The notes beneath the pieces are model-generated. The model was not told the DNA's origin. It was given only the letters and a program-made list of their open reading frames with translations, and ran no database searches. A DNA stretch of 64,000 nucleotides from Minisyncoccota bacterium (GTDB lineage: Bacteria > Patescibacteriota > Microgenomatia > UBA1400 > UBA12028), in assembly GCA_003487265.1 (NCBI GenBank), contig DNEP01000013.1, positions 24,618 through 88,617 on the forward strand. Direction: 5' to 3'. Below are positions 1 to 64,000 of this stretch, in pieces. Every line of letters starts with the position of its first letter. Within the stretch, counting starts at the first letter, position 1. The position numbers and the translations under genes were made by a program.

Positions 1-454
1 TCTTTTCTAAAATTTCTGTATACAAAGCTAATTGAACTGCGTAATGTCTCTTCAGTTTGGGACCATTTTCATCACCATTTTCTTCTGTTCCTTCAAACCC
101 TCTACCACTTTTTACATCTACAGCGATATAGGTGCCATCATCCAAACGGCGTAAAAAATCAGGAATTCCCAATAAATTCTCATGTTGAATGACAGGCTGA
201 TACAAAAGTTGGGCACCATCTTCCAATGCCTCTTTAGTATTAATGATTCGTTCTTGTTGATCTCCAATACTCAAATCAACAAAATCACCCAACCTGCTAA
301 CTGCTTTCTGTTCATGTTGGACACCCTTGTCCCAGAGTAATTGAACAAAAGGATTAGTCTCCTTAATTTTCTCTACCTGAGGACCATAAGCGTCCCGCCA
401 CACTCGATGAGGGCATTGAAGATAGTTATAAAGTTTTGATGCTGTGAGTTGCAT
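1..454 (-). CDS. PD-(D/E)xK superfamily nuclease, RecB/Cas4-like (TM0106-like N-terminus); partial, continues past the window start
   Basis: Not in the ORF track because it is truncated. Manual translation of the minus strand from ATG at 454-452 gives MQLTASKLYNYLQCPHRVWRDAYGPQVEKIKETNPFVQLLWDKGVQHEQKAVSRLGDFVDLSIGDQQERIINTKEALEDGAQLLYQPVIQHENLLGIPDFLRRLDDGTYIAVDVKSGRGFEG...KLKRHYAVQLALYTEILEK with no stop up to base 1. It shows an hPD motif (GIPDFL) and a DxK motif (AVDVKSG), and an N-terminus of the form LYxYLxCPHRVW typical of the TM0106/RecB-family nucleases. The start lies 3 nt after the helicase stop and in the same frame. Confidence 0.5.
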   Translation of the reverse strand, partial: MQLTASKLYNYLQCPHRVWRDAYGPQVEKIKETNPFVQLLWDKGVQHEQKAVSRLGDFVDLSIGDQQERIINTKEALEDGAQLLYQPVIQHENLLGIPDFLRRLDDGTYIAVDVKSGRGFEGTEENGDENGPKLKRHYAVQLALYTEILEK

Positions 455-457
455 ATT

Positions 458-3400
458 TTAACTTTGTGAATTCTCCACTAACCAGTTTCCTTTTTCGCGT
501 CTACCTAGAGATATTTTTCCAATGACTTCCTCATCCTTTATTAGAAAAATAAACCCTGCATAGCGAATTTTCAAGCCTAACCACATCTTCACCTCCATAC
601 ATACCGCCAACTTCTGTTTATCTGGAGATAGGAACGCAGAATCCACCCTGCTGCCTTTCATCTTTAGGATTGTTGAAGATTTTTCTGCGACTACTGCCCA
701 AATCTCCTCCTTGTCAATCGTCCTTCTAATACTCCCTAAAAGGTCAACAAGCGGCTCTAATTGGCTTGGTTTTTTTCTAGTCACATACTCTATGTAAATA
801 GGAAGGCCTGTTAGGTTGCAAACTTTAAGATCATCTGGATGGCATTCCCGATCACTCCAAGAGCACTTTTTAGCTTCTACAGGAGAACAGAAATTACCAT
901 TAACTGATCTAACTGCTTCCTTTTCAAGCAATCGAGCATCAGAAATACTGCTTGATACAAAGTATTTTTTAAGTGCCTTTTTACCTGAAAAGGCTGACTT
1001 CTCCAGCTTTGCTGGCAAAACCCTTTTGTTAGACACCTCACAAGTTTCAAGCAAACCTGGAACAACAATCTTCTTAGTTAACTCACAGGTTTCAGACTCT
1101 GTTGATAACAACGGTTGCCCTGTTTCGGAACAGAAAATAAATTCTTTTTTGTGACCAGTCTTTTTGGAAACCACTGATTGTAATTGTTCATCCTTTCTAT
1201 ATTTCTTTCCTGATATTTGACTAACTTCTAATTCGTCTTCGAGAACTTCTGAATCAGTAAACTCACACCTGCCAAAAAAATTAGGTTCTGCCTGTTTACC
1301 ACTTAATGCAGAAGTTTTAAGTAGCGATTTAGAAACAAGTTCACCAGTAATTGATGACTTTTCAACCTCGTCACTAAGAATCTTTCTCCCAGAAAGAGAA
1401 CAAGTCACGATGTACTGAGGTAGAGCTTTTCTCCCACTCTCCTCAGAACTTACAAGTAGATGACGCAATACTCTGTGTCCACTAATATCACAGATAGCTA
1501 AACAATCATAAGGAACCGTCTTCCCAGTTGATTCACATTTGAATAAATCGGGTGCTTCGATTACCTCTTTTTTAGAAGGTACAATCTGAATTGTACTTTT
1601 GTACTCAAAAGTGGAGTCAATATTGTATGAAACATCCATTTGTATTTGGCGATTCATTGCGCCTGCAAGTCCTACCAAGCTCATTTCAACTCTTGGCGTA
1701 AACTCATCTTCAAGTTTTTTCTTTTTTCGCAAATCACTGCCTGCGGCTGCCACTTCCTGAACCATTCTCTCGTTATAAAAACGACAGAATTCATCTATTC
1801 CCTCATCAAGCATTGCCTTTTCAGCCAACAAGTCTGGGACTACTCCGGTCTCTAACGGTCCATCAATAAGCTCTCCCAATGATTTGAGACTCTTTGGTTT
1901 AATTTCTACTCTATGGTCTTGATCTAAGCATTCAACTTTAACCAAACGTTCATAACTATCATGGGCTACGGTTGAGCGAACTCTCACAAGTGCCATACCT
2001 GAAAAACAATTCCAGACTTTTGTCGTCTCTTTCTTTTTGAAGTCACCACCAAATTTGCTGATCCAGTTCTGAACGGCTTGATGTGTGTCTGATTCAAGAT
2101 CCAAATCTAGATCCTTTACATCATGAAGTCTATTACTGATTACTTTGCTCACTAAACGCTCAAAAGCAGTTGTTCCCTGTGCGTAAAGAACGCCATCTAT
2201 TCGACCATTACTTTTCTCTTCAAAATAAATTGACTCTTTCTCATCGTCAAGTTCACAAAGATATACTCCTTCAGGCTGAGGAGTAAGTTTGGAACCAAAG
2301 TTTTTTTTAGCTGTCAAAACAAAACTGCATATATCCATCGAGCGATCTAGTTTCGGCAAACTCGGACATCTAGGTCCAAATTCGGAAGGATCTCCCATAG
2401 AGCCAAGCATAGAACTTATGTTTATCTGTTCTTCTTCCAATTTAAGTTTGGCTTTCGATATGCTTTCACTTGCTGTTTTTGTTGCCGTCTCAACATCTTT
2501 TCCTGCTAACGAATCAACTACTAACCTCCTCACCATTTCCTCAAAGTCAACTGATCCATTTTCATCCTCATCCAAACCGGACGCCTCAAGCATTGCTTCA
2601 ACATCACCAATTGCCTGTGATGCCATTTGGAGCTTTTCCATAAGCCTAGCAACGATGTATTCCTCAAATGTATTTGACAAGATAATATTGAAAATACTTA
2701 CCTTTGCATGCTCGGAGGCCAACCTCTGAATCCGACCTACCCTTTGTTCAACAATCATTGGATTCCAAGGCAAATCGTAGTTAACTAGCACATTAGCTGC
2801 TTGAAGATTTATACCTTCAGCTCCAGCTTCTGTAGAGACAATTACATGAATGTCCGGAGGTTTTTGTTTGAACTGAGCTATAGTTTCTTGATTTCTTAGC
2901 CCAGAATCACCATTAATTAACCCACAAGTAATGTTCCGTTTCCCCAAAAATTCCTCAATTGTGGTTTGAGTTTCGCGACGGCCAGTAAAAATAACTAATC
3001 TCCAGTCATCAGGTCTTTCAGCTTCAAGTTTATAGATAAGAGTACTAAGACCTTTTAGTTTTGCCGAGTCGCTCATGTTATCAACAACAGCACTAACGTC
3101 CAATGATAATGACTCTGGTATTGTTTTATTACGAGCCATATTTTTTAATTGAGCTGACAAAGCATGAGGACTACTTGTGAGTGCTTGGAGGATTGAGATT
3201 TGTGCTAGACGATTCAGCTTTTGAATTGGCTCAGCAATGATGTCAATTAACTTCAATTCGTCAGGGGTCGGTGTCACCTTGTGAAGCTGTACAGTTCTCT
3301 CAGGAAAATAAAGATTTGCGTCTGCCCGTCTTACCCGCGACATATAACCATAAACAATTGATCGAAACTCATCTTTCATTGATGGCACTAATTGGCGGGC

Positions 3401-4168
3401 TTTTGTCTTGGCATCCGCAATGAATCTGCGGGCAAAAATCCCCGGATTCCCGAAGGGATTTTCGTGCCCTCTTGCAGTAGTCAGTAAGTCAACTAGGGAA
3501 TAAATATCCCACAGCCTATTTTGAATCGGCGTAGCGGTAAGCATGAGGACATATTTAAATAATCGATCCTCTAATGCCTGCTTAAAACGAACCGCCCTTT
3601 TAGGGGGAGGGTCAACACCATACAAATTCCGTAGCTTATGAGCCTCATCTAAAATCAACATTTCGTAACCAACGTCAGAAATTTTTTCGAGATGTAGACG
3701 GGCAGAATCATAAGTGGTTATAACTGCTCCCAATTCTCTTGGTGGAGTAGCTTTGATTAAGTCTCTGCCAGTAGCAATAACGGAAGATATACCAAACTTA
3801 GTTTCCAACTCTTCCATCCATTGAAACATTAATAATTTAGGACAAACAATTAGTATTTTTGTTACTCTGCCACGAGCCATTAATTCACTTATCACCAATC
3901 CAGCACTAATTGTTTTACCTAAACCAACATCATCAGCTAATAAAGTAACGGGCAATCTGCGACAAAATGTAATCAGGTTCGTGACTTGGTGATAATATGG
4001 CTCCAATAACTCACTCCATTTCTTTTCGGAGCGCATATCATCACGGTCTTCAATAACAATTGGCTCTATAAGATCCCACTCAATCCCAGCCACGTACAAA
4101 TTAAATTCATCGCTGTTTTTTGCTCTTTGGAGTAATTTTGTCTGGAGTGGTGGTGAAGAGTTGCTCAT
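458..4168 (-). CDS. SNF2/Rad54-family DEAH-box helicase (ATPase core aa ~55-520) with a ~700-aa uncharacterised C-terminal extension containing degenerate Cys-x-x-[ST]-G repeats
   Basis: ORF track, 1236 aa. Motif I is DDVGLGKTISAG, motif II is LILDEAHKLRN, the Q-motif region is YYHQVTNL, and helicase-C motif VI is QRVGRIQRLASEH. The C-terminal half shows no recognisable catalytic motif. It carries about 10-13 degenerate ~13-aa repeats, for example CDISGHRVL, CSLSGRKIL, CEFTDSEVL, CSETGQPLL, CELTKKIVV, CEVSNKRVL and CNLTGLPIY. Confidence 0.85.
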   Translation of the reverse strand: MSNSSPPLQTKLLQRAKNSDEFNLYVAGIEWDLIEPIVIEDRDDMRSEKKWSELLEPYYHQVTNLITFCRRLPVTLLADDVGLGKTISAGLVISELMARGRVTKILIVCPKLLMFQWMEELETKFGISSVIATGRDLIKATPPRELGAVITTYDSARLHLEKISDVGYEMLILDEAHKLRNLYGVDPPPKRAVRFKQALEDRLFKYVLMLTATPIQNRLWDIYSLVDLLTTARGHENPFGNPGIFARRFIADAKTKARQLVPSMKDEFRSIVYGYMSRVRRADANLYFPERTVQLHKVTPTPDELKLIDIIAEPIQKLNRLAQISILQALTSSPHALSAQLKNMARNKTIPESLSLDVSAVVDNMSDSAKLKGLSTLIYKLEAERPDDWRLVIFTGRRETQTTIEEFLGKRNITCGLINGDSGLRNQETIAQFKQKPPDIHVIVSTEAGAEGINLQAANVLVNYDLPWNPMIVEQRVGRIQRLASEHAKVSIFNIILSNTFEEYIVARLMEKLQMASQAIGDVEAMLEASGLDEDENGSVDFEEMVRRLVVDSLAGKDVETATKTASESISKAKLKLEEEQINISSMLGSMGDPSEFGPRCPSLPKLDRSMDICSFVLTAKKNFGSKLTPQPEGVYLCELDDEKESIYFEEKSNGRIDGVLYAQGTTAFERLVSKVISNRLHDVKDLDLDLESDTHQAVQNWISKFGGDFKKKETTKVWNCFSGMALVRVRSTVAHDSYERLVKVECLDQDHRVEIKPKSLKSLGELIDGPLETGVVPDLLAEKAMLDEGIDEFCRFYNERMVQEVAAAGSDLRKKKKLEDEFTPRVEMSLVGLAGAMNRQIQMDVSYNIDSTFEYKSTIQIVPSKKEVIEAPDLFKCESTGKTVPYDCLAICDISGHRVLRHLLVSSEESGRKALPQYIVTCSLSGRKILSDEVEKSSITGELVSKSLLKTSALSGKQAEPNFFGRCEFTDSEVLEDELEVSQISGKKYRKDEQLQSVVSKKTGHKKEFIFCSETGQPLLSTESETCELTKKIVVPGLLETCEVSNKRVLPAKLEKSAFSGKKALKKYFVSSSISDARLLEKEAVRSVNGNFCSPVEAKKCSWSDRECHPDDLKVCNLTGLPIYIEYVTRKKPSQLEPLVDLLGSIRRTIDKEEIWAVVAEKSSTILKMKGSRVDSAFLSPDKQKLAVCMEVKMWLGLKIRYAGFIFLIKDEEVIGKISLGRREKGNWLVENSQS

Positions 4169-4226
4169 AATTTACATTTTGGTCGCATTGTTTCTTTCAT
4201 TAATTTAATCTTTTGTTTGTCTTCAT

Positions 4227-5732
4227 TTAAGCTTTACTGTTACTAGAAAGCTCTTCAAATTTTGCAGCCATAGTAGGATTGTTTTTGATTAGCCGTTTTA
4301 CCGACACGTTCTCTACCTTGTTACCGGCAGTAAGCAGATGCTTGTTAGACAGGCGTAAAGCCTCCTTAATGCCCTCCAACTTTTTGATGGTCAGATCAAT
4401 ACCATCCATAGCATCTCGAAACTTGTTACTAGAATCCTTGACGTTCCTCATGAAGCCATCTTGAAAGAGTTGTAAATCATTCTCGAAGTTGGTGACATCT
4501 ATGTCCTTATCACGAACAAGTGCTAACTCAGCCTTATATTTCAACGAGTCTAAAGCACCATTGCGCAACAGGGTTATGATTGGAATGAAAAATTGTGGAC
4601 GAACAACATACATTTTGTCGTATGCATAGGATACATCGGTAATGCCGGCATAGAGTTCGTTGTCTGCCTCAAGTACGCTTACCAAAACTGCATGCTGACA
4701 TTTCTTTTCAATACGATCTCTATCAAGCTTCTTGAAGTAGTCTTCGTTTTTCTTCTTTGCGGCGGTATCGTCAGATTCGTTCTTCATGTCAAACATGATC
4801 GATAAGATTTCGTTGCCTGCCTCATCAATTTCACGATAGATATAATCACCCTTACCGCCGGCACTAGCATCATTGTCTTTTTCAAAGTGCACATTCCTAA
4901 AAGCACCAGCGGATTGCCACTGCCTAAATGCAATCTTGCAGTGCTCCTCAAGGCTTCTACCCAGTAGTTTAACTGACTGCTTGGACTTGAAGTCCTTATA
5001 CTGGGCAATCTGCTCATCTTTGAGCTTTAGTTCAACCTCATGCCTTTCTTTGAGTGAAGACTCTAACGCCTTCTGTTCATGGTCTTTAATTTCCAGCTTA
5101 CTAGCCAGCTCATCGCGTTCTTTTTCGACTACATTAACAGCCTTAGTCACAGCCAACTCTTTTTCTGTTACAGATGACTCAAGCTTTGCACTAAGTTCAT
5201 CTCGTTCTTTTTCTACTTTTGATACAGCTTCAGTAACAGCTAACTTCTTATCAGTGTCCGCAGCTTCCAGCTTGGCTTGGAGTTTAGCAATCTGAGCATT
5301 CTTTTCAACCTCGGCGGACTCAAGTTTTGCCTGTACCCCAGCCATCTCGGTTTCTTTTTCAGCTAGGGTTTTGGCAAGCAAAGCGTCTATTTCCGCCTTC
5401 AATTCGGCTATTTCTGCATCTCTTTTTACAATGTCTACTTGTAACTCACTTTTTATATTTGCCTCAGCAAGTTTAACAGCACTTTCTTTTTCTGCTTTGA
5501 GCGTAGCCAGTTCCTTGTCCTTTTTGACAATGTCTGCCTGCATTAACTTTTCAACATCGACCCTAGCGAGTTTAATCGCATTCTTTTTTTCTTTTTCAGC
5601 CAGTTCTAGTCGTTCGTGGAGTTCTTTATCAAACACATGATCACGGACTTGCTTGAGGATATCGGCAAATCCGGCCTCATCAGCCTTAAAAACCTTTTTG
5701 CATTGTGGGCATATAATATCGTTCATAGTCAT
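4227..5732 (-). CDS. Zinc-ribbon plus long coiled-coil protein, DUF2130-like (tentative); the C-terminal globular domain may be PD-(D/E)xK-like
   Basis: ORF track, 501 aa. The N-terminus MTMNDIICPQCKKVFKADEAGFADILKQVRDHVFDKELHERL matches the characteristic start of the DUF2130 family as I remember it. Residues ~40-240 are heptad-rich coiled coil with internal tandem repeats. The C-terminal ~250 aa is globular, with GDYIYREIDEAGNEILSIMFDMKNE, a possible D...hhhhDxK pattern. Confidence 0.5.
   Translation of the reverse strand: MTMNDIICPQCKKVFKADEAGFADILKQVRDHVFDKELHERLELAEKEKKNAIKLARVDVEKLMQADIVKKDKELATLKAEKESAVKLAEANIKSELQVDIVKRDAEIAELKAEIDALLAKTLAEKETEMAGVQAKLESAEVEKNAQIAKLQAKLEAADTDKKLAVTEAVSKVEKERDELSAKLESSVTEKELAVTKAVNVVEKERDELASKLEIKDHEQKALESSLKERHEVELKLKDEQIAQYKDFKSKQSVKLLGRSLEEHCKIAFRQWQSAGAFRNVHFEKDNDASAGGKGDYIYREIDEAGNEILSIMFDMKNESDDTAAKKKNEDYFKKLDRDRIEKKCQHAVLVSVLEADNELYAGITDVSYAYDKMYVVRPQFFIPIITLLRNGALDSLKYKAELALVRDKDIDVTNFENDLQLFQDGFMRNVKDSSNKFRDAMDGIDLTIKKLEGIKEALRLSNKHLLTAGNKVENVSVKRLIKNNPTMAAKFEELSSNSKA
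5100..5275. repeat. Imperfect tandem duplication (2 x ~87 nt) inside the coiled-coil CDS
   Basis: The DNA units catcgcgttctttttcgactacattaacagccttagtcacagccaactc and catctcgttctttttctacttttgatacagcttcagtaacagctaactt are ~75% identical. They encode the 29-aa repeats KLAVTEAVSKVEKERDELSAKLE and ELAVTKAVNVVEKERDELASKLE. Confidence 0.5.
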
Positions 5733-5764
5733 TTATATTCTTATTTCCATCGAAATTGATGGAT

Positions 5765-6784
5765 TTACTTTTGTCTTTTCTTTTCTCCTTTGATCAACCG
5801 CTTCACCACTCGGTCAAAATCAGACTCAATTGGCTGGATCTTGTTAAACTCTCTATATTCAGCCAAGGCTTTCTTATCAGCATCATCCTTTGAAACTTTT
5901 CCTTTATCGTCCAAAATTCTGTACTCATTAAACGTCAGGAATTTATTAACACTTTCAGCGAACTCTTCCATGTTGAACGTCTGTCGATTTTCAATCAGAT
6001 TTTCGATGTAATCAAAAAACCCAGTGACAGTTCGTTCAAGTTTTTTAATCTGATCTTCTGGTAAATAATTCTTGGCTACCGTAACATCAGTAGATAAAAT
6101 TCTGCCTGCTGGTGCTTGTTTCCAAGTGGTCAAGCCCATATGGGGTTGGCGACGGTCTGCCCGCTCATCGATCAACTCAGCTGCAGTGTGACCAGTGATG
6201 GCGTAATGGAACTTGTTCTGAACAGTGGCAAAGAAATCTTTAGTCGTTTGGGAGTGAGGATCGTAGTCGATACTACATTCGGCAAAGATATCGGTAATTT
6301 GCTGATAAATACGGCGCTCGCTTGATCGAATCGAACGAACTCTTTCTAGCAACTCACGGAAATAATCCTGACCAAAAACTTTCTCTCCTTGCTTAAGGCG
6401 ATCGTCATTTAGAGCAAAACCCTTGATTATATACTCTCGAAGCACTTGGGTAGCCCAAATGCGGAACTGAGTTGCTCGTCCAGAGTTCACCCGATAACCA
6501 ACAGCAATAATGGCATCAAGGTTATAGAAATTGGTTAGATATTGTTTTCCATCTGTGGCAGTTATCCGGATTTTCCGGACAACTGAATTTTCCTCAAGTT
6601 CTTGCGTTTTGAAAATGTTTTGCAAATGTTCATTAACAGTACGAACATCTACATCAAACAGCTCTGCCATCATTTTCTGAGTCAACCACAATGTTTCGTC
6701 TTGAATAAAAACATCCAGCTTTATATCCCCATTGGGTGAGGTGTAAAGAATAAATGTTGATGTTTGCGTCAGTTCATTCGCCAT
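5765..6784 (-). CDS. RhuM-family protein (Virulence_RhuM; Fic/DOC-associated DNA-binding family)
   Basis: ORF track 5765..6862, trimmed to the internal start MANELTQ at 6784. Family-typical segments are LTQKMMAELFDVDVRTVNEHLQNIF and AIIAVGYRVNSGRATQFRIWATQVLREYIIKGF. The longer 6862 start would overlap a convincing HTH gene in another frame. Confidence 0.7.
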   Translation of the reverse strand: MANELTQTSTFILYTSPNGDIKLDVFIQDETLWLTQKMMAELFDVDVRTVNEHLQNIFKTQELEENSVVRKIRITATDGKQYLTNFYNLDAIIAVGYRVNSGRATQFRIWATQVLREYIIKGFALNDDRLKQGEKVFGQDYFRELLERVRSIRSSERRIYQQITDIFAECSIDYDPHSQTTKDFFATVQNKFHYAITGHTAAELIDERADRRQPHMGLTTWKQAPAGRILSTDVTVAKNYLPEDQIKKLERTVTGFFDYIENLIENRQTFNMEEFAESVNKFLTFNEYRILDDKGKVSKDDADKKALAEYREFNKIQPIESDFDRVVKRLIKGEKKRQK

Positions 6785-6785
6785 A

Positions 6786-6953
6786 TTACTTCTTTTCAAT
6801 AAATCTCCTAATATCCTCAAGACGGTAACGTCTAATTTTTCTCTCACCGATACGTACCGCAACCAAAAGGCCTTTGCGATCCCAAAGACGAAGGGTGTTT
6901 GGGTGGACGCTCAGTATCTCTGCTGCTTCTCTGAGTTTTAACAGTTTTTCCAT
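6786..6953 (-). CDS. Small helix-turn-helix DNA-binding protein, excisionase/MerR-like (HTH_17 type)
   Basis: Not in the ORF track. Manual translation gives MEKLLKLREAAEILSVHPNTLRLWDRKGLLVAVRIGERKIRRYRLEDIRRFIEKK, 55 aa, with a classic Xis/MerR HTH (AAEILSVHPNTLRLWDRKG). Its TAA stop abuts the RhuM ATG (TAATATG). Confidence 0.6.
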   Translation of the reverse strand: MEKLLKLREAAEILSVHPNTLRLWDRKGLLVAVRIGERKIRRYRLEDIRRFIEKK

Positions 6954-7069
6954 ATGTACATCACTTACTAATGAATGACACTAGCATACAAAATCTTGTC
7001 CATTTTATCAATACGATTCCACACCGTTGTTTCTCCACCACCATCTTCCCCTCGTGTTATCATACAGAG

Positions 7070-7834
7070 ATGAAAACACAGGCAATCATCTTCGATTTAG
7101 ACGGTACCGCCGTCGATTCCCCTGTCCAAAAGCTCCCCACCCCCCGCCTCATTCAAGCAATTCAAAATCTTCAACAGCACTATTATTTGTGCGCGGCGAC
7201 TGGACGTTGCTGGACGTTTGCGAAACAGATTGTGCGCGCACTTCATCTAGAGGATCTTTGTATTATTTCCGCTGGCACGCAAATATGCGATCCAAAAACA
7301 GGAGCGATTCTTTGGCAAAAAAATATTCCCGCGAACGCACTTAAAGAGGTAATTGCGGTTTTTTCTGAAAACGAATCTCAAAAAATCATTTTTAATGATT
7401 ACACTGAGGATGACTATTTTTATGGTGGCGTTTTGCCAAAAGAATTTTCATTTTCACAAGAGGTCAACTGGATGTCGCAGAGTTTTGTTCCCGACGAGTT
7501 GGCAATTCAGCTTCATCAGAAACTCTCACAGATTTTGGGAATCACCTGCGTCATGGTTGTATCTCAAAAACCAGGCTGTCGAGATCTGCACATCGTGAAT
7601 GACCGCGCCACAAAAGAACACGCGATTGCCGAACTCCTCCAACGACTTGGTGTTCATAAGAAAGACACCATTGGCATTGGCGATGGTCACAACGACCTTC
7701 ATCTTTTTCAAGCGGTTGAGAGAAAAGTCGCGATGGGGAATGCGGTGACGATCTTGAAGCAAAACGCGGATCTCATCATTGATTCTGTACAAAACGACGG
7801 TCTCGCGCAGTATTTTGAGTCGTTATATGAATAA
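7070..7834 (+). CDS. HAD-superfamily hydrolase, Cof-like (HAD-IIB) phosphatase
   Basis: ORF track 6971..7834, trimmed to MKTQAIIFDLDGT. HAD motif I is DLDGT and motif IV is GIGDGHNDLHLF. Confidence 0.75.
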   Translation: MKTQAIIFDLDGTAVDSPVQKLPTPRLIQAIQNLQQHYYLCAATGRCWTFAKQIVRALHLEDLCIISAGTQICDPKTGAILWQKNIPANALKEVIAVFSENESQKIIFNDYTEDDYFYGGVLPKEFSFSQEVNWMSQSFVPDELAIQLHQKLSQILGITCVMVVSQKPGCRDLHIVNDRATKEHAIAELLQRLGVHKKDTIGIGDGHNDLHLFQAVERKVAMGNAVTILKQNADLIIDSVQNDGLAQYFESLYE

Positions 7835-8444
7835 AGCACTTTTCCAGAAATATTTGATTGTTTTGATTATTTTGATCGTGACGCTCACAAATTACCAACT
7901 CGCAAAACACACACAACAGTTTATCCTTCGCGCATTCCCATCATTTTCGTATATGTGGAGTCTTTCACTCCCTTGGATCGCAATAGGAATTATTCCGTTT
8001 TTATGGATATCAAGAAAAGGTTTCTCTTTAGATTGTAGGTATATTCAAAAAAATATTCGTTCATTACTTTTTTATTCTCTTTTGTTAGGACTTGGCTTAG
8101 GATTATTTATTGCCCTACGTTTTTCTTCCTCATTTCACGCTGTAAAGTATCCCTTTATTTTTTCCGTGATTACTCCCATTGTTGAAGAACTTATTTTCCG
8201 AGGATGGATCTATTCGGTAGTCGAAAAACACATGAAGATTCACCCCGTATTGGGGTCTGCGGTTCTTTTTGGTCTCCATCATCTTCAATATTTTGCGTAT
8301 CGGTTTACTCCATTTGCAATTTTTCAGATTGTATATACATTTTTTCTTGGGCTTATTCTTGGAAAAATGCGACAAAAAAGCGGAAGCATCTATTTCTCAA
8401 CTTTTTCTCATATGATTATTAATGGAGCGAGTTATATCTGGTGA
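7827..8444 (+). CDS. CPBP-family intramembrane metalloprotease (CAAX protease-like)
   Basis: ORF track 7779..8444, trimmed to MNKALFQ, whose ATG overlaps the HAD stop (ATGAATAAA). Multiple TM helices. Motifs are EELIFRGWIY (EExxxR), FGLHHLQY (FxxxH) and FSHMIINGASY (HxxxN). Confidence 0.7.
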   Translation: MNKALFQKYLIVLIILIVTLTNYQLAKHTQQFILRAFPSFSYMWSLSLPWIAIGIIPFLWISRKGFSLDCRYIQKNIRSLLFYSLLLGLGLGLFIALRFSSSFHAVKYPFIFSVITPIVEELIFRGWIYSVVEKHMKIHPVLGSAVLFGLHHLQYFAYRFTPFAIFQIVYTFFLGLILGKMRQKSGSIYFSTFSHMIINGASYIW

Positions 8445-8454
8445 GATGTACAAT

Positions 8455-10098
8455 ATGAAACTTGCTCTTTTTCTCATCTTCATTAGCGTTTTTTCATTCG
8501 CTCTGATTTTCTTTTTTGAGGATAAGCCCTATCTTTTTTCGACCGAACAAAAACAAATATCAATCCAAACCACAGTCGATCCCTCGCTCGAACAATCACA
8601 ACCGTCATATCTCATCATGAATTTTTCAACGATGAATGAGTTGAACTGGAACGCACCCGAATCGGAATGGCAATCGGAAATCAAACCAAAAGTTGTCAAT
8701 GAACTTCAAGATATGATCTCAAAACTTTCTCGTGGAAACACACAAACAAAACTCGGATGGAGCACCTTGAACGAGTACATGAACATTCCTGCGGATACTC
8801 CTTCAACAACCTCTGCGTATGTTGTGAAAATCAAACGAATTTTTGAAATTTCAGAAGAACTTGAGTTACCTGTTTTTATCCCACTCAATGGTTTTCAGTG
8901 GTGGGATGAACAACCCGAACTTTACAATTGGTGGGATAACGATGGGACAAAAACCCCCGCCTCGTTTTTCGCGCGTCAAGACAATCCCGAAGAGTTTAAA
9001 CAACGATTCATTGCTGGATATGATCCAAACAATAGAAAAAATGTTGACTGGAAAAGTTGGTCAGAACCAATGACATGGAACTATCGCAATTGGGGATCGG
9101 GTGAATTTATCCTCGCTCCGCCCCCAAATATTGCACGAGGATCTGCATATCGCAAAGTGCTTGAAGCACGATACAGCGCAATTATGGATCAAATGCGATT
9201 CTCTCTTTCTGAGCTTGAACAAAAAAACAAACAACATCTATTTCTGGGGTTTTCGATCGGAACCGAGTTAAGTTTGAATGCCTCAACAACTCCAAAAGAT
9301 GAATTTGAGCCGTATGGGTATCGAGCGTTATTAGATTCTGGGTTAAACTCGAATTCGAATCAGCAATCAATTCAAAACATGCGAACCGAAGTTTTGCACG
9401 AATACATAGAATCACTTGCGCGTATTTCTGCACGAAAAGGGTTCGATTCAAACTACATTCACGCGCATGTCTGGGGTGAAGAAGATCCAAAAAGTAAAAA
9501 ATACGCACCGTATGCACAAGCAGCTTGTTCCCCGTACGTCATTCCAAGTGTGAGCATATACGGAAACGAAAAAAATCCAATGAGCTCCAAACAGTGGAGT
9601 TCGGCATTGCAAACATGTAACACACCAAACTGGTCGATCGTGGAAACCTCGATTTCTGCAGATACTGCCACTCAGGAATTGAGCAATCTTTTTTCATCAA
9701 AAACTCCTCCAAGAATAATCGTTCTCTATAACTGGAGTGAGCATCAAGACCCATCGCAACAACAGGCAATTGCGAACTATGTACAAAAAAATCATATCGA
9801 AAAATGCCAACCACCTATTCTTATCAGCAGAAACGATTTTCTAACCCACAATCCCGACTCACTTTTCATTACCCTTCCTCCGTCAGCAACCTCAACAGCA
9901 ACCCTCACAATCTCAAAAGGATTTTCAACAAACGCGCCGATTCAAACGTATCCCCTCGCTCAAACAACCACCGTTTCGCTACCTCAGGGAATGTACTCCT
10001 GGTACATCACAGCGCCAACGTGCGATAATACACGAACATCGTGGTCGCAACCTCGACTGATTACCGTTCCTCTGACGTTTTCGAATCAGAGAAACTAA
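8455..10098 (+). CDS. Hypothetical Trp-rich exported/membrane-anchored protein
   Basis: ORF track 8422..10098, with start trimmed to MKLALFLIFISVFSFALIFFF (signal/anchor) after a GGTGAGA Shine-Dalgarno-like sequence. No recognisable catalytic motif. Confidence 0.4.
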   Translation: MKLALFLIFISVFSFALIFFFEDKPYLFSTEQKQISIQTTVDPSLEQSQPSYLIMNFSTMNELNWNAPESEWQSEIKPKVVNELQDMISKLSRGNTQTKLGWSTLNEYMNIPADTPSTTSAYVVKIKRIFEISEELELPVFIPLNGFQWWDEQPELYNWWDNDGTKTPASFFARQDNPEEFKQRFIAGYDPNNRKNVDWKSWSEPMTWNYRNWGSGEFILAPPPNIARGSAYRKVLEARYSAIMDQMRFSLSELEQKNKQHLFLGFSIGTELSLNASTTPKDEFEPYGYRALLDSGLNSNSNQQSIQNMRTEVLHEYIESLARISARKGFDSNYIHAHVWGEEDPKSKKYAPYAQAACSPYVIPSVSIYGNEKNPMSSKQWSSALQTCNTPNWSIVETSISADTATQELSNLFSSKTPPRIIVLYNWSEHQDPSQQQAIANYVQKNHIEKCQPPILISRNDFLTHNPDSLFITLPPSATSTATLTISKGFSTNAPIQTYPLAQTTTVSLPQGMYSWYITAPTCDNTRTSWSQPRLITVPLTFSNQRN

Positions 10099-10114
10099 TG
10101 TACAATACCTCTGC

Positions 10115-10185
10115 GCCTTCTTAGCTTAGTGGCAAAGCAGCGGTATCGTAAACCGCGGACGACAGTTCGATTCTGTCAGAAGGCT
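10115..10185 (+). tRNA. tRNA-Thr (anticodon CGT)
   Basis: Manual fold. Acceptor GCCTTCT/AGAAGGC, U8A9, D-stem GCTT/AAGC, anticodon stem GCGGT/ACCGC with loop ATCGTAA (anticodon CGT), 4-nt variable loop, T-arm GACAG-TTCGATT-CTGTC, discriminator T. CCA is not encoded. Confidence 0.75.
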
Positions 10186-10188
10186 CAT

Positions 10189-10905
10189 ATGACATCACAT
10201 TCTTATAGTCGAATCGAGCGAAAACGGTCAAAAAGGGCCATTTTTCAGTCATTTTTGCTGATTTTTGGCGCATTGGTTTTCCTGTTTATATTTGTTGTGT
10301 TTCTTATTCCGCAAGTTATCCGCATCTATGATGCGATGACATCTTCAACAGTCTCGTTTGATGACAAAGATACCATTCCACCACAACTTCCCGTCCTCGA
10401 TCCTCCACTTCCCGAAGCAACGTTTAGCGGACAACTCGTGTTGAAAGGATACACCGAACAAGATGTCAAGGTCGCTTTGGTTATTGACGGTGAGTTACTG
10501 CAAGAAGTTCAAACCTCTCCCGACGGGTTTTTTTTGTTTGATGAGCTCGATCTTTCTCAAGGAGAATACACTATTCAAATCACCGCAGAAGACGCAAATA
10601 AGAATGTTTCAAAAACATTTGAACAGCATTTCACCATCGATACCGAAACACCAAAACTCGAAGTACTCACACCCACCGACGGAACTACCATCACACGCCG
10701 ACGTGATCAAACAATCCCCATCGAGGTTCAAACAGAGGCCTCGGCAACCGTAACGGTGAATGGACGTCAAATATTTGTCGACATCACAGGAAAAGCGACT
10801 GGGTCATACTCACTCGTCGAGGGAGAAAACCTTCTTGTTATTGAATCAAAAGATGTCGCCGGTAATATCACAAAACAAGAACTCAAGGTCCAGTTCAGTC
10901 CGTAA
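10189..10905 (+). CDS. Hypothetical membrane-anchored protein with beta-rich (Ig-like) extracellular region
   Basis: ORF track 10129..10905, trimmed because its 5' part overlaps the tRNA. Start MTSHSYS is preceded by AGAAGG. One TM segment (FLLIFGALVFLFIFVVFLI), then a Thr/Val-rich beta-type sequence. Confidence 0.4.
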   Translation: MTSHSYSRIERKRSKRAIFQSFLLIFGALVFLFIFVVFLIPQVIRIYDAMTSSTVSFDDKDTIPPQLPVLDPPLPEATFSGQLVLKGYTEQDVKVALVIDGELLQEVQTSPDGFFLFDELDLSQGEYTIQITAEDANKNVSKTFEQHFTIDTETPKLEVLTPTDGTTITRRRDQTIPIEVQTEASATVTVNGRQIFVDITGKATGSYSLVEGENLLVIESKDVAGNITKQELKVQFSP

Positions 10906-12028
10906 GCTGTATTGAGTTACTCATCGCCTGCAAACTCATCAGAAAAAACAGCCCTATCGAAGTGAAAAAGATTGCGTTCATTTGACTCGCAATACACAAA
11001 AAAAGAATTGCTCCAAACACCTCTGGATGTTTGAATGAATCGCGCAACAACTGAACAAGCGCGTATCCAAACACAAGAATCCCAATCGCCCCCGTAAACT
11101 CAAAGACTTGTACAAACACATTATCTGGTGCTGTCGCGTGCGAAATTGTTTGGTTTTCGCTCAACTGAAGCGTTCGACGTAAATACCATCCTTTTCCGAA
11201 AATCGCTGTTTTCCATGTGATACTTTGAAATGAACTCAAAAAGATCGTTGTTCTCGCATTCACACTCACGGTTCGCTCAAGTAATGTTCCCTCACTTGCT
11301 CTGCGAGGTAAAAACGGAATCGCGACAATAAACAACAAAAGTGTAATCAGACCATAAGATAATAGTTTTTTCCGATACACAAGTACAAGAGTAAATATTG
11401 TTACAAAAAATGCAACATATGAACTTCGTGAGTATGTTAACAGTAATAGACCAACGTGAGCTAGGGTAAGAATCAACGAACCTGCATTTTTTTTCTGCAA
11501 CAGAAAGATTGCACCAACACCCGCGATTAGCGCGGTAAACGGTGGATCCAGAACGGTAGAGATTGCTCGAAAATAGTGATCGTCATATCCTTCGGCAAAA
11601 AATGAGCGCAAATCGGGAACAAAAAGATATTGAATAAAACCCACAAAAACAATTCCTGTTGTGTACAACAAAAGGGCGCGAAGGATATCTTTTCCAGCTA
11701 TTTTTCCGTTTCGAACAGCAACGGCAAGAATGCTGCCAAAAAAAGCGTAAAGGAGTGCTCGAAACATATACACAAATGAAAGAATCGTTCGATCTATAGA
11801 AACTTCCGCATGATTCACCACAACACTCAGTACCATAACAAAGAAAAACATTTTCCAAGAGTTTGGAATGGAAATGAAAATTGTTTTTCCCCATGTTCGC
11901 AACCCCTGAATCACGAAAATCAACACCCCGCAGTCAAGAAAACTCACGCGGAGTCCAGAAAGAGGAGAGAATAAGAACAACTGTCCAAAAATACCAAGAA
12001 ATGCGATTGTATATAGAAGTGAGTTCAT
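10895..12028 (-). CDS. O-antigen ligase/polymerase-like (Wzy_C) polytopic membrane protein
   Basis: ORF track 10895..12097, trimmed to MNSLLYT (ATGA overlap with the upstream gene's stop). About 10 TM segments, with the Wzy_C hallmark LTYSRSSYVAFF. Confidence 0.6.
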   Translation of the reverse strand: MNSLLYTIAFLGIFGQLFLFSPLSGLRVSFLDCGVLIFVIQGLRTWGKTIFISIPNSWKMFFFVMVLSVVVNHAEVSIDRTILSFVYMFRALLYAFFGSILAVAVRNGKIAGKDILRALLLYTTGIVFVGFIQYLFVPDLRSFFAEGYDDHYFRAISTVLDPPFTALIAGVGAIFLLQKKNAGSLILTLAHVGLLLLTYSRSSYVAFFVTIFTLVLVYRKKLLSYGLITLLLFIVAIPFLPRRASEGTLLERTVSVNARTTIFLSSFQSITWKTAIFGKGWYLRRTLQLSENQTISHATAPDNVFVQVFEFTGAIGILVFGYALVQLLRDSFKHPEVFGAILFLCIASQMNAIFFTSIGLFFLMSLQAMSNSIQLTD

Positions 12029-13800
12029 GAATCGTGCGTCTCCCATTGCTTTATCCGAACAATCAAACTCGACAGCGACATCATATATGCCATGCACAAT
12101 CCGCGATAGCCATCAAAAATGCCACGAAGAATAATGTAGTTCCACAAGAATTTTCCAACTGGAAAAGTGAGAAGTTGTAACCAAAGCATAATGTGCGAAC
12201 CTTTTTCTCTTTCCATCGCATCAATTGATGTGTATCGGTTGAGCTTTTGAAAAAACATGGAGATTGAAGCATGTGGATGATGAAGCAAGTACGCAGAACG
12301 GAGATGAATTATTGGCAGTTTTGAGTTCCAAACCTCGTGTACTGCATTTTTCCATGTCCCTTGGGTTTTTTTCATGAGTCGAGGGAACCACAGATTGGCC
12401 GTCTCTCCATGTTTCAGCACTTGATTGAAAAGAAAATCGTGGCGACGGAACGCGTACTGAGCTGGACAATGAAACAACTCGACAATGCCACAAAACTCTT
12501 CATCGCTATCAAGAAAAAGCACCCAATCATTTGACGCCTTTTGCATACCGAGTTCTCGAATTGCATGAAAGCGATTGCGGTACGAATCGGCGTATGTCAC
12601 AAATCGAACGCCCTTTTTCGACTGAAAAACTGCTGATGTATAATAAATCATCACGATTTCATCTGCCCAAGCAACCGACGCGATTGCTTTTTGCAGCAAT
12701 TCATCATCTCTATGCGCCAAAATCACAACCGAAACTTTTGGTTGTACGAGCATTTTTCTACAACGTATGCGTTGAAAAATGAATTTCCAGATATCAACAG
12801 TGCACAAGACAAAACCGAAGGGCAAAATCACTGTCAACGGAACAAGATACGCTTCGGATGGATATCCATGGACAAGCGTTCCCAAAATAACGAATAGCAT
12901 TGCGATCCACAGCGGTCTTCCAAGCAGTGTTCTTCGTTGAACGGCCACGCTGTACATAGAAAAAATGACCAACATTGTAGAAATGAAAAAGGGAAACGGA
13001 AAAAACTCAGCATACATACCAATTATTTTTTGCAAAGAAAGAAAAGGAGTAAGAATCGACTGCGCGTGTTCAGAAAACATTCCTAGTGGTGCGACCATGC
13101 GATATATTGCCCAAACTGCAAGTCCACACGTCTGAAAACAAAAATGAGAGAGATCATACAACACCCAAGGAAAAATTCCCAAACCAACACCCAAAAAATA
13201 TCCTAGCATTGATTTTTTTCGAAAAGAACTCATCCACACAATAGGTAACAGAATAAAGAGCGGGATATGTGCAATTTCTGTCATGAGCAACAATCCATAC
13301 AGCACACCACCAAAAAACCACCCGCGAATTGTCCGTTTTGCAAAAAGAAGATGACGTACCAAGAGTAGGAAAAACAACGGAATAAGATGAAGATAAAACG
13401 GAGAGCGATCATACCGAATACTTAACGGAGAGATCGCATACAGGATTGTCGCGAATGTCGCAATCCACATCCCATTCGTTTTCCTGATACTATCAAACAA
13501 AACCCACGCGGTAACTCCAAACACAATCATCGACAGAAGTACCAACGAATCATACGATTCTCCAAAAAGCCGAATCGCCGACATCACAAAAAGAATGTTG
13601 CTTGGACCTTGATGAAAACGCGGGACACTTGACGCAATACCAATCAACGGCAACTGTCTGCGCTGAATCATTTCTTGTGCAACAGTAAAATCGATACGCT
13701 GATCTGGCAAGATTGGAAATGAGAACTCGCGCAGACGCAAATACAAACCAAGAAACACAATACTTCCAATAATAAAACCGTTCATCACCGTTCGCTTCAT
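12025..13800 (-). CDS. Fusion glycosyltransferase: N-terminal polytopic membrane domain (GT-C/ArnT-PMT-like, tentative) plus C-terminal GT2 (GT-A) domain
   Basis: ORF track 12025..13827, trimmed to MKRTVMNG. The N-terminal ~330 aa is hydrophobic and multi-TM. The C-terminus VSVVILAHRDDELLQKAIASVAWADEIVMIYY...WVLFLDSDEEF is a GT2 fold with a DxD-like DSD. Confidence 0.6.
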   Translation of the reverse strand: MKRTVMNGFIIGSIVFLGLYLRLREFSFPILPDQRIDFTVAQEMIQRRQLPLIGIASSVPRFHQGPSNILFVMSAIRLFGESYDSLVLLSMIVFGVTAWVLFDSIRKTNGMWIATFATILYAISPLSIRYDRSPFYLHLIPLFFLLLVRHLLFAKRTIRGWFFGGVLYGLLLMTEIAHIPLFILLPIVWMSSFRKKSMLGYFLGVGLGIFPWVLYDLSHFCFQTCGLAVWAIYRMVAPLGMFSEHAQSILTPFLSLQKIIGMYAEFFPFPFFISTMLVIFSMYSVAVQRRTLLGRPLWIAMLFVILGTLVHGYPSEAYLVPLTVILPFGFVLCTVDIWKFIFQRIRCRKMLVQPKVSVVILAHRDDELLQKAIASVAWADEIVMIYYTSAVFQSKKGVRFVTYADSYRNRFHAIRELGMQKASNDWVLFLDSDEEFCGIVELFHCPAQYAFRRHDFLFNQVLKHGETANLWFPRLMKKTQGTWKNAVHEVWNSKLPIIHLRSAYLLHHPHASISMFFQKLNRYTSIDAMEREKGSHIMLWLQLLTFPVGKFLWNYIILRGIFDGYRGLCMAYMMSLSSLIVRIKQWETHDS

Positions 13801-15023
13801 ATGTGTGATTTCGATCGTAAAATCCAATACGCATACACCGGCTGAACAACAATTCTAGAGAGAAGAATCGCCCAAGATGCGCCCAAAATACCAAGCGAGG
13901 TGATCAACGGATAAATACAAATTCCCAACATGACTAATTGAATAAAACTAATCACCGTGTATTTCTGTGGATGATGTTCAATATAAAAAAGTGGAAATGT
14001 AATATTGTTGATCCCTTGCAATGCGAGAGCAATCGTTAACACAGGAAGTATTCCCGCGACCGCCCGCCAATCTTCACCAAATAGCGCTGTCACCCCCCAA
14101 GAACCATACAGTGTGACCGCAATATAGACGAGCAAAAAAAATAATATCAACACACTGAGATTGATAATATATGATCTCCAGACATAGTTCGAGGTGTTTT
14201 TGTGTTTTGTCTGAATAGGAAACATTGCCCCACCAACAACCTCACCTACATCCGCAGTTGAAGATTGTGCGATGTTGTACCCCATTTGATATATCCCTAG
14301 CGCCGAGGTTCCCAGCATCTTTCCAACAAAAAGATCATCGATGTTATTACTCAAGTACCCAAAAATCCCACTTAGATTAAACCATTTTGCAAACTGAAAT
14401 ATCTCACGAGCCACCGAGGCGCTCCATCGCAACCGAGGAGGTTGTTTTGAAATCACATGCGACACAATCATCTCAATTACAGTCATGACGAACATTCCCA
14501 ACAGTAATCCAAAAACCGAGTGAAGAAGATACACAAAGAGAATCATGGAAAGATTTTCGATAACCGAAAGCGCGAGTCGAAGTTGAGAATAGGTTCTAAA
14601 ATGAAGCTCTTTTTGCAACACGACAATTGAAGGATGGATACATCCACGTATGACAGGAATGCTTGCCGCAAAAAAGATGAGCCACACCAGCGATTCCTGA
14701 TGAAATACGACCGATAATGGATACGCAAGAATCGCCATACAAAGAGAAATACCAAACCCGCGCAAAAGCGAAATAATCCACGCTGTATCGATGTATTTTG
14801 CGAGAGGTTTCTCGGATCGAATAAGAAAAATATTAATTCCTGTTTCGGAAAAAACTTCGGTGAGCGCCAGAACAAGAGTGACAATTCCGAAAATACCTAA
14901 ATCAGATGGAGAGAGAATTTTTGCAACAAGAATCACGCGCATCAGCGCAAGTGCTTTTGCCACAATCTTCACAAACCCGAAGGCACCAATCCCTTTTACT
15001 GCATGAACGGTTGAGGTTTGCAT
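13797..15023 (-). CDS. Polysaccharide/oligosaccharide flippase (Wzx; MOP superfamily)
   Basis: ORF track, 408 aa, ~12 TM. N-terminus AVKGIGAFGFVKIVAKALALMRVILVAKILSPSDLGIFGIVTLVLAL is typical of Polysacc_synt/Wzx. Confidence 0.65.
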   Translation of the reverse strand: MQTSTVHAVKGIGAFGFVKIVAKALALMRVILVAKILSPSDLGIFGIVTLVLALTEVFSETGINIFLIRSEKPLAKYIDTAWIISLLRGFGISLCMAILAYPLSVVFHQESLVWLIFFAASIPVIRGCIHPSIVVLQKELHFRTYSQLRLALSVIENLSMILFVYLLHSVFGLLLGMFVMTVIEMIVSHVISKQPPRLRWSASVAREIFQFAKWFNLSGIFGYLSNNIDDLFVGKMLGTSALGIYQMGYNIAQSSTADVGEVVGGAMFPIQTKHKNTSNYVWRSYIINLSVLILFFLLVYIAVTLYGSWGVTALFGEDWRAVAGILPVLTIALALQGINNITFPLFYIEHHPQKYTVISFIQLVMLGICIYPLITSLGILGASWAILLSRIVVQPVYAYWILRSKSHI

Positions 15024-15033
15024 ATCTTGATCA

Positions 15034-15972
15034 CTATATCACTCGACGATCCCAGATTCTACGAACACTCCCAAGACAAGTTGCAAAAAGCACTCCGAGA
15101 TCCGTAACCCATTGCATACACAACAACATCATAAGATCAACCAACGAATGAACAATGGATTTGTGTCGCAGATAGGTGTAGAAAAAATACATCAACAATA
15201 ACGGCAACACATAAACACCTTTCCAAAAAAACAAACACATGAGAATCAGCACTCCAAACGATTTTACGATCGTTTGTGTTCGCACCACTCCCAACTGCGC
15301 GTCCATATACGCGAATGTGAAGAGCTGTTTAAAAAAACGTCGAAGAGAGGACGGTGGAAACCAATCAACTATGGCAAGAGGCGCAAAAGCAATTGGCATT
15401 GATAGCGGTATGCGTCTGGAAAAAGCATAATCCTCACTTGTGTTTGCAGACTCATCAAACATTCCAAGTTGAAGAAAAACGGAACGTTCTATGAGCATTG
15501 AGCGTGTTGCGGGAAGAAAACGGTCGGGATGGTGTTTCCTAGTAAATGCCGAAAGATTATCTGGGGACACAAGCATAAAACGTGACGCGATGGGATGCCA
15601 AGTTTTTGTGTGAATGGCAGAATAATATCCCGCAACGATCCTCGTTTTTTCTCGATGTGATGCGCCGAGCAATTTTTCAAGCCAGTTTTTTCTTGGAACA
15701 CACCCCGCATCGGTGAACGCAATCCACGTTGTCCGCGCCTTTTTCACACCCGCGTTTCGCCCAATCGAACGATTGCCTTTTTGTTGAAGAACGGTAAGCG
15801 AAAAAGATCTTGGATAGAAGGCGTTGAGTATCTTTACCGTATTATCGGTTGATCCTCCATCAACAATTACAACTTGAAACGAAGAACAAGTTTGCGCGTC
15901 TAACCCATCCAATAGCGCCGAAATGGATTTTTCCTCATTTAGCACAGTAACAACGACCGTTATGTCTTCCAT
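15034..15972 (-). CDS. Family 2 glycosyltransferase with C-terminal TM segments
   Basis: ITVVVTVLNEEKSISALLDGLDAQTCSSFQVVIVDGGSTDNT is a GT2 signature, with DAG present. Confidence 0.7.
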   Translation of the reverse strand: MEDITVVVTVLNEEKSISALLDGLDAQTCSSFQVVIVDGGSTDNTVKILNAFYPRSFSLTVLQQKGNRSIGRNAGVKKARTTWIAFTDAGCVPRKNWLEKLLGASHREKTRIVAGYYSAIHTKTWHPIASRFMLVSPDNLSAFTRKHHPDRFLPATRSMLIERSVFLQLGMFDESANTSEDYAFSRRIPLSMPIAFAPLAIVDWFPPSSLRRFFKQLFTFAYMDAQLGVVRTQTIVKSFGVLILMCLFFWKGVYVLPLLLMYFFYTYLRHKSIVHSLVDLMMLLCMQWVTDLGVLFATCLGSVRRIWDRRVI

Positions 15973-17003
15973 AGTTCCTCGTACATATCAGCCATATTTC
16001 CCCATGTTTGCCGAATAGCCCATCGTTGAGCCGTTTGAATGTCTTCTTTCTCTTTTTTAGAATTTTTGAGCAGATGAGTGAGTTTTTTAGCAAACTCTGC
16101 GGGTGTCGAAAAAGTTTCTATTGTCGAAAATTGTGGAAAAGAAGAGAGATAGTCTTTCTTAATTTCGTTGTTCCAATGTGCAAAAACTTTTCTCCCAATT
16201 TGCATTGCTTCAATCATTCCAAGATATCTTGAAACACACGCGAATCTGTGCGACCGAAGCACTGTTTTAACATCTGAAGTAAGACCGCGGTACTGAATAA
16301 AAGGCGTTAACTCAATCATTTTTTTGACACGTCGTGTGAGCTCCCCCTCACCATAAATATCCAGTGTGAGTTCTCCTGAAAGTAATTGAATCCCTTGGAT
16401 GTATTGAATAATTCCAACATCTTCAGACAAACGACCAATATATACTGCCGAGTTGTTTTTTGGAACTGGTGACGGAGACTCATTCCCTGCACCGTACATG
16501 ACAGATTCTGGATTCGCGCCGTACCATTTTTTCATCCATACCCCAACGCAGATCGTTCCCCACGAAAACCACTCCGCAAGCTTTCTCGAGCGAATCGCTT
16601 TCTTTGAAGGTAGCGCCGATCCTTCATATCCATGAAATGTGGTGTACACCTTTTTCCAAGGAAGGAAAAAGCGCATGATGAAATACCACCAATACACATC
16701 ATGTGCGTGAACAATATCTGCTGAGAGAAATACTGGAACGTACCGAAACATCTGCATCCAAACCTGAAATTTGTTTAATGGATCGCAAGAAAAACGGTGG
16801 ATTTGAATTCCTTTATATGTTTCATTTCGCTCACCTTTTGCAGATTGAGTCACAATATGAACCTGATATCCGCGATCTATCAGTTCTTGTGAAAGATAAA
16901 GCACGTGCTTTTCAACTCCTCCGATATGAGGATAAAAAGACGGAGTGAGAAAAAGAATAATTTTGTTCATTAATTGAGTTGATTGTAAGCCAATTGTAAA
17001 CAA
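15960..17003 (-). CDS. Family 4 (GT-B) glycosyltransferase
   Basis: N-terminus LTPSFYPHIGGVEKHVLYLSQELIDRGYQVHIVT is a Glyco_trans_4-like motif. Confidence 0.7.
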   Translation of the reverse strand: MFTIGLQSTQLMNKIILFLTPSFYPHIGGVEKHVLYLSQELIDRGYQVHIVTQSAKGERNETYKGIQIHRFSCDPLNKFQVWMQMFRYVPVFLSADIVHAHDVYWWYFIMRFFLPWKKVYTTFHGYEGSALPSKKAIRSRKLAEWFSWGTICVGVWMKKWYGANPESVMYGAGNESPSPVPKNNSAVYIGRLSEDVGIIQYIQGIQLLSGELTLDIYGEGELTRRVKKMIELTPFIQYRGLTSDVKTVLRSHRFACVSRYLGMIEAMQIGRKVFAHWNNEIKKDYLSSFPQFSTIETFSTPAEFAKKLTHLLKNSKKEKEDIQTAQRWAIRQTWGNMADMYEELWKT

Positions 17004-17004
17004 G

Positions 17005-18798
17005 ATGGTACATCATACCGATATGAAGTTCATATGTACATTTCTATTTTGTTTTTTTGTTTGGATATTTTCTGCACACCCAGTGTTTGCGTATGATTTT
17101 TTTGATGACTTCAACAGTGGACTCAACCCACAGGACTGGGTTGTTGTTCGAAACTGGCATTGGTTAAATCGCAACGCACCGTGCACGTATATGGGACTTC
17201 CAACAACTTGGCATACAACTGCTGGAGAACTTGAAATGCAGATAAGCACAGGATCCTGCACATCCGAACTTTTATTAAACAAAGAGCGTTTTCAGTTATC
17301 CGATTCATATATTTGGGAGTTTGACATGACGTTCGTTGGTAGTTTAAATCAAGATCGAAACTATCTTCTTTTTTGGAAAGATGAAGAGAACTGGTACGAT
17401 CTAAAGTTTTTGGGGAACACCATTTTCCTTCAGCGAGTTGTTGAAAATCATCACAGCTCTCTCCCTTCTGGATCTACAACGTATCCGTTCCAACCAGATG
17501 GAAAATATCATTTCCGAAATGAATGGAACGGAACAACAGGAGAACTTCGTGTGTACATTGATGATCAACTGGTCATTTCAACCATTGAAGAAAATCCTGA
17601 AATCACCGATGTACAAGTTGGATTTCAAGCATCAACAGGCGCGATAACATTCTCGCATGTCAAGTTTGACAACGCCCACCTTCATCTCACTTCCGCACTC
17701 GCGCCACTCGATATTCCATATTACTCACAACGAGACCCCAACTGGAGTGACGAGGAATACGACAGCGCATCCGATTGGGCAGAGCATGAGACAACAATTG
17801 AAGCTTGGGGATGCGCGCTAACATCTGCTGCGATGATTTTGCAATATCACGAGATTGATGAACTCCCCGATGGAACAGAAATAACCCCCTCAAGTCTTAA
17901 CACGTGGCTTATTGCACAGCCAGATGGATATGTACAAAGTGGAAATGTGAACTGGCTGGCCATCACACGACTTTCCGCACTCTATCATGAAGATCATCCG
18001 ACCGTCCCAACGCTCGAGTTTTCACGAGACTCATTTTCGAAGGAAACGGTTGAAACAAACATTCAAAATCAAGACCCCCTCATCGGTCAAACAGGTGGAC
18101 ATTTTGTTGTCATTCGAGGAACCACACCCGAGCACGAACTCATTCATGATCCCTTTGATGCTGCGAATGAAAATTCTGAAGATTTAACAACTCCCATTAC
18201 GTCGTTGCGCATTTTTACTCCATCGTTCACCGACCTAAGCGGTATTCTCATTACCGCAGACGCAACCGTTCAAGGATCGTTTATCAATACCTCTGAAAAT
18301 CAACACAACAACGTTGAACTGCTTCAAAATGATCTCTCTGGTGAAATCACTGAATCATTTTCTTCGTTTGTATTAAAGCCTGAAGAGTCGCAGTATTCAT
18401 ATCAACTTCAAGCGGAAACGGATGGGATATATGAAATTGTGGTATATGCCTACACATCTACAGGATCTGTACAGGTACTGAAAAAAGATATCGTCCTTCA
18501 GAATGGAGTTGCAACAATCACAATCAACTACGAAAAAAATGGTATTTCATCAGTTGCTCAACTTGAAACTCTTTCATTGCCTGAACTTTTTTCGTTTTTG
18601 TATCAGATTGATGAACTACACGCCTCGGATGCCTTCGACTTTCTTTTTCGATTCTCCTCTCTTGTTTCAGAAGAACTCGAAAGTGAAACGCGTGCGCGAT
18701 ACCTCAATGCCCTCCAATCATATCTTGAGCAATTCACACATGAATTTTCTGAGCGGGGGAAAAGGATGGTCGAAGAAAAAATCGAGGGCATGAGATAA
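17005..18798 (+). CDS. Secreted protein with N-terminal concanavalin/LamG-like region and a peptidase C39-like (papain-fold) domain
   Basis: Signal peptide MKFICTFLFCFFVWIFSAHPVFA. The segment IPYYSQRDPNWSDEEYDSASDWAEHETTIEAWGCALTSAAMILQY matches the YYSQ...GC(G/A)xTSxAMxL core of C39-like/BtrH-type peptidase domains. Confidence 0.5.
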   Translation: MVHHTDMKFICTFLFCFFVWIFSAHPVFAYDFFDDFNSGLNPQDWVVVRNWHWLNRNAPCTYMGLPTTWHTTAGELEMQISTGSCTSELLLNKERFQLSDSYIWEFDMTFVGSLNQDRNYLLFWKDEENWYDLKFLGNTIFLQRVVENHHSSLPSGSTTYPFQPDGKYHFRNEWNGTTGELRVYIDDQLVISTIEENPEITDVQVGFQASTGAITFSHVKFDNAHLHLTSALAPLDIPYYSQRDPNWSDEEYDSASDWAEHETTIEAWGCALTSAAMILQYHEIDELPDGTEITPSSLNTWLIAQPDGYVQSGNVNWLAITRLSALYHEDHPTVPTLEFSRDSFSKETVETNIQNQDPLIGQTGGHFVVIRGTTPEHELIHDPFDAANENSEDLTTPITSLRIFTPSFTDLSGILITADATVQGSFINTSENQHNNVELLQNDLSGEITESFSSFVLKPEESQYSYQLQAETDGIYEIVVYAYTSTGSVQVLKKDIVLQNGVATITINYEKNGISSVAQLETLSLPELFSFLYQIDELHASDAFDFLFRFSSLVSEELESETRARYLNALQSYLEQFTHEFSERGKRMVEEKIEGMR

Positions 18799-18805
18799 TA
18801 CGCCA

Positions 18806-19789
18806 ATGCATACGGTACTAGGACTAAGCCCAATGGATGGTGTCACCGACTATCCTTTTCGACATATCACAAAAAAATACGGCAACCCCGATATCATGTT
18901 CACCGAGTTTGTGAGTGTGGATGGGCTCGTGCGTGAAGTTCCAAGGCTTTTTCAAGAATTTCGATACGATGCGCAAGATCATCCCATTGTTGCACAGATT
19001 TTTGGCACACATCCTGAAAATTTTTACAGGTCTACCGTTTTACTCTGCTCGATGGGTTTTGATGGCATCGATATAAATATGGGATGTCCAGCAAAAAGCG
19101 TTGAGGAACGCGGTGGCGGTGCTGGGCTCATTCAAAATCCTTTATTAGCAAAACAAATTATTCAATCGGTACAACAAGCCATTTCTGATTACCACAATGG
19201 ATATCAATCACCATTATTTCAATCTCTTTTTATTCCCAGTTCAAGCATCGCCCGACCGATCACCTGTAGTGTAAAAACGCGAATTGGATATCAACACAAT
19301 GAAGTTGAAAGTTGGATTCTCAAACTCCTAGAAGCTCAACCCGATCGCATCGAAATTCACGGCCGCACATTTACACAACAGTACGGTGGAAAGGCAAACT
19401 GGGAGGCGATTACTCAAGCAGCGCTTCTGTGTCACCAAGCATCGGTTTCGTGTTTTGGCAACGGCGACATCATTTCGTTTCATGATGCACAAGAAAAGGC
19501 CGCACGTTACCAATTAGACGGTATTTTGATTGGAAGAGCTTCGTTTGGAAATCCGTGGGTTTTCCAAGCAAGTCCACCCGATTTATCTTGGACAGAAAAA
19601 TTCAACGTGATGCTTGAGCACGCGCGTTTTTACGAGCACGCCTACCCCGATCGATTTTTCCTCCCAATGCGCAAACATCTTGGGTGGTACGTTAAAGGAC
19701 ATCCACATGCAAAAGAACTCCGCGAACAACTTTACCTGACAAATTCCTCACAAGACGTTGCAAAAGTTCTTAAGAAATTCACGGAGTGA
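18806..19789 (+). CDS. dus: tRNA-dihydrouridine synthase (Dus family)
   Basis: LSPMDGVTDYPFRHITKKYGNPDIMFTEFVSVDGL, plus the TIM-barrel flavoenzyme pattern including GNGDI. Confidence 0.8.
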   Translation: MHTVLGLSPMDGVTDYPFRHITKKYGNPDIMFTEFVSVDGLVREVPRLFQEFRYDAQDHPIVAQIFGTHPENFYRSTVLLCSMGFDGIDINMGCPAKSVEERGGGAGLIQNPLLAKQIIQSVQQAISDYHNGYQSPLFQSLFIPSSSIARPITCSVKTRIGYQHNEVESWILKLLEAQPDRIEIHGRTFTQQYGGKANWEAITQAALLCHQASVSCFGNGDIISFHDAQEKAARYQLDGILIGRASFGNPWVFQASPPDLSWTEKFNVMLEHARFYEHAYPDRFFLPMRKHLGWYVKGHPHAKELREQLYLTNSSQDVAKVLKKFTE

Positions 19790-20047
19790 TTTTTCGTACG
19801 AAAAATTATCGATCAAACTTCAAAAAATATTCTTTTGGAAGTGATTCCGTTTTTAAAATATCTATCCACCTAGGCTGTATTTCCGATAGCCTGCGTATTT
19901 TCCCTTTTACTTTACATAGAGGATCCACCACCCTAGATTTACAAAAAACGCTTCCGACCCTTGTTTGCGGATCATTTTTGAATCCAACCTTGTTGTTCAT
20001 TCGATCAAATAGCAACTGCAGATGTGAATCCTCTTTTAAATGCGGGT

Positions 20048-20781
20048 TTATTTTTGTAAAACCTGTTTGTCGGTAGTATAGAGGTCTGTTTTCGAAATAT
20101 ATTTTTTCTGAATTGCATGCCGAAGATAGTCGCCTACGGTTCGAAACATGACCGCAGAAAATATCCCAGAATAATATTCTGTGTTGATATGTAAAAATAA
20201 CTCAGCAAATTTTTCCGCAGAATCAAGATCGATGAATATCCACTGATCATTCTGTACAGAAAGATGTTCAATAAAGTACTGCGCACTCTGTATTTCCCGA
20301 AACGCCATCGCCGATCTTAGAGAATAATCAATTCGATCCGCGCATAAATCTGGTAGATTTTTTTCCTTCAATGGGAAGTTTTTATCATGAAGCATGTAGT
20401 CAAGATGGAAACCATACTTTTTAAGTATGGCTGAAATCTCGGAATTTTTACAAATGTGGCAAAAATTCGATCTTGATGGTTGTGTGTTTTTTCGGACCCT
20501 TCATCCAACACATAATCAATACAGTGAGAAAACGCAGAATGTGATACGTCGTGAATGAGTCCCGCAATTTGCTCTTCAGTCGAGGCGCCAAATTTCTTTA
20601 ATAGAGCATACACACCAACTGAATGTTCGAAACGCGATAAAAAAGATCCAAGAAAATACGGTTCAATATACCCCGCTTGATCAATATCTCGCAATCGCTG
20701 AACTGTTTTTGATTGGATTAATTCTAATACAACAGGATCATCAACGTGCACAGTTCCATATACTCGATCCGTGTATTGCAT
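20048..20781 (-). pseudogene. HD-domain metal-dependent phosphohydrolase gene split by a 1-nt frameshift at an A6 run
   Basis: Two overlapping ORFs, 20368..20781 and 20048..20395. The first carries HSVGV and LIHDVSHSAFSH (HD motif). Manual reading shows the second frame is open back to 20500 and encodes KYGFHLDYMLHD...DRIDYSLRS, the conserved DRxDYxxRD region. The frames meet at the homopolymer AAAAAA (minus strand) at 20487-20492, where adding one A restores a ~245-aa HD protein. Confidence 0.6.
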
Positions 20782-20821
20782 ATTTCTTTGTTGCTATGAC
20801 TGTCTTATCGAACATTCTCTG

Positions 20822-20895
20822 TGCTCACACCAAGATTCGAACTTGGGACCTCACGAATGTGAATCGTGCGCTCTAACCAACTGAGCTATGCGAGC
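20822..20895 (-). tRNA. tRNA-Val (anticodon CAC)
   Basis: Manual fold of the minus strand. GCTCGCA acceptor with G-U, TAGCTCAGTTGGTTAGAGC D-arm, anticodon stem CACGA/TCGTG with loop TTCACAT, T-arm CCAAG-TTCGAAT-CTTGG, discriminator A. Confidence 0.8.
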
Positions 20896-20964
20896 GTGCG
20901 TTTTACCGTCGCGAATCAACACATAACGGTTGCAATTGTATCATATGCGACGCATAATAAGGAA

Positions 20965-21570
20965 ATGTTTTCTAAAGTTTTGAAGAGTATTTCAGCGGTG
21001 TTTGCTGTCCTTGCGGTATCGATTGTTGGCGTTATTGAATCTGGAGTAATCGCAATATCCGTTTTTCTTGTTGTGTACTTGTTTATTGCACAACCGCATC
21101 AAGTCGACGGGCTGTCCATGTTCCCAACCTTTCACCACGCCGACTTCGTTCTCACCGATAAAGTTGCATATCAACTTCATTCTCCTGAACGCGGAGATGT
21201 TGTGGTGTTTCACGCACCTCCTCAAGCACAGTGTCCTGCGGGAACAGGATGCGACTATATTAAGCGCGTCATTGCGTTACCCGGAGACTCTGTCGAGGTT
21301 AAGAATAATGTGATCTATATTAATGGGCAAATTCTTCAGGAGCCATATCTTGATTCAACCATTCTCACAACCCCTGGTGCTTTTTCGCAAAATCGTGTGA
21401 TGAAGATGAGAACAGATGAATATTTTGTTGTGGGCGACAACAGACCGCATTCTAGTGATTCGAGAACTTGGGGGCCGGTCACACCAAAAGAAATTGTCGG
21501 AAAAGTGATCTTTAGATACTGGCCGATTTCTTCAGCCCAAGCAATCACAAAACCTAGTTACTCATTATAA
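20965..21570 (+). CDS. lepB: Signal peptidase I (S26 family)
   Basis: ORF track 20866..21570, trimmed to MFSKVLK so as not to overlap the tRNA. Motifs are GLSMFPTF (catalytic Ser box), YIKRVIALPGDSVEV (Lys box) and VVGDNRPHSSDSRTWGPV. Confidence 0.85.
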   Translation: MFSKVLKSISAVFAVLAVSIVGVIESGVIAISVFLVVYLFIAQPHQVDGLSMFPTFHHADFVLTDKVAYQLHSPERGDVVVFHAPPQAQCPAGTGCDYIKRVIALPGDSVEVKNNVIYINGQILQEPYLDSTILTTPGAFSQNRVMKMRTDEYFVVGDNRPHSSDSRTWGPVTPKEIVGKVIFRYWPISSAQAITKPSYSL

Positions 21571-21604
21571 CTTCAAATGTTGAACGTTTTTTGATTCAAG
21601 CTAT

Positions 21605-22435
21605 CTATTTTTTCTCGGCAATCTGTAAAATCGCGTTCAATTGTTCTTGTGTTGCCTCAGGTGATCCTTTGAGCGCTATTACCAGTTTTGTTTCTCGGAT
21701 TGACCGAGTTAACTTCACCTTTGATCGTTCACCGAAATACCCTTGAAGTTTTTTTGTCCATTCGTCGATCTCTTTGGCAACGAGAAAAGGTTTTTTTCCA
21801 TGATTTGTGGATAATGGTTGTCCAGATTGATCTTTCATTCGGCGAGCCAAGTCCTCTGCGCGACGTACCGATGCGTTTTCTTTCAACACAATCTTATACG
21901 CCTCAATCATCAATTTGGGATCTTCTATCGCCGAAAGCGCCCGAGCGTGACCTTCGGAGATTAAACCGCCTAACAGCCCATCCTGAAGCGCGTCGGGAAG
22001 CTTGAGTAAACGGAGGGTGTTAGACACATATGCTGGAGATTTTCCCAATCGCTCCGCAATTTCCGATGCTTGAAGTTTAAACTCTCGTTCAAGTTTTTGG
22101 AACGCTTTTGCACGATCCATCGCATTTAAATCAACCCGTTGCACATTTTCGATAATCGCCATCTCGAGCATCTGCCCCATGGTAGCCGTTTTGATAATCG
22201 CGGGAACAGTTTCCAATCCCGCCAATTTCGACGCCCGCCATCGACGTTCACCTGCAATAATTTGGTATCCTGCGGGAGTGTGCGCGATAACCAACGGTTC
22301 CAAAATACCGTGGCGTTTAATGGAGTCGACAAGCTCTTTGAGAGAGTCCGGATCAATAAGCCCGCGCGGTTGCAACGGATTTGGTTGTAATTGATCAACC
22401 TCGATTTGTGAGATTTGTGTCATTGAAGGAGCCAT
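21605..22435 (-). CDS. parB: ParB/Spo0J-family partition or nucleoid-associated protein
   Basis: IEVDQLQPNPLQPRG ... GYQIIAGERRWRASKLAGLETVPAII is the ParB box. No parA is adjacent within the window. Confidence 0.8.
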   Translation of the reverse strand: MAPSMTQISQIEVDQLQPNPLQPRGLIDPDSLKELVDSIKRHGILEPLVIAHTPAGYQIIAGERRWRASKLAGLETVPAIIKTATMGQMLEMAIIENVQRVDLNAMDRAKAFQKLEREFKLQASEIAERLGKSPAYVSNTLRLLKLPDALQDGLLGGLISEGHARALSAIEDPKLMIEAYKIVLKENASVRRAEDLARRMKDQSGQPLSTNHGKKPFLVAKEIDEWTKKLQGYFGERSKVKLTRSIRETKLVIALKGSPEATQEQLNAILQIAEKK

Positions 22436-22444
22436 GACCCCTCC

Positions 22445-22702
22445 TTAGGATGTTTTAGGTAAAACCGAGACAAGTGTTTTTCCGAGTTTTTTGCCAAATG
22501 TAACAATGCCGTCGATCATCGAATAAATGGTATTATCGCGACCAACCGCAACATTCTTTCCTGGCTTATAGACGAGCCCTTTTTGTCGCAAAATGATCTG
22601 TCCGACTTTAATTTGTTCACTTCCGAACTTTTTTACGCCAAGTCTTTTCCCTGGACGTGGTGCCGATTGTCTTGTTGCTCCACCAGATTTAACGTGTGCC
22701 AT
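22445..22702 (-). CDS. rpmA: 50S ribosomal protein L27
   Basis: MAHVKSGGATRQSAPRPGKRLGVKKFGSEQIKVGQIILRQKG is the canonical L27. There is no N-terminal propeptide extension. Confidence 0.9.
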   Translation of the reverse strand: MAHVKSGGATRQSAPRPGKRLGVKKFGSEQIKVGQIILRQKGLVYKPGKNVAVGRDNTIYSMIDGIVTFGKKLGKTLVSVLPKTS

Positions 22703-22711
22703 AGTGCTCCT

Positions 22712-23845
22712 TTATGATGCGACGTATCGAAAAAAATGAATTTCCCGTTGTACGATACGATCATCGTGTTGATATTGAAATGCGTTCTTTTCACGAGTAT
22801 ACCCAAGCGCCTCTATCTTGTCAATTGTGGTCTGCATGTTTTTCACAACTTTTCGCGTGTGAAAAGATGGAAAAATCATACACACCACCGCCCCAGAACA
22901 AAGAACCTTTTTCCATGATTTAAATGCGCCGATATACAGTTTATCCAACCCACGAACAATGTTTTTTACTTCAAGTTCGGTTGGTTGTGTTTTACCCATA
23001 AACGGTTCAGTGATGATACAGTCAATCGAGTTCACCGATACATGTTGATCTACATGTGTGGCATCGCTCAAAAATACCTGAATCTGACGAGAAACGGAGG
23101 AAACTTCGGGCTGATTTGCAATCCACTCCAAATTCTTTTTTGTTCCATCAACCGACATTTGGTCAAGATCAGATTCAACAACGGGAAGACCTAACTCGGA
23201 GGCTTCCATTAAGATTGTTCCCGATCCACAAAAAGGATCAAAAATGGTGGGAGTTTGAACTCCGATCGCAAGCGCTCGAGAAATATTCACCAACATACGT
23301 GCCAATTTTGGAGGAATCATTCCTTTTCGAGCATCGCGGTACGGTTTTCCCATGTCTTTTTTTGCAAACCAGTCAACACCTTGAAAATGTCGAAAGATCA
23401 CAAGATATGTCTGTGAGGCTCGTCGAAACACTCCAAACTCGGTCGCCTTATTATGCTCAGACTGCGCGGAAGATAACCCGAAACCTCCCCCACGCACAAA
23501 CCGCGTTGATACTCCTCGATCCTTCATTTCTTTTTTTATTTCGGATGAAAAGTCGTGCGTGCTCATCGGCGCATAGATACTGAAGGTTTCCACTTTCTCT
23601 TGAATCATGCGCTCGACAATTGCTTGAACAACGTTTTCGTTTGCGTCTGACTCAATTTCTGCAATCACCTCACCTGATTTAATCGATCCACCAGACACAA
23701 AAAGCGCATCACCATATGGAAAATCATCCTCGAACTCAAAAAGAGAGACATTTGAAAAACCATCCGCAGAACGACCAAGCAAACATTCCAACTCATATCT
23801 TGCAAGATCTGGGTATCGACCGTGTAAATAGAGGATGTGCTTCAT
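22712..23845 (-). CDS. THUMP-domain-type RNA methyltransferase (UPF0020/Trm11/RlmL-like N2-G or N6-A methylase), tentative
   Basis: ORF track 22712..24115, trimmed to MKHILYL because the first 90 codons overlap rplU in another frame. SAM motif I is TIFDPFCGSGTIL and motif IV is CIITEPFMG (the xPP[FY]-like box of amino-methyltransferases). Confidence 0.55.
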   Translation of the reverse strand: MKHILYLHGRYPDLARYELECLLGRSADGFSNVSLFEFEDDFPYGDALFVSGGSIKSGEVIAEIESDANENVVQAIVERMIQEKVETFSIYAPMSTHDFSSEIKKEMKDRGVSTRFVRGGGFGLSSAQSEHNKATEFGVFRRASQTYLVIFRHFQGVDWFAKKDMGKPYRDARKGMIPPKLARMLVNISRALAIGVQTPTIFDPFCGSGTILMEASELGLPVVESDLDQMSVDGTKKNLEWIANQPEVSSVSRQIQVFLSDATHVDQHVSVNSIDCIITEPFMGKTQPTELEVKNIVRGLDKLYIGAFKSWKKVLCSGAVVCMIFPSFHTRKVVKNMQTTIDKIEALGYTREKNAFQYQHDDRIVQREIHFFRYVAS

Positions 23846-23852
23846 GAATGCG

Positions 23853-24167
23853 TTACTTCGCCGAGATTTTCTTGACCAAACACTGCGTGAGCTCTTGGCG
23901 ATGCCCATGCACTTTTCGATAGCGAGACTTAGATTTAAACTTAAAAACGCGAATTTTTTCGCCTCGAAAATGTTTTTGGACTTCAAGTTCAACTTTTGCA
24001 GAGGTAAGAGGCATTCCCAGATCAAGCGAGTTGTCGTCAGAAAAAAGAAGCACTTCTGGTGCAAAAAAGGTCTCGCCTTCTTTTTTATCAACAAGGTTGG
24101 TTTCGATGACATCACCCTCGTGAACGAGTTGTTGGTTGCCCTGCATTTGAATAACCGCGTATTTCAT
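23853..24167 (-). CDS. rplU: 50S ribosomal protein L21
   Basis: MKYAVIQMQGNQQLVHEGDVIETNL...GEKIRVFKFKSKSRYRKVHGHRQ is the canonical L21. Confidence 0.85.
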   Translation of the reverse strand: MKYAVIQMQGNQQLVHEGDVIETNLVDKKEGETFFAPEVLLFSDDNSLDLGMPLTSAKVELEVQKHFRGEKIRVFKFKSKSRYRKVHGHRQELTQCLVKKISAK

Positions 24168-24235
24168 AAGACTTGGATTCTAGCAGATATGCGAAGGGGA
24201 AACAAGAGACTGTTTGCGGATATATCTGCAATCAG

Positions 24236-26020
24236 TTACGCGACCAATTTAATCAAGTATCTCGGCCTTCGATTTTCATCTACCATAATATGAAAAACAA
24301 CAATATTTCCGTGTAAAATCATCTGACGGAAATACTTATCTTTCATCATAATTCTCATACGATCAAATAATTCGTACAATCCATCCACAAAAGAAATAAC
24401 ATCGTGAATTTCGACTTTGCGTGAGTTTTCTGCCGAGGCGTTATGCACGATTGCCAAAAGCTGAGATCGTTTCCATTGCAACACATTCATATCATCCCAC
24501 GATATCGTGGAAAAGATCTTATCGAGATCGAGCATTCGAAACACTTTCCAACTTTCTTCGCGAATTCCCTTCAAAATCGTTTTATTTGAGACAAATACAG
24601 GCGCCGCAATGAACTCATCTAAAGTAAGATTGGATTTCTGAACCGTGTCTCGAATTTTTTCAACCCTTCTGGAATTGCGAATTAAATCAATGGTGAGTTT
24701 TGTATTTGGCAATAACGCGTTAAGATCCCGAGAAAAAACAGCAAACGCATCAATTGCAGAAAACGGCGCATAGCCCCCATCTGTAATCACCACCATTTCC
24801 TCCTGATGACTATCATACGGCCAATGCTCTTCAACACCAGCAATGGAGTATCGCGTCACACAGTTTTTTAATAAGAATTTCGCTTTTTGACGAATCGTCC
24901 GATCCGATATCTTTTTTTCGATAAGAACATCTTGGTCTCCAATAATCCATCCCGCATTTTTATATATCACCAGCAAATCCTGATAGAGCTTTTTAAATAC
25001 CTTTCCTGATCCATTCGCATATAACGCATCGATTGCTCTCCAGTTTCGGAGAAGTGATCCGCCATAATCGTTTCGAAAATCACTTGTTTTCGCTGATATG
25101 GTTTTCCCGATTTCAGAAGCAATCGCATCATCGTGCAACATGTGATAGGTACTGACAATCTTCCCTTCTGAAACAAGTTTTTCCAACACATCCTGCGTGT
25201 ATCCCTGTTTTGCAATCAATTCATCGTCAACATAGAGCTCGAGGCCAGCAAAAGTCCCTCCTGTATGCGGATCATATGAAAAGAACGTTGGGATTACTTC
25301 CGCAACATTTTGATTATTTTCCAAAAGTTGCGATCGAAGATGCAAAATACCTTTTGCTGTCATGATTTTACTTAAAATATCCGATCGTAATCCGCCATCT
25401 TTTTGCTCACCGCCTTCGGTTGCATGAATCTGACCACGTGCTGCACACCCCAGATGTGAATCAAGACCGTAGAAAATCGTATCATTTTTCTTTTTCGTAA
25501 AAAGCTCTTTCAACTGTTGTACAACGAACGATTCTGTATCAATAAAAACGCCACCCGCAGTTTGAGCAACCATAAATCCTGTCACCGCACCTGCTGGAGC
25601 ACGCAACACCCCTCCTTCGTGAGGTGGCTTAGAAAACATGACTGTGGGCATGTTTCGACCATCGACGCATGTCACAAAAAAATCGTGATTTTTTTCACCG
25701 ATGAATCGTCGAGCAATCGTTTTTGCCTGTTGAACTTCCGACGACTCTAAATCGTCAGCCCGCTGAATTCTAGAAATATAGTGCTGTTTTGCAAATGCCT
25801 CTACCCAAGAAAAATACCTTTTCACTTTTTCGCGCAATTTTGATTCAGACTGACGTGAAATACAACGGACTGCTTGCAGTTCGACAAATTGATGAATATC
25901 TGATTCTAAACATTCGGGGATTTTTCCTGAAACAGTTGGCGTGTTCATGTCGAGTATTGTACTCCCATCTTTTTTGTATTGTCTAGTATTTTTATATTCA
26001 ACTCTTGCGAAAACAACCAT
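24236..26020 (-). CDS. Conserved hypothetical protein (594 aa), translationally coupled to ileS
   Basis: ORF track. Its ATG overlaps the ileS stop (TAATG at 26018-26022). It has glycine-rich segments (PAGAVTGFMVAQTAGGVFIDTE; YGLDSHLGCAARGQIHATEGGEQKDGG) but no motif I can assign to a known family. Confidence 0.4.
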   Translation of the reverse strand: MVVFARVEYKNTRQYKKDGSTILDMNTPTVSGKIPECLESDIHQFVELQAVRCISRQSESKLREKVKRYFSWVEAFAKQHYISRIQRADDLESSEVQQAKTIARRFIGEKNHDFFVTCVDGRNMPTVMFSKPPHEGGVLRAPAGAVTGFMVAQTAGGVFIDTESFVVQQLKELFTKKKNDTIFYGLDSHLGCAARGQIHATEGGEQKDGGLRSDILSKIMTAKGILHLRSQLLENNQNVAEVIPTFFSYDPHTGGTFAGLELYVDDELIAKQGYTQDVLEKLVSEGKIVSTYHMLHDDAIASEIGKTISAKTSDFRNDYGGSLLRNWRAIDALYANGSGKVFKKLYQDLLVIYKNAGWIIGDQDVLIEKKISDRTIRQKAKFLLKNCVTRYSIAGVEEHWPYDSHQEEMVVITDGGYAPFSAIDAFAVFSRDLNALLPNTKLTIDLIRNSRRVEKIRDTVQKSNLTLDEFIAAPVFVSNKTILKGIREESWKVFRMLDLDKIFSTISWDDMNVLQWKRSQLLAIVHNASAENSRKVEIHDVISFVDGLYELFDRMRIMMKDKYFRQMILHGNIVVFHIMVDENRRPRYLIKLVA

Positions 26021-28860
26021 TATTGAAGAATCATTTTCTCTGTTCCCCGCACGATACTATTTACCTTTGCTTTTTGTTTGATTTCTTCTTCATACGCAAC
26101 CGGCCATTCAGGATACTGTATCTTCACCCAATCATTAAATGACACGCCTGCGTTTTTTCGCATCTGCTGAATATCTCGAATAATGCGTCGCACCTCTCCT
26201 TTTTCGATCAATTCGGGAGTCAAGTTCGTGTTGAGTTCCACATACATCTCTGCGTCGGTCTGAACCCACTCGATCTTTTCGATATTTGTTTCAGCTTTGA
26301 TCACATCAAGAATTTGCGGATTGTTACTCTCTGTCTTTGCCATGATTTTCACAGATGCCAATGGTTGTCGCAATGGAATTTGCGCCTCTTTTCGTTTTGC
26401 GTGCATGAGTTCCACAGCGAGTCGCACAGATTTCATTTCGGATTCAACCTGTTCATCACGTACTGACTCAGGACTGTTTGGCCATTCGGAAAGATGTACC
26501 GACAGTTCGTTATCAGTCAATCCAAGATAAATAACTTCTGCGGTTGCAGGACAAAATGGCGCAAACAGTTGCGCGTATACGCGCAAAACATATCGCAACA
26601 CCGCACTAGCTTGCTGTTTATCCTTACCATCAACTTTCATCCGATCACGACTTTCACGAACGTACCATGTTGAAAGATCATCAATAAACGAAATTAACAC
26701 TCGCGATCCTGCAACAACGTCGTATTGGTCCATCGCTTCTGTGACTTCCTGCACTAAATGGGCCGTTTTTGACAAAATCCATCGATCAAGTACATGTGCG
26801 TTTTGTAAATCGAACGTTTCAAGATTTAATTCCTCTGCGTGATCCCCATAAATATTCCAAAATGAGTACACATTCCACAAAATACCTAACACGCGACGGC
26901 GCATCTCATCCACCGACGCCTCACTAAAGTTCAAGTTTTCCCCATTCATCACGGGAGAGCTCATCAAATACAATCGAAGCGCATCCGCTCCGTGCTTGTT
27001 GATCACGGTCATAGGATCGGGGTAGTTTTTCTTTGATTTGCTCATCTTCGAGCCATCCTCGGCCAAAATCGTCCCCGTTGTGAGTGCATTTTGAAACGAT
27101 GGTTGATCGAAGAGGCCGACCGAAAGCACGTGGAGCGTGTAAAACCACGCGCGGGTTTGCGCAATATACTCAGAAATAAACTGTGCGGGGTAGCGACTCT
27201 CAAAAATCTCTTTTCGCTCAAACGGATAATGGAGCGATGCATAGGGCATACTTCCCGATTCAACCCAACAATCAAAGACTTCGGGGATACGAGAGCCTTG
27301 CTCTGTTTTTGCATCATCAACCCAAATTTTTATCTGATCCAAGTATTCGCGATGAATATCGGTGACGTGTTCTGTTTCTTGAGGATGAACTGCCCATGTT
27401 TTTAACTCCTCTATCGATCCAATGATGCGTTGTTTCCCCGTTTTTTCACCGATCCATACGGGCATCGGCGTTCCCCAATAGCGCGAACGCGAGATGTTCC
27501 AATCGGGAGCGGACTCAAGTCCTTTTTTAAATCGACCATATTTAAGATGCTCAGGATACCAATTCATTTTTTCGTTTTGCGCTATTAAGGCAGGTTTCAG
27601 TTTTTGAACATCGACAAACCACGCGGGAACTGGCGCGTCGTACAACCGCGTGTTACATCGATAACACACCGGCACGGCATGTGTGAGTTTCTCACTTGCA
27701 TACACCAATCCACGCTCGGTCAAATCAAGATTTACCGCTTCATTCGCTTCTTTGATCGACATCGAGGCGAACTTTCCGTAGTGCGCCTTCACACGCCCAA
27801 GCGCGTCGACGTGCTCAATCAATAAAATATTGTTTTTTCGCAACACGGGATAGTCTTCCTCACCATACACTGCCAAGGTCACGACGCCAGTACCTTCGGA
27901 ATCGCTCACGAAATCATCCGCAACAACAACCCCAACCTGCTCACCGTTTTGAGGGAGATCAAATGAATACTGCATCTCAAACTTCAAACCATGGAGGTCA
28001 GAGCCGCGTTTTTTCTCGAGAATTGTGTAAGGGCCTTGTTTTTCGAGCATTTCCAAACGTGACTCGGCCAGAATATATTTTTCCTCATTTTGTTCAGCAG
28101 TCACATAGGTTAGATTTGGATTCACCGCCAATGCGGGAGTCGCCAGTTTATTCCACGGGGTTGTGGACCATGCCAAAATATACGCTGATTCTGTTCCAAC
28201 AACTTTATACTTATAGGTCGTGGAGAAATCAGAATCTTGCACATATGAGTTGTCCATCGCTATTTCAAAGTTTGATAGAGGTGTCTCACATCGCGGACAG
28301 TACATGATCACTTTTTTGCCTTCGTATACAAATCCTTTTTTGTGCAGTTGCGCAAACGCCCACCACACCGATTCCATGTACGTCACATCCATCGTTTTAT
28401 ACGAGTTTTTAAAATCCACCCATCGTTCGATTCTACGAATGATTTTTTCCCATTCTTTGTCAAATCGTAAAATTGCGGATCGACACGCTGCGTTAAACTT
28501 GTCGATTCCTAGTTCCTCGATTCCTTTTTTTCCACCTTTCAATCCCAACTCTTTTTCGATCATGTTTTCGATCGGAATCCCGTGACAATCCCACCCCCAA
28601 ACCCGTTCGACACGGTAGCCCTTCATCGTCCAGTAACGCGGAATCACATCCTTGATCGTCGACGCCAACAAATGCCCATAATGGGGCATTCCCGTCGCAA
28701 AGGGAGGGCCGTCGTAGAACACGTAAGGCTTGTTCGATGGTCGCTGATCGATCGATTTTTGAAATACCCGTTCATCATCCCAATACTGCAACACACGTTC
28801 TTCCATTTCTGCGAAGTTTGGTGTTCCTTGTGCTTGATCAACAAAAGTTTTGTTCGACAT
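26020..28860 (-). CDS. ileS: Isoleucyl-tRNA synthetase (type 2, eukaryote-like)
   Basis: Class I HIGH box PHYGHLL and KMSKS box KMSKSKKN, plus the long editing insertion and 946 aa length. AAGGAG Shine-Dalgarno 5 nt before the ATG. Confidence 0.95.
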   Translation of the reverse strand: MSNKTFVDQAQGTPNFAEMEERVLQYWDDERVFQKSIDQRPSNKPYVFYDGPPFATGMPHYGHLLASTIKDVIPRYWTMKGYRVERVWGWDCHGIPIENMIEKELGLKGGKKGIEELGIDKFNAACRSAILRFDKEWEKIIRRIERWVDFKNSYKTMDVTYMESVWWAFAQLHKKGFVYEGKKVIMYCPRCETPLSNFEIAMDNSYVQDSDFSTTYKYKVVGTESAYILAWSTTPWNKLATPALAVNPNLTYVTAEQNEEKYILAESRLEMLEKQGPYTILEKKRGSDLHGLKFEMQYSFDLPQNGEQVGVVVADDFVSDSEGTGVVTLAVYGEEDYPVLRKNNILLIEHVDALGRVKAHYGKFASMSIKEANEAVNLDLTERGLVYASEKLTHAVPVCYRCNTRLYDAPVPAWFVDVQKLKPALIAQNEKMNWYPEHLKYGRFKKGLESAPDWNISRSRYWGTPMPVWIGEKTGKQRIIGSIEELKTWAVHPQETEHVTDIHREYLDQIKIWVDDAKTEQGSRIPEVFDCWVESGSMPYASLHYPFERKEIFESRYPAQFISEYIAQTRAWFYTLHVLSVGLFDQPSFQNALTTGTILAEDGSKMSKSKKNYPDPMTVINKHGADALRLYLMSSPVMNGENLNFSEASVDEMRRRVLGILWNVYSFWNIYGDHAEELNLETFDLQNAHVLDRWILSKTAHLVQEVTEAMDQYDVVAGSRVLISFIDDLSTWYVRESRDRMKVDGKDKQQASAVLRYVLRVYAQLFAPFCPATAEVIYLGLTDNELSVHLSEWPNSPESVRDEQVESEMKSVRLAVELMHAKRKEAQIPLRQPLASVKIMAKTESNNPQILDVIKAETNIEKIEWVQTDAEMYVELNTNLTPELIEKGEVRRIIRDIQQMRKNAGVSFNDWVKIQYPEWPVAYEEEIKQKAKVNSIVRGTEKMILQ

Positions 28861-29100
28861 GTTGCTCCTTTTTTACTTTGATTTCTGATTGTTTTCTGTA
28901 CGGTTTTCCTATAAAAAAACCACGCTCACACCCTCAAAAAGGACGTGTACACGTGGTACCACCTTGTATTCACTCGTTCCAGCTATTAGGGGCATACCCC
29001 GACCGGTCTAGTTCGCTCTCGCTCGACGCGAGGGCGTTTCTTCGGTCTGCTCGCCGTTGATAGAGGCTTATGCGCAGTTAAGGAAGTATAACAGACGTAG
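28861..29100 (-). promoter_or_regulatory. ileS 5' leader with a T-box-like motif (AAGGUGGUACCACG), a short hairpin plus U5, and a G-rich segment plus U7; candidate T-box/attenuator
   Basis: The minus-strand RNA reads ...GAAUACAAGGUGGUACCACGUGUACACGUCCUUUUUGAGGGUGUGAGCGUGGUUUUUUUAUAGG...AAGGAGCAACAUG. The 14-mer matches the T-box consensus AGGGUGGNACCGCG at 12 of 14 positions, and the upstream 130 nt has GC-rich hairpins (GGGGUAUGCCCC; CUCGCGUCGAGCGAG). The full Stem I and specifier loop could not be verified by eye. Confidence 0.25.
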
Positions 29101-29131
29101 TATAATTTGAACATTGTACAAAAAGGAGCAT

Positions 29132-29683
29132 ATGTCAACTTCCCAAGAAGTAACGCCAATTCCAGAACATCAGCAGGATTTTATTCATGAAATTCTTGAC
29201 TACAAACAAGGGGATCCTATTCCTAATGCAGTATCTCTCATACTTTCAATCGAGCTAATGAAATTTGAAAATCCAATATTGAAAAGCGGAAATAATTTAC
29301 GAATTTTTGTAAATACGATTTTCAACTTGATAAATTCATCAGAAGCAAATAGAAGATCCTTTGAGCTGTTATTTGCTACACTTCCTTTTCATGCCATAAC
29401 CGAATTAGATTGGGACTCTTGGAAATGGATTACCTCACATTTTCAAAAGCATCCAATCGATTTATTCTTTCTCATTGTCCATCGAGCAACCGAAAACGAG
29501 GTTTATCCCTCGCTATCAACGAGTCTTAGATATATTGAGTCCATTAATTTAGGAAGTGTATGGAAGAATATCCTTCTAAGCTATAAACAAAAAATGCCAA
29601 AAAAGTTCACCACCGCTTATTTAATTGAAATGAATGTTAATCGCGACTCACTTCCAATATATTTTAAAGATATGTTTGAATAG
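29132..29683 (+). CDS. Hypothetical protein (183 aa), AT-rich orphan
   Basis: ORF track 29114..29683 starts at TTG. The preferred ATG at 29132 follows AAGGAG, with a TATAAT box at 29101-29106 and TTAAGG 17 nt upstream. The CDS is ~33% GC. No motif recognised. Confidence 0.4.
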   Translation: MSTSQEVTPIPEHQQDFIHEILDYKQGDPIPNAVSLILSIELMKFENPILKSGNNLRIFVNTIFNLINSSEANRRSFELLFATLPFHAITELDWDSWKWITSHFQKHPIDLFFLIVHRATENEVYPSLSTSLRYIESINLGSVWKNILLSYKQKMPKKFTTAYLIEMNVNRDSLPIYFKDMFE

Positions 29684-29689
29684 GAAACT

Positions 29690-31006
29690 CTATTTCCCCC
29701 TCTGCCTCAAAAACGCGGGAACATCAAAATCATCATCAAGCGCACTGGATTGTGAAGTCGGAGTATTTAACATTGAGTTTGAAGGAGTTGTCATTTGTTG
29801 CCCACCTTGAACTTGTGGTTGAGCTCCTGTTTGAACACCCTGCGATCCTCTGAGTTGCGTATTCGGTTGCATGTTCGTTTGAGCGTACTGATTGAATGGC
29901 ATTGTTGTTTGGCCACCAACCTGCCCACCTTGAACTTGTGACTGCTGTTGAGGTTGTGCACCCGTAGTGAATTGTTGATGCGAAACAGCCTGTCTCGCAG
30001 ATGCGTCGTACGCGCCGAACGAAGGGCGTCGATGACCACCGCGTATCTTCATCTCATCGAAACCCGTCGCAATCACACTAATCTTGATTGTGTTTCCAAG
30101 ATCTCTATCGATTGTTGCACCAAAAATAATGTTCGCATCGGAATCAGCAACAGAACTAATGATTTGCGAGGCTTCTGCAACTTCGGGCAAGGTAAGATCT
30201 TCACCACCGGTAATCGTGTACAAAATTCCATGCGCTCCCTCGATCGAAACGTCCAACAACGGCGAGGAAATAGCCGATCGAGCAGCGTTTACCGCACGAT
30301 TTTCACCAGAAGCCGTGCCGATTCCCATAATCGCGCTTCCGGACTCTGCCATGACCTTTCTCACATCAGCAAAATCAACATTCACCAATCCAGGAACTGT
30401 AATCAAATCGGAAATCGCCTGCACACCTTGACCCAACACATTATCAGCCAACTTAAATGCGTCGATCAAAGTCATTTTTCGATCAACAACATCGAGCAAT
30501 CGTTGATTCGGGATCACAATGAGCGCATCAACTTTATCTTTTAAGGACTCGATTCCTTCTTCCGCCGTGCGTGATCTCCGACTTCCCTCAAACAAAAATG
30601 GTTTTGTGACAATCGCCACGGTGAGCGCACCCGCTTCTTTTGCGAGTTCCGCAACAATCGATGAAGCGCCTGTCCCCGTACCGCCACCCATTCCCGCAGT
30701 AATAAAAACCATATCCGTGTCAAACACCAGCTCTTTTAATTTTTCGCGAGATTCTTCCGCAGCCTGATGCCCAACCTCGGGATCCGCTCCGGAACCGAGT
30801 CCTTTGGTATAGTTCATTCCAATTTGAATTTTTGTGTCCGCTTTATTTGAAAGAAGTGCTTGCGCGTCGGTGTTCACCGCAACAAACTCAACGCCACTGA
30901 TCAATTTTGAATCGACCATCGAGTTTACGGCATTCCCACCACCACCACCAACACCAATCACTTTAATTTTTGCAAATGTATTATTTGACGGTTTTACAAA
31001 AGCCAT
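29690..31006 (-). CDS. ftsZ: Cell division GTPase FtsZ with long Q/G-rich C-terminal linker and conserved C-terminal peptide
   Basis: GGGTGTG signature within [13 protein letters not shown], and N-terminus [15 protein letters not shown] ~100-aa low-complexity linker ([16 protein letters not shown]...) is followed by the C-terminal [15 protein letters not shown]. Confidence 0.95.
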
Positions 31007-31117
31007 ACAACCCCTTTATTCTGGGCAAGAATGCATACGCAGGGCAGAGAATATGAGCAGATCATACGGCACAAACACATTCAGATCAAGAATCAGATTC
31101 ATGCGCATGTCTCGTTT

Positions 31118-32428
31118 TTATGGAAGTAAGGATCGAATAAATTGAATAATTTTTTTCGGCACACCCGTCACAATTGAAAAATCAAACTTCACACCTTCAA
31201 AAGGAGATGAAGGTTGTGTGTTCGAAAACGATTCATGTGTTGCGTATAACAACAATCCCACCGCCGTTGAAAATCCCGTCGCGTCAACTTCTTCACTCAG
31301 TCCTTGCAAACGCAACGGTCGAGCAACACGCGCCGGCAACTCCAGCATCTTTTTACACATCTCCATCATGCCGATTGTTTCTGCGCCACCGCCCGAAATC
31401 ACGACACCCGCAGGCACAAGAGGAAACAGGTGATGTTTCTCCAACTCTTCACCAACAATGCGAAACATTTCTTCTAATCGAGGTTCAATGATCCCTTCAA
31501 CCACATTTTTACGAGAAAGTGCACCGAAAACATCTGGAAGACCCAAACCATCAACATTCAACTGATCCTCTCGTTTTTTTCGCTCGCGCATTTGATCGCG
31601 AGTTTCCCCTTCCGCGGGCGGAATTGTGATATACCCCTGCTTTGAAAGAAGAATTTTTATTGCCTCCGCAGAGTTCAAACTGATGCGCAATCCCAATGCA
31701 ATATCTGACGAAATGTGTCGCGCGCCAATCGGTAACACCGTGCTGTGCGCTAGCGCGCCATCAACATACACACACAAAGAACTCGAACCACTTCCAATAT
31801 CAAGCATCACAACTCCCAATTCACGTTCGGTATCGGTCAACACCGCATACGAACTGGCGAGTCCGCTAAACACAAATGCCTGCGTTGAAACACCGGATTC
31901 GTCTAAACACTTTTCAATATTTTTAATTGCCGTTGATGAACCTGTAATTAAATGCGCCTCCGCTTCCAGCCGCACTCCCGACATTCCCACGGGATCCTTG
32001 ATCCCATCCTGAGAATCAACTTTGTACTCACGTGGAATAACATGAATGATTTCTCTAGCAGTTGGAATTGAAACCGCGCGCGCAGCCTCAATCACACGAT
32101 CAACATCCTCCTGACTTATCTCTCCTTTGGGATTGGCAATGGCAACCACACCCTTTGAGTTTTGAGATTGCACATGCGAACCACCCACGCTTGCAAGAAC
32201 CGTCTTCACGCCGAAACCCGCCATACGTTCTGCGGTATCGAGAGATTCCGTAATCGCGGAGATTGCTTCATCTAAATCAACAATTTGACTTTTTTTCATT
32301 CCTTTTGCAGGGACAGATGAAGCGCCAACAATACGAATTTCGTCTGGAGATGCACCAACTTGCGCGATAAGCGTACTCACTTTGTCGGTACCAATATCCA
32401 CCGCTGTAATTGTTTTTGTTCGTTGCAT
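31118..32428 (-). CDS. ftsA: Cell division protein FtsA (actin-like ATPase)
   Basis: ITAVDIGTDKVSTLIAQ and the phosphate-1 motif. It sits immediately upstream of ftsZ. Confidence 0.9.
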   Translation of the reverse strand: MQRTKTITAVDIGTDKVSTLIAQVGASPDEIRIVGASSVPAKGMKKSQIVDLDEAISAITESLDTAERMAGFGVKTVLASVGGSHVQSQNSKGVVAIANPKGEISQEDVDRVIEAARAVSIPTAREIIHVIPREYKVDSQDGIKDPVGMSGVRLEAEAHLITGSSTAIKNIEKCLDESGVSTQAFVFSGLASSYAVLTDTERELGVVMLDIGSGSSSLCVYVDGALAHSTVLPIGARHISSDIALGLRISLNSAEAIKILLSKQGYITIPPAEGETRDQMRERKKREDQLNVDGLGLPDVFGALSRKNVVEGIIEPRLEEMFRIVGEELEKHHLFPLVPAGVVISGGGAETIGMMEMCKKMLELPARVARPLRLQGLSEEVDATGFSTAVGLLLYATHESFSNTQPSSPFEGVKFDFSIVTGVPKKIIQFIRSLLP

Positions 32429-32432
32429 ATCC

Positions 32433-33176
32433 TTACCGCTCCCGTACTACAGGACGTTGAAATCGAAGATCAATCGCCTTATGTGTAAGATCCATTGTAT
32501 CCGCTTTTAAAATCTCTTGTAAAGTGAGAAGCTGTGACTCAAATTGATCCTCACTTGTAATCCATTGTACATCGCGATAGGAAAAATGAACTTCATCGAA
32601 TGAAATGATTCGTATCTCGGCAGGAAAAAGGTTTGGACGATACAGCGTTGTCAGTAATAAATGCATGATATTTGCCACACGATTCAACTCACTTTTTTCT
32701 TTTGGAATCGCATCAGAAAGTTTAATCACGATAATTTCTGGAGATTTTTCTGCTGATTCCAAGTTTTTGAGATTACCCTCTGCGTCGATTAACGCAGTTT
32801 GTCCCGAATCTGTTTCAATATAAAATGCGTTTCTGTTTGTCTCGTACGCAATGTCCAAAACGCCAAACAGTGAAATCTGTTTTGAAACCAATCGAATATG
32901 CGGAAAAACATGTTCAATTTTTGAAAATGACTCTGAAAGTTTTGAAGATCGATAAGAACCTCCCGCCAATTGTTCAAGTTTTAATCGAATAACATCGTCG
33001 CAAGGACCACTATCAAGCGAACACCGAACTTCACGAATCGGACGAAGATATGCATACACACCAGCACAACCCACCAAAAACACAAACAAAAGCATCACAA
33101 AAACTTTTTTACGCGAGCTTTTCGTTTTTCTTGAGAACATCCTCACATAATCGCACAAGTCGTGCCGATCCATCAA
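32433..33176 (-). CDS. ftsQ: Cell division protein FtsQ/DivIB-like (single TM plus POTRA-like periplasmic domain)
   Basis: Position between murG and ftsA, N-terminal TM VFVMLLFVFLVGCAGVYAYL and a beta-rich C-terminus. The start may be the internal M (33140), and the 5' end overlaps the murG 3' end. Confidence 0.5.
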   Translation of the reverse strand: MMDRHDLCDYVRMFSRKTKSSRKKVFVMLLFVFLVGCAGVYAYLRPIREVRCSLDSGPCDDVIRLKLEQLAGGSYRSSKLSESFSKIEHVFPHIRLVSKQISLFGVLDIAYETNRNAFYIETDSGQTALIDAEGNLKNLESAEKSPEIIVIKLSDAIPKEKSELNRVANIMHLLLTTLYRPNLFPAEIRIISFDEVHFSYRDVQWITSEDQFESQLLTLQEILKADTMDLTHKAIDLRFQRPVVRER

Positions 33177-34248
33177 GGATTGATCGTCGTTTCAATCTTG
33201 AAACTGCGAGCTTCATTTTCTTCTGTGTGCGAAGCACTGTTTCGAGCGCTCCCCACAAACTCTCTTTGTTCAATTTTTTCTGTGTGATGATCATCGCACC
33301 ACCGGCCTCTTCGATATACTGCGCGTTTTTCACTTGTTCATTGTCATGTGAGAAAGGAAGCGGAATAAAGATTGCGGGAACCTCGGATAGCAATATTTCT
33401 TGCACGGTGTTTGCACCCGATCGCGCAATCACAACATCCGCGTGTTCAAACATCCACGCAACATCAACCTCGTCAATCCACTCCCGAATAATCACTCTTT
33501 TTTGATTCACTTTTGGAAGTTTGTCGCGCAACACTTCGAGTTCTGTTGCGTATTTGGATTCATGCGCCGATCCACACTGATGCACAACGTAACATTCTCC
33601 AGACAGTTTTCGAATGATTTCTCCAACCGTTTTGTTTAACACATACGAACCTTGACTTCCGCCTGTAATAAACACAAGCGGCTTTGTGAGTGAGGGAAAC
33701 ATCCAATCTGGCCGAACAGTGGAAGGTTGGAGAAACGCGGGACGCACGGGATTTCCCGTGATCACCGTTTTACCTTTTGGAAAATGTTTTACTGAATCTT
33801 CATGAGACACCGCGACTTTGGTTGCAAGATGTGCAATGATCCTGTTTGCCAATCCCGCTGTTCGGGTTTGCTCATGTGTGATGATTGGAATACCAAGTAT
33901 TTTCGCAGAAACCGCAACTGGAAACGCCACGTACCCACCGAAAGAAACGAAAATATCGGGACGATGATCTTTTAAAATGTGATACGACTGCACAATAGAA
34001 GGAAATAATCGAAAAAACTCACCAAAATTTTTCCAAAAATACGTCCGATGAAACTTGGATGCCAAGATTGGATAAAAAGGTATTCCCAAGGATTCCACAA
34101 TTTGCTTTTCCTTCGAAACCATTTTTTCTTTTTCTTGTGCGAATGTGCGACCAATAAAAAAGAAAAACGCGTTCACATTTTCTTGACGAAACGCGTGAAT
34201 AAACGCAAGCGCCGGAGTTAAATGTCCACCTGTAACAGCTATTTTCAT
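33109..34248 (-). CDS. murG: UDP-GlcNAc:undecaprenyl-PP-MurNAc-pentapeptide GlcNAc transferase
   Basis: ORF track 33109..34401, trimmed to MKIAVTGGHLTPALAF (ATGA overlap with the ftsW stop). Carries the GT28 N-terminal GGH motif and a C-terminal GT-B domain. Confidence 0.9.
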   Translation of the reverse strand: MKIAVTGGHLTPALAFIHAFRQENVNAFFFFIGRTFAQEKEKMVSKEKQIVESLGIPFYPILASKFHRTYFWKNFGEFFRLFPSIVQSYHILKDHRPDIFVSFGGYVAFPVAVSAKILGIPIITHEQTRTAGLANRIIAHLATKVAVSHEDSVKHFPKGKTVITGNPVRPAFLQPSTVRPDWMFPSLTKPLVFITGGSQGSYVLNKTVGEIIRKLSGECYVVHQCGSAHESKYATELEVLRDKLPKVNQKRVIIREWIDEVDVAWMFEHADVVIARSGANTVQEILLSEVPAIFIPLPFSHDNEQVKNAQYIEEAGGAMIITQKKLNKESLWGALETVLRTQKKMKLAVSRLKRRSILDGSARLVRLCEDVLKKNEKLA

Positions 34249-35303
34249 ATCTTTCTTCCCATCCCCACCAGTATACCGCTCATTGCAAGTAGGATAACTA
34301 AAGACGACCCCCCATACGAAATAAACGGAAGTGGAACGCCAGTCAAGGGGACTAGCGCAACAACCGAAGCAAGATTCACCATCGTTTGACTCGCAATCCA
34401 CGCAACAATCCCAGAGGCCATAAGTTGTTCATATCCTGAATGTTGTGATCTAGCAATCACGAATCCCATGTGGATAAGAATTGCGAAAAGGGCAAAAATC
34501 AACAATCCACCCATAAGGCCGATCTCTTCCGCAATAATCGCATAAATGGAGTCCGTGCTCGCTTCGGGGATGTACTGAAATCGCTGACGCGACTGCCCAA
34601 TTCCCTGTCCAAACCATGCCCCCCTACCCAACGCAATGGTAATTTGCCGAATTTGATACGAACGACCGAGAGGATCCGAATCTGGATCAAGAAAGGTTCG
34701 AATTCTATTTCGTCGAAAGGGAGAAAAGATGATTACCAGTGCGACCGCCAGCACGCCGAGTCCCGCAAAATACGCAAGATGGCGCCATCTCCCTCCAGCG
34801 GTAATGTACATCGTCGTCCCGATAGATCCCACGATAAGCGCGCTCCCCAAATCGGGCTGGAGCATAATCAGCCCGAAAAAAATGGCCATCAAGAAAAAAA
34901 ACGGTCGAGCGCGTTGATGCCGAGACAGCCAATGTGAAAAAAAGAAAATCATACTTGCTTTCAACACCTCAACCGGTTGAAATCGCAACAACCCAATTCC
35001 GATCCATCGTCGCGCCCCCTGAACTTCCATCCCAATACCAGGAATTAACACCAGCACCATAAAAATCATAGAAATTGGAAAAAGCACATACGCACCTACA
35101 CGAATAACTTGAAGTGGAATGCGCGAACTGATAAAAAAGATGAGAAGTCCGATGCTAAGCCAAATCGACTGCATCTTCACAAATTTCCACCTATTTCCGA
35201 ACTCGGTAAACGCTTCCGCCATGCTCGCTTCAAAAACAAAAAATAATCCAATGAGACACAACATCATCATGACTGCAAAAAATATCCGAGATGGATGTTT
35301 CAT
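34245..35303 (-). CDS. ftsW: SEDS-family peptidoglycan glycosyltransferase FtsW (FtsW/RodA/SpoVE)
   Basis: 10-TM protein with segments GAYVLFPISMIFMVLVLIPGIGMEVQGARRWIGIG and PEASTDSIYAIIAEEIGLMG, in the dcw position between mraY and murG. Confidence 0.85.
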   Translation of the reverse strand: MKHPSRIFFAVMMMLCLIGLFFVFEASMAEAFTEFGNRWKFVKMQSIWLSIGLLIFFISSRIPLQVIRVGAYVLFPISMIFMVLVLIPGIGMEVQGARRWIGIGLLRFQPVEVLKASMIFFFSHWLSRHQRARPFFFLMAIFFGLIMLQPDLGSALIVGSIGTTMYITAGGRWRHLAYFAGLGVLAVALVIIFSPFRRNRIRTFLDPDSDPLGRSYQIRQITIALGRGAWFGQGIGQSRQRFQYIPEASTDSIYAIIAEEIGLMGGLLIFALFAILIHMGFVIARSQHSGYEQLMASGIVAWIASQTMVNLASVVALVPLTGVPLPFISYGGSSLVILLAMSGILVGMGRKI

Positions 35304-35310
35304 ACGGTAC

Positions 35311-36342
35311 TCACATTAAGTCGATCCACAATCCAAAAAGAGTAAGAACGAGTCCTGTTAAAAAGGCCCGCTGAACAATTTTTGGTTCAGGCCATCCAAT
35401 GTACTGTAACCAAATATGAAATGGTGCCACAGGGAAAAGTTTTCGTTTCAAAAACCGTTTGGACAACAACTGCGCAAGACTAGAAGAAATTTCGAGAATG
35501 AATATTCCGCCAATCACCACGAGCGCGATCACCTTTCCCAGTAACAATCCCACAACAGCTAAAGTTGCGCCAAAGGAGAGCGAACCAACATCGCCCATCA
35601 TTAGACGTGCGGGGAAAATATTAAAGTATAAAAATGCGATCAAAGAACCAATCCAAAGAGCCAAGAAAAGGGCAATTGGAGTATCCACGATCGACGCAGA
35701 CAGAATCCACAATCCGAATAAACACACAAGCAACACGCTTCCCGCAAGTCCGTCGAGACCATCGGTAATATTCATGGCATTCGTAAAAGCAATAATAACA
35801 AACATTGAAAACGGTACCATGAGCCACCCAAGTTGAATAACACCAACAAACGGAAGATTTAACATGGTAATTCCAAGTCCAAAGACAAGTTGAAGAGAAA
35901 TAATCAATGCAAGAATACATTGAATAAGTAATTTTTGAGACATGCGCAGTCCAAAAAATCCCGTTTTCTCAAATCCAAAAAACTTTTTTGTATCGTCATA
36001 CAGTCCGAGCAGTCCGAAAGAAATGAAGGTAAAAAACAGCACGTTCAACTCACCTTGAAGGGGATACACAACCGTAATTGGAACACCCAATAGTCGGAGA
36101 ACGGGAAAAATAAGTGCAAACATCACACTCACCACTACCATCAATAAAAGACCGCCACCAATCGGTGTGCCGGTTTTATTTTTATGTAATTTATCAAAAA
36201 TCGGAGTCTTCGAACCAAAAGCATCTTTTGATTTTTCATTTTTTCGTTGAAAACGGAGAGAGTACAAAAGATCAATGAACGGAACAATTGAAACACCCGT
36301 CACAATGAAAGAAAATAGTAATACTCCAAGAGCCATAACCAT
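35311..36342 (-). CDS. mraY: Phospho-MurNAc-pentapeptide translocase
   Basis: ORF track 35311..36453, trimmed to MVMALGV. MraY signature NAMNITDGLDGLA, plus DVGSLSFGATL. Confidence 0.9.
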   Translation of the reverse strand: MVMALGVLLFSFIVTGVSIVPFIDLLYSLRFQRKNEKSKDAFGSKTPIFDKLHKNKTGTPIGGGLLLMVVVSVMFALIFPVLRLLGVPITVVYPLQGELNVLFFTFISFGLLGLYDDTKKFFGFEKTGFFGLRMSQKLLIQCILALIISLQLVFGLGITMLNLPFVGVIQLGWLMVPFSMFVIIAFTNAMNITDGLDGLAGSVLLVCLFGLWILSASIVDTPIALFLALWIGSLIAFLYFNIFPARLMMGDVGSLSFGATLAVVGLLLGKVIALVVIGGIFILEISSSLAQLLSKRFLKRKLFPVAPFHIWLQYIGWPEPKIVQRAFLTGLVLTLFGLWIDLM

Positions 36343-36379
36343 ACGTGTCCTTTCAGGATACCTCAATGCAGAGGAGAGT

Positions 36380-37705
36380 TCAACGGCTGACTCGAACGAT
36401 TTCTGCTCCCATGCTGCGCAGGCGCGTATCGAGTTGTTCATATCCACGATCAATCTGCTCGACGTTGTGTAGTACGGTAGGTTTTTTTGAAACCAAACCC
36501 GCGAGTACTAACGTTGCCCCAGCACGCAGATCGTGCACGGTGAACTCACCACCCTTAAACTGCGATTTACCGAAAATACGAACGGCATGAAAATGAGGAT
36601 CTGACTGAGGTACGATGAATTGATATACTTTTTCTGGACGAGCCACTTCGGGATTAAATAGTTCAATTTTTGCTCCCATTGTTTGTAAGTCGGGCACATA
36701 CTGGAACCGACTTTCTGAAACGGTTTCATGAATCACGCTCACCCCCACCGCCTGTGTCAATAACACCGACCACAACGGTTGCCAGTCTGTCATAAATCCT
36801 GGATGGGGAGTTGTTGTCACATCAACCGCACGCATCTCTCCTTTGTGATAAAAGCGAATTCCATATGACCCAACTTCATATCCCGCGCCCATTTCGTCGA
36901 GTTTATCAAGAAATGCTTCAAGATTTTCTTTCCGTGCATTCTGAACAATAATGTCACCTTTTGATGCAATCGCAGCACACGCATATGAAACTGCCTCATT
37001 TCGATCCGGCATAACTTTGTAAATTGTTGGATGGAGTTCCTTGACCCCATCAATCTCGATAATGGCATTCTCTCTGCGACGAATATGCGCACCCATTTCA
37101 TTTAGAAATTGGATAAGATCGTCGATTTCCGGTTCTAATCCCGCATTTTCTAATATTGTTTTCCCAGAAGCGGTCGCGGCTGCAATTAACAACGTTTCTG
37201 TTCCCGTGTGAGATTTTTTATCGAATCGAAATGTCGTTCCTTTGAATCCTTTTTTGTCGAGTGATGCATACAACGTTGAACCTTTTTGAACGATTTTTGC
37301 ACCTAACGCTTCTAAACCTAAGAGATGACGATCAATCGGTCGTTTTCCAATCGCATCACCACCCGGCAATGGAACTTCTGCGTGTTGAAATCGCACGAGA
37401 AGCGGTGCGAGAAACATCGTGGATGCTCGTGAACCCGAGCCGTACTTCTCGGGAATTTTATACGAGGATAATCCATCTGCATGAATGAACATTGTGCGCT
37501 CACCTGCGTTTTTGGTTGTACCACCCAAATCTTCAATGATGTCTTTCGTGATCTGTACTTCATTGATATGTGAAAAGTTCAAAAGACGCGTGACACCTTT
37601 CGTAAGCAAAGATGCGATCATCAGTTTAAAACTCGCGTTCTTGGCACCACCTAAACGCACCGATCCAAACAATGGTTTCCCGCCGTGAATAATAAAGGTT
37701 TCCAT
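36380..37705 (-). CDS. murA: UDP-N-acetylglucosamine 1-carboxyvinyltransferase
   Basis: METFIIHGGKPLFGSVRLGGAKNASFKLMIASLL and the EPSP-synthase fold pattern. Active-site loop PGGDAIGKRPIDRHL has Asp (D) at the position where E. coli MurA has the fosfomycin-reactive Cys. Confidence 0.9.
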   Translation of the reverse strand: METFIIHGGKPLFGSVRLGGAKNASFKLMIASLLTKGVTRLLNFSHINEVQITKDIIEDLGGTTKNAGERTMFIHADGLSSYKIPEKYGSGSRASTMFLAPLLVRFQHAEVPLPGGDAIGKRPIDRHLLGLEALGAKIVQKGSTLYASLDKKGFKGTTFRFDKKSHTGTETLLIAAATASGKTILENAGLEPEIDDLIQFLNEMGAHIRRRENAIIEIDGVKELHPTIYKVMPDRNEAVSYACAAIASKGDIIVQNARKENLEAFLDKLDEMGAGYEVGSYGIRFYHKGEMRAVDVTTTPHPGFMTDWQPLWSVLLTQAVGVSVIHETVSESRFQYVPDLQTMGAKIELFNPEVARPEKVYQFIVPQSDPHFHAVRIFGKSQFKGGEFTVHDLRAGATLVLAGLVSKKPTVLHNVEQIDRGYEQLDTRLRSMGAEIVRVSR

Positions 37706-37727
37706 GTGTTCCTTTCTTGTACTGACA

Positions 37728-38654
37728 TTACGGAATGATAAAAATTTCTTTTTCTAGTACAACTCCCGTTTTATCTTTCACCTTCTTTTGAACCAATTCT
37801 GCAAGCTCCAGCACATCATGAGAACTCGCTCCCCCTCTGTTCACAATAAAGTTCGCGTGAACCTCACTCACCTCGGCTCCGCCGACACGCGTTCCCTTTA
37901 AACCAGCATCGTCGATAAGTTTGCCGGCAAAAACTTTTTTATCGGCAACCAGTGCATTTCGAAAAATGCATCCGCTACTTGGGAGTCCAATGGGTTGCGT
38001 TGCGTTTCTCTTTTGAACATATTGTAAAGATTCTGCGCGAATCTCTTCTAGATTCCCTTTTAGAACACGAAAGGACGCGCGAAGCACCACCGCGCGTTCA
38101 TGATGAAAACGAGAATAATCATATGCGAACTCTAAATCTTTTTGAAAAAACCTTTGCGTCCCCGCTGGCGTTACCACATCAACGTATTCGATAAAGTTAC
38201 CAAACAACTGCGTCGAGGTAAAATGAGAGTTATTCACAACCGCACCGCCTACTGTTCCAGGAAGTCCGAGAAAACACTGCATTCCAGTTGCAGAATGATC
38301 TATTGTTGATTTCACCAAAATGTTCACAGGTAGTCCGCTGTCGGCAATAAACCTCACATCATCGGCTGATTCTTCCACGAGGAGTTCTTTTGTTTTGTTC
38401 AAGATCACAAGCGCATCAACGCCTTCATCTCGAATAAGAACATTACTTGCACCACCAAAGACGTGAAATGGGATGATATTTTCGTACGCAATTTTTGCAA
38501 GAAGTTCAAGATCATTTCTACGATCAACTGCACAAAAAATGCGAGCAGGTCCGCCAATTCGAAAATAGGTATGTTTGGAAAGAAGTTCGCCCTCAAGAAA
38601 ATTGAGGTGTGGAAGTTTACTTTGAAGAAGCGTCAGCCATTGATTAGCCTGCAT
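37728..38654 (-). CDS. murB: UDP-N-acetylenolpyruvoylglucosamine reductase
   Basis: FAD-binding FRIGGPARIF, plus the C-terminal MurB domain with SSGCIFRN. Confidence 0.85.
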   Translation of the reverse strand: MQANQWLTLLQSKLPHLNFLEGELLSKHTYFRIGGPARIFCAVDRRNDLELLAKIAYENIIPFHVFGGASNVLIRDEGVDALVILNKTKELLVEESADDVRFIADSGLPVNILVKSTIDHSATGMQCFLGLPGTVGGAVVNNSHFTSTQLFGNFIEYVDVVTPAGTQRFFQKDLEFAYDYSRFHHERAVVLRASFRVLKGNLEEIRAESLQYVQKRNATQPIGLPSSGCIFRNALVADKKVFAGKLIDDAGLKGTRVGGAEVSEVHANFIVNRGGASSHDVLELAELVQKKVKDKTGVVLEKEIFIIP

Positions 38655-40086
38655 AGGCAGATTGTATCATGTCGTGAAGATGATACACATCTCCCGCGCC
38701 GATCGTCATCAACACATCGTTCGGCGTGAGGAGTTCTTTTAAGAGTTCAACTGTTTCATCCAGAGAGGAGGGGGAAAAGGCGAGTTTCCCTTGACTGGTC
38801 AGAGCAGAAACAAGTTGGTCGCTTGTAATAGATGGATCGAATCCCTCTCTCGCACTGGCAAAAATGGGAGGAATAATCACAACATCCGCGTCATCAAAAG
38901 CATGTGAAAATTCGTGAAACAACGTTTTTGTTCGCGAATAGGTGTGCGGTTGAAACACCACAACACGTCGAGCGTTTGGATACCACTCTCGCAACGCTTT
39001 CAACGTGTGGAGTATTTCCGATGGATGGTGCGCGTAATCGTCATAACAATCAATGGAGTCCAACAGTCTCATTTTGTACTCAAACCTTCGCACTGTACCA
39101 CGAAATGATTGCATGTATTCAATTGATTCTTCAATCGGAATGCCAAGAATTGAACACGTCGCAATCGCACTGAGTACATTTTTTATATTAAAAAGCCCTG
39201 GAACCGAAACGCGTACTGTATACTTTCTTTGTTCATGTGAAAAGCTGAATTGATTGAGTAATGGCTGTATTCGATACGAAGAAAGATCATACGAAAATGT
39301 GCTAGAATCAGATTTTCCGATTGTGATCAGATTACATGAAAAATCCATCTTTTTAATATCATCTGAGTATTTCTCATCTTCGAAATATATGAGGGATTGT
39401 GAGCGTGAAAGCTGTGAAAAGAAAGAGTTATATGCAGAAAGTGTATCAGAATACGTTGGATAAATGTCGGGATGGTCGTGAAAAATATTTGTACAGACAA
39501 TAATTTCTGGATGTTGGTAGGTAAACCGCGGTCTACGATCAACAAGCGGATCAATCGAGTATTCATCAGCCTCGGCAACAAAAATATTCCCTTCGGTGTA
39601 CGCACCTGTTCGTTCCATACCAACAATTCCACCAACCCCAACCGAGAATGAAGGATTATTTTGATGTTTCCATAAAATCCAAGAGATCATCGCTGAGGTC
39701 GTCGTCTTTCCTCCAACACCACACACCGACACTCCCCGTTTCCCGTCCATGAGTTTTCCCAAAACTTCAGCTTGACTCATTGTCGTGATACCTCGACGTA
39801 TCGCTTCCTCAACTTCTGGATTCTTTGAACCTTGATGTGCGCCGCTGTACACAACCAAATCAACCTCCTGCATGAGATGATCTGGTGAAAACCCCACCGC
39901 CACCTGTGAACAAACCGTTTTGAGGATGTGTGCGGTCACAAAATCATCAGCGACATCGCTCCCAGAAATCGCGATTCCCAAATCAGCCAAACACTGCGCC
40001 GTTGAGGTCATCCCAACACCTTTAATTCCAGTAAAATGCGCGTGATGAAATTGCGAAAAATACTTATGCATCTGTACGTACCCCAC
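38644..40086 (-). CDS. murC: UDP-N-acetylmuramate--L-alanine ligase
   Basis: HFTGIKGVGMTSTAQCLADLG, P-loop CGVGGKTTTSAMISWIL, and a Mur ligase C-terminal domain. Confidence 0.85.
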   Translation of the reverse strand: MGYVQMHKYFSQFHHAHFTGIKGVGMTSTAQCLADLGIAISGSDVADDFVTAHILKTVCSQVAVGFSPDHLMQEVDLVVYSGAHQGSKNPEVEEAIRRGITTMSQAEVLGKLMDGKRGVSVCGVGGKTTTSAMISWILWKHQNNPSFSVGVGGIVGMERTGAYTEGNIFVAEADEYSIDPLVDRRPRFTYQHPEIIVCTNIFHDHPDIYPTYSDTLSAYNSFFSQLSRSQSLIYFEDEKYSDDIKKMDFSCNLITIGKSDSSTFSYDLSSYRIQPLLNQFSFSHEQRKYTVRVSVPGLFNIKNVLSAIATCSILGIPIEESIEYMQSFRGTVRRFEYKMRLLDSIDCYDDYAHHPSEILHTLKALREWYPNARRVVVFQPHTYSRTKTLFHEFSHAFDDADVVIIPPIFASAREGFDPSITSDQLVSALTSQGKLAFSPSSLDETVELLKELLTPNDVLMTIGAGDVYHLHDMIQSAYAG

Positions 40087-40753
40087 AGATCATTCTACCA
40101 CGAAGGTCCTGATCCACCGTTGAAAATCGTCGATGAGAAAAAAAGCGCGAATCAAGATGACAAGTGCAGGATCCGTGACTCTGAATGTTCTCTGAGCGGA
40201 CTTTCCGTTCGACCAGCGCCTTCGTTATTCCATTCTGTAATGACAAAAACGGCATTCCTTTTTCATATCGAACGGCGTATTTCCACGCGGGATCTTGGAT
40301 CATGCGATCATTCGCTGTTCGTTTATGACAACAATCTTGAATAGAGGGACCGATCCAAACCTGAAGGTCGGCACGATCGTTGGGATCGGGGCAGAGTTGT
40401 TCAAGCGTTTTGAGATGGATTTTTTTCCACGCCGATTTCCATCCCGCATGCACAAGTGCTCCCATATTCGAACTCGGATTCCACATAACCACAGGGACAC
40501 AATCCGCTACTGTCATCCAAATCATGCCACACTCGAGAAGACTTTCAGAAGAAAAAAGAACTGCATCTGCGTTCCACGTTTCAGCACGAGTAACACTCGA
40601 AAGCACACGGACACCGTGCTCTAAGATCAACTGTTTTTGCGCTGTTATTCCATTTTTTGAAAAAAATGATTCTCGAACAGTCATCTCTCCCATATCTCCA
40701 TCGCGTTTTTCCGAAAAGAAAATCTCGATCGGTCCAAGAAATGACCGTATCAT
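40064..40753 (-). CDS. pgeF: Peptidoglycan editing factor PgeF / YfiH (Cu-oxidase_4, purine-nucleoside phosphorylase-like) family
   Basis: VADCVPVVMW and LVHAGWKSAWKKI match the conserved ADCVP and HAGWRG boxes of the YfiH family. Confidence 0.75.
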   Translation of the reverse strand: MIRSFLGPIEIFFSEKRDGDMGEMTVRESFFSKNGITAQKQLILEHGVRVLSSVTRAETWNADAVLFSSESLLECGMIWMTVADCVPVVMWNPSSNMGALVHAGWKSAWKKIHLKTLEQLCPDPNDRADLQVWIGPSIQDCCHKRTANDRMIQDPAWKYAVRYEKGMPFLSLQNGITKALVERKVRSENIQSHGSCTCHLDSRFFSHRRFSTVDQDLRGRMICGVRTDA

Positions 40754-41499
40754 ATCTTTGCAGTCCGTTTTTTCATTTCTTGTTCTGCCACAACCAGTTG
40801 ATCGGGAGAGTTCACACCCATTCCCAATGCTTCGTCACGTCCATTCCACGATTGAATCTTTGCTCCTAAACGAACGCCTATCTCAAACACATCCGTAAGA
40901 TAATACTCTTGACTCACTTCGTTCATTTTTACCAGTGGGAGCGTTTTTAATAAAAACGATTTTTTGTACACCGCATTCCCTGTGTTAATCTCCCGAATTT
41001 TTTTCTGTTCATCAGTTGCATTTTTTTCCTCAACAATACCAGAAACCTCACCGTTTTCATCACGAAGAATTCTGCCATATCCAAACGGATTTTCCACCGT
41101 TGTAGAAATGAGCGTGACATCAGCCTGTTGAGCTGTATGAAGTTTAAGAACAGTTTGTAGTACTTCTTCCGTGTAAAACGCACAATGATCACCGTACAGA
41201 ACCACAACATCAACACAATCTTTATCTACAAATGGAAGCGCAGAACCAACCGCGTCCGCGGTTCCAAGCTGTTGTTTTTGTTCCGCATAGATAAGTGAAT
41301 CCCCAAAATATGAAAAAATACTTTCCTTTGCGTGACCTACGACAACAATAGGATGTTCAATTCCCATCCGCGCTAACCTTTCAACGGGATATGCCAACAT
41401 CGGTTTTCCATTTAGTGGAATCATGACTTTATTCTGCATCTCATGGACACCCATTCGCTTCCCACGGCCACCTGCAAGAATAATCGCTTGAACGTGTTT
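40750..41499 (-). CDS. Sugar-1-phosphate nucleotidyltransferase resembling the N-terminal uridylyltransferase domain of GlmU (no LbH acetyltransferase domain)
   Basis: ORF track 40750..41514, trimmed to MKHVQAIILAGGRGKRMG (G-x-G-x-R signature). QQLGTADAV aligns with GlmU EQLGTGHAV. At 250 aa it is too short to carry the hexapeptide domain. Confidence 0.6.
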   Translation of the reverse strand, partial: KHVQAIILAGGRGKRMGVHEMQNKVMIPLNGKPMLAYPVERLARMGIEHPIVVVGHAKESIFSYFGDSLIYAEQKQQLGTADAVGSALPFVDKDCVDVVVLYGDHCAFYTEEVLQTVLKLHTAQQADVTLISTTVENPFGYGRILRDENGEVSGIVEEKNATDEQKKIREINTGNAVYKKSFLLKTLPLVKMNEVSQEYYLTDVFEIGVRLGAKIQSWNGRDEALGMGVNSPDQLVVAEQEMKKRTAKI

Positions 41500-42503
41500 C
41501 ATAATGATCTCCAAATTGCTTGTGCGATACGCGTTGGATCATGTCGAAGATACGAGCGTTCAAGAACATCGCCGGTATGTTCGTGAACGGGAACAGAAAG
41601 AACATAATCCTCAGCGATTGTACTACACGAAATCGTATCAATCTCAACTGGAAACTCATCGTTTTGCGCATAGTGTGCAAGAAGATTGGCGGGAATTTTC
41701 CCAGTATTGCAAATCGCAAGATCAATTTTTCGACCAATCGCCTTCTCAATTCCTTGAATATGAGCCGATGCGGGCATCCCTCGCGTTTGATTCACGGTTG
41801 TCATAAGGTTTACGACAAAAATAATTTTTGCTGTCGTTGCACCAAACGCTTCTTTCACTCCATCTACGCAAAGGGTCGCCAAAAGACTTGCATAATAGTC
41901 TCCAGGCCCGATCACCACACAATCAGCGTGTTCGATTGCTTCAAATGCTGGTCTAAAAATATGCGCCGAAGGAACAAGTGAAATACTGTTAATTCTTTTT
42001 GCATATACACTGTGTGTATTAAAATAGTCCTCTCCCATCACGGTCGATCCATCGGTAAACGTCGTTTGTAACTGCACATTATCTTCTGTTATCGGCAACA
42101 CTTTCCCCTGCAAATGAAAAGTTTCCTCAATAATTTCAAGTGATCGAGCGGTACTTCCTGTCATATCCTGTAGCGCGGTCAGCAAAAGATTTCCAAGGTT
42201 ATGTCCCTGAAGTCCATTTCCTTTTGAAAAACGATACAACAATATTTTTCGAATCCATTCTTTTTGTTTCTCGTGCACTAACGCAACAAGCGATTGTCGC
42301 ACATCACCGACAGGTTGAAATCCAAATTCATCACGAAGTCGTCCCGTTGAACCACCGGAGTCCGCCATGGATACAATTGCCGTTAACTCAGCAGGATAAG
42401 TAGCAAGTCCAGAAATAATGGTGGATGTTCCCGTTCCTCCACCAATCGCAACAATTTTTGGTTTCTGAGTACTGTTTATATGCATAGATTTACGTAAGCG
42501 CAC
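41499..42503 (-). CDS. yvcK: YvcK/CofD-like UPF0052 protein (gluconeogenesis factor / UDP-sugar binding morphogenetic protein)
   Basis: KIVAIGGGTGTSTIISGLATYP is the N-terminal GGGTG motif of the CofD/YvcK family. 334 aa. Confidence 0.7.
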   Translation of the reverse strand: MRLRKSMHINSTQKPKIVAIGGGTGTSTIISGLATYPAELTAIVSMADSGGSTGRLRDEFGFQPVGDVRQSLVALVHEKQKEWIRKILLYRFSKGNGLQGHNLGNLLLTALQDMTGSTARSLEIIEETFHLQGKVLPITEDNVQLQTTFTDGSTVMGEDYFNTHSVYAKRINSISLVPSAHIFRPAFEAIEHADCVVIGPGDYYASLLATLCVDGVKEAFGATTAKIIFVVNLMTTVNQTRGMPASAHIQGIEKAIGRKIDLAICNTGKIPANLLAHYAQNDEFPVEIDTISCSTIAEDYVLSVPVHEHTGDVLERSYLRHDPTRIAQAIWRSL

Positions 42504-43704
42504 GAAGCAACGCCTCTTGATCTGACCAAGGTGTTTCGTGTTTCCCGTCTAGATTGAGCGATTTTTCATGTCCTTTTCCGAAAACAGCGATTGTATCGCC
42601 TTTTTTTGCAAGAGAAACCGCGAATCGAATCGCTTCATCTCGGTCGGCTATTTCGTGTATATGTCCCAATGCCTTTTTACTACACCCATCTTTAATCTGA
42701 CGGGTAATCGCTTGAATTGACTCCGTTCGAGGATCCTCCGCTGTGAGAATCACCTCATCTGCAAGTTCAGACGCGACTCGTCCCATCATGGGTCGCTTCA
42801 AGCGATCGCGCAATCCAGCACATCCGAAAACAACAAGAAGTTTTCCCGTTTGCGATTTTTTTGTTGTTCGCAATGTTTGTAACGCACGTTCCAATGCGTT
42901 TGGTGTATGAGCAAAATCCACAATCGCACGAATCCCTTTTCCGTTTCGAATTTCTTGCATTCTTCCAACAACCCCAGGAAAAGACGCGACGGCATCTCGA
43001 AACACTTCCTCTGAAAGATGAAGAAGCTCACACACTTTCCAAACCCCACTTGCGTTTTCTTGATTGTACGATTCTGAAAAACGTTGCGAAATCGCGTGCG
43101 ACACCAAAGGTGAAATATGCTTTGTATCATATTCAAACGATGCAATCATTTTTGACTCAATCTGCATCCGCAGCGTTTTCTTGATCAAATGGTACGAATG
43201 ATCAAGCCGATTTATCACGATATTTTTTGAACGACGGAGCAATCGTAGTTTAACTCGCGCGTATTCTTCATATGTCGCATGATAATCCAAATGTTCATGT
43301 GTGATATTTGTCAGCATTGTAATGAACGGTTTTATTCCAAAAAAGCGATGTTGATCAATTCCGTGACTTGTAACTTCCAACACCACATATTGAATCCCTT
43401 GTTTCTTCATTTCAAACAGAAACGACTGCAGTGCGAATGGACTTGGAGATGTAACATGAAACCCCGTATCGATTTCTTTTTCTTTTATGTAGGCAGCGAC
43501 GGTTGAAACAAGTGCAACGTTTTTCCCAGCATGTTTAAGCACATGATATAAAAGTGTTGCGGATGTCGTTTTTCCATCCGTTCCCGTAACACAGAGAATT
43601 GTCAGCGCGTTCGAAGGATTTCGATACCACGTTGTAGCAAAAAAACCTTTGAGAAAGTGGTATGGACGTTTCACCGTTTGAAGCATTCTTGAAAGCGACA
43701 TCAT
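42490..43704 (-). CDS. murE: Mur ligase, MurE-like (UDP-MurNAc-L-Ala-D-Glu:diamino acid ligase), short form lacking the N-terminal domain
   Basis: P-loop VTGTDGKTTSATLL. AIVDFAHTPNALERAL matches the MurE VDYAHTPDAL box. 404 aa, versus ~490 for typical MurE. Confidence 0.65.
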   Translation of the reverse strand: MMSLSRMLQTVKRPYHFLKGFFATTWYRNPSNALTILCVTGTDGKTTSATLLYHVLKHAGKNVALVSTVAAYIKEKEIDTGFHVTSPSPFALQSFLFEMKKQGIQYVVLEVTSHGIDQHRFFGIKPFITMLTNITHEHLDYHATYEEYARVKLRLLRRSKNIVINRLDHSYHLIKKTLRMQIESKMIASFEYDTKHISPLVSHAISQRFSESYNQENASGVWKVCELLHLSEEVFRDAVASFPGVVGRMQEIRNGKGIRAIVDFAHTPNALERALQTLRTTKKSQTGKLLVVFGCAGLRDRLKRPMMGRVASELADEVILTAEDPRTESIQAITRQIKDGCSKKALGHIHEIADRDEAIRFAVSLAKKGDTIAVFGKGHEKSLNLDGKHETPWSDQEALLRALT

Positions 43705-43756
43705 TTGATTATCCTATCCCTTGAAGTATTTCTCAAGACCGCCTTTGGCCATTCGT

Positions 43757-45541
43757 TTATTGAGATGGAGCAATGCCCATACGAATAAAAAGATCTTTCG
43801 CAATCGCAAACCACAGCGGTGCCGCGGTCTCGGATCCCCAAGGAGATGATGTCGGTTCCCGCAATTTAATTAACATAACAAACCTTGGATTTTCTGCTGG
43901 AGCAAATCCTACAAAACTCGCAACCGTTTTTTCTTCGTCATAATGACCTTCCACGGGGATCTGGGCGGTCCCCGTCTTTCCCGCTATTCGATACCCCTTT
44001 GGAATTGCCCATTTTGCATCACCATGAGCCGCGGACTGCTCCATCATTTCGGTGACCTTCCACGCCGTTTCCTCCGAGATAACGCGTTCACCGACTTTTG
44101 CTTCCTGCTTCATAACTGTCCCCTCATCATCCATCGATTCAAGCAGTGTTGGTTGTACGAGAAGGCCTTTGTTGGCAATTATTTGCGCGATCTGCACCAT
44201 CTGAAGTCCATTCATCGCCACCCCCTGACCAAAACTCGCGGTAGCGATGTCGATCTCTCTCCAGGTTTTTCGTTCGGGCGCAATTGTTTCTTCGCGCAAC
44301 TCAATTGTGGTTTTTTCAAAAAGATGAAATTTTTTCATGTAGTCTAAAAATTTGTCTTTCCCCAATAACTCAGCAATATGAATCATCACCGTGTTATCCG
44401 AATGAACAAGTCCATCGGTAATCGTTGAGTTGGGATAATACTCATTGTTCCATGTTTTTATCGTGAATCCCGAGATTTTTCGAGGACCATCACACACAGG
44501 ACACACAGAATCAGGTTGAATCACACCCGCATCAATTCCCGAAGCCACGGTAAAGATTTTCATGGTTGATCCAGGTTCATACACATCATTTGCTAGCAGT
44601 GATGAGTAGGTTTCGGGTGGATATTGATAGTATTTTTCAGGATCATACGAAGGAAAAGAGGCCATCGCAATAATTTTTCCCGTCGCGGGATCCATAATCA
44701 CTCCTTCGGCAGTTTTACTTCCGTATTTCTCCATCCCTCTTTTCAAATGTTCTTCCAACAAAAACTGAATATCACGACGCAACGTCAGTTGAATATCCCG
44801 ACCGTTTCTCGCACCGATCGTCGAATGTGTGCCAATGCTTAGCGGATTCCCCAGCGCATCCTTTTCCAACACAGACAATCCCGAACGCGGACGGAGCTCC
44901 CGATCAAAAAATCCCTCTACCCCAAAGTATCCCTGATCCTCTCCCTCTTGGTTTTTCCCAACAAATCCCAGAATTTGCGCAGAGAGCGATGCTTCGGGAT
45001 ATAACCTCGCCTCTTGTTCTTCAAATCCCAAACCATCAATGGAAAGTTGTTCAATATCATCCTTCACTTGCAACGGAATGTTATTTTTCACACTCACCCA
45101 CGGCGATTTCTTTTGTAACCGATCAAGAATCGAACTCGTCCATTCTTTTTGAAGTTGTTCTAGAACAACCTCAGCAGAACTACTCGCATACAATGCCTGA
45201 TCATCCTCGTACGAAAGCTGTGCAAAAAGTGGGGCGAGCGTATTTGCAATGTGATCAATTGGAGCAGTAAGATGAATTGGTTCCACATACAATCGAAACA
45301 CGGGTTTGTTCACCACAAGAGGATATCCATCTGCTGAAAAAATTGTTCCTCGACTTCCTTTGAGTGTTCGTTGCGTTCCATATTGCGCATCTGCAATTGC
45401 CTGCAACGACTCCGCGCGAATGATTTGCCAATAATATAAACGCAAAATAATCAACACAAACGCAACGCCAAACATGATTTCAATGAATCTTGAGCGACCA
45501 GCAAACTGTCGAGCCGACTGAACTTCCTCGTGCGTTCTCAT
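43757..45541 (-). CDS. ftsI: Penicillin-binding protein 2/3-type transpeptidase (FtsI)
   Basis: N-terminal TM, SxxK = STMKIF, SxN = HSDNTV, KTG = AGKTGTAQ. In the dcw position after ftsL. Confidence 0.85.
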   Translation of the reverse strand: MRTHEEVQSARQFAGRSRFIEIMFGVAFVLIILRLYYWQIIRAESLQAIADAQYGTQRTLKGSRGTIFSADGYPLVVNKPVFRLYVEPIHLTAPIDHIANTLAPLFAQLSYEDDQALYASSSAEVVLEQLQKEWTSSILDRLQKKSPWVSVKNNIPLQVKDDIEQLSIDGLGFEEQEARLYPEASLSAQILGFVGKNQEGEDQGYFGVEGFFDRELRPRSGLSVLEKDALGNPLSIGTHSTIGARNGRDIQLTLRRDIQFLLEEHLKRGMEKYGSKTAEGVIMDPATGKIIAMASFPSYDPEKYYQYPPETYSSLLANDVYEPGSTMKIFTVASGIDAGVIQPDSVCPVCDGPRKISGFTIKTWNNEYYPNSTITDGLVHSDNTVMIHIAELLGKDKFLDYMKKFHLFEKTTIELREETIAPERKTWREIDIATASFGQGVAMNGLQMVQIAQIIANKGLLVQPTLLESMDDEGTVMKQEAKVGERVISEETAWKVTEMMEQSAAHGDAKWAIPKGYRIAGKTGTAQIPVEGHYDEEKTVASFVGFAPAENPRFVMLIKLREPTSSPWGSETAAPLWFAIAKDLFIRMGIAPSQ

Positions 45542-45546
45542 TGTCT

Positions 45547-45870
45547 TTATTCTTGCACATACGCAAGGGAACTGTCAGGCGACAAAAAGATTAATTGAGC
45601 AACGGAAACGTATCCTTCAAGTGTTGCGTGTTGTTTTATGTCCTGAAGTGAGTACTTCGAAGACAATGATGCTTGTGCGTATGTGATTGTTTTTTCTGTT
45701 TCGGCAATCGAGCGTTCGAGTTTTTTCATTTCAGCACCTCGAGAAATACCAACACTACTCACAAAAACGTAGGAAGTTAACGAAACAACCAACGCGAATA
45801 AAGAAAGAAAATATCCGCACATCATCACTGGTGAAATGGTGATCGAATGGCATCCGCGAGAACGAATCAT
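45547..45870 (-). CDS. ftsL: Small single-TM protein, FtsL-like
   Basis: 107 aa with one TM (YFLSLFALVVSLTSYVFV) followed by a short coiled region, positioned between rsmH and ftsI. The assignment rests on position and topology only. Confidence 0.4.
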   Translation of the reverse strand: MIRSRGCHSITISPVMMCGYFLSLFALVVSLTSYVFVSSVGISRGAEMKKLERSIAETEKTITYAQASLSSKYSLQDIKQHATLEGYVSVAQLIFLSPDSSLAYVQE

Positions 45871-46760
45871 ATACGTCCTTTGTATTGATTTTTTACAAAT
45901 GCGCGGAGCTTTGCACTTCGTGCACGTGGGTTTTTGTACATTTCCTGATTCGTTGGCGTGAGCGGTTTCTTAAAAACATTGAATCCCCGTTTTTCGATCT
46001 CCCAATCCTTCATCACATTCTTCACAATACGATCCTCACCTTCATGAAATGCAATAGTGACGATGTGACCACCTTCCGCGAGGCAATCGAGCGAAGTAGG
46101 CAGTGTTCGCTCGATTGTTCGCAGTTCATCATTTACCGCAATACGTAAAGCCATAAACACTTTTGTGGCAGAATCGATCCCTCGCACACGATCGCGTTCA
46201 AGCGCGTTGTGAATAATTTCGGTGAGCTGTCGAGTTGTGGTAATGGGACTGAGTTTGCGCGCATCCACAATCGCGTCCGCGATTTTTCGACCAAAAGATT
46301 CCTGCGCGTAATGGAAAAATAAATTTGCGAGTTCTTTTCTACCGAGCGCTGCGATTAAATCCTGTGCCTTTACGGAGAGTCGGTCATCCATGCGCATATC
46401 AAGGGGGCCCTCATGTTGAAATGAAAATCCGCGCGAAGCATCATCGATTTGTTGACTGTTCACACCAAAATCAAATAATATTCCTGCAACTTTCTCTTGA
46501 AGGTGATCTGCGAGATGTTCAAATGAATCGTGAATCAGCGTGAGTTTTCCTGCGCTGATTTCTTTTTCAAATGTGACGGTGTTTTGCTCAATAACCGTTC
46601 GATCATGATCGAATCCGATAACTTTTCCACCTTTTTTCATGATTTCTTTGCTGTGTCCGCCAAATCCAAAGGTCGCATCAACATATGTTTGATTTTCTTT
46701 CACTTGAAGTGCGTGAATCACCTCAACCAACATTGCGGGAATATGAGGAGCGTTATTCAT
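45867..46760 (-). CDS. rsmH: 16S rRNA (cytosine1402-N4)-methyltransferase
   Basis: ORF track 45867..46838, trimmed to MNNAPHIPAMLVEVIHAL. YVDATFGFGGHS is the SAM-binding motif. Confidence 0.9.
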   Translation of the reverse strand: MNNAPHIPAMLVEVIHALQVKENQTYVDATFGFGGHSKEIMKKGGKVIGFDHDRTVIEQNTVTFEKEISAGKLTLIHDSFEHLADHLQEKVAGILFDFGVNSQQIDDASRGFSFQHEGPLDMRMDDRLSVKAQDLIAALGRKELANLFFHYAQESFGRKIADAIVDARKLSPITTTRQLTEIIHNALERDRVRGIDSATKVFMALRIAVNDELRTIERTLPTSLDCLAEGGHIVTIAFHEGEDRIVKNVMKDWEIEKRGFNVFKKPLTPTNQEMYKNPRARSAKLRAFVKNQYKGRI

Positions 46761-47184
46761 ACACCTCCTCGAATGATTCTGCGGATGATTCAACTGTTTT
46801 TTCGAGCTTTTCAACATATTCCGCATAGGATTTTTCATTCCAGATTTCTACACGCGAGAATGCACCTGCAAACACCACGGATTTTTCAAGCGTTGCCGAA
46901 GCACGGAGGTGGTCGGGGATGAGGACGCGACCCGTTTCGTCAAAGGAAACCACATGTGCCGAGTAGGCAAATGAACGAACCACGTCTCGGTTCGCTTTTT
47001 TCATCACACTCGCGTTTTCAAAAGAAGATGTGAGTTTTTGCCATTCTGCTTGCGAAAAAAGAAATAAACATCCATCAAAACCTTTTGTGATTATAGGATG
47101 TTCACCGAGCAACTCACGAAACTTCACAGGAACCGAGACTCTTCCCGAGGATTCAACGGTGTGATAATAGGTTCCTGTCATCAT
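46753..47184 (-). CDS. mraZ: Transcriptional regulator MraZ
   Basis: MMTGTYYHTVESSGRVSVPVKFRELLG shows the duplicated SpoVT/AbrB-like MraZ domains. It is the first gene of the dcw cluster. Confidence 0.85.
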   Translation of the reverse strand: MMTGTYYHTVESSGRVSVPVKFRELLGEHPIITKGFDGCLFLFSQAEWQKLTSSFENASVMKKANRDVVRSFAYSAHVVSFDETGRVLIPDHLRASATLEKSVVFAGAFSRVEIWNEKSYAEYVEKLEKTVESSAESFEEVYE

Positions 47185-47223
47185 ATTCTAGGACACTTTC
47201 CCATTTTTTTCCGAACTTCATTT

Positions 47224-47252
47224 ATTTCACACCAAATCTTGCCTTGTGTCAA
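47224..47252 (-). promoter_or_regulatory. Candidate sigma70-type promoter of the mraZ/dcw operon
   Basis: On the minus strand, TTGACA (47252-47247), a 17-nt spacer, then TGAAAT (47229-47224), about 40 nt upstream of the mraZ ATG. Confidence 0.3.
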
Positions 47253-47357
47253 GACAAAGAAAAGGCGAAACATTAGTACAGAAAAACAAAATCGGAAAAC
47301 AAACCTTCAATAGAAAAGAACGATTATAGGATCGCGTTAAAAATGAAAAAGCAAAAA

Positions 47358-47963
47358 TTACACACGGGATTGAATTGTTACACTTTGCTCTAAACGATAA
47401 TTTGGATCTGCATAATATGGCACGAGTTCATTAATTCCTCTCCTATCTAAAGTGCCCACTTTTGTATGTACTGGAATTTGCGTATGATCTCGCGCAACTG
47501 CTCCTAATACTGTAATAACAATAAGAGCAAGTTTTGTGGTTATGTTTTGAAGCTTATTCTCAAGATCATGAAACGGGTCAGCAAGTTCTGCATTAATTAC
47601 AGCAAATGCAGTCTCAAAAACATAATCAGGAAGCTCTTCTGATATTCCCACAAATACGACAATCGTAGCGGTTGTCACCATTTCTTGAGCTAACAGTTGT
47701 ACTTCCCAATCTGATGCATCAATCTTTGTACGCAAATGAATAATTTCAATAACCGACTGATGTAAGTCAGTTCGGCCAGAATCTGGTGCTCGAACGCCAG
47801 CACTATCTGCGTTTTCAAATCCCATTTTTTTCGCAAATGCTTTGGCAATATTACATCTTCCCACACCTTGATCATCGACAAATAAAATGTGAAGATCGCT
47901 TTTTTCGACAGGTTTTTTAACGATCGAAGAATCGGGTAATCCTGATGATTGTTCCTTACTCAT
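47358..47963 (-). CDS. LMW-PTP/ArsC-fold-like protein with a degenerate P-loop (possible pseudophosphatase)
   Basis: LFVDDQGVGRCNIAKAF aligns with the LMW-PTP loop (V/I)CxGNxCRSPMAEA. The Arg is kept, but Asp replaces the nucleophilic Cys. The C-terminal AELADPFHD resembles the DPYY general-acid loop. 201 aa. Confidence 0.4.
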   Translation of the reverse strand: MSKEQSSGLPDSSIVKKPVEKSDLHILFVDDQGVGRCNIAKAFAKKMGFENADSAGVRAPDSGRTDLHQSVIEIIHLRTKIDASDWEVQLLAQEMVTTATIVVFVGISEELPDYVFETAFAVINAELADPFHDLENKLQNITTKLALIVITVLGAVARDHTQIPVHTKVGTLDRRGINELVPYYADPNYRLEQSVTIQSRV

Positions 47964-47989
47964 GCGGGCATTTTACCAGATTTTCACCG

Positions 47990-48790
47990 TTACTCTGTTA
48001 CAACAAACAGGAGATTCGCAGTCGCTTTTTCTGTAATGAGTTTATCTTTCACCGTTACTTTTTTAGAACTCCATTCTTTTCCATCCCATGTATGCAAAGT
48101 TGCAGTTGAAACTTCCTTTGAAACACGAACCTCGGCCGACCCCGCTGATGTAAACTCGGAGACGCCTGCTATGGAGTACGGCCCTGCAATAATCTCTCCT
48201 TCGATTGGTGCAGGCAACCCGGGGCTTTGATACACAATCATATATTGCTGAGATTTCTCGGGTTTTGTGAAAGTAAAATGAAACTTTCCATCCTTTGAAC
48301 CCACGGACTCTATCGATTTTTTCATCTCGATATAGTTCCAAGTGTTTTCGAGTTTATAGTTTTCATCATAAAATGACAGCGTCAACATTCCACCAGTCAC
48401 GTTTTCGTGATAGGTGATCTTTCCTCCGCCACTTTTTGAGCCCAACAGAATCGTTTTTGTTACAGGAAAGGTTGTGGACATCGGTAATGATCCAATCGCC
48501 GCTTCTTGCTTATCGCCGGACGCATACTGCAACTCAAAATCAACCGAGTCCGCCTTTTTCTTCAAGTCGTGCATGACCAACACGACTTCTCGACCTCCTG
48601 TTGGTCGAACGGTCACGTACGGACGCTCGGAAACGGGGATCGTATTTGCGGGGATCGTTAATTTTGGCTTGCGAGATGGAACGGGGGAGGCGGTGGGTTC
48701 AGGGTTACCAGAAACAAATGAAATAATGAGTGCGACCAACGCAACAAAAAGCGTTCCCGCGATTCCTCCAATGGCCCACATCTTTTTCAT
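47990..48790 (-). CDS. Hypothetical membrane-anchored extracytoplasmic protein
   Basis: N-terminal anchor MKKMWAIGGIAGTLFVALVALIISFV, followed by a Pro/Thr linker and beta-rich sequence. Confidence 0.35.
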   Translation of the reverse strand: MKKMWAIGGIAGTLFVALVALIISFVSGNPEPTASPVPSRKPKLTIPANTIPVSERPYVTVRPTGGREVVLVMHDLKKKADSVDFELQYASGDKQEAAIGSLPMSTTFPVTKTILLGSKSGGGKITYHENVTGGMLTLSFYDENYKLENTWNYIEMKKSIESVGSKDGKFHFTFTKPEKSQQYMIVYQSPGLPAPIEGEIIAGPYSIAGVSEFTSAGSAEVRVSKEVSTATLHTWDGKEWSSKKVTVKDKLITEKATANLLFVVTE

Positions 48791-50172
48791 ACAGCTCCTT
48801 TTAGTTCATCAATTGATATACGAATTTGCGTTGTCGTGTCGCGATCGCGAACGGTGACCGTGTTATCTTCGAGCGTTTGAAAATCAACTGTCACACATGA
48901 AGGTGTCCCAATCTCATCCTGACTTAAATAGCGCTTTCCAATATTTCCACGATCATCCCATGCAACCATCATGTCCTGCGAAAGTGAATCGTATACTTCT
49001 CGCGCTTTTTTCACGAGTTCTTCTTTGTTTGATAACAGCGGAAACACCGCAACGCGGTACGGCGCGAGTGTCTTTGGAAGCGCAAAAATGACACGACCAT
49101 CATCCATCTTTTTCAACGCATCACAAAGCAAAACCAAAAATAACCGCGTGACTCCGACCGCAGGCTCAATCACATGGGGAACAAATTTTTCATTGGTGTA
49201 CGGATCCATGTATCGCAAATCCGCACCGCTGTGTTTCATCTGTGCGTTCAAATCATAATCCGTACGGTATGCAAGTCCCCATACCTCTTTAAATCCGAAT
49301 GGAAAGTTATATTCGAGATCAACCGTTCGCAAACTGTAGAACGATCGCTCTTCCTCAGAATGCTCGCGCCATCGCACACGATCGGCATTCACACCCAAAT
49401 CATCCACAACAAACGAATTCATGCGCTTCTGCCAGTCCTCAAACAGCGCTTTCCAATCATGTGTCTTTGGATTGAAGAAATATTCGATTTCTGCTTGCTC
49501 AAATTCAAGAGTGCGAAAAATAAAGTTTCCTTTTGTGATCTCATTTCGAAAACTCTTTCCCATTTGAGCAAGACCAAAAGGCAATCGAACGCGCACAGAA
49601 TCCAAAACCGATTTAAACAAATAAAACATTCCCTGTGCGGTTTCACCTCGAAGATACGCAAGCGACTGCTCACCTTCAAGGATTCCCATTTTTACCGGAA
49701 AAAGCAGATTGAATTTGCGAACCTCGGTCCAAGAAAACTTTCCACACTTTGGACAAAGAATATGATGTTCAGCAATCATTGCAGAAAATTCATCAGTCGA
49801 TTTTCCTTCCACCTTCACTTCCGATCCATCAGCGGGAGGATGCGCAACAAAAAAGTCCTCAATCAAGTGATCCGCGCGCATGCGCGTGTGACATTCTTTA
49901 CAATCGATCATCGCGTCAGCAAAAGATGAAACATGTCCCGAAGCTTTCCACACATCAGCATGGGAAATAATACCCGCTTCCAAAGGCAAAACGTCGGTTC
50001 GCGAATAGACCATTTTTTTCCACCACAAAGCGCGAAGACTTTTCAACAACAGCGCACCCATTGGACCAAAATCATATGAGTTGGCAAGTCCACCGTAAAT
50101 TTCAGCAGATGGATACACAAATCCTCTGCGTTTTGCAAATGCAACGACCTCATCCAAGGTAAATTGATCCAT
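48787..50172 (-). CDS. glyQS: Glycyl-tRNA synthetase, alpha2 (eukaryote/archaeal-like) type
   Basis: FAKRRGFVYPSAEIYGGLANSYDFGPMGALLLKS, plus class II motifs. Confidence 0.9.
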   Translation of the reverse strand: MDQFTLDEVVAFAKRRGFVYPSAEIYGGLANSYDFGPMGALLLKSLRALWWKKMVYSRTDVLPLEAGIISHADVWKASGHVSSFADAMIDCKECHTRMRADHLIEDFFVAHPPADGSEVKVEGKSTDEFSAMIAEHHILCPKCGKFSWTEVRKFNLLFPVKMGILEGEQSLAYLRGETAQGMFYLFKSVLDSVRVRLPFGLAQMGKSFRNEITKGNFIFRTLEFEQAEIEYFFNPKTHDWKALFEDWQKRMNSFVVDDLGVNADRVRWREHSEEERSFYSLRTVDLEYNFPFGFKEVWGLAYRTDYDLNAQMKHSGADLRYMDPYTNEKFVPHVIEPAVGVTRLFLVLLCDALKKMDDGRVIFALPKTLAPYRVAVFPLLSNKEELVKKAREVYDSLSQDMMVAWDDRGNIGKRYLSQDEIGTPSCVTVDFQTLEDNTVTVRDRDTTTQIRISIDELKGAV

Positions 50173-50195
50173 AGTTTCCTTGTGGTTATTTAATC

Positions 50196-50747
50196 CTAGA
50201 CACCAGACACAGTCAAGTAATCGAAACTACGAAGTTTTTTTTCAATTGCATGCTCAACATTTTGTGAAATTGGAAGTTGAGGATCAACATAATATCCCTG
50301 CAAACGCAACATTTGTTGAAGACGTTCAACAAGCAACTCTCGTCGATTTCCGGACGTATACGCATCCCATTCAACAAGCACTTGAAGCGAAGAAGCGAGA
50401 AGCGAGTACATCTCAGCATCTGGCTCACCATCGGCCAAAAGTGCATCACAAATTTCAAGAATTTGATGCAACGCTTTTGAAATGTGAAGATCTTTGTACG
50501 CGCCCTGAACGTCCTGAATCAGTACCGCCTGCGTGATGATTGGCATTCCCTTCCCCATCGAAAGTGAGCACGAAATGGTGCATCCAGGTTCCAATGCTGA
50601 CTTTTTTGAGGATGAAACTTTTCGCACACCTTTCGCGATACAACTTACCCGTCCAAATTCTTGTGTAAAAAGGGTAACAACGCGATCCGCTTCCCCCGTC
50701 CTCGCGTGACGAAGCACAATAGCCTCTGTAGTGGAGTAATCGCGCAT
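50196..50747 (-). CDS. recO: DNA repair protein RecO (short form)
   Basis: TEAIVLRHARTGEADRVVTLFTQEFGRVSCIAKGVRK is the RecO N-terminal OB-fold signature. 183 aa. Confidence 0.7.
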   Translation of the reverse strand: MRDYSTTEAIVLRHARTGEADRVVTLFTQEFGRVSCIAKGVRKVSSSKKSALEPGCTISCSLSMGKGMPIITQAVLIQDVQGAYKDLHISKALHQILEICDALLADGEPDAEMYSLLASSLQVLVEWDAYTSGNRRELLVERLQQMLRLQGYYVDPQLPISQNVEHAIEKKLRSFDYLTVSGV

Positions 50748-50749
50748 AA

Positions 50750-53014
50750 TTAAAACGGAATCACAACAGATTTATCCATATCGAGTTTGAGTTCCGTTTC
50801 ACCACCCTCAACATCAAACAAATGCGTCACATCATCTGTTCCACCTTGTTTCTGCATAAACAAACGGTATTCAGTTGCAGTGTACGGTACTTGATAACTC
50901 AAAGTGATTTTGGTTTGCCCCATAGGCACAACGCGAAACACCCCTTCAATTACCATATGATCGCCTTCTTCGTATGTTTTCACCGAATCCGTGTTAAACC
51001 CAAGAGACTCATCGAGTACAGAACCTTTGGGTACGTAGGCGCGGAACCAGTCGGTTAGCTCACCATTCAAACAGAGTTGTCCTGCCTCAAGATTACAGTT
51101 GGAAGCGGGAAACGCGTTTTTATACGTAAGCTCAACGGTTTTCTTCACCATTCCATTCTGTGGAGCGCTCACGGTGTGTTTCACCGATTGCTTCACAAAC
51201 ATATTTGATTTCGCTCCACCTAAGTTCACGTCAACAAGCATCAAATAGTCTTCCCCTGCGACAGGCGCCTTCAAACGTCCCGCGGCGCCAACTGTTTCAG
51301 CCGCTTTCTGTGTTTTTTCATCAAAGAAATAGAACTGCACGTGTTTCCCTTGAACATTCGCCCACGCTGATTGGAACAGTGTCGGCCATTGCGACTTTGG
51401 CGCGTCGTACGCCTTCGAAATGATCGCCTGCATCATCGGACCGATGATTCCTTTTCTATCTTCGCGAATATACGGTGTGGGTCGATCCACGATCTCACTA
51501 AGCGCGTAGATAATCTGCGCACAGTCACATCGTTTATCTTTTTCTGCGGTGAACGTTCCATACCCAGGAACTTGAATCGGGCCCAGCACCTCAACGAGAT
51601 TTTCAAGTACATGCGTATCCATCGCGATGATTCCATCAATTTCATGTGGTTCACCGGGGACATCCTGAAAGTGCTCCCAAAAAGTGTCCATCGATTTCTT
51701 AAAGTCGGGATCAATGTTCATGTCGCGCAGGTTCCATTTTTTCTCTGTGGTCAATCCAACTTTCAGAATTTCTGGGATTGCGGGCTTTTTCGCAAATTTC
51801 TTATCGAGTTCGTAGATATCATCGGATTTTTCTTGTGTCACAACGCCATTTTCAACAAAAATAAACGCATAGGCGGTCATAAATCCACCCGTGGCGCGCA
51901 ACTCCTTGTCGTTTTGAAAAATCACCAGATATCGTTTTCGTTTCCCATCCGCTCCCCCAACACTTGGCAGTACCTCAAGTACAGGGCGACCTTCCTTGAT
52001 CGCAACAGATGCCTGCGCACTCAACTGTTTTGCTTTTGTGATTTTTGATCGGATCGAAATACCGCGAACGGACTCTGGGTATCGATTCTCATCAATCATT
52101 GAAAGTTCCGTATTAATTGTGTCTAATTTTGTGGATATTTGATCCATTACCGGCATAACCTTGTCGAGTGTCGTCAACGCGAGTTGAATACGGTTTTCTA
52201 CCGACCCACCCGTAAACGTCCCCTCGCCAGCAAATCCAAGCACATCTGCATACGGTTCAATCGCTTGTAATGCAAGCTCTCCCACTTCTATTGCAGTCTG
52301 CCCAGCGTTCATCGTGTGTTCACCATCTTGATAATAGGATCCCGCAAATGGAATCTTGCCTGTCCAGGAAAGCGCCGAATACGCACGATGAAGCTCTTTC
52401 ATTTTTTCATCAGCAGAAAGGAGGTGTTTTTTTGCCTCAACTAAGTTTTGCGCCTTAATTTCAGCGTACGACCCACGAGCAGACACTTCGATTTCTCGTA
52501 CAATGGCAATCATTCCTTGAGCATGTTGATAAAAATAAAATCCCAATGCGCCGAACACACCTATTATCACAAAAAGGGAAAGAAAAATCCCAAGCACCCA
52601 TTTTCCCAGTTTTGATTTTTTCTTTGTTTTCGCAATCTCAACGGGTTTTTCCCTAGAGAGAATTTGATCAAGTACAAGTTTTTTCTCTCCAACATCATCA
52701 TCTTCATCCTTATGAAAAATGGAGATCTTTCGAAAGGGAACCGCTTTTCTTTCATCTTCGTCATCATCATCTGTTTGATTTACGGAAGGCATTCCACCGA
52801 GTGGTTGTTCAAGATCAAGTGTTGAGATTTCTTTTTCTAAATCATCGAGCACAGGAGGTGTTTCTTTTTCAACTCGAGCATCTTCGTTTAAACTCGACTC
52901 AGTTGATGTGACTTTTGGAGAACTTGGGTTTGCATCAGATTCATCTAGAATTCGACGAAGAATCTCGAGCGGATCCTCTGTGTTTCTTGATGTGTTTTGT
53001 GACGGGGCAGTCAT
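50750..53014 (-). CDS. Large membrane-anchored extracytoplasmic protein, DUF4012-like (tentative)
   Basis: 754 aa. An acidic low-complexity N-terminus and one TM (WVLGIFLSLFVIIGVFGALGFYFY), then conserved-looking blocks RYLVIFQNDKELRATGGFMTAY and LMLVDVNLGGAKSNMF. Confidence 0.4.
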   Translation of the reverse strand: MTAPSQNTSRNTEDPLEILRRILDESDANPSSPKVTSTESSLNEDARVEKETPPVLDDLEKEISTLDLEQPLGGMPSVNQTDDDDEDERKAVPFRKISIFHKDEDDDVGEKKLVLDQILSREKPVEIAKTKKKSKLGKWVLGIFLSLFVIIGVFGALGFYFYQHAQGMIAIVREIEVSARGSYAEIKAQNLVEAKKHLLSADEKMKELHRAYSALSWTGKIPFAGSYYQDGEHTMNAGQTAIEVGELALQAIEPYADVLGFAGEGTFTGGSVENRIQLALTTLDKVMPVMDQISTKLDTINTELSMIDENRYPESVRGISIRSKITKAKQLSAQASVAIKEGRPVLEVLPSVGGADGKRKRYLVIFQNDKELRATGGFMTAYAFIFVENGVVTQEKSDDIYELDKKFAKKPAIPEILKVGLTTEKKWNLRDMNIDPDFKKSMDTFWEHFQDVPGEPHEIDGIIAMDTHVLENLVEVLGPIQVPGYGTFTAEKDKRCDCAQIIYALSEIVDRPTPYIREDRKGIIGPMMQAIISKAYDAPKSQWPTLFQSAWANVQGKHVQFYFFDEKTQKAAETVGAAGRLKAPVAGEDYLMLVDVNLGGAKSNMFVKQSVKHTVSAPQNGMVKKTVELTYKNAFPASNCNLEAGQLCLNGELTDWFRAYVPKGSVLDESLGFNTDSVKTYEEGDHMVIEGVFRVVPMGQTKITLSYQVPYTATEYRLFMQKQGGTDDVTHLFDVEGGETELKLDMDKSVVIPF

Positions 53015-53027
53015 AGCGGTTCCTCTT

Positions 53028-53648
53028 TCACCATTTTGAAATCATGGCTTTGGGCGTCTTCAATATAATCAGAATATCATTATATATGGATTTTTGTCCA
53101 GCGTACTCGGCATCCATCTTCGCTCGCTGGTTGAATGGAATCTCGTTTCTCCCCGATGTTTGCCATGGACCCGTGATTCCAGGTCGTACAGAAAGAATGG
53201 TGTTAATAAGTGGCTTAGTTTCAGGATATTTCTCCATTTGCTCATCCAGTTCTTTTCGCACATATGCGCGCGGGCCAATCATACTCATATCACCTTTAAA
53301 CACATTAAAGATTTGAGGAAACTCATCAATCGTCAGGGATCTCAGAATCCTTCCAAGTCGCGTGATGCGCGGATCGTGTTCAAGTTTCCAGTCATTGCGC
53401 TTAAACTCAGCGAGAAGTTTTTTGTCTTTTTCATGTAAAATCTCATCCGCATCCTCAACCATCGACCGAAATTTGTACAGATAAATTGTTTTTCCATCTT
53501 TTCCAACTCGTTTATGTGTAAAAATAATCGGCCCCGTTGAGTCCAACATAATTAAGATTGGAACAATAATCCACACAGGGAAGAATAGAATCAATAAAAT
53601 GGATGCAAGAATAAGGTCAAGTATTCTTTTTTGTTGGTTGTAGGACAT
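53028..53648 (-). CDS. Polyprenyl-phosphate sugar-1-phosphate transferase (Bac_transf; initiating enzyme, WbaP/PglC-like small form)
   Basis: ILDLILASILLILFFPVWIIVPILIMLDSTGPIIFTHKRVGKDGKTIYLYKFRSM ... DEFPQIFNVFKGDMSMIGPRA. Confidence 0.8.
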   Translation of the reverse strand: MSYNQQKRILDLILASILLILFFPVWIIVPILIMLDSTGPIIFTHKRVGKDGKTIYLYKFRSMVEDADEILHEKDKKLLAEFKRNDWKLEHDPRITRLGRILRSLTIDEFPQIFNVFKGDMSMIGPRAYVRKELDEQMEKYPETKPLINTILSVRPGITGPWQTSGRNEIPFNQRAKMDAEYAGQKSIYNDILIILKTPKAMISKW

Positions 53649-53656
53649 GACTTCTC

Positions 53657-54754
53657 CTATAAAAGATGCAGTTTTTTTTGTTCTTTTAATTGTGTGACAA
53701 TTTTTTTCACATCTTGTGAACGATGTTTAGGGATGACTAACAATATTTCATCGGTGTCAACAATCACCATATCTTCAACGCCGACGATCGCCACACATTT
53801 TCCATCCGCATAGACCAAATTTCGATGAGCATCCAGCACTTCGATTTCACCAGAATCTTTTTCGCGTAAAATTGCGTTGTCAAAAGCGTCTTTTTTTGAG
53901 AGATCATACACCACAGACCAATCTCCAATATCATTCCATCCAAAATCCCCAGGAACAAGATAGAGATTGTTCGCCTTTTCACTTACCGCGTAATCAATCG
54001 AGATTGACTCAACAGATTCATAGGCCTTTTTCATCGCGTCACCAAAAGAATCCGTTCCAATGGCGGGAAGAACCGCATGAATCGCCTGAAAAATTTGAGG
54101 CGCATATGTTTCAAGCGCCTGAAAAAGAGCTTCACAAGACCAAGTGTAGTTGTTTGCATTCCAAAAGTACTTTCCAGACGCAATAAACGATTGTGCCAAC
54201 TCAAGATTCGGTTTTTCGCGAAAACTCGTAACCGAGTACACGGGAAGGTTGTGTAGCGTTGCGTTTTGCGATCCAATTTGGATGTATCCTAAACCCGTAT
54301 GGGGAAACGTTGGAGAAATACCAACCGCCACCAACTTCGACACATCTGTGGCAACCTCAACCGCCACCTGCATTACGTGTTCAAACTCTTTCTGATCTGT
54401 CACCACATGATCAGAGGCAAAGTTCATCACCACGGCTTTTGGATCACGAGAATAGATCGCCATCGCTCCCAATGCCATCGCCATCGCCGTTTCACGTTTC
54501 ATTGGTTCTTGAATGATCTGCGTATCGGAAAGTTCGGGCACCTCACGACGAACATCAGCGTACTGTGACGCGTTTGTAATGATAAAAATGTGATCCCAAT
54601 CAACAAGCGCTTGTACACGATCCACGGTCATTCGAAGTAATGTTTTTTCGCCTCCAAGCTTGAGTAATTGTTTTGGAGATTTCTCTCGAGATTTCGGCCA
54701 AAGTCGAGTACCTCCGCCCCCTGCTAAAATTAACGCGAATGCGTGGTTATCCAT
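53657..54754 (-). CDS. manC: Mannose-1-phosphate guanylyltransferase-like nucleotidyltransferase
   Basis: ORF track 53657..54781, trimmed to MDNHAFALILAGGGGTRLWP (GGxGxRL motif). Confidence 0.7.
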   Translation of the reverse strand: MDNHAFALILAGGGGTRLWPKSREKSPKQLLKLGGEKTLLRMTVDRVQALVDWDHIFIITNASQYADVRREVPELSDTQIIQEPMKRETAMAMALGAMAIYSRDPKAVVMNFASDHVVTDQKEFEHVMQVAVEVATDVSKLVAVGISPTFPHTGLGYIQIGSQNATLHNLPVYSVTSFREKPNLELAQSFIASGKYFWNANNYTWSCEALFQALETYAPQIFQAIHAVLPAIGTDSFGDAMKKAYESVESISIDYAVSEKANNLYLVPGDFGWNDIGDWSVVYDLSKKDAFDNAILREKDSGEIEVLDAHRNLVYADGKCVAIVGVEDMVIVDTDEILLVIPKHRSQDVKKIVTQLKEQKKLHLL

Positions 54755-55859
54755 AAATGATCCTCCTCCAGTTCGTTTCAAAACTCAATTGATCAAGTTT
54801 TTTTACATCTTCTCGAATAAGACGAGAGTTCCACTGTACCCCATCATACCGTTCGATACCAGCATCAAGTGCTTCGTCCATCTCATTTTGTATCAATATC
54901 CCTGTCACATTATCACGAATGAGTTCTGCGTTTCCGCTTTTTACATGCGTGATCGCAGGTCGGCCAGCACGCATCGCCTCAATCGCACTTAATCCAAAAT
55001 CCTCTTCACCGACCATCAGTAACGCTTCACACACCTGATAGTATCCGAGAACTTCTCCTTCTGTCAAATAGCCAAGAAAATGAATATATGAAGAATGATG
55101 TGCGAGGTGTCGCAGTCTGTTTTCGTCGCTTCCTTTGCCGATAATGATCAAGTGACGTTTTTTCTTCATGCAGACACGAATTGCGACATCAATTCGTTTG
55201 TATGGAACAAGTCGAGATACAATAAGAAAAAACCGATATGTATGCTGGGGAAGTTGTATTAGAGGCATTTTTTCCAAATCGAGTTGGATCGGAGGATAGA
55301 TCACACGATCACACACACGTTCGTAACATGCCTGAACACGGTGCTGAATCACATTTGAAATCGCCACATATTTGTCTGGTCGTTGTGCGAAAGCAAGATC
55401 CGCAATCCGCGCAAATTTTCGATACCAACGAAACAACGGTCGAAGCACTCGAAAGATTCCACGAAAAAAATCATGCTCATATCGCTCCGAGTGCGTCCAC
55501 AAATATCGCGTAGGAGTCAACATATAACAAATGTGTTGTGTATGTGGTTTCGTGAGAACGCACTTTGCATACTCACTCGTCACAGAAATAACGATATCGA
55601 ATTCGGAAAGATCAAACTGTTCAAATGCAAGTGGCATCAGTGTGGATAGTTTTGTATGATCTCGAAGAAATCTTGGAAGATATTGTAAAAAACTCGTTTG
55701 AACTTGAAACACCGATGCCCACGGCGCGAGTTCTTTCTCGTAAACTGAAGTAAATAACGGCGCAGACGGAAAAATATCGTGCAACGCGAGTAAAATCCGC
55801 TCGGCGCCTCCAATCGAGTTTATGCGATCGTATACAAGAGCAACGCGTGGATTAGTCAT
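54747..55859 (-). CDS. Family 4 (GT-B) glycosyltransferase
   Basis: VGEEDFGLSAIEAMRAGRPAI is the GT4 E-x7-E region. Confidence 0.7.
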   Translation of the reverse strand: MTNPRVALVYDRINSIGGAERILLALHDIFPSAPLFTSVYEKELAPWASVFQVQTSFLQYLPRFLRDHTKLSTLMPLAFEQFDLSEFDIVISVTSEYAKCVLTKPHTQHICYMLTPTRYLWTHSERYEHDFFRGIFRVLRPLFRWYRKFARIADLAFAQRPDKYVAISNVIQHRVQACYERVCDRVIYPPIQLDLEKMPLIQLPQHTYRFFLIVSRLVPYKRIDVAIRVCMKKKRHLIIIGKGSDENRLRHLAHHSSYIHFLGYLTEGEVLGYYQVCEALLMVGEEDFGLSAIEAMRAGRPAITHVKSGNAELIRDNVTGILIQNEMDEALDAGIERYDGVQWNSRLIREDVKKLDQLSFETNWRRIIYG

Positions 55860-56934
55860 AATCTTGATACGTTTGAAAAACCGTTTTGGCGTGATTCATC
55901 CAAGAATACCGTTTTGATTGAAGAAGACCTCGTTTTATATACATGGCTCGCATAGACGAATCTTTTAGCACATTCATCGCATCGGTAAAAGATGACTCAT
56001 CATCAAAATGCACATATAAAACCGCATCACCGTACACCTCGTGAAAAATTGGAATATCTGAACATACTACTGGACATTCCCGCGACATTGCTTCAAGACC
56101 GGGTAATCCAAACCCTTCCGAACTACTGGGAAATAAAAATGCAAATGCATTCGTGTATAACTCAGCGAGTTCATCATCCGAAGGATGTTCAATAATCTCC
56201 ACACGAGAATCCAGTTCATATTCCTGAACTTTTTGACGAAAACGATCCAAAAACACCGATCGCGAAGAGGCGAGTTTTAAATGAAGCCCTGAATGTCTTT
56301 TAAGATGTGGAAGAACACGATCAATGTTCTTATGTGGATAAAGACTCCCCACACACAACAGATATGGATCTTGTGAATGTGGCGTTGTGTGTACGGAAGA
56401 AAAAGGTGTCACGCCTTCGTATGCTACGGTGATTGGGGCATGCTGGGGATAATATTTTTCAACAATTTTCTCCACCACCTGAGAGGGAACGACAATATGT
56501 CTCGCATTTTCCACCGCGTGTTTCACAATCATCCGATAAAAGGCGTACTTCATAAAATGAACAATAGGATGAAGCGTTGTGGCACGAGTATCCTTCTTTT
56601 CATGCCACAACAGGTCGTGAATTGTCACAACAAACGGCGTTGGACAAATATACGGCACATTAAAATGCGGAATGTGCACAAGCGAAACTCCTGAGCGCCA
56701 AATGACAAATGGCATCACGAGTTGTTCTAATACTGAATAATGAGAAACCTTAACCTCGACCAAACGAAATCGAGTATCTTGGGAAAGCCACGCAAACGCG
56801 GAAATGTCTGAAACAAAGATAACAAACTCATCAGAAAACGACAAGTTCGCCAAAGCACGTATGAGATTTTCAATATACCGACCAATCCCCGCGTTTTTTG
56901 TTCCAGAAAGTCGAGCATCTATACCGATGCGCAT
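55852..56934 (-). CDS. Family 4 (GT-B) glycosyltransferase
   Basis: ORF track 55852..56970, trimmed to MRIGIDARL. FPSSSEGFGLPGLEAMSRECPVVCSDI. Confidence 0.7.
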   Translation of the reverse strand: MRIGIDARLSGTKNAGIGRYIENLIRALANLSFSDEFVIFVSDISAFAWLSQDTRFRLVEVKVSHYSVLEQLVMPFVIWRSGVSLVHIPHFNVPYICPTPFVVTIHDLLWHEKKDTRATTLHPIVHFMKYAFYRMIVKHAVENARHIVVPSQVVEKIVEKYYPQHAPITVAYEGVTPFSSVHTTPHSQDPYLLCVGSLYPHKNIDRVLPHLKRHSGLHLKLASSRSVFLDRFRQKVQEYELDSRVEIIEHPSDDELAELYTNAFAFLFPSSSEGFGLPGLEAMSRECPVVCSDIPIFHEVYGDAVLYVHFDDESSFTDAMNVLKDSSMRAMYIKRGLLQSKRYSWMNHAKTVFQTYQDYD

Positions 56935-56938
56935 GCAG

Positions 56939-57286
56939 TTATTTCTCCAGTTGCGCGAGCTCGTTTTCAAGCATTCTCATCTTTTTGTATCGAAGCACGT
57001 TCGAAACAATGACGAATGTCCCAAACACAAGCGCAACCACATTGAATATCACTGGAATCATCGTTAACATTTCAATATTCACCACGCGCTCCGACTTTCC
57101 GGAATCATACATATAGCGATAGATAAGATCTGGAAGCGCACTGGACGCAACAAGAGAAAAGGCAACAACGAATAATCCTTCAATCGCAAAAAGAATTTTG
57201 TCTAATCGCAACTGTTGAATTTGAAATTGAAGATCTTCACGAGTAACTTTTGGAAACGCGTGTGATTGTTTTTTACTTGCTGGCAT
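56939..57286 (-). CDS. Small 2-TM membrane protein, DUF2304-like (GT2-associated)
   Basis: 115 aa, hydrophobic, immediately downstream of a GT2 gene, the usual partner arrangement of the DUF2304 family. Confidence 0.45.
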   Translation of the reverse strand: MPASKKQSHAFPKVTREDLQFQIQQLRLDKILFAIEGLFVVAFSLVASSALPDLIYRYMYDSGKSERVVNIEMLTMIPVIFNVVALVFGTFVIVSNVLRYKKMRMLENELAQLEK

Positions 57287-58166
57287 GAACTGCTCCTTTC
57301 AAAAAACGAATACATCGAATACCTATAATGACAAACCATCCAAAAATCGTGGAACGATAGTGTTTCTTATAGAATATCTCCATTGTATCAAAAAAATATC
57401 GAAAAGCACGCGAATGCTCAGATTTCTTTCCCAAACCCGCTTGATACTTCAAATGTGTGAGTTCTGTGCGAGGATCGTACACAATCTTCCAACCCGCCTT
57501 TTTGAATCGATAACACCAATCTAGATCCTCACCATAGAAAAAGTAATCCTCATCAAACAATCCCACTTTTTGCATTGCAGAACTTCGAATCAACATTCCC
57601 GCACCCGTACACGCATCGATTTCATGTAGAGTATTGATATCTTTCCAGCGCTGATGATATCCACAGAAAATTCTGTTGAGTACAGGAACGTGGGCAAAAA
57701 GTTTTTCTGCACCCAAAAAATACCAACTCGCATTCCACGGAGTTGGAATACCACGATGACTCGACCAATCAAGATCTCCCGACGGCAACACAATGCGAGG
57801 AGAAACAACCGCAACGGTTTCATCTTCGAAATTGGAAAGGAGTAACTGCAAATCAAATTGTGATTTCAACACGGTGTCCGCGTTTAATAACAGCACAAAT
57901 TCCGTACTAACATTTTTGAGCGCAACGTTATTCCCCGCCGCAAATCCCAAGTTTTTTTCATTTTCAATCAACAACACCTGAGAAAATTGTTCTCGAATCA
58001 TTTGTTGCGATCCATCCGATGAACCATTATCAACCACCACAACGTGTAGCGGAATCGAAACATATTGAAATAATGATTCAAGCGCGTTTCTCAACACATC
58101 TTTTGTGTTATATGAGAGATACACCACCGTTACGTTCGGAACAGTACCATCAATAGATTTAAACAT
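57273..58166 (-). CDS. Family 2 glycosyltransferase
   Basis: VTVVYLSYNTKDVLRNALESLFQY...VVVVDNGSSDGS, with a DxD-like box near LLLNADTV. Confidence 0.75.
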   Translation of the reverse strand: MFKSIDGTVPNVTVVYLSYNTKDVLRNALESLFQYVSIPLHVVVVDNGSSDGSQQMIREQFSQVLLIENEKNLGFAAGNNVALKNVSTEFVLLLNADTVLKSQFDLQLLLSNFEDETVAVVSPRIVLPSGDLDWSSHRGIPTPWNASWYFLGAEKLFAHVPVLNRIFCGYHQRWKDINTLHEIDACTGAGMLIRSSAMQKVGLFDEDYFFYGEDLDWCYRFKKAGWKIVYDPRTELTHLKYQAGLGKKSEHSRAFRYFFDTMEIFYKKHYRSTIFGWFVIIGIRCIRFLKGAVHASK

Positions 58167-59361
58167 GATGATCTCCCACCTTTAAATAGATTGAGTCAAG
58201 TTTATCCGCGATATTTTTCCAGTTGTACCGATCAAACACCCACTTTTGCGCTTGCTCCGCAAGCGCCTCACGCAGATTTTCGTTTTGAAGAACTGCAATC
58301 GTGTGCAACGCCAACTCATTCGCCGTCGCCCCCACAAGCGCATGTACACCTGACTGAACGCCGAGACCTTCAACGGCGATGGGTGTTCCAACCACGGGAG
58401 TACGCGTCGCCATCGCCTCCAAAACTTTATATCGCGTTCCCTTCCCGCTGAATACCGGCGCAACCAAAACATGCGCATTCGCGTATGCATCACGAATATC
58501 CTCAACGCGACCAACAACCTCCACACCATTGTGACGTTTTGCGAGGGCGTACACAACATCTGTAGGCGCATTTCCAACAATCTTCATTTTTGCAGTTGGA
58601 ACAGTCTGCAAAATAATCGGCCACACCTTTTCTACCAGATATTGCACTGCCTCTACGTTGGGAAGCCATTTGAATGTTCCCACAAATAACACCGTCGGGT
58701 TTGGTAACACACGCTTTTTTGTTTTCTCAAAAAACTCAACATCAACACCATTCTCAACAACATTCACGTCTTTGTCGGGGGCGACTGTTTTCAGCATAAA
58801 CTGTCGATCTTCTTGCGACATGGCAATCAATCGCGTACACGCACGCCAAAAAAATTCTTCCCACAGTTTAATCTTAAAAATATCAATGTACAAAAGGGGT
58901 TTTAAAAACCAATAGCGAAATGATTTTGCGTAGCTCAGATAACCCAAATATTCAATTGTTTGCTCAACAAGTAGCACCGGAACAGAAGTTGCGGGAATAT
59001 TTGGCATCATGTAAAACGTCTCCGCATGAATCGCGTGATATTCTTTTGCTTGCAGTTCTTTACGAACCTCGTCCTTCACTTCATCCACAAAATTGCGGAT
59101 CACCAAAAAAGGATACAGCGAAAAACCTGCACGAAAAATGTTGCGCAATGTAAACGCTTTCTCTGATCGTTTGAACACACGGATCTTCACACAATATTTC
59201 TGCAACTCCTCAATGTACGAACGTTCGGACTCATCTTTAATCAGCGAAAACAACGTGATACTGTGCTTTTTGCTCAAACTTTTGAGCAGATTATATGTGC
59301 GAATTTGACCACCAGAATGAAGCGGGTACGGCAGATAGGGTGTGAGCATTAAAATGTTCAT
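58159..59361 (-). CDS. Family 4 (GT-B) glycosyltransferase
   Basis: MNILMLTPYLPYPLHSGGQIRTYNLLKSL N-terminus, plus a C-terminal GT1 domain. Confidence 0.7.
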   Translation of the reverse strand: MNILMLTPYLPYPLHSGGQIRTYNLLKSLSKKHSITLFSLIKDESERSYIEELQKYCVKIRVFKRSEKAFTLRNIFRAGFSLYPFLVIRNFVDEVKDEVRKELQAKEYHAIHAETFYMMPNIPATSVPVLLVEQTIEYLGYLSYAKSFRYWFLKPLLYIDIFKIKLWEEFFWRACTRLIAMSQEDRQFMLKTVAPDKDVNVVENGVDVEFFEKTKKRVLPNPTVLFVGTFKWLPNVEAVQYLVEKVWPIILQTVPTAKMKIVGNAPTDVVYALAKRHNGVEVVGRVEDIRDAYANAHVLVAPVFSGKGTRYKVLEAMATRTPVVGTPIAVEGLGVQSGVHALVGATANELALHTIAVLQNENLREALAEQAQKWVFDRYNWKNIADKLDSIYLKVGDHHV

Positions 59362-60776
59362 AGATGTTCGCGAAGATCGAGGAGCAGAAAGCGATCGGTT
59401 TTTTCTATTGTTTTAAATCGTTTCTCAAGTTCGCGCGCCTCGTCATCGTAGGAAACCGTCACGTAATGTGTTGCACCTTGGGATATCTTTTTATCGATCT
59501 CAAATCCCAATGGCCAACCCGAACGCTTGGTGTGAAACAAAAAGGCTGTATCACCGTTAAATGGAGCGATTATCTTTGCCGTTTGTGGGATTACTTTATC
59601 AACAACCTCTCCCGCAATGACAATTTCCCAGTGATTTACATTAAAATATCCTCGTACCTCATACCATGAAACAAAGATTGAAAAACCTAACAGACCAATA
59701 AGTACAATTCGCGAAAATAATACCAAAGAACCCGCGATTCCATTCCACATCCACGCCATTCCCTGACCCGCGATCATGCACAAAATCGGAAGAATTAAGA
59801 ATTGATAATAATCATGTCGCACATTTCCACCCGCAATTGCCAAAACATACACCAAGATTGCAGATAAAGAAACTACAAACACAAGAAAGGCCTTTTGTTT
59901 CCGAATCATTCCCAAAATCAAAAACGAAACTCCACCAATACCCAGAATCAATCGCGAGATGCGTTCTTGAAACACCCAATGCACGAACGCCCCCGAAAAT
60001 CGAATGTTTTTTTCGTTCCACAACCAATCGGAAGCAGGGATGCCCTCGGGGAATTGAAGAATCCAGTCTCTCCAAAATAAAAATGGAACAACTGCAAACA
60101 ATGAACTTATAGCGCCAACGAGAGAATGTTTGAGATTTTTTGTCAAAAGAAATCCTGCAGTGATGAAAATAGGAACATAAATCAGCACAAACGGTTTCAC
60201 CAAGATTGCCATCGCCAGCAAGAGAGAATACAACGCAAACGTAAGATATGAACGCGAAGTAATCGCACGGAGATACGCTACCCCACTCCACAGCACAAGA
60301 CAGATCATAAACGGCTCAGGAAGGATGACGCGCCCGTAATACACGCTGTACGGAAGAATCGAGAATAAAATCAAAGAAAACAGCGCAACGCGCCTCCCAA
60401 GAAGCGTCTTCACAAACAAATAGAGCGCTAGTCCAGCAAGACCAGAAAAGATCACAGCAAACAATCTTCCAACCAGCACTTCCTGCCCATCAAGGTTAAA
60501 CGCAGAAATAAAAACTGCAGTTCCCGCATTCATGATCGGAAACTCAACCATGCGATACCCCTCGGGGTTTTCTTTGCCCGACTGAATGTTCGAAAGATCA
60601 TGATACTGAGGATGCAAAAGATCAACTCCGCGTCTCACAAACTCTCTCGTAACAGAAGCGGTATCAGCTTGACGAAAAGAATGCCAATCGGCAACTGGAT
60701 TTGAAATACGATACATACGCAACGCAAAAGCAAGAAACATCACACTTAAAACAACAAAGAGCTCAAGCTTTCGCAT
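59358..60776 (-). CDS. GT-C fold membrane glycosyltransferase, ArnT/PMT_2 (GT39/GT83-like)
   Basis: ORF track 59358..60824, trimmed to MRKLELF. The first loop ISNPVADWHSFRQADTASVTREF matches the ArnT/PMT_2 periplasmic loop pattern. About 12 TM segments. Confidence 0.65.
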   Translation of the reverse strand: MRKLELFVVLSVMFLAFALRMYRISNPVADWHSFRQADTASVTREFVRRGVDLLHPQYHDLSNIQSGKENPEGYRMVEFPIMNAGTAVFISAFNLDGQEVLVGRLFAVIFSGLAGLALYLFVKTLLGRRVALFSLILFSILPYSVYYGRVILPEPFMICLVLWSGVAYLRAITSRSYLTFALYSLLLAMAILVKPFVLIYVPIFITAGFLLTKNLKHSLVGAISSLFAVVPFLFWRDWILQFPEGIPASDWLWNEKNIRFSGAFVHWVFQERISRLILGIGGVSFLILGMIRKQKAFLVFVVSLSAILVYVLAIAGGNVRHDYYQFLILPILCMIAGQGMAWMWNGIAGSLVLFSRIVLIGLLGFSIFVSWYEVRGYFNVNHWEIVIAGEVVDKVIPQTAKIIAPFNGDTAFLFHTKRSGWPLGFEIDKKISQGATHYVTVSYDDEARELEKRFKTIEKTDRFLLLDLREHL

Positions 60777-62511
60777 GCAACTTCCTTTTTTGTTTTTGTG
60801 AACTCTTTCGAAACGCATCGGCAAATGAACCTGATGAACTCGACGACCCTGTTACCGACTCTTGTGAAAACATCACATATCGCAAACACACCGCCGCCAA
60901 CGCCCAATACGTCTCAATTACTTTCGAAGAAACAAACACGTCAATATATACCGCATTCACAAACAAACCCGCGGTAATCGAAAGCATTCCAATCGCGATG
61001 ATTCTCGAAAATGGATCCGCGGAATGCTTTGAAAGTCGTAAGAGATTTTTGTTCAAGACAACAAACACACCGTAGAACGTGATGAATCCGAGTAACCCTG
61101 TTTCCCCGAGCGTTCTCAAGAAATCATTATCGGTTGATTCTGCTTCGGTAAACTGTTCGATTGTATATTTCGTCAAGGTCGAGTAGCCCGATCCAAAAAG
61201 TGGATTACGCAAAAAGCCTCGGATCGCAAATGGCCATAGCGTGTCTAAACGAATCGCCGCGGATAGTCCTAAGCGGTGTGCGTTTTCAGAAAACACGCGA
61301 GGAATGATGATCTCAATATCTTTTCCTTCTGCCGACTTTGTCGAGATTATCGCATCTGGAATATCCTCAAAGACGTCGGGGGGAAGATCGGCTGGTTTTA
61401 CAGGAGTGGGTTGAGTATCGCTGCTCACAATTACTGGAACAGTGGTGCGTTTTGCCGCCTCCTCAGCTGCTTTATTGACATCATCGATAGAAATACCATC
61501 TTTTGGTGGCTCAACGAGTGGTTTGAATGAATTTTCTTTCACTTTATCAACCGTACTCACCATTGCCTGATACGCTTCGTTACCTTGGAAAATCTGCGCG
61601 AATCGTTCACTCAAATCTCCGAAGAGAAACAAAAATGAAAACGTAAAGAAATACAAACCGACGAACTTAAGCATTCCTGTCTTGATTGATTTTTTCATCA
61701 TCCACAACGCAAACATGGTGATCGCCAAAAGATACGCAAGAAATGATGATCGTGATGAAGTCATCATGAGCGACCACAACGAAAGGAAAAAGGTCGCCAC
61801 ACTCACCATCTTCACCCAACGACGACGAACATAAAACATTCCAATGATCGAGATCATGAGTCCCATAACTAAAAACGCAGCAAAATCATAATGACCACCG
61901 AATGTTGATTGCACGCGTGCGTGCTCGGTTAAAAACAATCGCAATCCTTTACTAAACTCACGATTCATTGTTGAGTACACCGGCCAATACAAATATTTTT
62001 GACCAACGCCGTAAATCGAAACCGTCAATGTCGTGAACAAGAAAGTCAACAACACCCAGATTGCGTGTTTTTTTGTTCGAATCGCGGCATAGAAGATAAA
62101 GAACACCGAGAAATACTCAACGCGACGAATCAGATGAAGAAAAAGTTTCGAGACGTGCGCAAAGTTCGCAGGAACCGTTTTCGTCCAGATGATTGCAAAA
62201 ATCGAGGAAAGCAATCCAACGATAAGATACGCGATGATCCATTTTGTCAGTGGCGTTTTCAGTGACACTTTTCGACGAAGTAACTGAATACCAAAAATAA
62301 CTGCACCTACCGCAATCACCACATCTTCGGTACGCAATCGAACAATGTATCCAGGAATTAACTCTGCAAGTGGAATCTTTGGAAAAAGTGGAATGAATAC
62401 CGCTAAGAAAAGCGAAAAGTACAATAAAAGATTCGCATCAATAATTCGCAAGAACGGTAAAAATCTTTCGATAAGCCTGTTTTTTGTGTTCATCACGCAA
62501 CAGTATACCAA
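60763..62511 (-). CDS. O-antigen ligase/polymerase-like (Wzy_C) membrane protein with C-terminal extension
   Basis: MMTSSRSSFLAYLLAITMFA is a Wzy_C-type motif. Multi-TM, 582 aa. Confidence 0.55.
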   Translation of the reverse strand: MVYCCVMNTKNRLIERFLPFLRIIDANLLLYFSLFLAVFIPLFPKIPLAELIPGYIVRLRTEDVVIAVGAVIFGIQLLRRKVSLKTPLTKWIIAYLIVGLLSSIFAIIWTKTVPANFAHVSKLFLHLIRRVEYFSVFFIFYAAIRTKKHAIWVLLTFLFTTLTVSIYGVGQKYLYWPVYSTMNREFSKGLRLFLTEHARVQSTFGGHYDFAAFLVMGLMISIIGMFYVRRRWVKMVSVATFFLSLWSLMMTSSRSSFLAYLLAITMFALWMMKKSIKTGMLKFVGLYFFTFSFLFLFGDLSERFAQIFQGNEAYQAMVSTVDKVKENSFKPLVEPPKDGISIDDVNKAAEEAAKRTTVPVIVSSDTQPTPVKPADLPPDVFEDIPDAIISTKSAEGKDIEIIIPRVFSENAHRLGLSAAIRLDTLWPFAIRGFLRNPLFGSGYSTLTKYTIEQFTEAESTDNDFLRTLGETGLLGFITFYGVFVVLNKNLLRLSKHSADPFSRIIAIGMLSITAGLFVNAVYIDVFVSSKVIETYWALAAVCLRYVMFSQESVTGSSSSSGSFADAFRKSSQKQKRKLHAKA

Positions 62512-63385
62512 ATAACACGTATCGCAACCATGCGCCGATCAGGAGCAAAAGGATAAGAACAGGTTTTTGCCAGACAGGAAAATGTTTCTTCCAGATGTAA
62601 ACTATTCCCTCAACCTCCCCTACCAACGACCTCTGGCTACTCCCTGTACTCTTAAACCGCAAATGCGTAATCTCAGCCTGAGGATCAAGTACAATCTCCC
62701 ACCCTGCACGATCAAGGCGAAGACACAACTCCACATCTTCACCATACATATAGATGTTTGGATCCCACCCCCCAACCTGTTCGAATGCCTCTTTTTTCAC
62801 CATAAGCGCTGTTCCACCCAACCATCCAAACTGTTTCACCTTTCCATCCGAAGATGAAAAATATGAACTTCTACGTTCCTGATAATGAGAAACAAGTTCG
62901 TGAATACTAGGAATATCATCAATCGCGAACATCCACATGCACACAACGAGCAATGAAGGGAGAGAACCTCCTTGTGGTTGGAGCGACCCATCAGCATTCA
63001 ACAATCGCCCACTTATCGCACCGTAGTTTTTCTGAGACCACAATGTCTGAAAAAGTTGATGAACTGCATCAGCGCGCACAAGAGTGTCGGGATTTAAAAA
63101 GAACAGCGTGTTCGCACACGCTTTTTCAACGCCTCGCATGTTACTTTCAGAAAATCCAATTAATGAATCCAAGGTGATCAACTTCACCTTCGGAAATTCT
63201 TGCGTAATCATTTTTGATGTTCCATCGGTTGACGCGTTATCAACAACAATAACCTCAAATGAGATGTTTTTTTCACGAAAAATGGAGTCCAAACAATCAG
63301 CAAGTTCTTTTTTTGTTTGATAACTCACAATAATAATCGAAATATCTGGAATGTTTGAGATTTTGTTGGAGGTACGAACAGTCAT
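62438..63385 (-). CDS. Family 2 glycosyltransferase
   Basis: ISIIIVSYQTKKELADCLDSIF...EVIVVDNASTDGT, and a C-terminal TM. Confidence 0.7.
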   Translation of the reverse strand: MTVRTSNKISNIPDISIIIVSYQTKKELADCLDSIFREKNISFEVIVVDNASTDGTSKMITQEFPKVKLITLDSLIGFSESNMRGVEKACANTLFFLNPDTLVRADAVHQLFQTLWSQKNYGAISGRLLNADGSLQPQGGSLPSLLVVCMWMFAIDDIPSIHELVSHYQERRSSYFSSSDGKVKQFGWLGGTALMVKKEAFEQVGGWDPNIYMYGEDVELCLRLDRAGWEIVLDPQAEITHLRFKSTGSSQRSLVGEVEGIVYIWKKHFPVWQKPVLILLLLIGAWLRYVLFGILLRDEHKKQAYRKIFTVLANY

Positions 63386-63387
63386 GG

Positions 63388-63996
63388 TTATTGAAAAAGC
63401 CTTGGTCTCCCAAGTCGATAGGAATATTCTTTGAGTTTGCGTTCTCCAATTTCTTTTGCGGGAACACCTGCAACGATTGTTCCTTTCGCAACATCTTTTG
63501 TCACCACTGCTCCCCCCGCCACAACCGCTCCCGTATGAATAGTCACTCCGGGCATAATCATCGCACGGGGACCAATAAATACATAATCCTCAATCACAAC
63601 CGGCGCATGAATCGCACGAAAATCAGACGCGCGAACATCGTGTTCGCTGTTAAAAATCATCACCTGTGAGGCAATATCAACATGATTTCCAATTGTTAAT
63701 GAATCTCGACCATCTAACAGAATCTGCTCTCCAACAAGCGATCCTTCGCCAATCGAGATATTTTTTGGTTGATAGATGCGCGCACCCATGTGAATCGTTG
63801 AACCCGATCCCAACTTCACACCAGCCAACTCATAAAAGAATCGTCGAATAAAGTGGAACGGAACGTTTCCAACACCCCACCACAAAAATCCTGTAATACA
63901 CTCTGTCCAAATACTTTCAAATCGAAGCTCAATTTTGTGAACAGCCTCAGACCATTCGAGTTGTTTTCCCGATTTATCATAAAATGGAGAGTTCAT
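63388..63996 (-). CDS. Hexapeptide-repeat (LbH) sugar O-acetyltransferase (WcaF/NeuD-like)
   Basis: Tandem [LIV]-G-x-x-x-x hexapeptides: IGEGSLVGEQILL, IGNHVDIASQVMI, IGPRAMIMPGVTIHTGAVVAGGAVVT. Confidence 0.75.
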   Translation of the reverse strand: MNSPFYDKSGKQLEWSEAVHKIELRFESIWTECITGFLWWGVGNVPFHFIRRFFYELAGVKLGSGSTIHMGARIYQPKNISIGEGSLVGEQILLDGRDSLTIGNHVDIASQVMIFNSEHDVRASDFRAIHAPVVIEDYVFIGPRAMIMPGVTIHTGAVVAGGAVVTKDVAKGTIVAGVPAKEIGERKLKEYSYRLGRPRLFQ

Positions 63997-64000
63997 TTCC

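Follow-up and report, generated by a model that had tools for sequence, protein, structure and literature searches.

The five co-directional minus-strand genes that occupy positions 1 to 6953 of the window (the whole stretch of DNA that was analysed, 64,000 nt) are best read, with moderate confidence, as a small defence operon in which three independent modules stand side by side, led by an HTH gene and served by one promoter. The pairing of a SNF2-family helicase with a nuclease is the sole conserved association of this block, and its non-core positions are interchangeable. More tentatively, the pair may represent a new two-gene anti-phage system made of a SNF2 ATPase with variable repeats and a nuclease, and TM0106/DUF2779 nucleases may more widely act as a plug-in DNA-degrading effector for several unrelated motor proteins, among them Type III Res subunits, SF1 helicases of 1500 aa and the SNF2 family to which the window helicase belongs. 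The initial annotation had proposed the entire block as an undescribed defence system. This proposal is plausible for the helicase-nuclease pair, and it does not hold for the whole block, in which the RhuM gene is already catalogued as PDC-S05. The genes of the block are predicted to have an anti-phage effect.

Layout and boundaries of the block

A re-check of the open reading frames reproduced the five genes and their spacers of 1, 32, 58 and 3 nt as first annotated, and the domain calls made at that stage (HTH, RhuM, DUF2130, SNF2 helicase and TM0106 RecB-like nuclease) were upheld by profile matches. The features, in the order of transcription, are as follows.

6983..7011, minus strand: promoter-like site from a consensus scan (-35 TTGATA, 17-nt spacer, -10 TATGCT)
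6786..6953, minus strand: 55-aa HTH_17/MerR-type DNA-binding protein, first gene of the block, putative regulator
5765..6784, minus strand: 339-aa RhuM-family protein (Pfam Virulence_RhuM, 5e-107)
4227..5732, minus strand: 501-aa DUF2130 protein (DUF2130 profile, 2e-71)
458..4168, minus strand: 1236-aa SNF2-family ATPase, with the motor at aa 75-520 followed by a conserved C-terminal extension of ~700 aa
818..1537, minus strand: 16 tandem 15-residue repeats within the helicase gene (aa 878-1117; register read from the sequence)
1..454, minus strand: first 151 codons of the 503-aa nuclease, truncated by the window edge, the gene continuing beyond it

On its right, the block is bounded by the promoter-like site that precedes the HTH gene. 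Two further loci, L007 and L123, which differ in genomic context, share nucleotide homology with the block precisely from the -35 hexamer onwards, and the site is predicted from its sequence to be active as a promoter. No minus-strand terminator-like site was found in the intergenic gaps of the block; the five genes probably share one promoter and would be transcribed together. The HTH protein matched Pfam HTH_17 (2.2e-10) and MerR_1 (2.8e-10), together with PADLOC mad1 (1.2e-10), the last being a generic small-HTH match. It leads the block in both L007 (93% identity) and L123 (91% identity), was clearly found only in the closest relative among the 80 helicase loci surveyed below, and may regulate the genes that follow it.

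The composition of the block differed from the earlier description, which gave ~33-35% GC against ~45% for the rest of the window. The measured values were 40.0% and 43.0%, a difference of about 3 points that rules out an AT-rich island; windows of the same size elsewhere in the stretch ranged from 41.3% to 44.6%. The housekeeping and glycan character of the neighbours was confirmed, with HAD hydrolase, CPBP protease and glycan genes on the right side. In the source genome, neither block edge carries an integrase, a tRNA or a convincing att-like repeat. A 35-nt direct repeat with 71% identity that spans the block (L001 7053-7087 and 15138-15172) was considered as an att site and judged to be a chance occurrence, because one copy sits within the nuclease gene. 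A 274-aa ORF downstream of the nuclease was rejected as a sixth gene, as it had no Pfam or PADLOC match and no homologue in the 80 helicase loci. A conserved element of ~50 nt downstream of the block gave no Rfam match.

The helicase and its partner nuclease

In the 1236-aa helicase the Pfam matches SNF2-rel_dom (2e-28) and Helicase_C (3e-18) are confined to aa 75-483; its ATPase motifs are conserved, and the relatives of known structure that were found by sequence were only SNF2 motors (RapA and Rad54-like proteins). The C-terminal repeat array is previously unnamed. Its consensus reads [C/S]-x-[ILV]-[S/T]-G-[K/R]-x-[VA]-L, with invariant cysteines at the first position of the repeat, and in the AF2 model strands and turns recur regularly with a period of 15 residues. 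Longer homologues align in several stretches, which suggests that the repeat copy number is variable. With this apparent variability, the array is a candidate recognition surface.

The complete 503-aa nuclease was taken from the same contig in public assemblies. It combines a Cas4-like PD-(D/E)xK domain bearing four cysteines with a C-terminal RNase-H-like 3'-5' exonuclease domain, and NCBI assigns the name TM0106 family to proteins that are identical or nearly so. The 151-aa fragment alone matched NCBIfam TIGR03491 at 3.6e-10 with 39 bits, under the 97-bit cut-off, whereas the full protein (L001) matched RNase_H_2 (PF13482) at 1.4e-28 and PDDEXK_1 at 1.8e-5. The N-terminal Cas4-like domain with its four cysteines, the D..DxK motif and the C-terminal PF13482 domain place the protein in the TM0106/COG2251 family; Cas4 models themselves matched it weakly (1e-5 to 1e-7), and sequence searches yielded no relative of known structure. 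The catalytic residues of both nuclease domains are conserved, the positions shared by nine partner nucleases being C14, D99, D113, K115, Q141, Y145, C216, C219, C225, D322, E324 and D484-D485.

The association of the two genes was surveyed in 80 loci from other genomes that encode a full-length helicase homologue. A TM0106- or DUF2779-type nuclease with the Cas4-like and RNase-H-like domains adjoins the helicase in 26 of them, on the same strand in 24 cases, equally often upstream and downstream (13 each), and mostly with gaps under 30 nt. Within the cluster that contains the window in a neighbour-joining helicase tree, such a nuclease is present in 18 of the 19 members, which come from several phyla, and the TM0106 and DUF2779 subfamilies are interleaved. 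The sole exception is L007, where a NucC-like PD-DExK protein (DUF6602) takes the nuclease position. No adjacent nuclease was found for 52 of the 80 homologues (in 42 of these the flanking sequence reached 2 kb or more on each side), so that the helicase may act by itself or with partners encoded elsewhere. This helicase family was found beside none of the eight nuclease homologues sampled, so the association is one-sided; the neighbours of nuclease homologues include Type III R-M, MmeI-like R-M, 1500-aa SF1 helicase, Shedu, TIR and HEPN genes.

In the scheme that we propose for the pair by analogy, the two proteins would interact physically, with the SNF2 ATPase tracking along foreign or aberrant double-stranded DNA, the repeat-bearing tail serving as a recognition or docking surface, and the partner nuclease degrading both strands of the DNA from nicks or ends. 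Such a mechanism would resemble the translocation-coupled nucleases HmaA, ZorD, the Type I/ISP restriction enzymes and RecBCD/AddAB. An alternative is that the pair processes ends in repair or recombination, in the manner of RecBCD, AddAB or Dna2, and is useful to reduced CPR genomes without being immune in function. The nuclease does combine an Fe-S domain of the Cas4/AddB/Dna2 type with a proofreading-type exonuclease domain, JCVI-syn3.0 has a quasi-essential DUF2779 homologue, nuclease homologues are in some cases surrounded by housekeeping genes (such as one beside the exonuclease VII large subunit), and the flanks of the block in the window are likewise housekeeping genes. Against a repair role stands the distribution of the pair, which is sporadic. 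Helicase and nuclease are each ~55-60% identical across unrelated phyla, indicating horizontal spread, and the genes beside the helicase differ between genomes, recombinases and defence genes being among them. Nuclease homologues also occur within R-M, Shedu and TIR contexts, and in the window the pair is probably co-operonic with RhuM/PDC-S05. We consider a repair function rather unlikely.

The neighbourhoods bear on a further alternative, namely that the genes serve an integrative mobile element (in its replication, maintenance, exclusion of competitors or anti-defence) and not the host. In several cluster members the pair has large serine recombinase genes nearby, in L010 on both sides; tyrosine integrases occur near other family members, and homology breaks sharply at the promoter in three different contexts. 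Yet the block edges in the source genome are free of recombinases, att repeats and tRNAs, and full-length helicase homologues were found neither on PLSDB plasmids nor on INPHARED phages. Carriage by mobile elements is typical of defence genes too, and so does not separate the two readings. We regard service to a mobile element as very improbable and retain the defence operon as the preferred reading. Beside the recombinases, CBASS, AbiE, PD-Lambda-2 and methyltransferase genes lie near cluster members, and integrases and OLD/GajA-like genes near the wider helicase family; the defence-island character and the helicase-nuclease theme noted in the initial annotation both stand.

RhuM, DUF2130 and the unity of the block

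The RhuM protein is an already catalogued single-gene defence candidate. It matched PADLOC PDC-S05 (PDLC04868) at 1.2e-154 over residues 7-335 of 339, corresponding to profile positions 4-334 of 335, and PDC-S05 consists of one protein. According to a preprint, PDC-S05 is protective alone and cuts T7 and T5 plating about 1000-fold. This likeness concerns the second gene only and not the block as a whole.

The DUF2130 protein consists of an N-terminal zinc ribbon, a coiled-coil-like helix of ~225 residues and a PD-(D/E)xK nuclease domain. It matches PF09903, conserves the D...(D/E)xK motif and has the alpha-beta-beta-beta-alpha-beta core of restriction-endonuclease-like folds. PADLOC gave no match for it, and no relative of known structure was found by sequence. 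DUF2130 genes are the second most frequent neighbour of the helicase, within 6 kb in 7 of the 80 loci, and adjoin it directly and in the same direction in L007, L079 and L085 as well as in the window, so that a facultative functional link may exist. In the reverse direction, none of 80 DUF2130 loci contained the helicase family; the genes around them encode HerA-like, RloC-like and OLD-like ATPases and Type I R-M components. (The metagenome scan for DUF2130 used a two-sequence alignment as the query.) Judging from these varied defence contexts, the DUF2130 protein is probably a self-contained module.

These data bear on the earlier claim that the five genes constitute one integrated system, in which an HTH regulator and a RhuM/DUF2130 sensor or second effector would accompany a helicase-nuclease executor. 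Tight spacers and a single conserved promoter-like site favour such a unit, as do the recurrence of DUF2130 and the occupation of the same five positions in L007 by an HTH protein, a protein with a DNA-binding domain, DUF2130, helicase and a PD-(D/E)xK nuclease. However, RhuM was found in none of the 80 helicase loci and the HTH gene in essentially one, 17 of the 19 cluster members lack both and most lack DUF2130, the DUF2130 loci are devoid of the helicase, and PDC-S05 reportedly needs no partner. In L007 the RhuM position is held by an unrelated catalogued candidate, the KilA-N protein PDC-S22 (6e-133). The proposal thus fails the refutation test set in the initial annotation itself, as homologues of the genes are mostly not co-localised elsewhere, and a single integrated system is improbable.

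The preferred reading of three modules accommodates the exchange of parts. The conserved promoter and the 55-aa HTH regulator would head the transcription of (i) RhuM (PDC-S05) as a single-gene defence candidate, (ii) the DUF2130 protein with its zinc ribbon, long helix and nuclease domain, and (iii) the conserved core pair, a putative SNF2-type DNA translocase with the 503-aa nuclease, in which a Cas4-like Fe-S PD-(D/E)xK domain would be combined with a 3'-5' exonuclease domain of the DEDD type. Comparison with L007 illustrates the way in which defence operons are reassembled: promoter, HTH gene and helicase (87% identical in amino acids) persist, while the single-gene candidate (PDC-S05 for PDC-S22) and the nuclease (TM0106 for DUF6602) are exchanged. 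A common strand and tight spacing are accordingly insufficient to define a system.

Comparison with described systems

The five-gene module matched none of DISARM, Hma, Zorya, BREX, Dpd and R-M in profile searches and the gene table. PADLOC 2.0 called no system at the helicase-nuclease pair and matched the helicase in its motor domain only. The best PADLOC/NCBIfam motor matches were BrxHI (1.6e-56), DrmD (8.7e-54), DpdE (2e-35) and ZorD (4e-34), but these scores are far under the family cut-offs, and the obligatory partners are absent within 10 kb. Specifically, DrmD (NF038317) scored 197 bits against a cut-off of 610, with no DUF1998, PLD or methyltransferase partner of DISARM within 10 kb, and ZorAB, PglX/PglZ/BrxC and DpdA/B are missing from the gene table. 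On the extended contig, no methyltransferase domain or other partner gene was found within 10 kb on either side, which sets the locus apart from Type I, Type III and Type ISP R-M, and no component for self/non-self discrimination was identified. Of the MADS genes only mad1 has a counterpart, in the HTH match, the other mad genes being absent from the locus, and a search of gene domains over the 23.7-kb extended locus revealed no cas gene that would indicate CRISPR-Cas adaptation.

The closest parallel in design is Hma. HmaA likewise unites a SNF2 motor with a PD-(D/E)xK nuclease, in its case as a fusion to NOV_C/DUF3883; it protects alone against T4, and the hma locus is an insertion hotspot for other defence genes (PMC11232893). 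The PADLOC HmaA model matched the motor domain of the window helicase at 2e-47. In contrast to HmaA, the nuclease in the window has its own gene and belongs to a different family, Cas4-like plus RNase-H-like. The tail of the helicase consists of a repeat array with no Pfam NOV_C match, and the methyltransferase HmaB (DUF1156) and the ATPase HmaC (DUF499) are absent from the window locus, which we do not class as Hma.

The nuclease shares its two-domain architecture with solo-Cas4/COG2251 (TM0106) and DUF2779 proteins. COG2251 proteins fused to SF1 helicase (AAA) domains are already on record in the literature, and L072 has such a fusion, whereas no description of a pairing of these nucleases with a SNF2 ATPase was found in the literature on DUF2130, TM0106, DUF2779, COG2251, solo-Cas4 and SNF2 with nuclease. 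If the pair protects against phages, it would add a cross-phylum helicase-nuclease system that extends from CPR bacteria to Acidobacteriota and some Proteobacteria, and would suggest a role for the widespread TM0106/DUF2779 nucleases as interchangeable effectors of motor-driven defence. Should they indeed be plug-in effectors, the long-unexplained 'solo-Cas4' proteins would gain a role in immunity.

Architecture and surroundings of the block

The five co-directional minus-strand genes proposed in the initial annotation were all recovered as ORFs within the first 6953 bases of the window. The measured spacers (1, 32, 58 and 3 nt) equalled those reported, and profile searches upheld every domain assignment.

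6786-6953, minus strand: HTH_17/MerR gene, 55 aa (profile score 2e-10)
5765-6784, minus strand: Virulence_RhuM gene, 339 aa from the ATG after the HTH stop (5e-107)
4227-5732, minus strand: DUF2130 gene, 501 aa (2e-71)
458-4168, minus strand: helicase gene, 1236 aa, with SNF2-rel_dom and Helicase_C confined to aa 75-483
818-1537, minus strand: 16 tandem 15-residue repeats (helicase aa 878-1117), first position Cys or Ser
1-454, minus strand: TM0106-type RecB-like nuclease, 151 codons, cut by the window edge (4e-10)

The 15-residue repeats could be matched to no named repeat family and to no solved structure, and helicase homologues of 1350-2100 aa apparently carry more copies. The description of the block as an AT-rich island was not borne out: its GC content is 40.0%, versus 43.0% in the remaining window, and block-sized windows elsewhere range from 41.3% to 44.6%. 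The dip of about 3 points is genuine but small.

On the extended contig, the HTH gene is followed to the right by a HAD hydrolase, a CPBP protease and glycan genes, and three small unannotated ORFs, a WD40 protein, EF-P and tRNA genes lie past the nuclease. Leftward extension, as had been suggested, reached the end of the nuclease (503 aa), but the integrase sought there was absent within 10 kb; likewise, no methyltransferase, cas gene or partner of known SNF2-based systems was found within 10 kb on either side. The sole RNA genes detected in the 64-kb window, tRNA-Thr (CGT) at 10115-10186 (+) and tRNA-Val (CAC) at 20821-20895 (-), do not border the block. If read as its longest ORF (start 6971), the divergent HAD hydrolase gene overlaps the block's conserved promoter; some gene callers place the start at 7070, in agreement with the intergenic region 6954-7069 of the initial annotation.

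The helicase-nuclease pair and its distribution

An identical copy of the window's helicase protein is present on 23 public contigs. The family is full-length and well conserved (~1230 aa; 50-62% identity between phyla), with almost invariant ATPase motifs, and ranges across Patescibacteria, Acidobacteriota, Nitrospirota, Ignavibacteria and Alpha-, Beta- and Gammaproteobacteria. The full nuclease, as read from public contigs, combines a Cas4-like PD-(D/E)xK domain (C14, C216, C219, C225, D99, D113-x-K115 and a QxxxY motif) with a PF13482 RNase-H-like exonuclease domain (1e-28; D-I-E-D-D motif). An identical NCBI protein is assigned to a Microgenomates-group (CPR) bacterium.

We surveyed the neighbourhoods of 80 loci with a full-length helicase homologue. 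The conserved five-gene unit initially envisaged did not emerge: RhuM occurred in none of the 80, the HTH gene was clearly seen only in L007 (the closest relative, from Blackburnbacteria), and a DUF2130 protein lay within 6 kb of the helicase in 7. A ~500-aa Cas4-like plus RNase-H-like nuclease directly adjoins the helicase in 26 loci (24 on the same strand; 13 upstream and 13 downstream; gap mostly <30 nt). No such nuclease was present in 52 loci, and for 42 of these the flanking sequence extends at least 2 kb in each direction. The adjoining nucleases belong to TM0106/PF13482 or DUF2779/PF11074, two subfamilies that are only distant relatives of each other and that both keep the catalytic residues of both domains. 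The remaining immediate neighbours are mixed, including integrases, OLD/GajA-like ATPases, SMC-like ATPases and patatin.

In a neighbour-joining tree of 69 helicases, the cluster that contains the window's protein comprises 19 sequences from several phyla; 18 of them have an adjoining nuclease, and the two nuclease subfamilies are interleaved. The exception is L007, where a 221-aa DUF6602 protein with NucC-like PD-DExK model matches occupies the same position. The other large cluster is dominated by Proteobacteria and Nitrospira; most of its helicases stand alone, and a nuclease adjoins in 5 of ~50. Judged from these sequence comparisons, the adjacency in 18 of 19 members, together with the retained catalytic residues and ATPase motifs, identifies the helicase-nuclease pair as the conserved unit of the window's lineage.

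In a sampling from the nuclease side, none of eight homologues (57-80% identity to the window's) had the window's SNF2 family beside it. Their neighbours were SF1 helicases of 1524 and 1553 aa, a Type III Res with two Mod genes, an MmeI/Type-ISP-like enzyme, a ThsB-TIR-like protein, a HEPN protein and a TaqI-type R-M pair; one homologue sits among housekeeping genes. The Type III Res gene overlaps the start of its neighbouring nuclease homologue. A nuclease-SF1 helicase fusion was found in three helicase loci, and COG2251-SF1 helicase fusions are already recorded in the literature. Given these varied neighbours and fusions, the nuclease behaves as a promiscuous module, often but not always with a large motor protein and commonly in defence contexts; several defence loci built on motor proteins seem to share the TM0106 nuclease as an accessory.

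At four of the sampled loci (L170:3171-7527, L171:1417-7509, L173:647-7494 and L168:2583-7509) the TM0106 homologue lies immediately 3' of a Res, SF1 helicase or MmeI/Type-ISP-like gene, and RmuC and Shedu SduA_C genes follow it in two cases. In L010 (Paceibacterota) the helicase-nuclease pair lies between two large serine recombinases ~15 kb apart (4158-5531 and 19348-20676), and related recombinases occur near the pair in ~8 further loci, which suggests carriage on integrative elements.

Probable shared promoter and exchangeable operon positions

At the nucleotide level, L007 and the window share only three stretches: the promoter with the HTH gene (78% identity), the opening codons of DUF2130, and the helicase gene (84.5%). 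L007 reads HTH, PDC-S22 (a single-gene defence candidate; KilA-N, 6e-133), a 477-aa DUF2130, helicase and DUF6602. A third related locus, L123, carries HTH, RhuM and a DUF2130 with a divergent coiled-coil region before the contig ends.

7011-6983 of the window: promoter-like site TTGATA-17 nt-TATGCT upstream of HTH
L007:7656-8486: PDC-S22 in the RhuM position
L007:13717-14382: DUF6602/NucC-like PD-DExK in the nuclease position
L001:15255-15313 (the window's own contig, extended): AATCAATTCGTCCRAAWTC element, ~30 nt beyond the stop codon of the nuclease gene and immediately outside the window's left edge
L007:14494-14541 and 17013-17071: two copies of the AATCAATTCGTCCRAAWTC element

Homology with the window starts exactly at the -35 hexamer in both L007 and L123, and the gaps between block genes hold no minus-strand terminator-like sites. 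These observations support transcription of the block from one promoter-like site, with the HTH protein as its likely regulator. The differences between L007 and the window amount to cassette exchange inside one operon frame in which HTH and helicase are retained, and the L007 and L123 comparisons together show operon positions filled by interchangeable cassettes.

The conserved non-coding element (~50-60 nt, core AATCAATTCGTCCRAAWTC) follows the last block gene in L001 and L007. It matches no Rfam family, does not occur within the 64-kb window itself and, among 166 loci compared, is confined to L001-L007; relative to the L001 copy, each of the two in L007 contains an additional GC-rich, hairpin-like insertion, which is variable.

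The DUF2130 position was sampled through 80 metagenomic loci with homologues at 45-54% identity. The window's helicase family occurred in none of them, and no partner was fixed: neighbours included HerA-like, RloC/AAA_13-like and OLD-like ATPases, Type I R-M subunits and a PLD-SNF2 protein. A facultative DUF2130-helicase link is nevertheless possible, as the two genes lie side by side on the same strand in L007, L079, L085 and the window. DUF2130 proteins differ in size (~395 to 610 aa), apparently because their long helix differs in length. The ends of the L123 gene (7474-8526) share 87% and 72% nucleotide identity with window 4227-5732 (-), and the coiled-coil middle is too diverged for alignment.

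Interpretation and relation to known systems

The evidence best supports reading the block as a composite defence operon built from three modules. The first would comprise the promoter and HTH followed by RhuM/PDC-S05, the second a putatively self-contained DUF2130 nuclease, and the third the SNF2 translocase with the Cas4-like/RNase-H-like nuclease, which would degrade DNA coupled to translocation, the repeat tail serving in recognition or docking. The five-gene system first proposed is supported only in part. Against a defence role stand the missing nuclease beside most helicase homologues, the one-sidedness of the association, the housekeeping flanks in the window's genome and the failure to identify a self/non-self component; a role of these genes in DNA repair or in a mobile element is possible.

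Comparison with PADLOC 2.0 models, as had been recommended, revealed no catalogued multi-gene system, but RhuM proved to be catalogued already, as a full-length match to the single-gene candidate PDC-S05 (1e-154). Previous work suggested that RhuM is a toxin domain associated with R-M loci, and a preprint reports that PDC-S05 alone cuts T7 and T5 plating ~1000-fold. The DUF2130 protein matched no PADLOC 2.0 model, and the nuclease at most weakly matched Cas4. Helicase matches (BrxHI, DrmD, HmaA, DpdE, ZorD) were restricted to the motor, and scores against NCBIfam DrmD, DpdE and ZorD were far under cut-offs; therefore, DISARM, Hma, BREX, Dpd, Zorya and R-M were ruled out as identities of the block.

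Translocation-coupled degradation by the pair would find analogues in HmaA, ZorD, Type I/ISP enzymes and RecBCD/AddAB. Helicase-nuclease defence is known as a theme, as is RhuM as a catalogued candidate. What appears undescribed is the pairing of the window's SNF2 family with TM0106/DUF2779 nucleases, the 15-residue repeat tail of the helicase, and the pattern by which these nucleases join different motor proteins.

What the first reader, a model, noticed from the sequence alone, without database searches (positions are those of the whole stretch)
452..460. Helicase stop and nuclease start are one codon apart in the same frame, as if a helicase-nuclease fusion had been split
The SNF2 helicase ends with TAA at 460-458. 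The nuclease ATG is at 454-452 in the same reading frame (...ENSQS* Y MQLTASKLYNYLQCPH...). Read-through or loss of a single stop would give a helicase-nuclease fusion comparable to single-chain helicase-nuclease defense proteins. Alternatively the arrangement reflects tight translational coupling. It also flags a possible assembly-introduced stop.
Basis: seen in the sequence. Interest (0 to 1): 0.6.

Follow-up and report, generated by a model that had tools for sequence, protein, structure and literature searches.

The report
Ordinary helicase–nuclease operon junction
The stop of a large SNF2 helicase gene and the start of a Cas4-like nuclease gene are one codon apart in the same frame, but this is a normal tight junction between two separate partner genes, not a broken fusion gene or an assembly error.

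Summary
On the minus strand the 1236-aa SNF2 helicase ends with TAA (460-458). One codon follows, AAT (Asn, not Tyr), then the ATG (454-452) of a TM0106/Cas4-like nuclease in the same frame.

The stop is native. Two independent metagenome contigs carry the identical junction. All 80 helicase orthologues examined end at the same conserved C-terminus.

The same-frame spacing is incidental. In 11 helicase-then-nuclease pairs the spacing ranges from an overlap to 32 nt, and only 2 are in frame. The closest relative has an 11-nt out-of-frame spacer and a different nuclease downstream.

No helicase-then-nuclease fusion was found in 80 loci or 248 family proteins.

The two genes are nevertheless real partners. 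A TM0106/DUF2779-type nuclease lies within 8 kb in 24 of 80 loci. It is usually adjacent, in either gene order, twice with an ATGA stop/start overlap. In one genome it is fused in the opposite order (nuclease then helicase).

Best reading: a co-transcribed, probably translationally coupled, two-gene helicase–nuclease module in a mobile defence-type island. The junction is of low interest. The module itself is uncharacterised.

The parts
458..4168 (-). SNF2-family helicase CDS, 1236 aa including the stop
   Evidence: ORF. Pfam SNF2-rel_dom at residues 75-309 and Helicase_C at 381-483. Walker A (GLGKT) and DEAH (LDEAH) motifs are visible in the translation.
2720..3946 (-). SNF2 ATPase core (residues 75-483)
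   Evidence: PADLOC and NCBIfam hits to DrmD, BrxH, HmaA and ZorD are confined to this core and all fall far below the family cut-offs.
461..2491 (-). Family-specific C-terminal extension of about 680 aa, with no Pfam or PADLOC domain
   Evidence: It defines the orthologue family: 103 hits, 589 representatives, 80 loci. The AlphaFold model has mean pLDDT 88. The best PDB fold match is RapA at E=0.02.
782..1579 (-). Tandem beta-hairpin repeat array (about 15 units of about 15 aa, motif C/S-x-x-S/T-G-K/R) inside the C-terminal extension
   Evidence: Secondary-structure periodicity in the model. The repeat is visible in the translation. Longer family members give multiple matched stretches.
458..460 (-). 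Helicase stop codon TAA
   Evidence: Identical in independent contigs L089 and L090. Its position matches the stops of 80 orthologues.
455..457 (-). Three-nucleotide spacer, AAT (would read Asn)
   Evidence: In orthologous pairs the spacer varies: 2, 4, 9, 11, 32, 2, 19 and 5 nt, plus two overlaps.
452..454 (-). Nuclease start codon ATG
   Evidence: It is the first start codon after the in-frame stop. Homologue N-termini align at this residue. The nearest GGAG is 18 nt upstream, too far for a canonical Shine-Dalgarno site (read).
1..454 (-). 5' part (151 codons) of a TM0106/COG2251-type Cas4-like nuclease gene, cut by the window edge
   Evidence: TIGR03491 at 3.6e-10 over profile positions 2-138 and Cas4. 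It is 61% identical to the full-length orthologue in L012, which scores 249.9 bits against the 97.45-bit cut-off and also carries RNase_H_2 PF13482.
20..160 (-). PD-(D/E)XK active-site motifs of the nuclease: D99, D113-V-K115, Q141-x3-Y145. The first Fe-S cysteine, C14, lies at 413-415.
   Evidence: Read from the translation. The columns are conserved among homologues.
4227..5732 (-). Upstream co-directional DUF2130 gene (501 aa; zinc ribbon, coiled coil and DUF2130)
   Evidence: Pfam 2.4e-71. A DUF2130 gene also lies directly upstream of the helicase in L009 and L028.
5765..6862 (-). RhuM-family gene (PADLOC candidate PDC-S05), the first gene of the co-directional cluster
   Evidence: Pfam 6.4e-107 and PADLOC PDC-S05 1.5e-154.

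Best explanation
The helicase and the nuclease are two separate, intact genes in one co-directional cluster: RhuM, DUF2130, SNF2 helicase, TM0106-like nuclease. The helicase stops at its native TAA. Three bases later the nuclease starts at its own conserved ATG. That the two are in the same frame is a 1-in-3 coincidence with no conserved counterpart.

The short spacer, with no Shine-Dalgarno sequence at canonical distance, most likely lets ribosomes that finish the helicase re-initiate on the nuclease (translational coupling). This step is inferred.

The two proteins form a recurrent, horizontally mobile helicase-nuclease module. An SNF2 dsDNA translocase with a unique repeat-containing C-terminal extension is paired with a dual nuclease: a Cas4-like PD-(D/E)XK domain plus, in full-length orthologues, a DEDD-type 3'-5' exonuclease domain. 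The module probably degrades DNA that the helicase engages, most plausibly foreign DNA given the island context. The function is inferred, not shown.
For: The sequence is as described.

The stop is native:
- 80 of 80 orthologues end at the equivalent position. Their C-terminal ends are alike: GWRFIS*, GWIKF*, GWLEN*, GWVQS* against the window's GNWLVENSQS*.
- Two independent contigs have an identical junction.

The start is native. Homologues begin M-x-[IL]-TASKLY even when they sit behind unrelated genes.

The pair is real:
- An HMM of TM0106/DUF2779 nucleases hits 24 of 80 helicase loci within 8 kb. Eleven are directly downstream on the same strand, about nine directly upstream, and four on the opposite strand or further off.
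- The partners are TIGR03491 members (up to 344 bits) or DUF2779 proteins.
- L011 and L039 have an ATGA stop/start overlap. L043 is a single 1758-aa nuclease-helicase ORF with no internal start.

Frame and spacing are not conserved. The relative frames across the 11 pairs are 0,2,1,0,2,2,2,1,1,2,2. The closest relative, L009 (79% aa identity), has an 11-nt out-of-frame spacer.

No promoter or terminator lies at the junction. Tight packing is the norm in this window.

The context is mobile and defence-like: RhuM/PDC-S05 in the cluster, serine recombinases in 9 loci and tyrosine integrases in 5, and a patchy distribution across many phyla.

The nuclease domain composition agrees with the literature (PMC3985635, PMC13621843).
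Against: - Only 24 of 80 helicase loci carry this nuclease, so the helicase often stands alone or has other neighbours. The partnership is facultative.
- The closest relative carries a different nuclease in the same slot, DUF6602 (NucC-like).
- The same nuclease family also lies next to unrelated defence genes: MmeI-like, GmrSD and a type III Res-like gene.
- The 3' two-thirds of the window's nuclease lies outside the window, so its integrity is unknown. Closely related contigs (L089, L090) carry disrupted copies.
- Translational coupling, physical interaction and a defence role rest on inference only. No expression or read-level data were available.
Confidence: 0.85

Rival explanations
1. The two ORFs are the halves of an ancestral single-chain helicase-nuclease that was split by a nonsense mutation, either a recent pseudogenisation or an evolved split.
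For: The frames match and only one codon intervenes. Single-chain SNF2-nuclease defence proteins exist: HmaA (PMC11232893) and ZorD (PADLOC descriptions). One genome fuses these two families (L043).
Against: No helicase-then-nuclease fusion appears among 80 loci, 103 plus 150 family proteins, or 248 proteins scanned with the nuclease HMM. Every orthologue ends at the same place whether or not a nuclease follows. The nuclease start is conserved behind unrelated genes. Only 2 of 11 pairs are in frame. The one fusion has the opposite domain order, is a singleton, and looks derived from an overlapping nuclease-then-helicase operon of the L011/L039 type.
Confidence: 0.04
2. The TAA is a sequencing or assembly error inside one long gene.
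For: None beyond the frame coincidence.
Against: The TAA-AAT-ATG junction is identical in two other assemblies from different projects, and those contigs differ from the window at other positions. The stop position is conserved in 80 orthologues.
Confidence: 0.02
3. Programmed stop-codon read-through yields a minor helicase-nuclease fusion in addition to the two separate proteins.
For: The frames match. Read-through would add only two residues between the domains.
Against: The same-frame arrangement is not conserved in orthologous pairs or in the closest relative, so it is not under selection. TAA is the commonest stop in the window. No read-through signal is known or seen here.
Confidence: 0.03
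4. The two genes are merely neighbours in a defence island and do not work together. The nuclease gene is a common flank of a hot spot into which different large defence genes are inserted.
For: Close homologues of the nuclease N-terminus lie just downstream of an MmeI-like enzyme, a GmrSD-HNH protein, another helicase and a type III Res-like protein. The closest helicase relative has a different downstream gene, with homology breaking right at the start of that gene. 56 of 80 helicase loci lack the nuclease.
Against: The adjacency recurs in distant phyla, in both gene orders, and with two divergent nuclease subfamilies (TM0106 and DUF2779). There are overlapping stop/start codons and one fusion. 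In the non-cognate contexts examined, the nuclease copies are all truncated or frameshifted remnants, whereas those next to the helicase are mostly full length.
Confidence: 0.08

Closest known systems
Translationally coupled operon junctions (stop and start a few bases apart or overlapping, e.g. ATGA)
   Same: The stop and start are 3 nt apart. Both genes are on the same strand, with no promoter or terminator between them and no Shine-Dalgarno sequence at canonical distance. Orthologous pairs show spacings from a stop/start overlap to +32 nt, including ATGA overlaps.
   Different: Coupling was not measured. The in-frame geometry is a coincidence, not a feature of the class.
HmaA of the Hma system (Swi2/Snf2 helicase with a C-terminal PD-(D/E)XK nuclease domain; PMC11232893)
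   Same: Both combine an SNF2 ATPase with a PD-(D/E)XK nuclease activity in a defence-island context. The PADLOC HmaA profile hits the ATPase core at 2e-47.
   Different: Here the nuclease is a separate gene of another family (Cas4-like TM0106). The helicase C-terminus is a non-nuclease repeat-containing extension. There are no HmaB or HmaC neighbours.
TM0106 / COG2251 and DUF2779 nucleases (Cas4-like domain plus RNase H-like DEDD exonuclease; PMC3985635, PMC13621843)
   Same: The window fragment matches the N-terminal Cas4-like part. Full-length orthologues next to the helicase show both domains.
   Different: The literature notes fusions of COG2251 to tandem AAA (SF1 helicase) domains. An association with an SNF2 helicase was not found in the papers searched.
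Two-gene helicase plus Cas4-like nuclease pairs (Cas4-like with UvrD-like or YprA-like helicases, PMC5704561; Hachiman HamA/HamB, from my own knowledge)
   Same: Both have a separate Cas4-type nuclease gene next to a large helicase gene, a patchy phyletic distribution and a defence-island context.
   Different: The helicase family differs (SNF2 with a unique C-terminal extension). No PADLOC model other than Cas4 matches the nuclease.
DISARM DrmD, BREX BrxHI/HII, Zorya ZorD, Dpd DpdE (SNF2 helicases of known defence systems)
   Same: They share the SNF2 ATPase core.
   Different: All scores are far below the family cut-offs: DrmD 197 against 610 bits, DpdE 166 against 500, ZorD 55 against 1500. 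None of the partner genes of these systems is nearby.

Membership tests
SNF2-family helicase | SNF2-related N-lobe and Helicase_C C-lobe above Pfam gathering scores | tested here: met
   99.7 bits against a cut-off of 24.9, and 66.7 bits against 23.5.
TM0106 family RecB-like nuclease (TIGR03491) | N-terminal Cas4-like PD-(D/E)XK domain with a Cys, D...DxK and QxxxY motifs | tested here: met
   C14, D99, D113-V-K115 and Q141-x3-Y145 are present. The match covers profile positions 2-138 at E=3.6e-10.
TM0106 family RecB-like nuclease (TIGR03491) | Whole-protein score above the curated cut-off (97.45 bits) | tested here: inconclusive
   The fragment scores 39.4 bits because only 151 of about 500 residues lie in the window. 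The 61%-identical orthologue L012 scores 249.9 bits.
TM0106 family RecB-like nuclease (TIGR03491) | C-terminal RNase H-like (PF13482) exonuclease domain | not testable with these tools
   It lies beyond the window start. It is present in orthologues L012, L027 and L076.
   0 of 80 loci and 0 of 248 proteins. The only fusion is L043, in nuclease-then-helicase order, and it is a singleton.
HmaA (Hma system) | PD-(D/E)XK nuclease domain at the C-terminus of the SNF2 protein itself | tested here: not met
   No nuclease domain was found in residues 560-1236 by Pfam, PADLOC or NCBIfam. The confident model has no nuclease fold hit. The 'PD...EVK' string near the C-terminus is not conserved.
HmaA (Hma system) | Neighbouring HmaB methylase and HmaC ATPase | tested here: not met
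   The neighbours are DUF2130 and RhuM.
DISARM DrmD | Score above the NCBIfam equivalog cut-off, with DrmA/B/C/MTase neighbours | tested here: not met
   197 bits against a cut-off of 610. No such neighbours are present.
Zorya ZorD | Score above the cut-off, with ZorABC neighbours | tested here: not met
   54.6 bits against a cut-off of 1500.
Translationally coupled gene pair | Stop and start within a few nucleotides on one transcript | tested here: met
   The spacer is 3 nt and no terminator or promoter signal lies between the genes.
Translationally coupled gene pair | Downstream translation depends on upstream termination | not testable with these tools
   This needs reporter or ribosome-profiling experiments.

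The most novel reading that the evidence does not exclude
The SNF2 helicase with its unique C-terminal extension of about 680 aa (including the beta-hairpin repeat array), together with an exchangeable downstream or upstream nuclease, may be an undescribed, widely transferred two-gene anti-mobile-element system. The nuclease is TM0106-type, DUF2779-type or, in the closest relative, a NucC-like DUF6602 protein. In this reading the nuclease cassette is swapped precisely at the gene boundary, and the very short junction serves stoichiometric co-expression.
Probability: 0.35. Interest if true: 0.55.

Novelty: new member of a known kind. Interest (0 to 1): 0.22.

Why it matters
The flagged feature, an in-frame stop and start one codon apart, needs no special explanation and should not be annotated as a pseudogene, a frameshift or an assembly error.

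What is worth keeping is the by-product. The helicase family is defined by an unannotated but confidently folding C-terminal extension. It is found from Patescibacteria to Bradyrhizobium. It recurs next to Cas4-plus-DEDD dual nucleases in either gene order, and is once fused to one.

No defence-system model in PADLOC or NCBIfam covers this pairing, and none of the papers searched describes it. It is therefore a reasonable candidate for experimental testing as a helicase-nuclease defence or repair module.

Tried and rejected
- Fusion search, four ways. (i) Nuclease-fragment homologues are all 224 aa or shorter. (ii) Homologues of the helicase C-terminus are all 1236 aa or shorter in the word-indexed search. 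(iii) An exhaustive representative search gave 589 relatives. The long ones (up to 2098 aa) carry only SNF2 domains by Pfam and appear to be repeat expansions. (iv) The nuclease HMM scanned against all 248 helicase-family proteins gave no hit.
- A query across the L043 fusion junction found no second fused protein.
- The gene upstream of the closest full nuclease homologue (L007) was tested as a possible helicase orthologue. It is unrelated.
- A candidate PD...EVK nuclease motif at the helicase C-terminus was rejected because the Asp is not conserved.
- The promoter and terminator scan gave nothing above the shuffle expectation at the junction.
- Literature searches for DUF2779, TM0106 and COG2251 found no described link to SNF2 helicases.
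Full report
**1. Observation**

Reading the minus strand, a 1236-aa ORF (4168..458) ends ...L-V-E-N-S-Q-S-TAA, with the TAA at 460-458. The codon at 454-452 is ATG and opens an ORF (MQLTASKLYNYLQCPHRVW...) that runs off the start of the window after 151 codons. The coordinates, the same-frame relation and the one-codon spacing are therefore correct.

The large protein is an SNF2-family helicase: SNF2-rel_dom 2.1e-28 and Helicase_C 2.7e-18. It has about 680 further residues that match no Pfam, PADLOC or NCBIfam model. The small ORF matches the N-terminal Cas4-like part of the TM0106 family (TIGR03491, 3.6e-10, profile positions 2-138 of 462). It carries the expected motifs: C14, D99, D113-x-K115 and Q141-x3-Y145.

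**2. Is the stop real?**

Two independent metagenome contigs contain exactly the same ...AGT TAA AAT ATG CAA... junction: L089 from an ENA assembly and L090 from a JGI metagenome. They differ from the window at a few other positions and then diverge abruptly at different points.

I fetched 80 loci encoding orthologues of the helicase's specific C-terminal extension, from Patescibacteria, Nitrospirota, Acidobacteriota, Alpha- and Gammaproteobacteria, Planctomycetota and others. In all 80 the reading frame closes 0-7 codons (rarely up to about 20) after the position equivalent to the window's last residues. The ends are alike: GWRFIS*, GWIKF*, GWLEN*, GWVQS*, and GNWLVENSQS* in the window. The TAA is therefore the native end of the helicase. 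It is not an assembly artefact or a recent nonsense mutation.

**3. Is the start real?**

The 24 database homologues of the nuclease fragment begin at the same residue, M-x-[IL]-T-A-S-K-L-Y. This holds even where the upstream gene is something else entirely: an MmeI-like enzyme in L001, a GmrSD-HNH protein in L002, another helicase in L005, and a type III Res-like protein in L006-L008. None of these homologues is longer than 224 aa and none is fused to a helicase.

**4. Are the two genes partners?**

Yes, though facultatively. An HMM built from full-length partners and run over six-frame translations of the 80 loci finds a TM0106- or DUF2779-type nuclease within 8 kb in 24 loci:
- It lies directly downstream on the same strand in L010, L012, L016, L019, L027, L032, L036, L037, L062, L076 and L080.
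- It lies directly upstream in L011, L039, L043, L048, L053 and L015, with remnants in L014, L020 and L046.
- It lies on the opposite strand or further away in L042, L049, L058 and L084.

The partners are bona fide TIGR03491 members (up to 344 bits against a cut-off of 97) with a Cas4-like domain and the PF13482 RNase H-like domain. Otherwise they belong to the related DUF2779 type. The literature describes both as a Cas4-like nuclease joined to a DEDD 3'-5' exonuclease (PMC3985635, PMC13621843).

Apart from this nuclease, the neighbourhoods are highly variable. Serine recombinases occur in 9 loci and tyrosine integrases in 5.

**5. Is the frame or spacing meaningful?**

No. For the 11 helicase-then-nuclease junctions, window included, the spacers are 3, 2, 4, 9, 11, 32, 2, an overlap, 19, 5 and an overlap. 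The relative frames are 0, 2, 1, 0, 2, 2, 2, 1, 1, 2, 2. Two of 11 are in frame, which is what chance predicts.

In the closest relative (L009, Candidatus Blackburnbacteria, 79% aa identity), the DNA stays about 88% identical through the helicase 3' end, the stop, the spacer and the first few codons of the next gene. Homology then ends. There the spacer is 11 nt and out of frame. The downstream gene is a 221-aa DUF6602 (NucC-like PD-DExK) nuclease instead.

Within the window itself, 34 of 46 co-directional neighbour pairs are 10 nt or less apart or overlap, and TAA is the commonest stop. A 3-nt spacer is therefore typical.

**6. Do fusions exist?**

Not in the order proposed.
- No helicase-family protein in the searches exceeds the expected length through a nuclease domain. 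The longest hit is 1175 aa.
- The longer representatives (up to 2098 aa) show only SNF2 domains and multiple repeat matches.
- None of the 248 family proteins matches the nuclease HMM.

One locus, L043 (a Pyrinomonadaceae MAG), has a single 1758-aa ORF. In it a complete TM0106 nuclease (TIGR03491, 6.2e-62) runs directly into the helicase N-terminus with no stop and no candidate start codon. This is nuclease-then-helicase, the reverse of the window's order.

L043 looks derived from operons such as L011 and L039, where the nuclease stop and the helicase start overlap as ATGA. A search with the L043 junction found no second example, so the fusion is a singleton and could even be an assembly error.

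It is nonetheless consistent with a functional link. It also matches the known tendency of COG2251 nucleases to be N-terminal fusions to helicase domains (PMC3985635).

**7. Mechanism**

Shown:
- The two ORFs are separate and conserved, each with native ends.
- They are tightly packed, with no promoter or terminator signal between them.
- Their adjacency recurs in both gene orders.

Inferred:
- The four co-directional genes are co-transcribed: RhuM/PDC-S05 (5765-6862), DUF2130 (4227-5732), the helicase and the nuclease.
- Nuclease translation is coupled to helicase termination. The nearest GGAG lies 18 nt upstream of the ATG, so an independent Shine-Dalgarno site is unlikely.
- The SNF2 translocase and the dual nuclease act together on DNA, most plausibly foreign DNA. 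This fits the RhuM/PDC-S05 neighbour, the recombinases in related loci, the patchy cross-phylum distribution and the frequent pseudogenisation: split helicases in L014, L034, L054 and L072, and truncated nucleases in L001, L002, L005-L008, L089 and L090.

**8. The helicase C-terminal extension**

An AlphaFold model built on a 60-sequence alignment is confident (mean pLDDT 88). It shows alpha/beta domains, then about 15 tandem beta-hairpin repeats (period about 15 aa, motif C/S-x-x-S/T-G-K/R), then a small C-terminal beta-sheet domain. The best PDB fold match is the SNF2 ATPase RapA at E=0.02, and no nuclease fold appears. A 'PD...EVK' string near the C-terminus is not conserved across the family. 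This protein is therefore not an HmaA- or ZorD-like helicase with its own nuclease domain.

**9. Comparison with known systems**

Scores against DrmD, DpdE, ZorD, BrxH and HmaA come only from the shared ATPase core and lie far below the curated cut-offs. The partner genes of those systems are absent.

The closest analogies are:
- ordinary translationally coupled operon junctions;
- HmaA, where SNF2 and a PD-(D/E)XK nuclease share one chain (PMC11232893);
- Cas4-like nucleases linked to UvrD-like or YprA-like helicases (PMC5704561).

The specific pairing of SNF2 with a TM0106/DUF2779 nuclease was not found in PADLOC or in the papers searched.

**10. Verdict**

The split-fusion and artefact interpretations are rejected. 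The reading as a tight operon with probable translational coupling is accepted.

The junction is ordinary and scores low. The helicase-nuclease module is a plausible uncharacterised defence-type pair and is recorded as the novel reading.

Noticed in passing
window 330-640 compared with L009 9850-10160: The window and its closest relative (helicase 79% aa identity) are about 88% identical in DNA through the helicase 3' end, the stop, the spacer and the first few codons of the next gene. Homology then stops. L009 carries a 221-aa DUF6602 (NucC-like PD-DExK) nuclease where the window has the TM0106-like nuclease. The nuclease cassette appears to have been swapped at the gene boundary.
   Followed up: partly
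L043 4746-10022: A single 1758-aa ORF in a Pyrinomonadaceae MAG joins a complete TM0106 nuclease to the N-terminus of the helicase orthologue, with no stop and no internal start. It is the only fusion found, and its domain order is the reverse of the window's gene order.
   Followed up: yes
L001 4853-6248; L002 8001-8432; L005 2948-3172; L006 629-1159: Close homologues (54-82% aa identity) of the nuclease N-terminus lie a few bases downstream of unrelated large defence genes: an MmeI-like enzyme, a GmrSD-HNH protein, a split helicase and a type III Res-like protein. In all of these contexts the nuclease is truncated or frameshifted, once next to an IS1595 transposase. They look like remnants at a cassette-exchange hot spot.
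   Followed up: partly
L089 and L090 compared with window 1-600: Two near-identical contigs from other metagenomes lose homology abruptly inside the nuclease gene, after codon ~126 (L089) and codon ~62 (L090). In L090 the remaining ORF continues into a DUF559 (Vsr-like) segment. L090 also loses homology about 130 nt upstream of the helicase stop, so it holds only a junction remnant.
   Followed up: partly
window 782-1579 (helicase residues ~864-1129): About 15 tandem beta-hairpin repeats (period about 15 aa, motif C/S-x-x-S/T-G-K/R) lie in a confidently modelled C-terminal extension that has no Pfam domain and no PDB fold match. Family members up to 2098 aa seem to carry more repeats.
   Followed up: partly
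window 4227-5732; L009 4872-6305; L028 2525-3934: A DUF2130 protein (zinc ribbon, long coiled coil and DUF2130) lies directly upstream of the helicase in three loci. The window and L009 copies share only 33% identity over the N-terminal 134 aa, although their helicases are 79% identical. An RmuC-family protein sits downstream of the helicase in L034.
   Followed up: partly
L011 6264-6383 and L039 4561-4680: The DNA at the nuclease/helicase ATGA junction is nearly identical in a Patescibacteria MAG and a Gammaproteobacteria MAG. This points to very recent horizontal transfer or mis-binning. A serine recombinase gene lies next to the module in both.
   Followed up: no
L014, L034, L054, L072; many P0273-P0392 entries: The helicase gene is often broken into two or three ORFs. 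Many N-terminal fragments of 170-500 aa occur on long contigs, which suggests frequent pseudogenisation of this family.
   Followed up: no
window 5765-6862: A RhuM-family gene (PADLOC candidate PDC-S05, 1.5e-154) heads the co-directional cluster. The island seems to end at about 6862-6970, where divergently oriented housekeeping-type genes begin.
   Followed up: no

Follow-up and report, generated by a model that had tools for sequence, protein, structure and literature searches.

What is the long C-terminal tail of the SNF2-family protein encoded at this locus, and what might it contribute to the motor that carries it? The window is a 64,000-nt stretch of DNA from a Minisyncoccota bacterium, in which the initial annotation had set nt 458-2608 apart as a repeat-bearing extension without a recognised domain. 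That span equals aa 521-1236 of the 1236-aa ORF. The tail is a real, widely conserved and previously undescribed module; the annotation was right that an unassigned, repeat-bearing tail exists, but its period, unit count and register needed correction (Table 1).

Table 1. Features of the SNF2 locus in window coordinates, with residue numbers of the SNF2 protein
Feature	Residues	Position (nt)	Strand	Basis and remarks
SNF2-family ATPase with C-terminal accessory module, complete gene	1236 aa	458..4168	(-)	ORF list, Pfam; stop codon 458-460
SNF2 ATPase core	aa 57-520	2609..4000	(-)	Motifs and Pfam/NCBIfam
Predicted helical linker	aa 521-612	2333..2608	(-)	AF2: one long helix, low-confidence loop aa 589-594
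Conserved α/β domain	aa 613-862	1583..2332	(-)	AF2 secondary structure, invariant columns; no known family
Repeat array	aa 863-1131	776..1582	(-)	Autocorrelation, AF2, DSSP; half-unit, then 17 units of 15 aa
Unit starts, units 1-9	aa 878, 893, 908, 923, 938, 953, 968, 983, 998			
Unit starts, units 10-17	aa 1013, 1028, 1043, 1058, 1073, 1088 (14 aa), 1102, 1117			
Predicted C-terminal α/β domain	aa 1132-1236	461..775	(-)	AF2: two helices, 5-strand antiparallel sheet
Cas4-like PD-(D/E)XK nuclease, TM0106/COG2251 type, gene start	≥151 aa	1..454	(-)	Runs off the window
DUF2130 gene	501 aa	4227..5732	(-)	Pfam DUF2130 E=2.4e-71; N-terminal CPQC motif, coiled coil
RhuM-family gene, head of same-strand gene string		5765..6862	(-)	Pfam Virulence_RhuM E=6.4e-107; PDC-S05 E=1.5e-154

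Overall architecture of the SNF2 protein

By its sequence, the protein belongs to the SNF2/SWI2 family (SF2), with both lobes matched and the motifs intact. The Pfam models SNF2-rel_dom (PF00176; aa 75-309, E=2.1e-28, 99.7 bits against a cutoff of 24.9) and Helicase_C (PF00271; aa 381-483, E=2.7e-18, 66.7 bits against a cutoff of 23.5) match the core, in which motifs I (GLGKT), II (DEAH), III (TATP), V and VI (QRVGRIQR, aa 475-482) are preserved and STEAGAEG is also readable. The ATPase core shares a mean identity of 74% with 15 homologues.

The tail, as judged from alignments and predicted models, would constitute a conserved four-part accessory module, composed of a helical linker, an α/β domain, a repeat array and a C-terminal domain. 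In the AF2 model mb76e6434589b, the linker helix covers model residues 2-27, and pLDDT is below 50 at model residues 29-34. The α/β domain displays long predicted β-hairpins and contains three invariant stretches, VRxTVAHDSYERL (aa 730-742), EFxRFYxxR (aa 793-801) and FTP (aa 823-825). Over aa 561-1236 the pLDDT is 89.9; a repeat-only model of aa 860-1140 reaches 94.3. DSSP analysis of the array units revealed a 6-residue knuckle-like loop ([CS]xx[ST]G[KR]) followed by two 3-residue strands with a 3-10 turn between them, an arrangement common to every array unit in the AF2 models.

The claim that the tail matches no recognised domain held in Pfam, NCBIfam, PADLOC, PDB sequence, Foldseek and literature searches, and a profile hit to a characterised domain, which the annotation had named as evidence against it, was sought with no confident match. 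Pfam returned zero matches beyond ~aa 550, even at E≤1, and the last ~715 residues matched nothing in Pfam, NCBIfam, PADLOC or the PDB. With the whole protein, the tail alone or 23 tail homologues as query, matches in Pfam, NCBIfam and PADLOC were confined to the ATPase core. A PDB sequence search with a tail-only profile yielded just chance-level designed armadillo proteins and MfpA (E=0.17). Foldseek retrieved nothing from the PDB at E≤1e-3, with either the whole-tail or the repeat-only model; its best matches, which are not significant (E≥0.08), were tandem LIM, PHD and CHY zinc fingers, headed among the LIM proteins by 2xjy_A (probability 0.84, E=0.08, TM 0.34). The BFVD viral library gave 21 matches at E≤1e-3 to the whole aa 561-1236 query, the matched region not being given, including a phage 'LIM domain containing protein' (E=5e-4) and adenovirus fibres; a 'prokaryotic metallothionein' match was just weaker (E=4.1e-3). 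Literature searches on SNF2 proteins with TM0106, Cas4, COG2251, solo-Cas4 or defence islands turned up neither this protein family nor its pairing with a nuclease, and one on DUF2779 led only to classification papers.

A 15-residue protein repeat

The repeat, initially described as a unit of ~13 residues, has a period of 15. BLOSUM62 autocorrelation over aa 871-1135 peaks at lag 15 (z = 10.4), with harmonics at lags 30, 45 and 60 (z = 6.3-7.3) and all other lags at z ≤2, save lag 59 (z = 3.7) beside the lag-60 harmonic. Seventeen units cover aa 878-1131. Every motif listed in the annotation is present in the sequence, but the units starting at 878, 908, 1073 and 1102 had been overlooked; CSPVEAKKC (aa 1094), counted as a copy, is out of register and lies inside the irregular unit starting at 1088. 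Loss of the periodicity in homologues, which the annotation had given as grounds for doubt, was also looked for, and the homologues keep both periodicity and register. A pentapeptide-repeat β-helix (A(D/N)LXX) was considered and rejected, with no peak at lag 5 or lag 10 (z = 1.2 and 0.7) and only the MfpA trace noted above.

The pooled unit profile follows the consensus [C/S]-x-[VIL]-[S/T]-G-[K/R]-x-[VA]-L-x-x-E-L-x-x, with approximately four hydrophobic residues per unit. Of 5,000 pooled units, 59% have Cys at position 1 and 41% have Ser; at position 4, 57% have Ser, 43% Thr and ~0% Cys. Position 6 is Lys or Arg in 58% of pooled units and position 7 in 36%. The array is ~30% charged and low in aromatic content; its net charge is about zero (+4 to -20 by protein), owing to acidic residues at positions 11 and 12. 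At the DNA level, no 45-nt tandem repeat and no detectable similarity between units were found, which places the periodicity at the protein level only; the absence of a 45-nt tandem repeat excludes recent slippage.

Conservation and array length across the family

A word-indexed search with the 645-aa tail recovered 172 homologues at E≤1e-3. Identity is 39-65% for the 120 listed among them, in most cases along almost all of the 645 residues, and Pfam assigns no domain to this region in any of the 120. A profile search extended the set to 766 cluster representatives at E≤1e-3. Homologues occur in very diverse bacteria, spanning at least 10 phyla, genome-reduced Patescibacteria included, and hundreds of protein clusters, with a patchy taxonomic distribution; searches of IMG/VR viral contigs and PLSDB plasmids returned no homologue. 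The module follows the helicase core without a gap, from ~aa 590-616, in most full-length members; its start is later in a minority with longer N-termini. Variants with long N- or C-terminal extensions carry no additional fused Pfam domain.

Comparison of 91 full-length relatives revealed arrays of 13 to 72 units placed between parts of nearly fixed size. The N-terminal ~870-920 aa are constant in most of them and longer in N-terminally extended variants, and ~100-120 aa follow the array in most, whatever its length (range 87-184 aa, with two outliers). The ~72 units of the relative P0128 are arranged as 181-aa super-repeats. Within the 17-unit clade, identity to the window protein is 55% for the array, 42% for the α/β domain and 38% for the C-terminal domain; the better conservation of the array than of its flanking domains argues for specific binding surfaces over a passive spacer.

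Cysteine pattern and metal ligands

The annotation had proposed a solenoid or zinc-ribbon array, possibly a metal-binding scaffold. The array is indeed regular and, as modelled, its hairpins approach the local geometry of a zinc ribbon or zinc knuckle, but the ligands that a metal-binding scaffold needs are lacking. A zinc knuckle requires two Cys/His residues per knuckle. Here each unit offers at most one Cys, at a position that is Ser in 41% of units, and position 4 is Ser or Thr; zinc ribbon, zinc knuckle and LIM repeat were accordingly rejected on ligands, the unit presenting [C59%/S41%]-x-x-[S57%/T43%] in place of CxxC or CxxH. When position 1 of a unit (n) is Ser, position 12 of the next (n+1) is Glu 89% of the time; when it is Cys, position 12 of the next is Leu (29%), Glu (18%), Gln (10%) or Phe (8%). 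The frequency of Ser, the lack of a second Cys and the Ser-Glu pairing point to a structural hydrogen-bond or packing position rather than a metal ligand, and metal binding by most units appears unlikely. Mutual information over 3,414 four-unit windows is dominated by the distinction between C-type and S-type units, with couplings mostly from unit n to unit n+1.

Two further patterns concern the placement of Cys. Three consecutive Ser units are almost absent (14 of 3,415 contexts), and most of the long arrays examined display a Cys super-period of three units, with autocorrelation of +0.5 to +0.78 at lags 3, 6, 9 and 12; this periodicity is weak or absent in two long arrays examined. A Cys at every third unit together with the rarity of Ser triplets may point to a particular requirement for Cys, which a metal-free stalk model leaves unexplained. 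In the window's clade, the array ends are rich in Cys/His (C878/C889/C893/H903 and C1094/C1102/H1110/C1117) and could be candidate sites for one or two Zn. These residues are not family-wide: the equivalent of C889 is Trp in P0128 and Ala in another distant member, P0130, and that of H1110 is Leu in P0128.

Partner nuclease

A gap of 3 nt separates the SNF2 stop codon from the start of the nuclease ORF. This ORF is matched by TIGR03491 (E=3.6e-10), Cas4 (E=1.8e-4) and PDDEXK_1 (E=0.0018), none of which reaches its cutoff, the ORF being cut off at the window edge, and weakly by the AddA nuclease domain. Against a purpose-built HMM of neighbour nucleases it scores E=2.3e-63, and it is 47-62% identical to the nuclease adjoining the homologous helicase in other genomes. 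The TM0106 and DUF2779 families consist of a Cas4-like domain joined to an RNase H-like exonuclease (PMC3985635).

The pairing recurs across the family. Among 39 tight same-strand neighbours of homologues, 28 are DUF2779 (15) or RNase_H_2/TM0106 (13), with RmuC, DUF2130 and DUF6602 represented once each. A TM0106 or DUF2779 nuclease ORF lies within 200 nt of the helicase gene in 32 of 84 loci, window included, and in one MAG (L047) nuclease and helicase are fused in a single 1758-aa ORF. From these arrangements we infer a physical helicase-nuclease interaction. In ~60% of the 84 loci no adjoining gene encodes a recognisable nuclease, as in L006, where the helicase gene lies among housekeeping genes.

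Genomic neighbourhood

The DUF2130 gene lies 58 nt upstream of the SNF2 gene on the same strand, an arrangement also present in the closest relative (L008), and DUF2130 is classified in the PD-(D/E)XK superfamily (PMC3424549). The RhuM family is the PADLOC defence candidate PDC-S05, and a HAD hydrolase is also among the SNF2 gene's neighbours in the window. Near the homologues are integrases, resolvases, IS elements, prophage, and Upx-like and SLFN-like helicase genes. The SNF2 gene shares 84.5% DNA identity with a Ca. Blackburnbacteria MAG, in which the flanks do not align. No PADLOC model matches the C-terminal module; this and the lack of viral or plasmid homologues leave a defence role resting on context, by which a link to defence or mobile elements is probable.

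Known systems with related motors were compared by score and by gene content. DrmD models (E=5.5e-58 and 3.1e-52), BrxH (E=1.6e-56) and ZorD (E=4.6e-15) match over the ATPase core only. Assignment to DISARM DrmD was rejected both by score, with NF038317 at 197 bits against a cutoff of 610 and NF038318 at 178 bits against 950, and by context, with no drmA, drmB (DUF1998), drmC (PLD) or methyltransferase among neighbours that are instead RhuM, DUF2130, the Cas4-like nuclease and the HAD hydrolase. Zorya ZorD was likewise rejected (NF041790, 54.6 bits against a cutoff of 1500), with no nuclease domain in the protein and no ZorABC nearby. The window contains no DISARM, Zorya or BREX partner genes. 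ZorD (SNF2 with an Mrr-like nuclease), DISARM DrmD (with DrmC) and HKD/PLD-SNF2 share the SNF2 motor and the logic of nuclease pairing, but the nuclease paired with the SNF2-tail protein combines Cas4-like and RNase H-like parts, unlike the nucleases of the three systems.

Proposed function and alternatives

We hold, with moderate confidence, that the array is a stalk or scaffold on an SNF2 motor within a helicase-nuclease module whose link to defence or mobile elements is probable. In this reading 15-residue β-hairpin units are chained together by way of zinc-knuckle-like turns that have lost most of their metal ligands; hydrogen bonds from Ser/Thr, together with a thin seam of hydrophobic residues, may hold the turns instead. 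The resulting stalk or docking rail, elongated and highly charged, would keep the C-terminal domain away from the motor, and block duplications may have adjusted its unit number in different family members to values between ~13 and ~72. We infer both the stalk role and the absence of metal. The SNF2 protein would serve as the motor subunit, a double-stranded-DNA translocase, with the neighbouring and interchangeable PD-(D/E)XK nuclease as putative effector, here the TM0106-type Cas4-like enzyme; foreign or damaged DNA is the most likely target of the module, as part of a mobile or defence island. A bolder form of the stalk reading, possible but doubtful, takes the array for a metal-free zinc-knuckle descendant, a rigid, block-duplicated stalk acting as a ruler or reach-arm in a new two-gene anti-MGE system of SNF2 motor and Cas4/DEDD dual nuclease. 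The stalk (13-72 units, perhaps tens of nanometres) would then set the place or time of DNA cutting relative to the motor; alternatively, its length would set how motors are tethered via the C-terminal knob.

Four other explanations compete with a stalk. The array might track or sense nucleic acid, a role close to the DNA- or modification-sensing array suggested in the annotation, with its G-[KR]-[KR] loop tips touching the DNA backbone and reading length, ends or modification. Basic residues dominate unit positions 6 and 7, purifying selection is stronger on the array than on the flanking domains, and the array is joined to a DNA translocase working with a nuclease; we nevertheless regard this as unlikely, given a net charge near zero (+4 to -20 by protein), few aromatics, no similarity to known DNA-binding repeats and a more than five-fold spread in unit number (13-72), wider than one would normally see in a site-specific reader. 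A metal scaffold, in which Cys from neighbouring units and conserved His chelate Zn or Fe-S in a true zinc-ribbon or LIM-like chain, would account for the local resemblance to tandem LIM, PHD and CHY zinc fingers and to viral LIM- and metallothionein-like proteins. It would also suit the Cys residues invariant between orthologues (C878, C889, C893, C923, C968, C1028, C1043, C1094 and C1117), the Cys at every third unit with Ser triplets almost never seen, the runs of 3-4 successive Cys units that every array examined has close to its C-terminal end, and the extra Cys/His at both array ends in the window's clade. Against these stand the limit of one Cys per knuckle, a position 4 that is never Cys, a Ser at position 1 with its covarying Glu in 41% of units, end Cys/His that distant members (P0128, P0130) have not kept, and the failure of any LIM, Zn-finger or zinc-ribbon Pfam model to match the tail even at E≤1; on balance a metal scaffold seems quite unlikely.

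The third alternative, an oligomeric fibre shaft, has the repeats folding only as a dimer or trimer, as in the triple β-spiral of adenovirus and reovirus fibres, with the C-terminal domain as an oligomerising knob that tethers two or three motors. Its appeal is the viral-fibre architecture, in which the N-terminal part and a ~100-aa C-terminal globular domain stay constant and the 15-residue β repeats between them vary in number, together with the adenovirus fibre models among the BFVD matches and a core that, at approximately four hydrophobics per unit, is thin for a metal-free monomeric rod. However, Foldseek probabilities for the fibre matches are low (0.16-0.33), the monomer model is very confident (pLDDT 94), and the predicted 3-residue strands with a 3-10 turn differ from the strand/turn pattern of the triple β-spiral repeat; we consider such a shaft highly improbable. 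We give almost no credence to a neutral disordered linker or to a feature arising from chance or low complexity: unit degeneracy and the lack of a DNA-level repeat would fit such a view, but the autocorrelation (z = 10.4), a register kept across phyla, an array identity of 55% that exceeds that of the flanking domains, and a pLDDT of 94 all speak against it.

If the stalk reading is correct, the array would represent a new structural repeat family, a 15-residue hairpin with the shape of a zinc knuckle and no zinc, and a repeat number that differs more than five-fold, with motor and C-terminal domain unchanged on either side, would be a natural experiment on how stalk length affects a DNA motor. 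The locus would further provide a candidate helicase-nuclease system missing from current defence-system catalogues, marked by the nuclease pairing and the one fusion, and an initial way into the function of two uncharacterised 'solo-Cas4' families, TM0106/COG2251 and DUF2779.

Structural and functional relatives

Tandem LIM and other zinc-knuckle or zinc-ribbon arrays (for example LMO2/LMO4:LDB1, PDB 2xjy and 1rut) are the nearest, though weak, resemblance in local form; they comprise, as the predicted SNF2-tail array does, consecutive β-hairpins of ~14-15 residues with a knuckle turn that starts C-x-x-. In LIM proteins the hairpins line up as an extended rod used as a docking rail, and the array too is predicted to be rod-like. 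LIM proteins place two Cys/His in each knuckle and one Zn per two knuckles, whereas the array has [C/S]xx[S/T] with Ser-Glu covariation; it also reaches up to 72 units, against ~4-16 hairpins in tandem LIM proteins. The adenovirus and reovirus fibre shafts similarly combine a 15-residue β repeat, a variable repeat number that sets length and a constant C-terminal globular domain, but they are obligate trimers with another strand/turn pattern, and the SNF2 protein is cytoplasmic and fused to an ATPase.

On the functional side, AddAB, RecBCD and Dna2 likewise couple a motor to a RecB/Cas4-family PD-(D/E)XK nuclease. Their motors are SF1 enzymes that unwind DNA from ends, whereas the motor here is of the SNF2 type, whose members typically move along duplex DNA and leave its strands paired; none of the three is known to carry a hairpin-repeat stalk. 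Choline-binding repeats and clostridial toxin CROPs, ~20 residues long, aromatic-rich and extracellular, show no sequence or significant structural match to the array, yet they too are tandem short β-hairpins, stacked three per turn, and the SNF2-tail array has its three-unit Cys super-period.

Domain organization of the SNF2 protein

The SNF2 protein, best supported as a DNA translocase, carries intact ATPase motifs I to VI, and its N-lobe and C-lobe are the sole Pfam-recognised parts. NCBIfam and PADLOC matches (DrmD, BrxH, DpdE and ZorD models) are confined to the ATPase core and all lie far under family cutoffs. The interval 458-2608, corresponding to aa 521-1236, coincides with the unassigned C-terminal extension described in the initial annotation, and the tail indeed matches no known domain: a tail-only profile has no meaningful match among PDB sequences, 23 tail homologues searched one by one give no significant Pfam match, and Foldseek searches of the PDB with whole-tail and repeat-only models return nothing at E ≤ 1e-3. 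AlphaFold2, with family alignments as input, models aa 561-1236 at a pLDDT of 89.9 and aa 860-1140 at 94.3, predicting four successive regions (table).

Coordinates of the SNF2 gene, its protein regions and neighbouring features (nt in the window; aa in the SNF2 protein)
Feature	Position	Strand	Description
Nuclease ORF	1-454	-	Begins 3 nt past the SNF2 stop codon; leaves the window
SNF2 gene	458..4168	-	1236 aa
SNF2 N-lobe	aa 75-309		Pfam
Helicase C-lobe	aa 381-483		Pfam
Helical linker	aa 521-612		AlphaFold2
α/β domain	aa 613-862		AlphaFold2; long β-hairpins; invariant motifs incl. VAHDSYERL, EFxRFY
Repeat array	aa 863-1131		AlphaFold2
Unit starts	aa 878, 893, 908, 923, 938, 953, 968, 983, 998, 1013, 1028, 1043, 1058, 1073, 1088 (14 aa), 1102, 1117		17 units
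Small α/β domain	aa 1132-1236		AlphaFold2
DUF2130 gene	within 4227-6862	-	Upstream; coiled-coil protein, N-terminal CPQC motif
RhuM gene	within 4227-6862	-	Upstream; PADLOC candidate PDC-S05
Promoter-like site	7011-6983	-	
558-aa ORF	8422-10098	+	No Pfam match
tRNA-Thr (CGT)	10115-10186	+	Directly after the 558-aa ORF

Four independent homologous genes each show a reading-frame change (locus L001, ~9682-10456; L002, ~9663-10420; L004, ~7450-8210; L005, ~4470-5250) within the first ~100-140 codons, just past motif I and at a position that differs each time. Because the frame changes, these genes are called as N-terminally truncated proteins of 1040-1120 aa without Walker A; pseudogenisation, sequencing error or a switch could account for them. 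Unlike these four, the SNF2 gene of the window is intact.

A 15-residue repeat of predicted hairpins

BLOSUM62 autocorrelation of aa 871-1135, scored against 500 shuffles, peaks at lag 15 (z = 10.4) and is also high at lags 30, 45 and 60 (z = 6.3-7.3); the sole additional rise is at lag 59 (z = 3.7), and z is ≤2 at the remaining lags. The Cys/Ser-Gly repeat proposed in the initial annotation is therefore real, but its period is 15 rather than ~13 residues; all motifs quoted there are present, although CSPVEAKKC is offset from the repeat register, and four units escaped notice. In every unit the predicted fold opens with a loop of six residues, [CS]xx[ST]G[KR], after which two 3-residue strands flank a 3-10 turn that is likewise three residues long. 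Pooling 5000 units out of 266 family proteins yields the consensus [C 59% / S 41%]-[E/A]-[V/I/L]-[S 57% / T 43%]-G(72%)-[K/R]-R-[V/A]-L-P-[D/S]-E-L-x-x. The DNA contains no 45-nt tandem repeat, so the units are old and kept up at the protein level.

Conservation and length variation

At E ≤ 1e-3 the last 645 aa retrieve 172 homologues, of which the 120 listed share 39-65% identity, mostly across nearly all of this length, and lack any Pfam domain in the tail region. The periodicity, on which the initial annotation had made its proposal depend, holds in homologues, the register and the unit-specific choice of Cys or Ser both being preserved in 16- and 80-sequence alignments. A tail-only profile run against 1.84 billion cluster representatives detects 766 proteins at E ≤ 1e-3, and in most full-length members the module starts at ~aa 590-616, immediately past the ATPase core. 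Genome matches span Patescibacteria, Nitrospirota, Acidobacteriota, Alpha- and Gammaproteobacteria, Planctomycetota, Verrucomicrobiota, Ignavibacteriota, Elusimicrobia, Lentisphaeria and Desulfobacterales; searches of IMG/VR viral contigs and of plasmids turned up no homologue. Within the 17-unit clade, identity to the window protein is 55% in the array versus 42% in the α/β domain and 38% in the C-terminal domain; being more conserved than its flanks, the array is not a neutral spacer.

In 91 near-full-length relatives, array sizes form a nearly unbroken series between 13 and 72 units, while in most of them the preceding stretch is constant (~870-920 aa) and the part after it measures ~100-120 aa. 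The family protein P0128 (2098 aa) holds ~72 units at aa 896-1980, grouped as 181-aa (12-unit) super-repeats. All arrays examined except that of P0136 start with the pattern CCSCSS or a one-unit variant, and all end in Cys-rich units; expansion therefore occurs in the middle. Charged residues make up ~30% of the array, and its net charge is near zero. The very long arrays of P0130 and P0127 likewise consist of 181-aa, 12-unit super-repeats, and in all three proteins the Cys pattern is C-S-S, with Cys every third unit.

Possible roles of the array

The best-supported reading combines a translocase, a hairpin stalk or docking rail and an exchangeable nuclease. The tail would form an elongated, largely metal-free stalk or rail ending in a small domain, and the translocase would work with an interchangeable PD-(D/E)XK nuclease, possibly in physical contact, in a putative defence role directed probably at foreign or damaged DNA. 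The motor itself and the motor-plus-nuclease logic are of kinds already known; the tail module, the variable-length 15-residue repeat and the helicase pairing with solo-Cas4 nucleases have no description in Pfam, NCBIfam, PADLOC, the PDB or the searchable literature.

Among the rivals, a DNA-tracking array carries the most weight. A true metal scaffold, also suggested in the initial annotation, follows. Tandem LIM domains are the weak top Foldseek match to the repeat-only model (2xjy_A, probability 0.84, E = 0.08), with PHD fingers, CHY fingers and LRP2 likewise weak. A zinc knuckle, however, needs a second Cys/His at position 4, which is Ser/Thr and never Cys/His in the 5000 pooled units. Ser at position 1 is accompanied by Glu at position 12 of the next unit in 89% of cases (S908-E934, S953-E979, S983-E1009, S998-E1024 and S1058-E1084 in the window protein), and Cys by Leu (29%), Glu (18%), Gln (10%) or Phe (8%), a covariation consistent with a structural role in hydrogen bonding or packing rather than in metal ligation. 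Additional Cys and His at both array ends are conserved in the window's clade, not in distant members. Given the absent position-4 ligand, the Ser-Glu pairing and the clade-limited end residues, a general metal scaffold is improbable; the array ends may bind one or two Zn. Most of the long arrays examined show a three-unit Cys periodicity (autocorrelation +0.5 to +0.78 at lags 3, 6, 9 and 12), which is weak or missing in two, and Ser-Ser-Ser unit runs are almost nonexistent (14/3415 contexts).

An oligomeric fibre-like shaft ranks third. Queried with the whole aa 561-1236 model, the BFVD viral library returns 21 matches at E ≤ 1e-3, whose aligned regions may lie anywhere in that model: a phage 'LIM domain containing protein', uncharacterised proteins of phages and giant viruses and, at low probability, adenovirus fibres. 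The same query matches a 'prokaryotic metallothionein' at E = 4.1e-3.

A proposed exchangeable nuclease partner

The ORF following the SNF2 gene encodes a Cas4-like, TM0106/COG2251-type PD-(D/E)XK nuclease, and its close spacing suggests translational coupling. Nucleases of the TM0106 and DUF2779 families are described as combining a Cas4-like domain with a 3'-5' exonuclease that is RNase H-like (PMC3985635; PMC13621843). The window nuclease is 47-62% identical to nucleases beside homologous helicases elsewhere. Tight same-strand neighbours of homologues include DUF2779 (15/39), RNase_H_2/TM0106 (13/39), and RmuC, DUF2130 and DUF6602 (1/39 each); with our own HMMs, a nuclease ORF of the TM0106 or DUF2779 type lies ≤200 nt from the helicase gene, on either side, in 32/84 loci. 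At L047, a Pyrinomonadaceae MAG locus (6653-11929, +), an N-terminal TM0106-type nuclease and the helicase share one 1758-aa ORF with no stop between, a natural fusion seen in this single MAG, where assembly error is possible.

The closest match, from a Ca. Blackburnbacteria MAG (L008), shares 79% protein and 84.5% DNA identity across the whole gene (window 449-4169 versus 8227-11949); the flanks are unalignable except for ~250 nt near the RhuM start, and the gene downstream encodes a DUF6602 protein bearing the motif D...EVK in place of the TM0106 nuclease. A similar helicase gene with unalignable flanks and a different partner suggests a mobile cassette with swappable nucleases. At L001 (Bradyrhizobium sp. 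STM 3562; 13391-17957, -) the partner nuclease gene is convergent to the helicase gene and apparently IS-split, with transposase genes between its PDDEXK and RNase_H_2 parts.

Gaps of 32 and 58 nt separate the genes of the same-strand RhuM-DUF2130-helicase string, which together with the nuclease may form a four-gene operon; DUF2130 is itself a PD-(D/E)XK superfamily member (PMC3424549). Near homologues lie integrases, resolvases, IS elements, prophage, and Upx-like and SLFN-like helicase genes, and some other homologues are surrounded by housekeeping genes.
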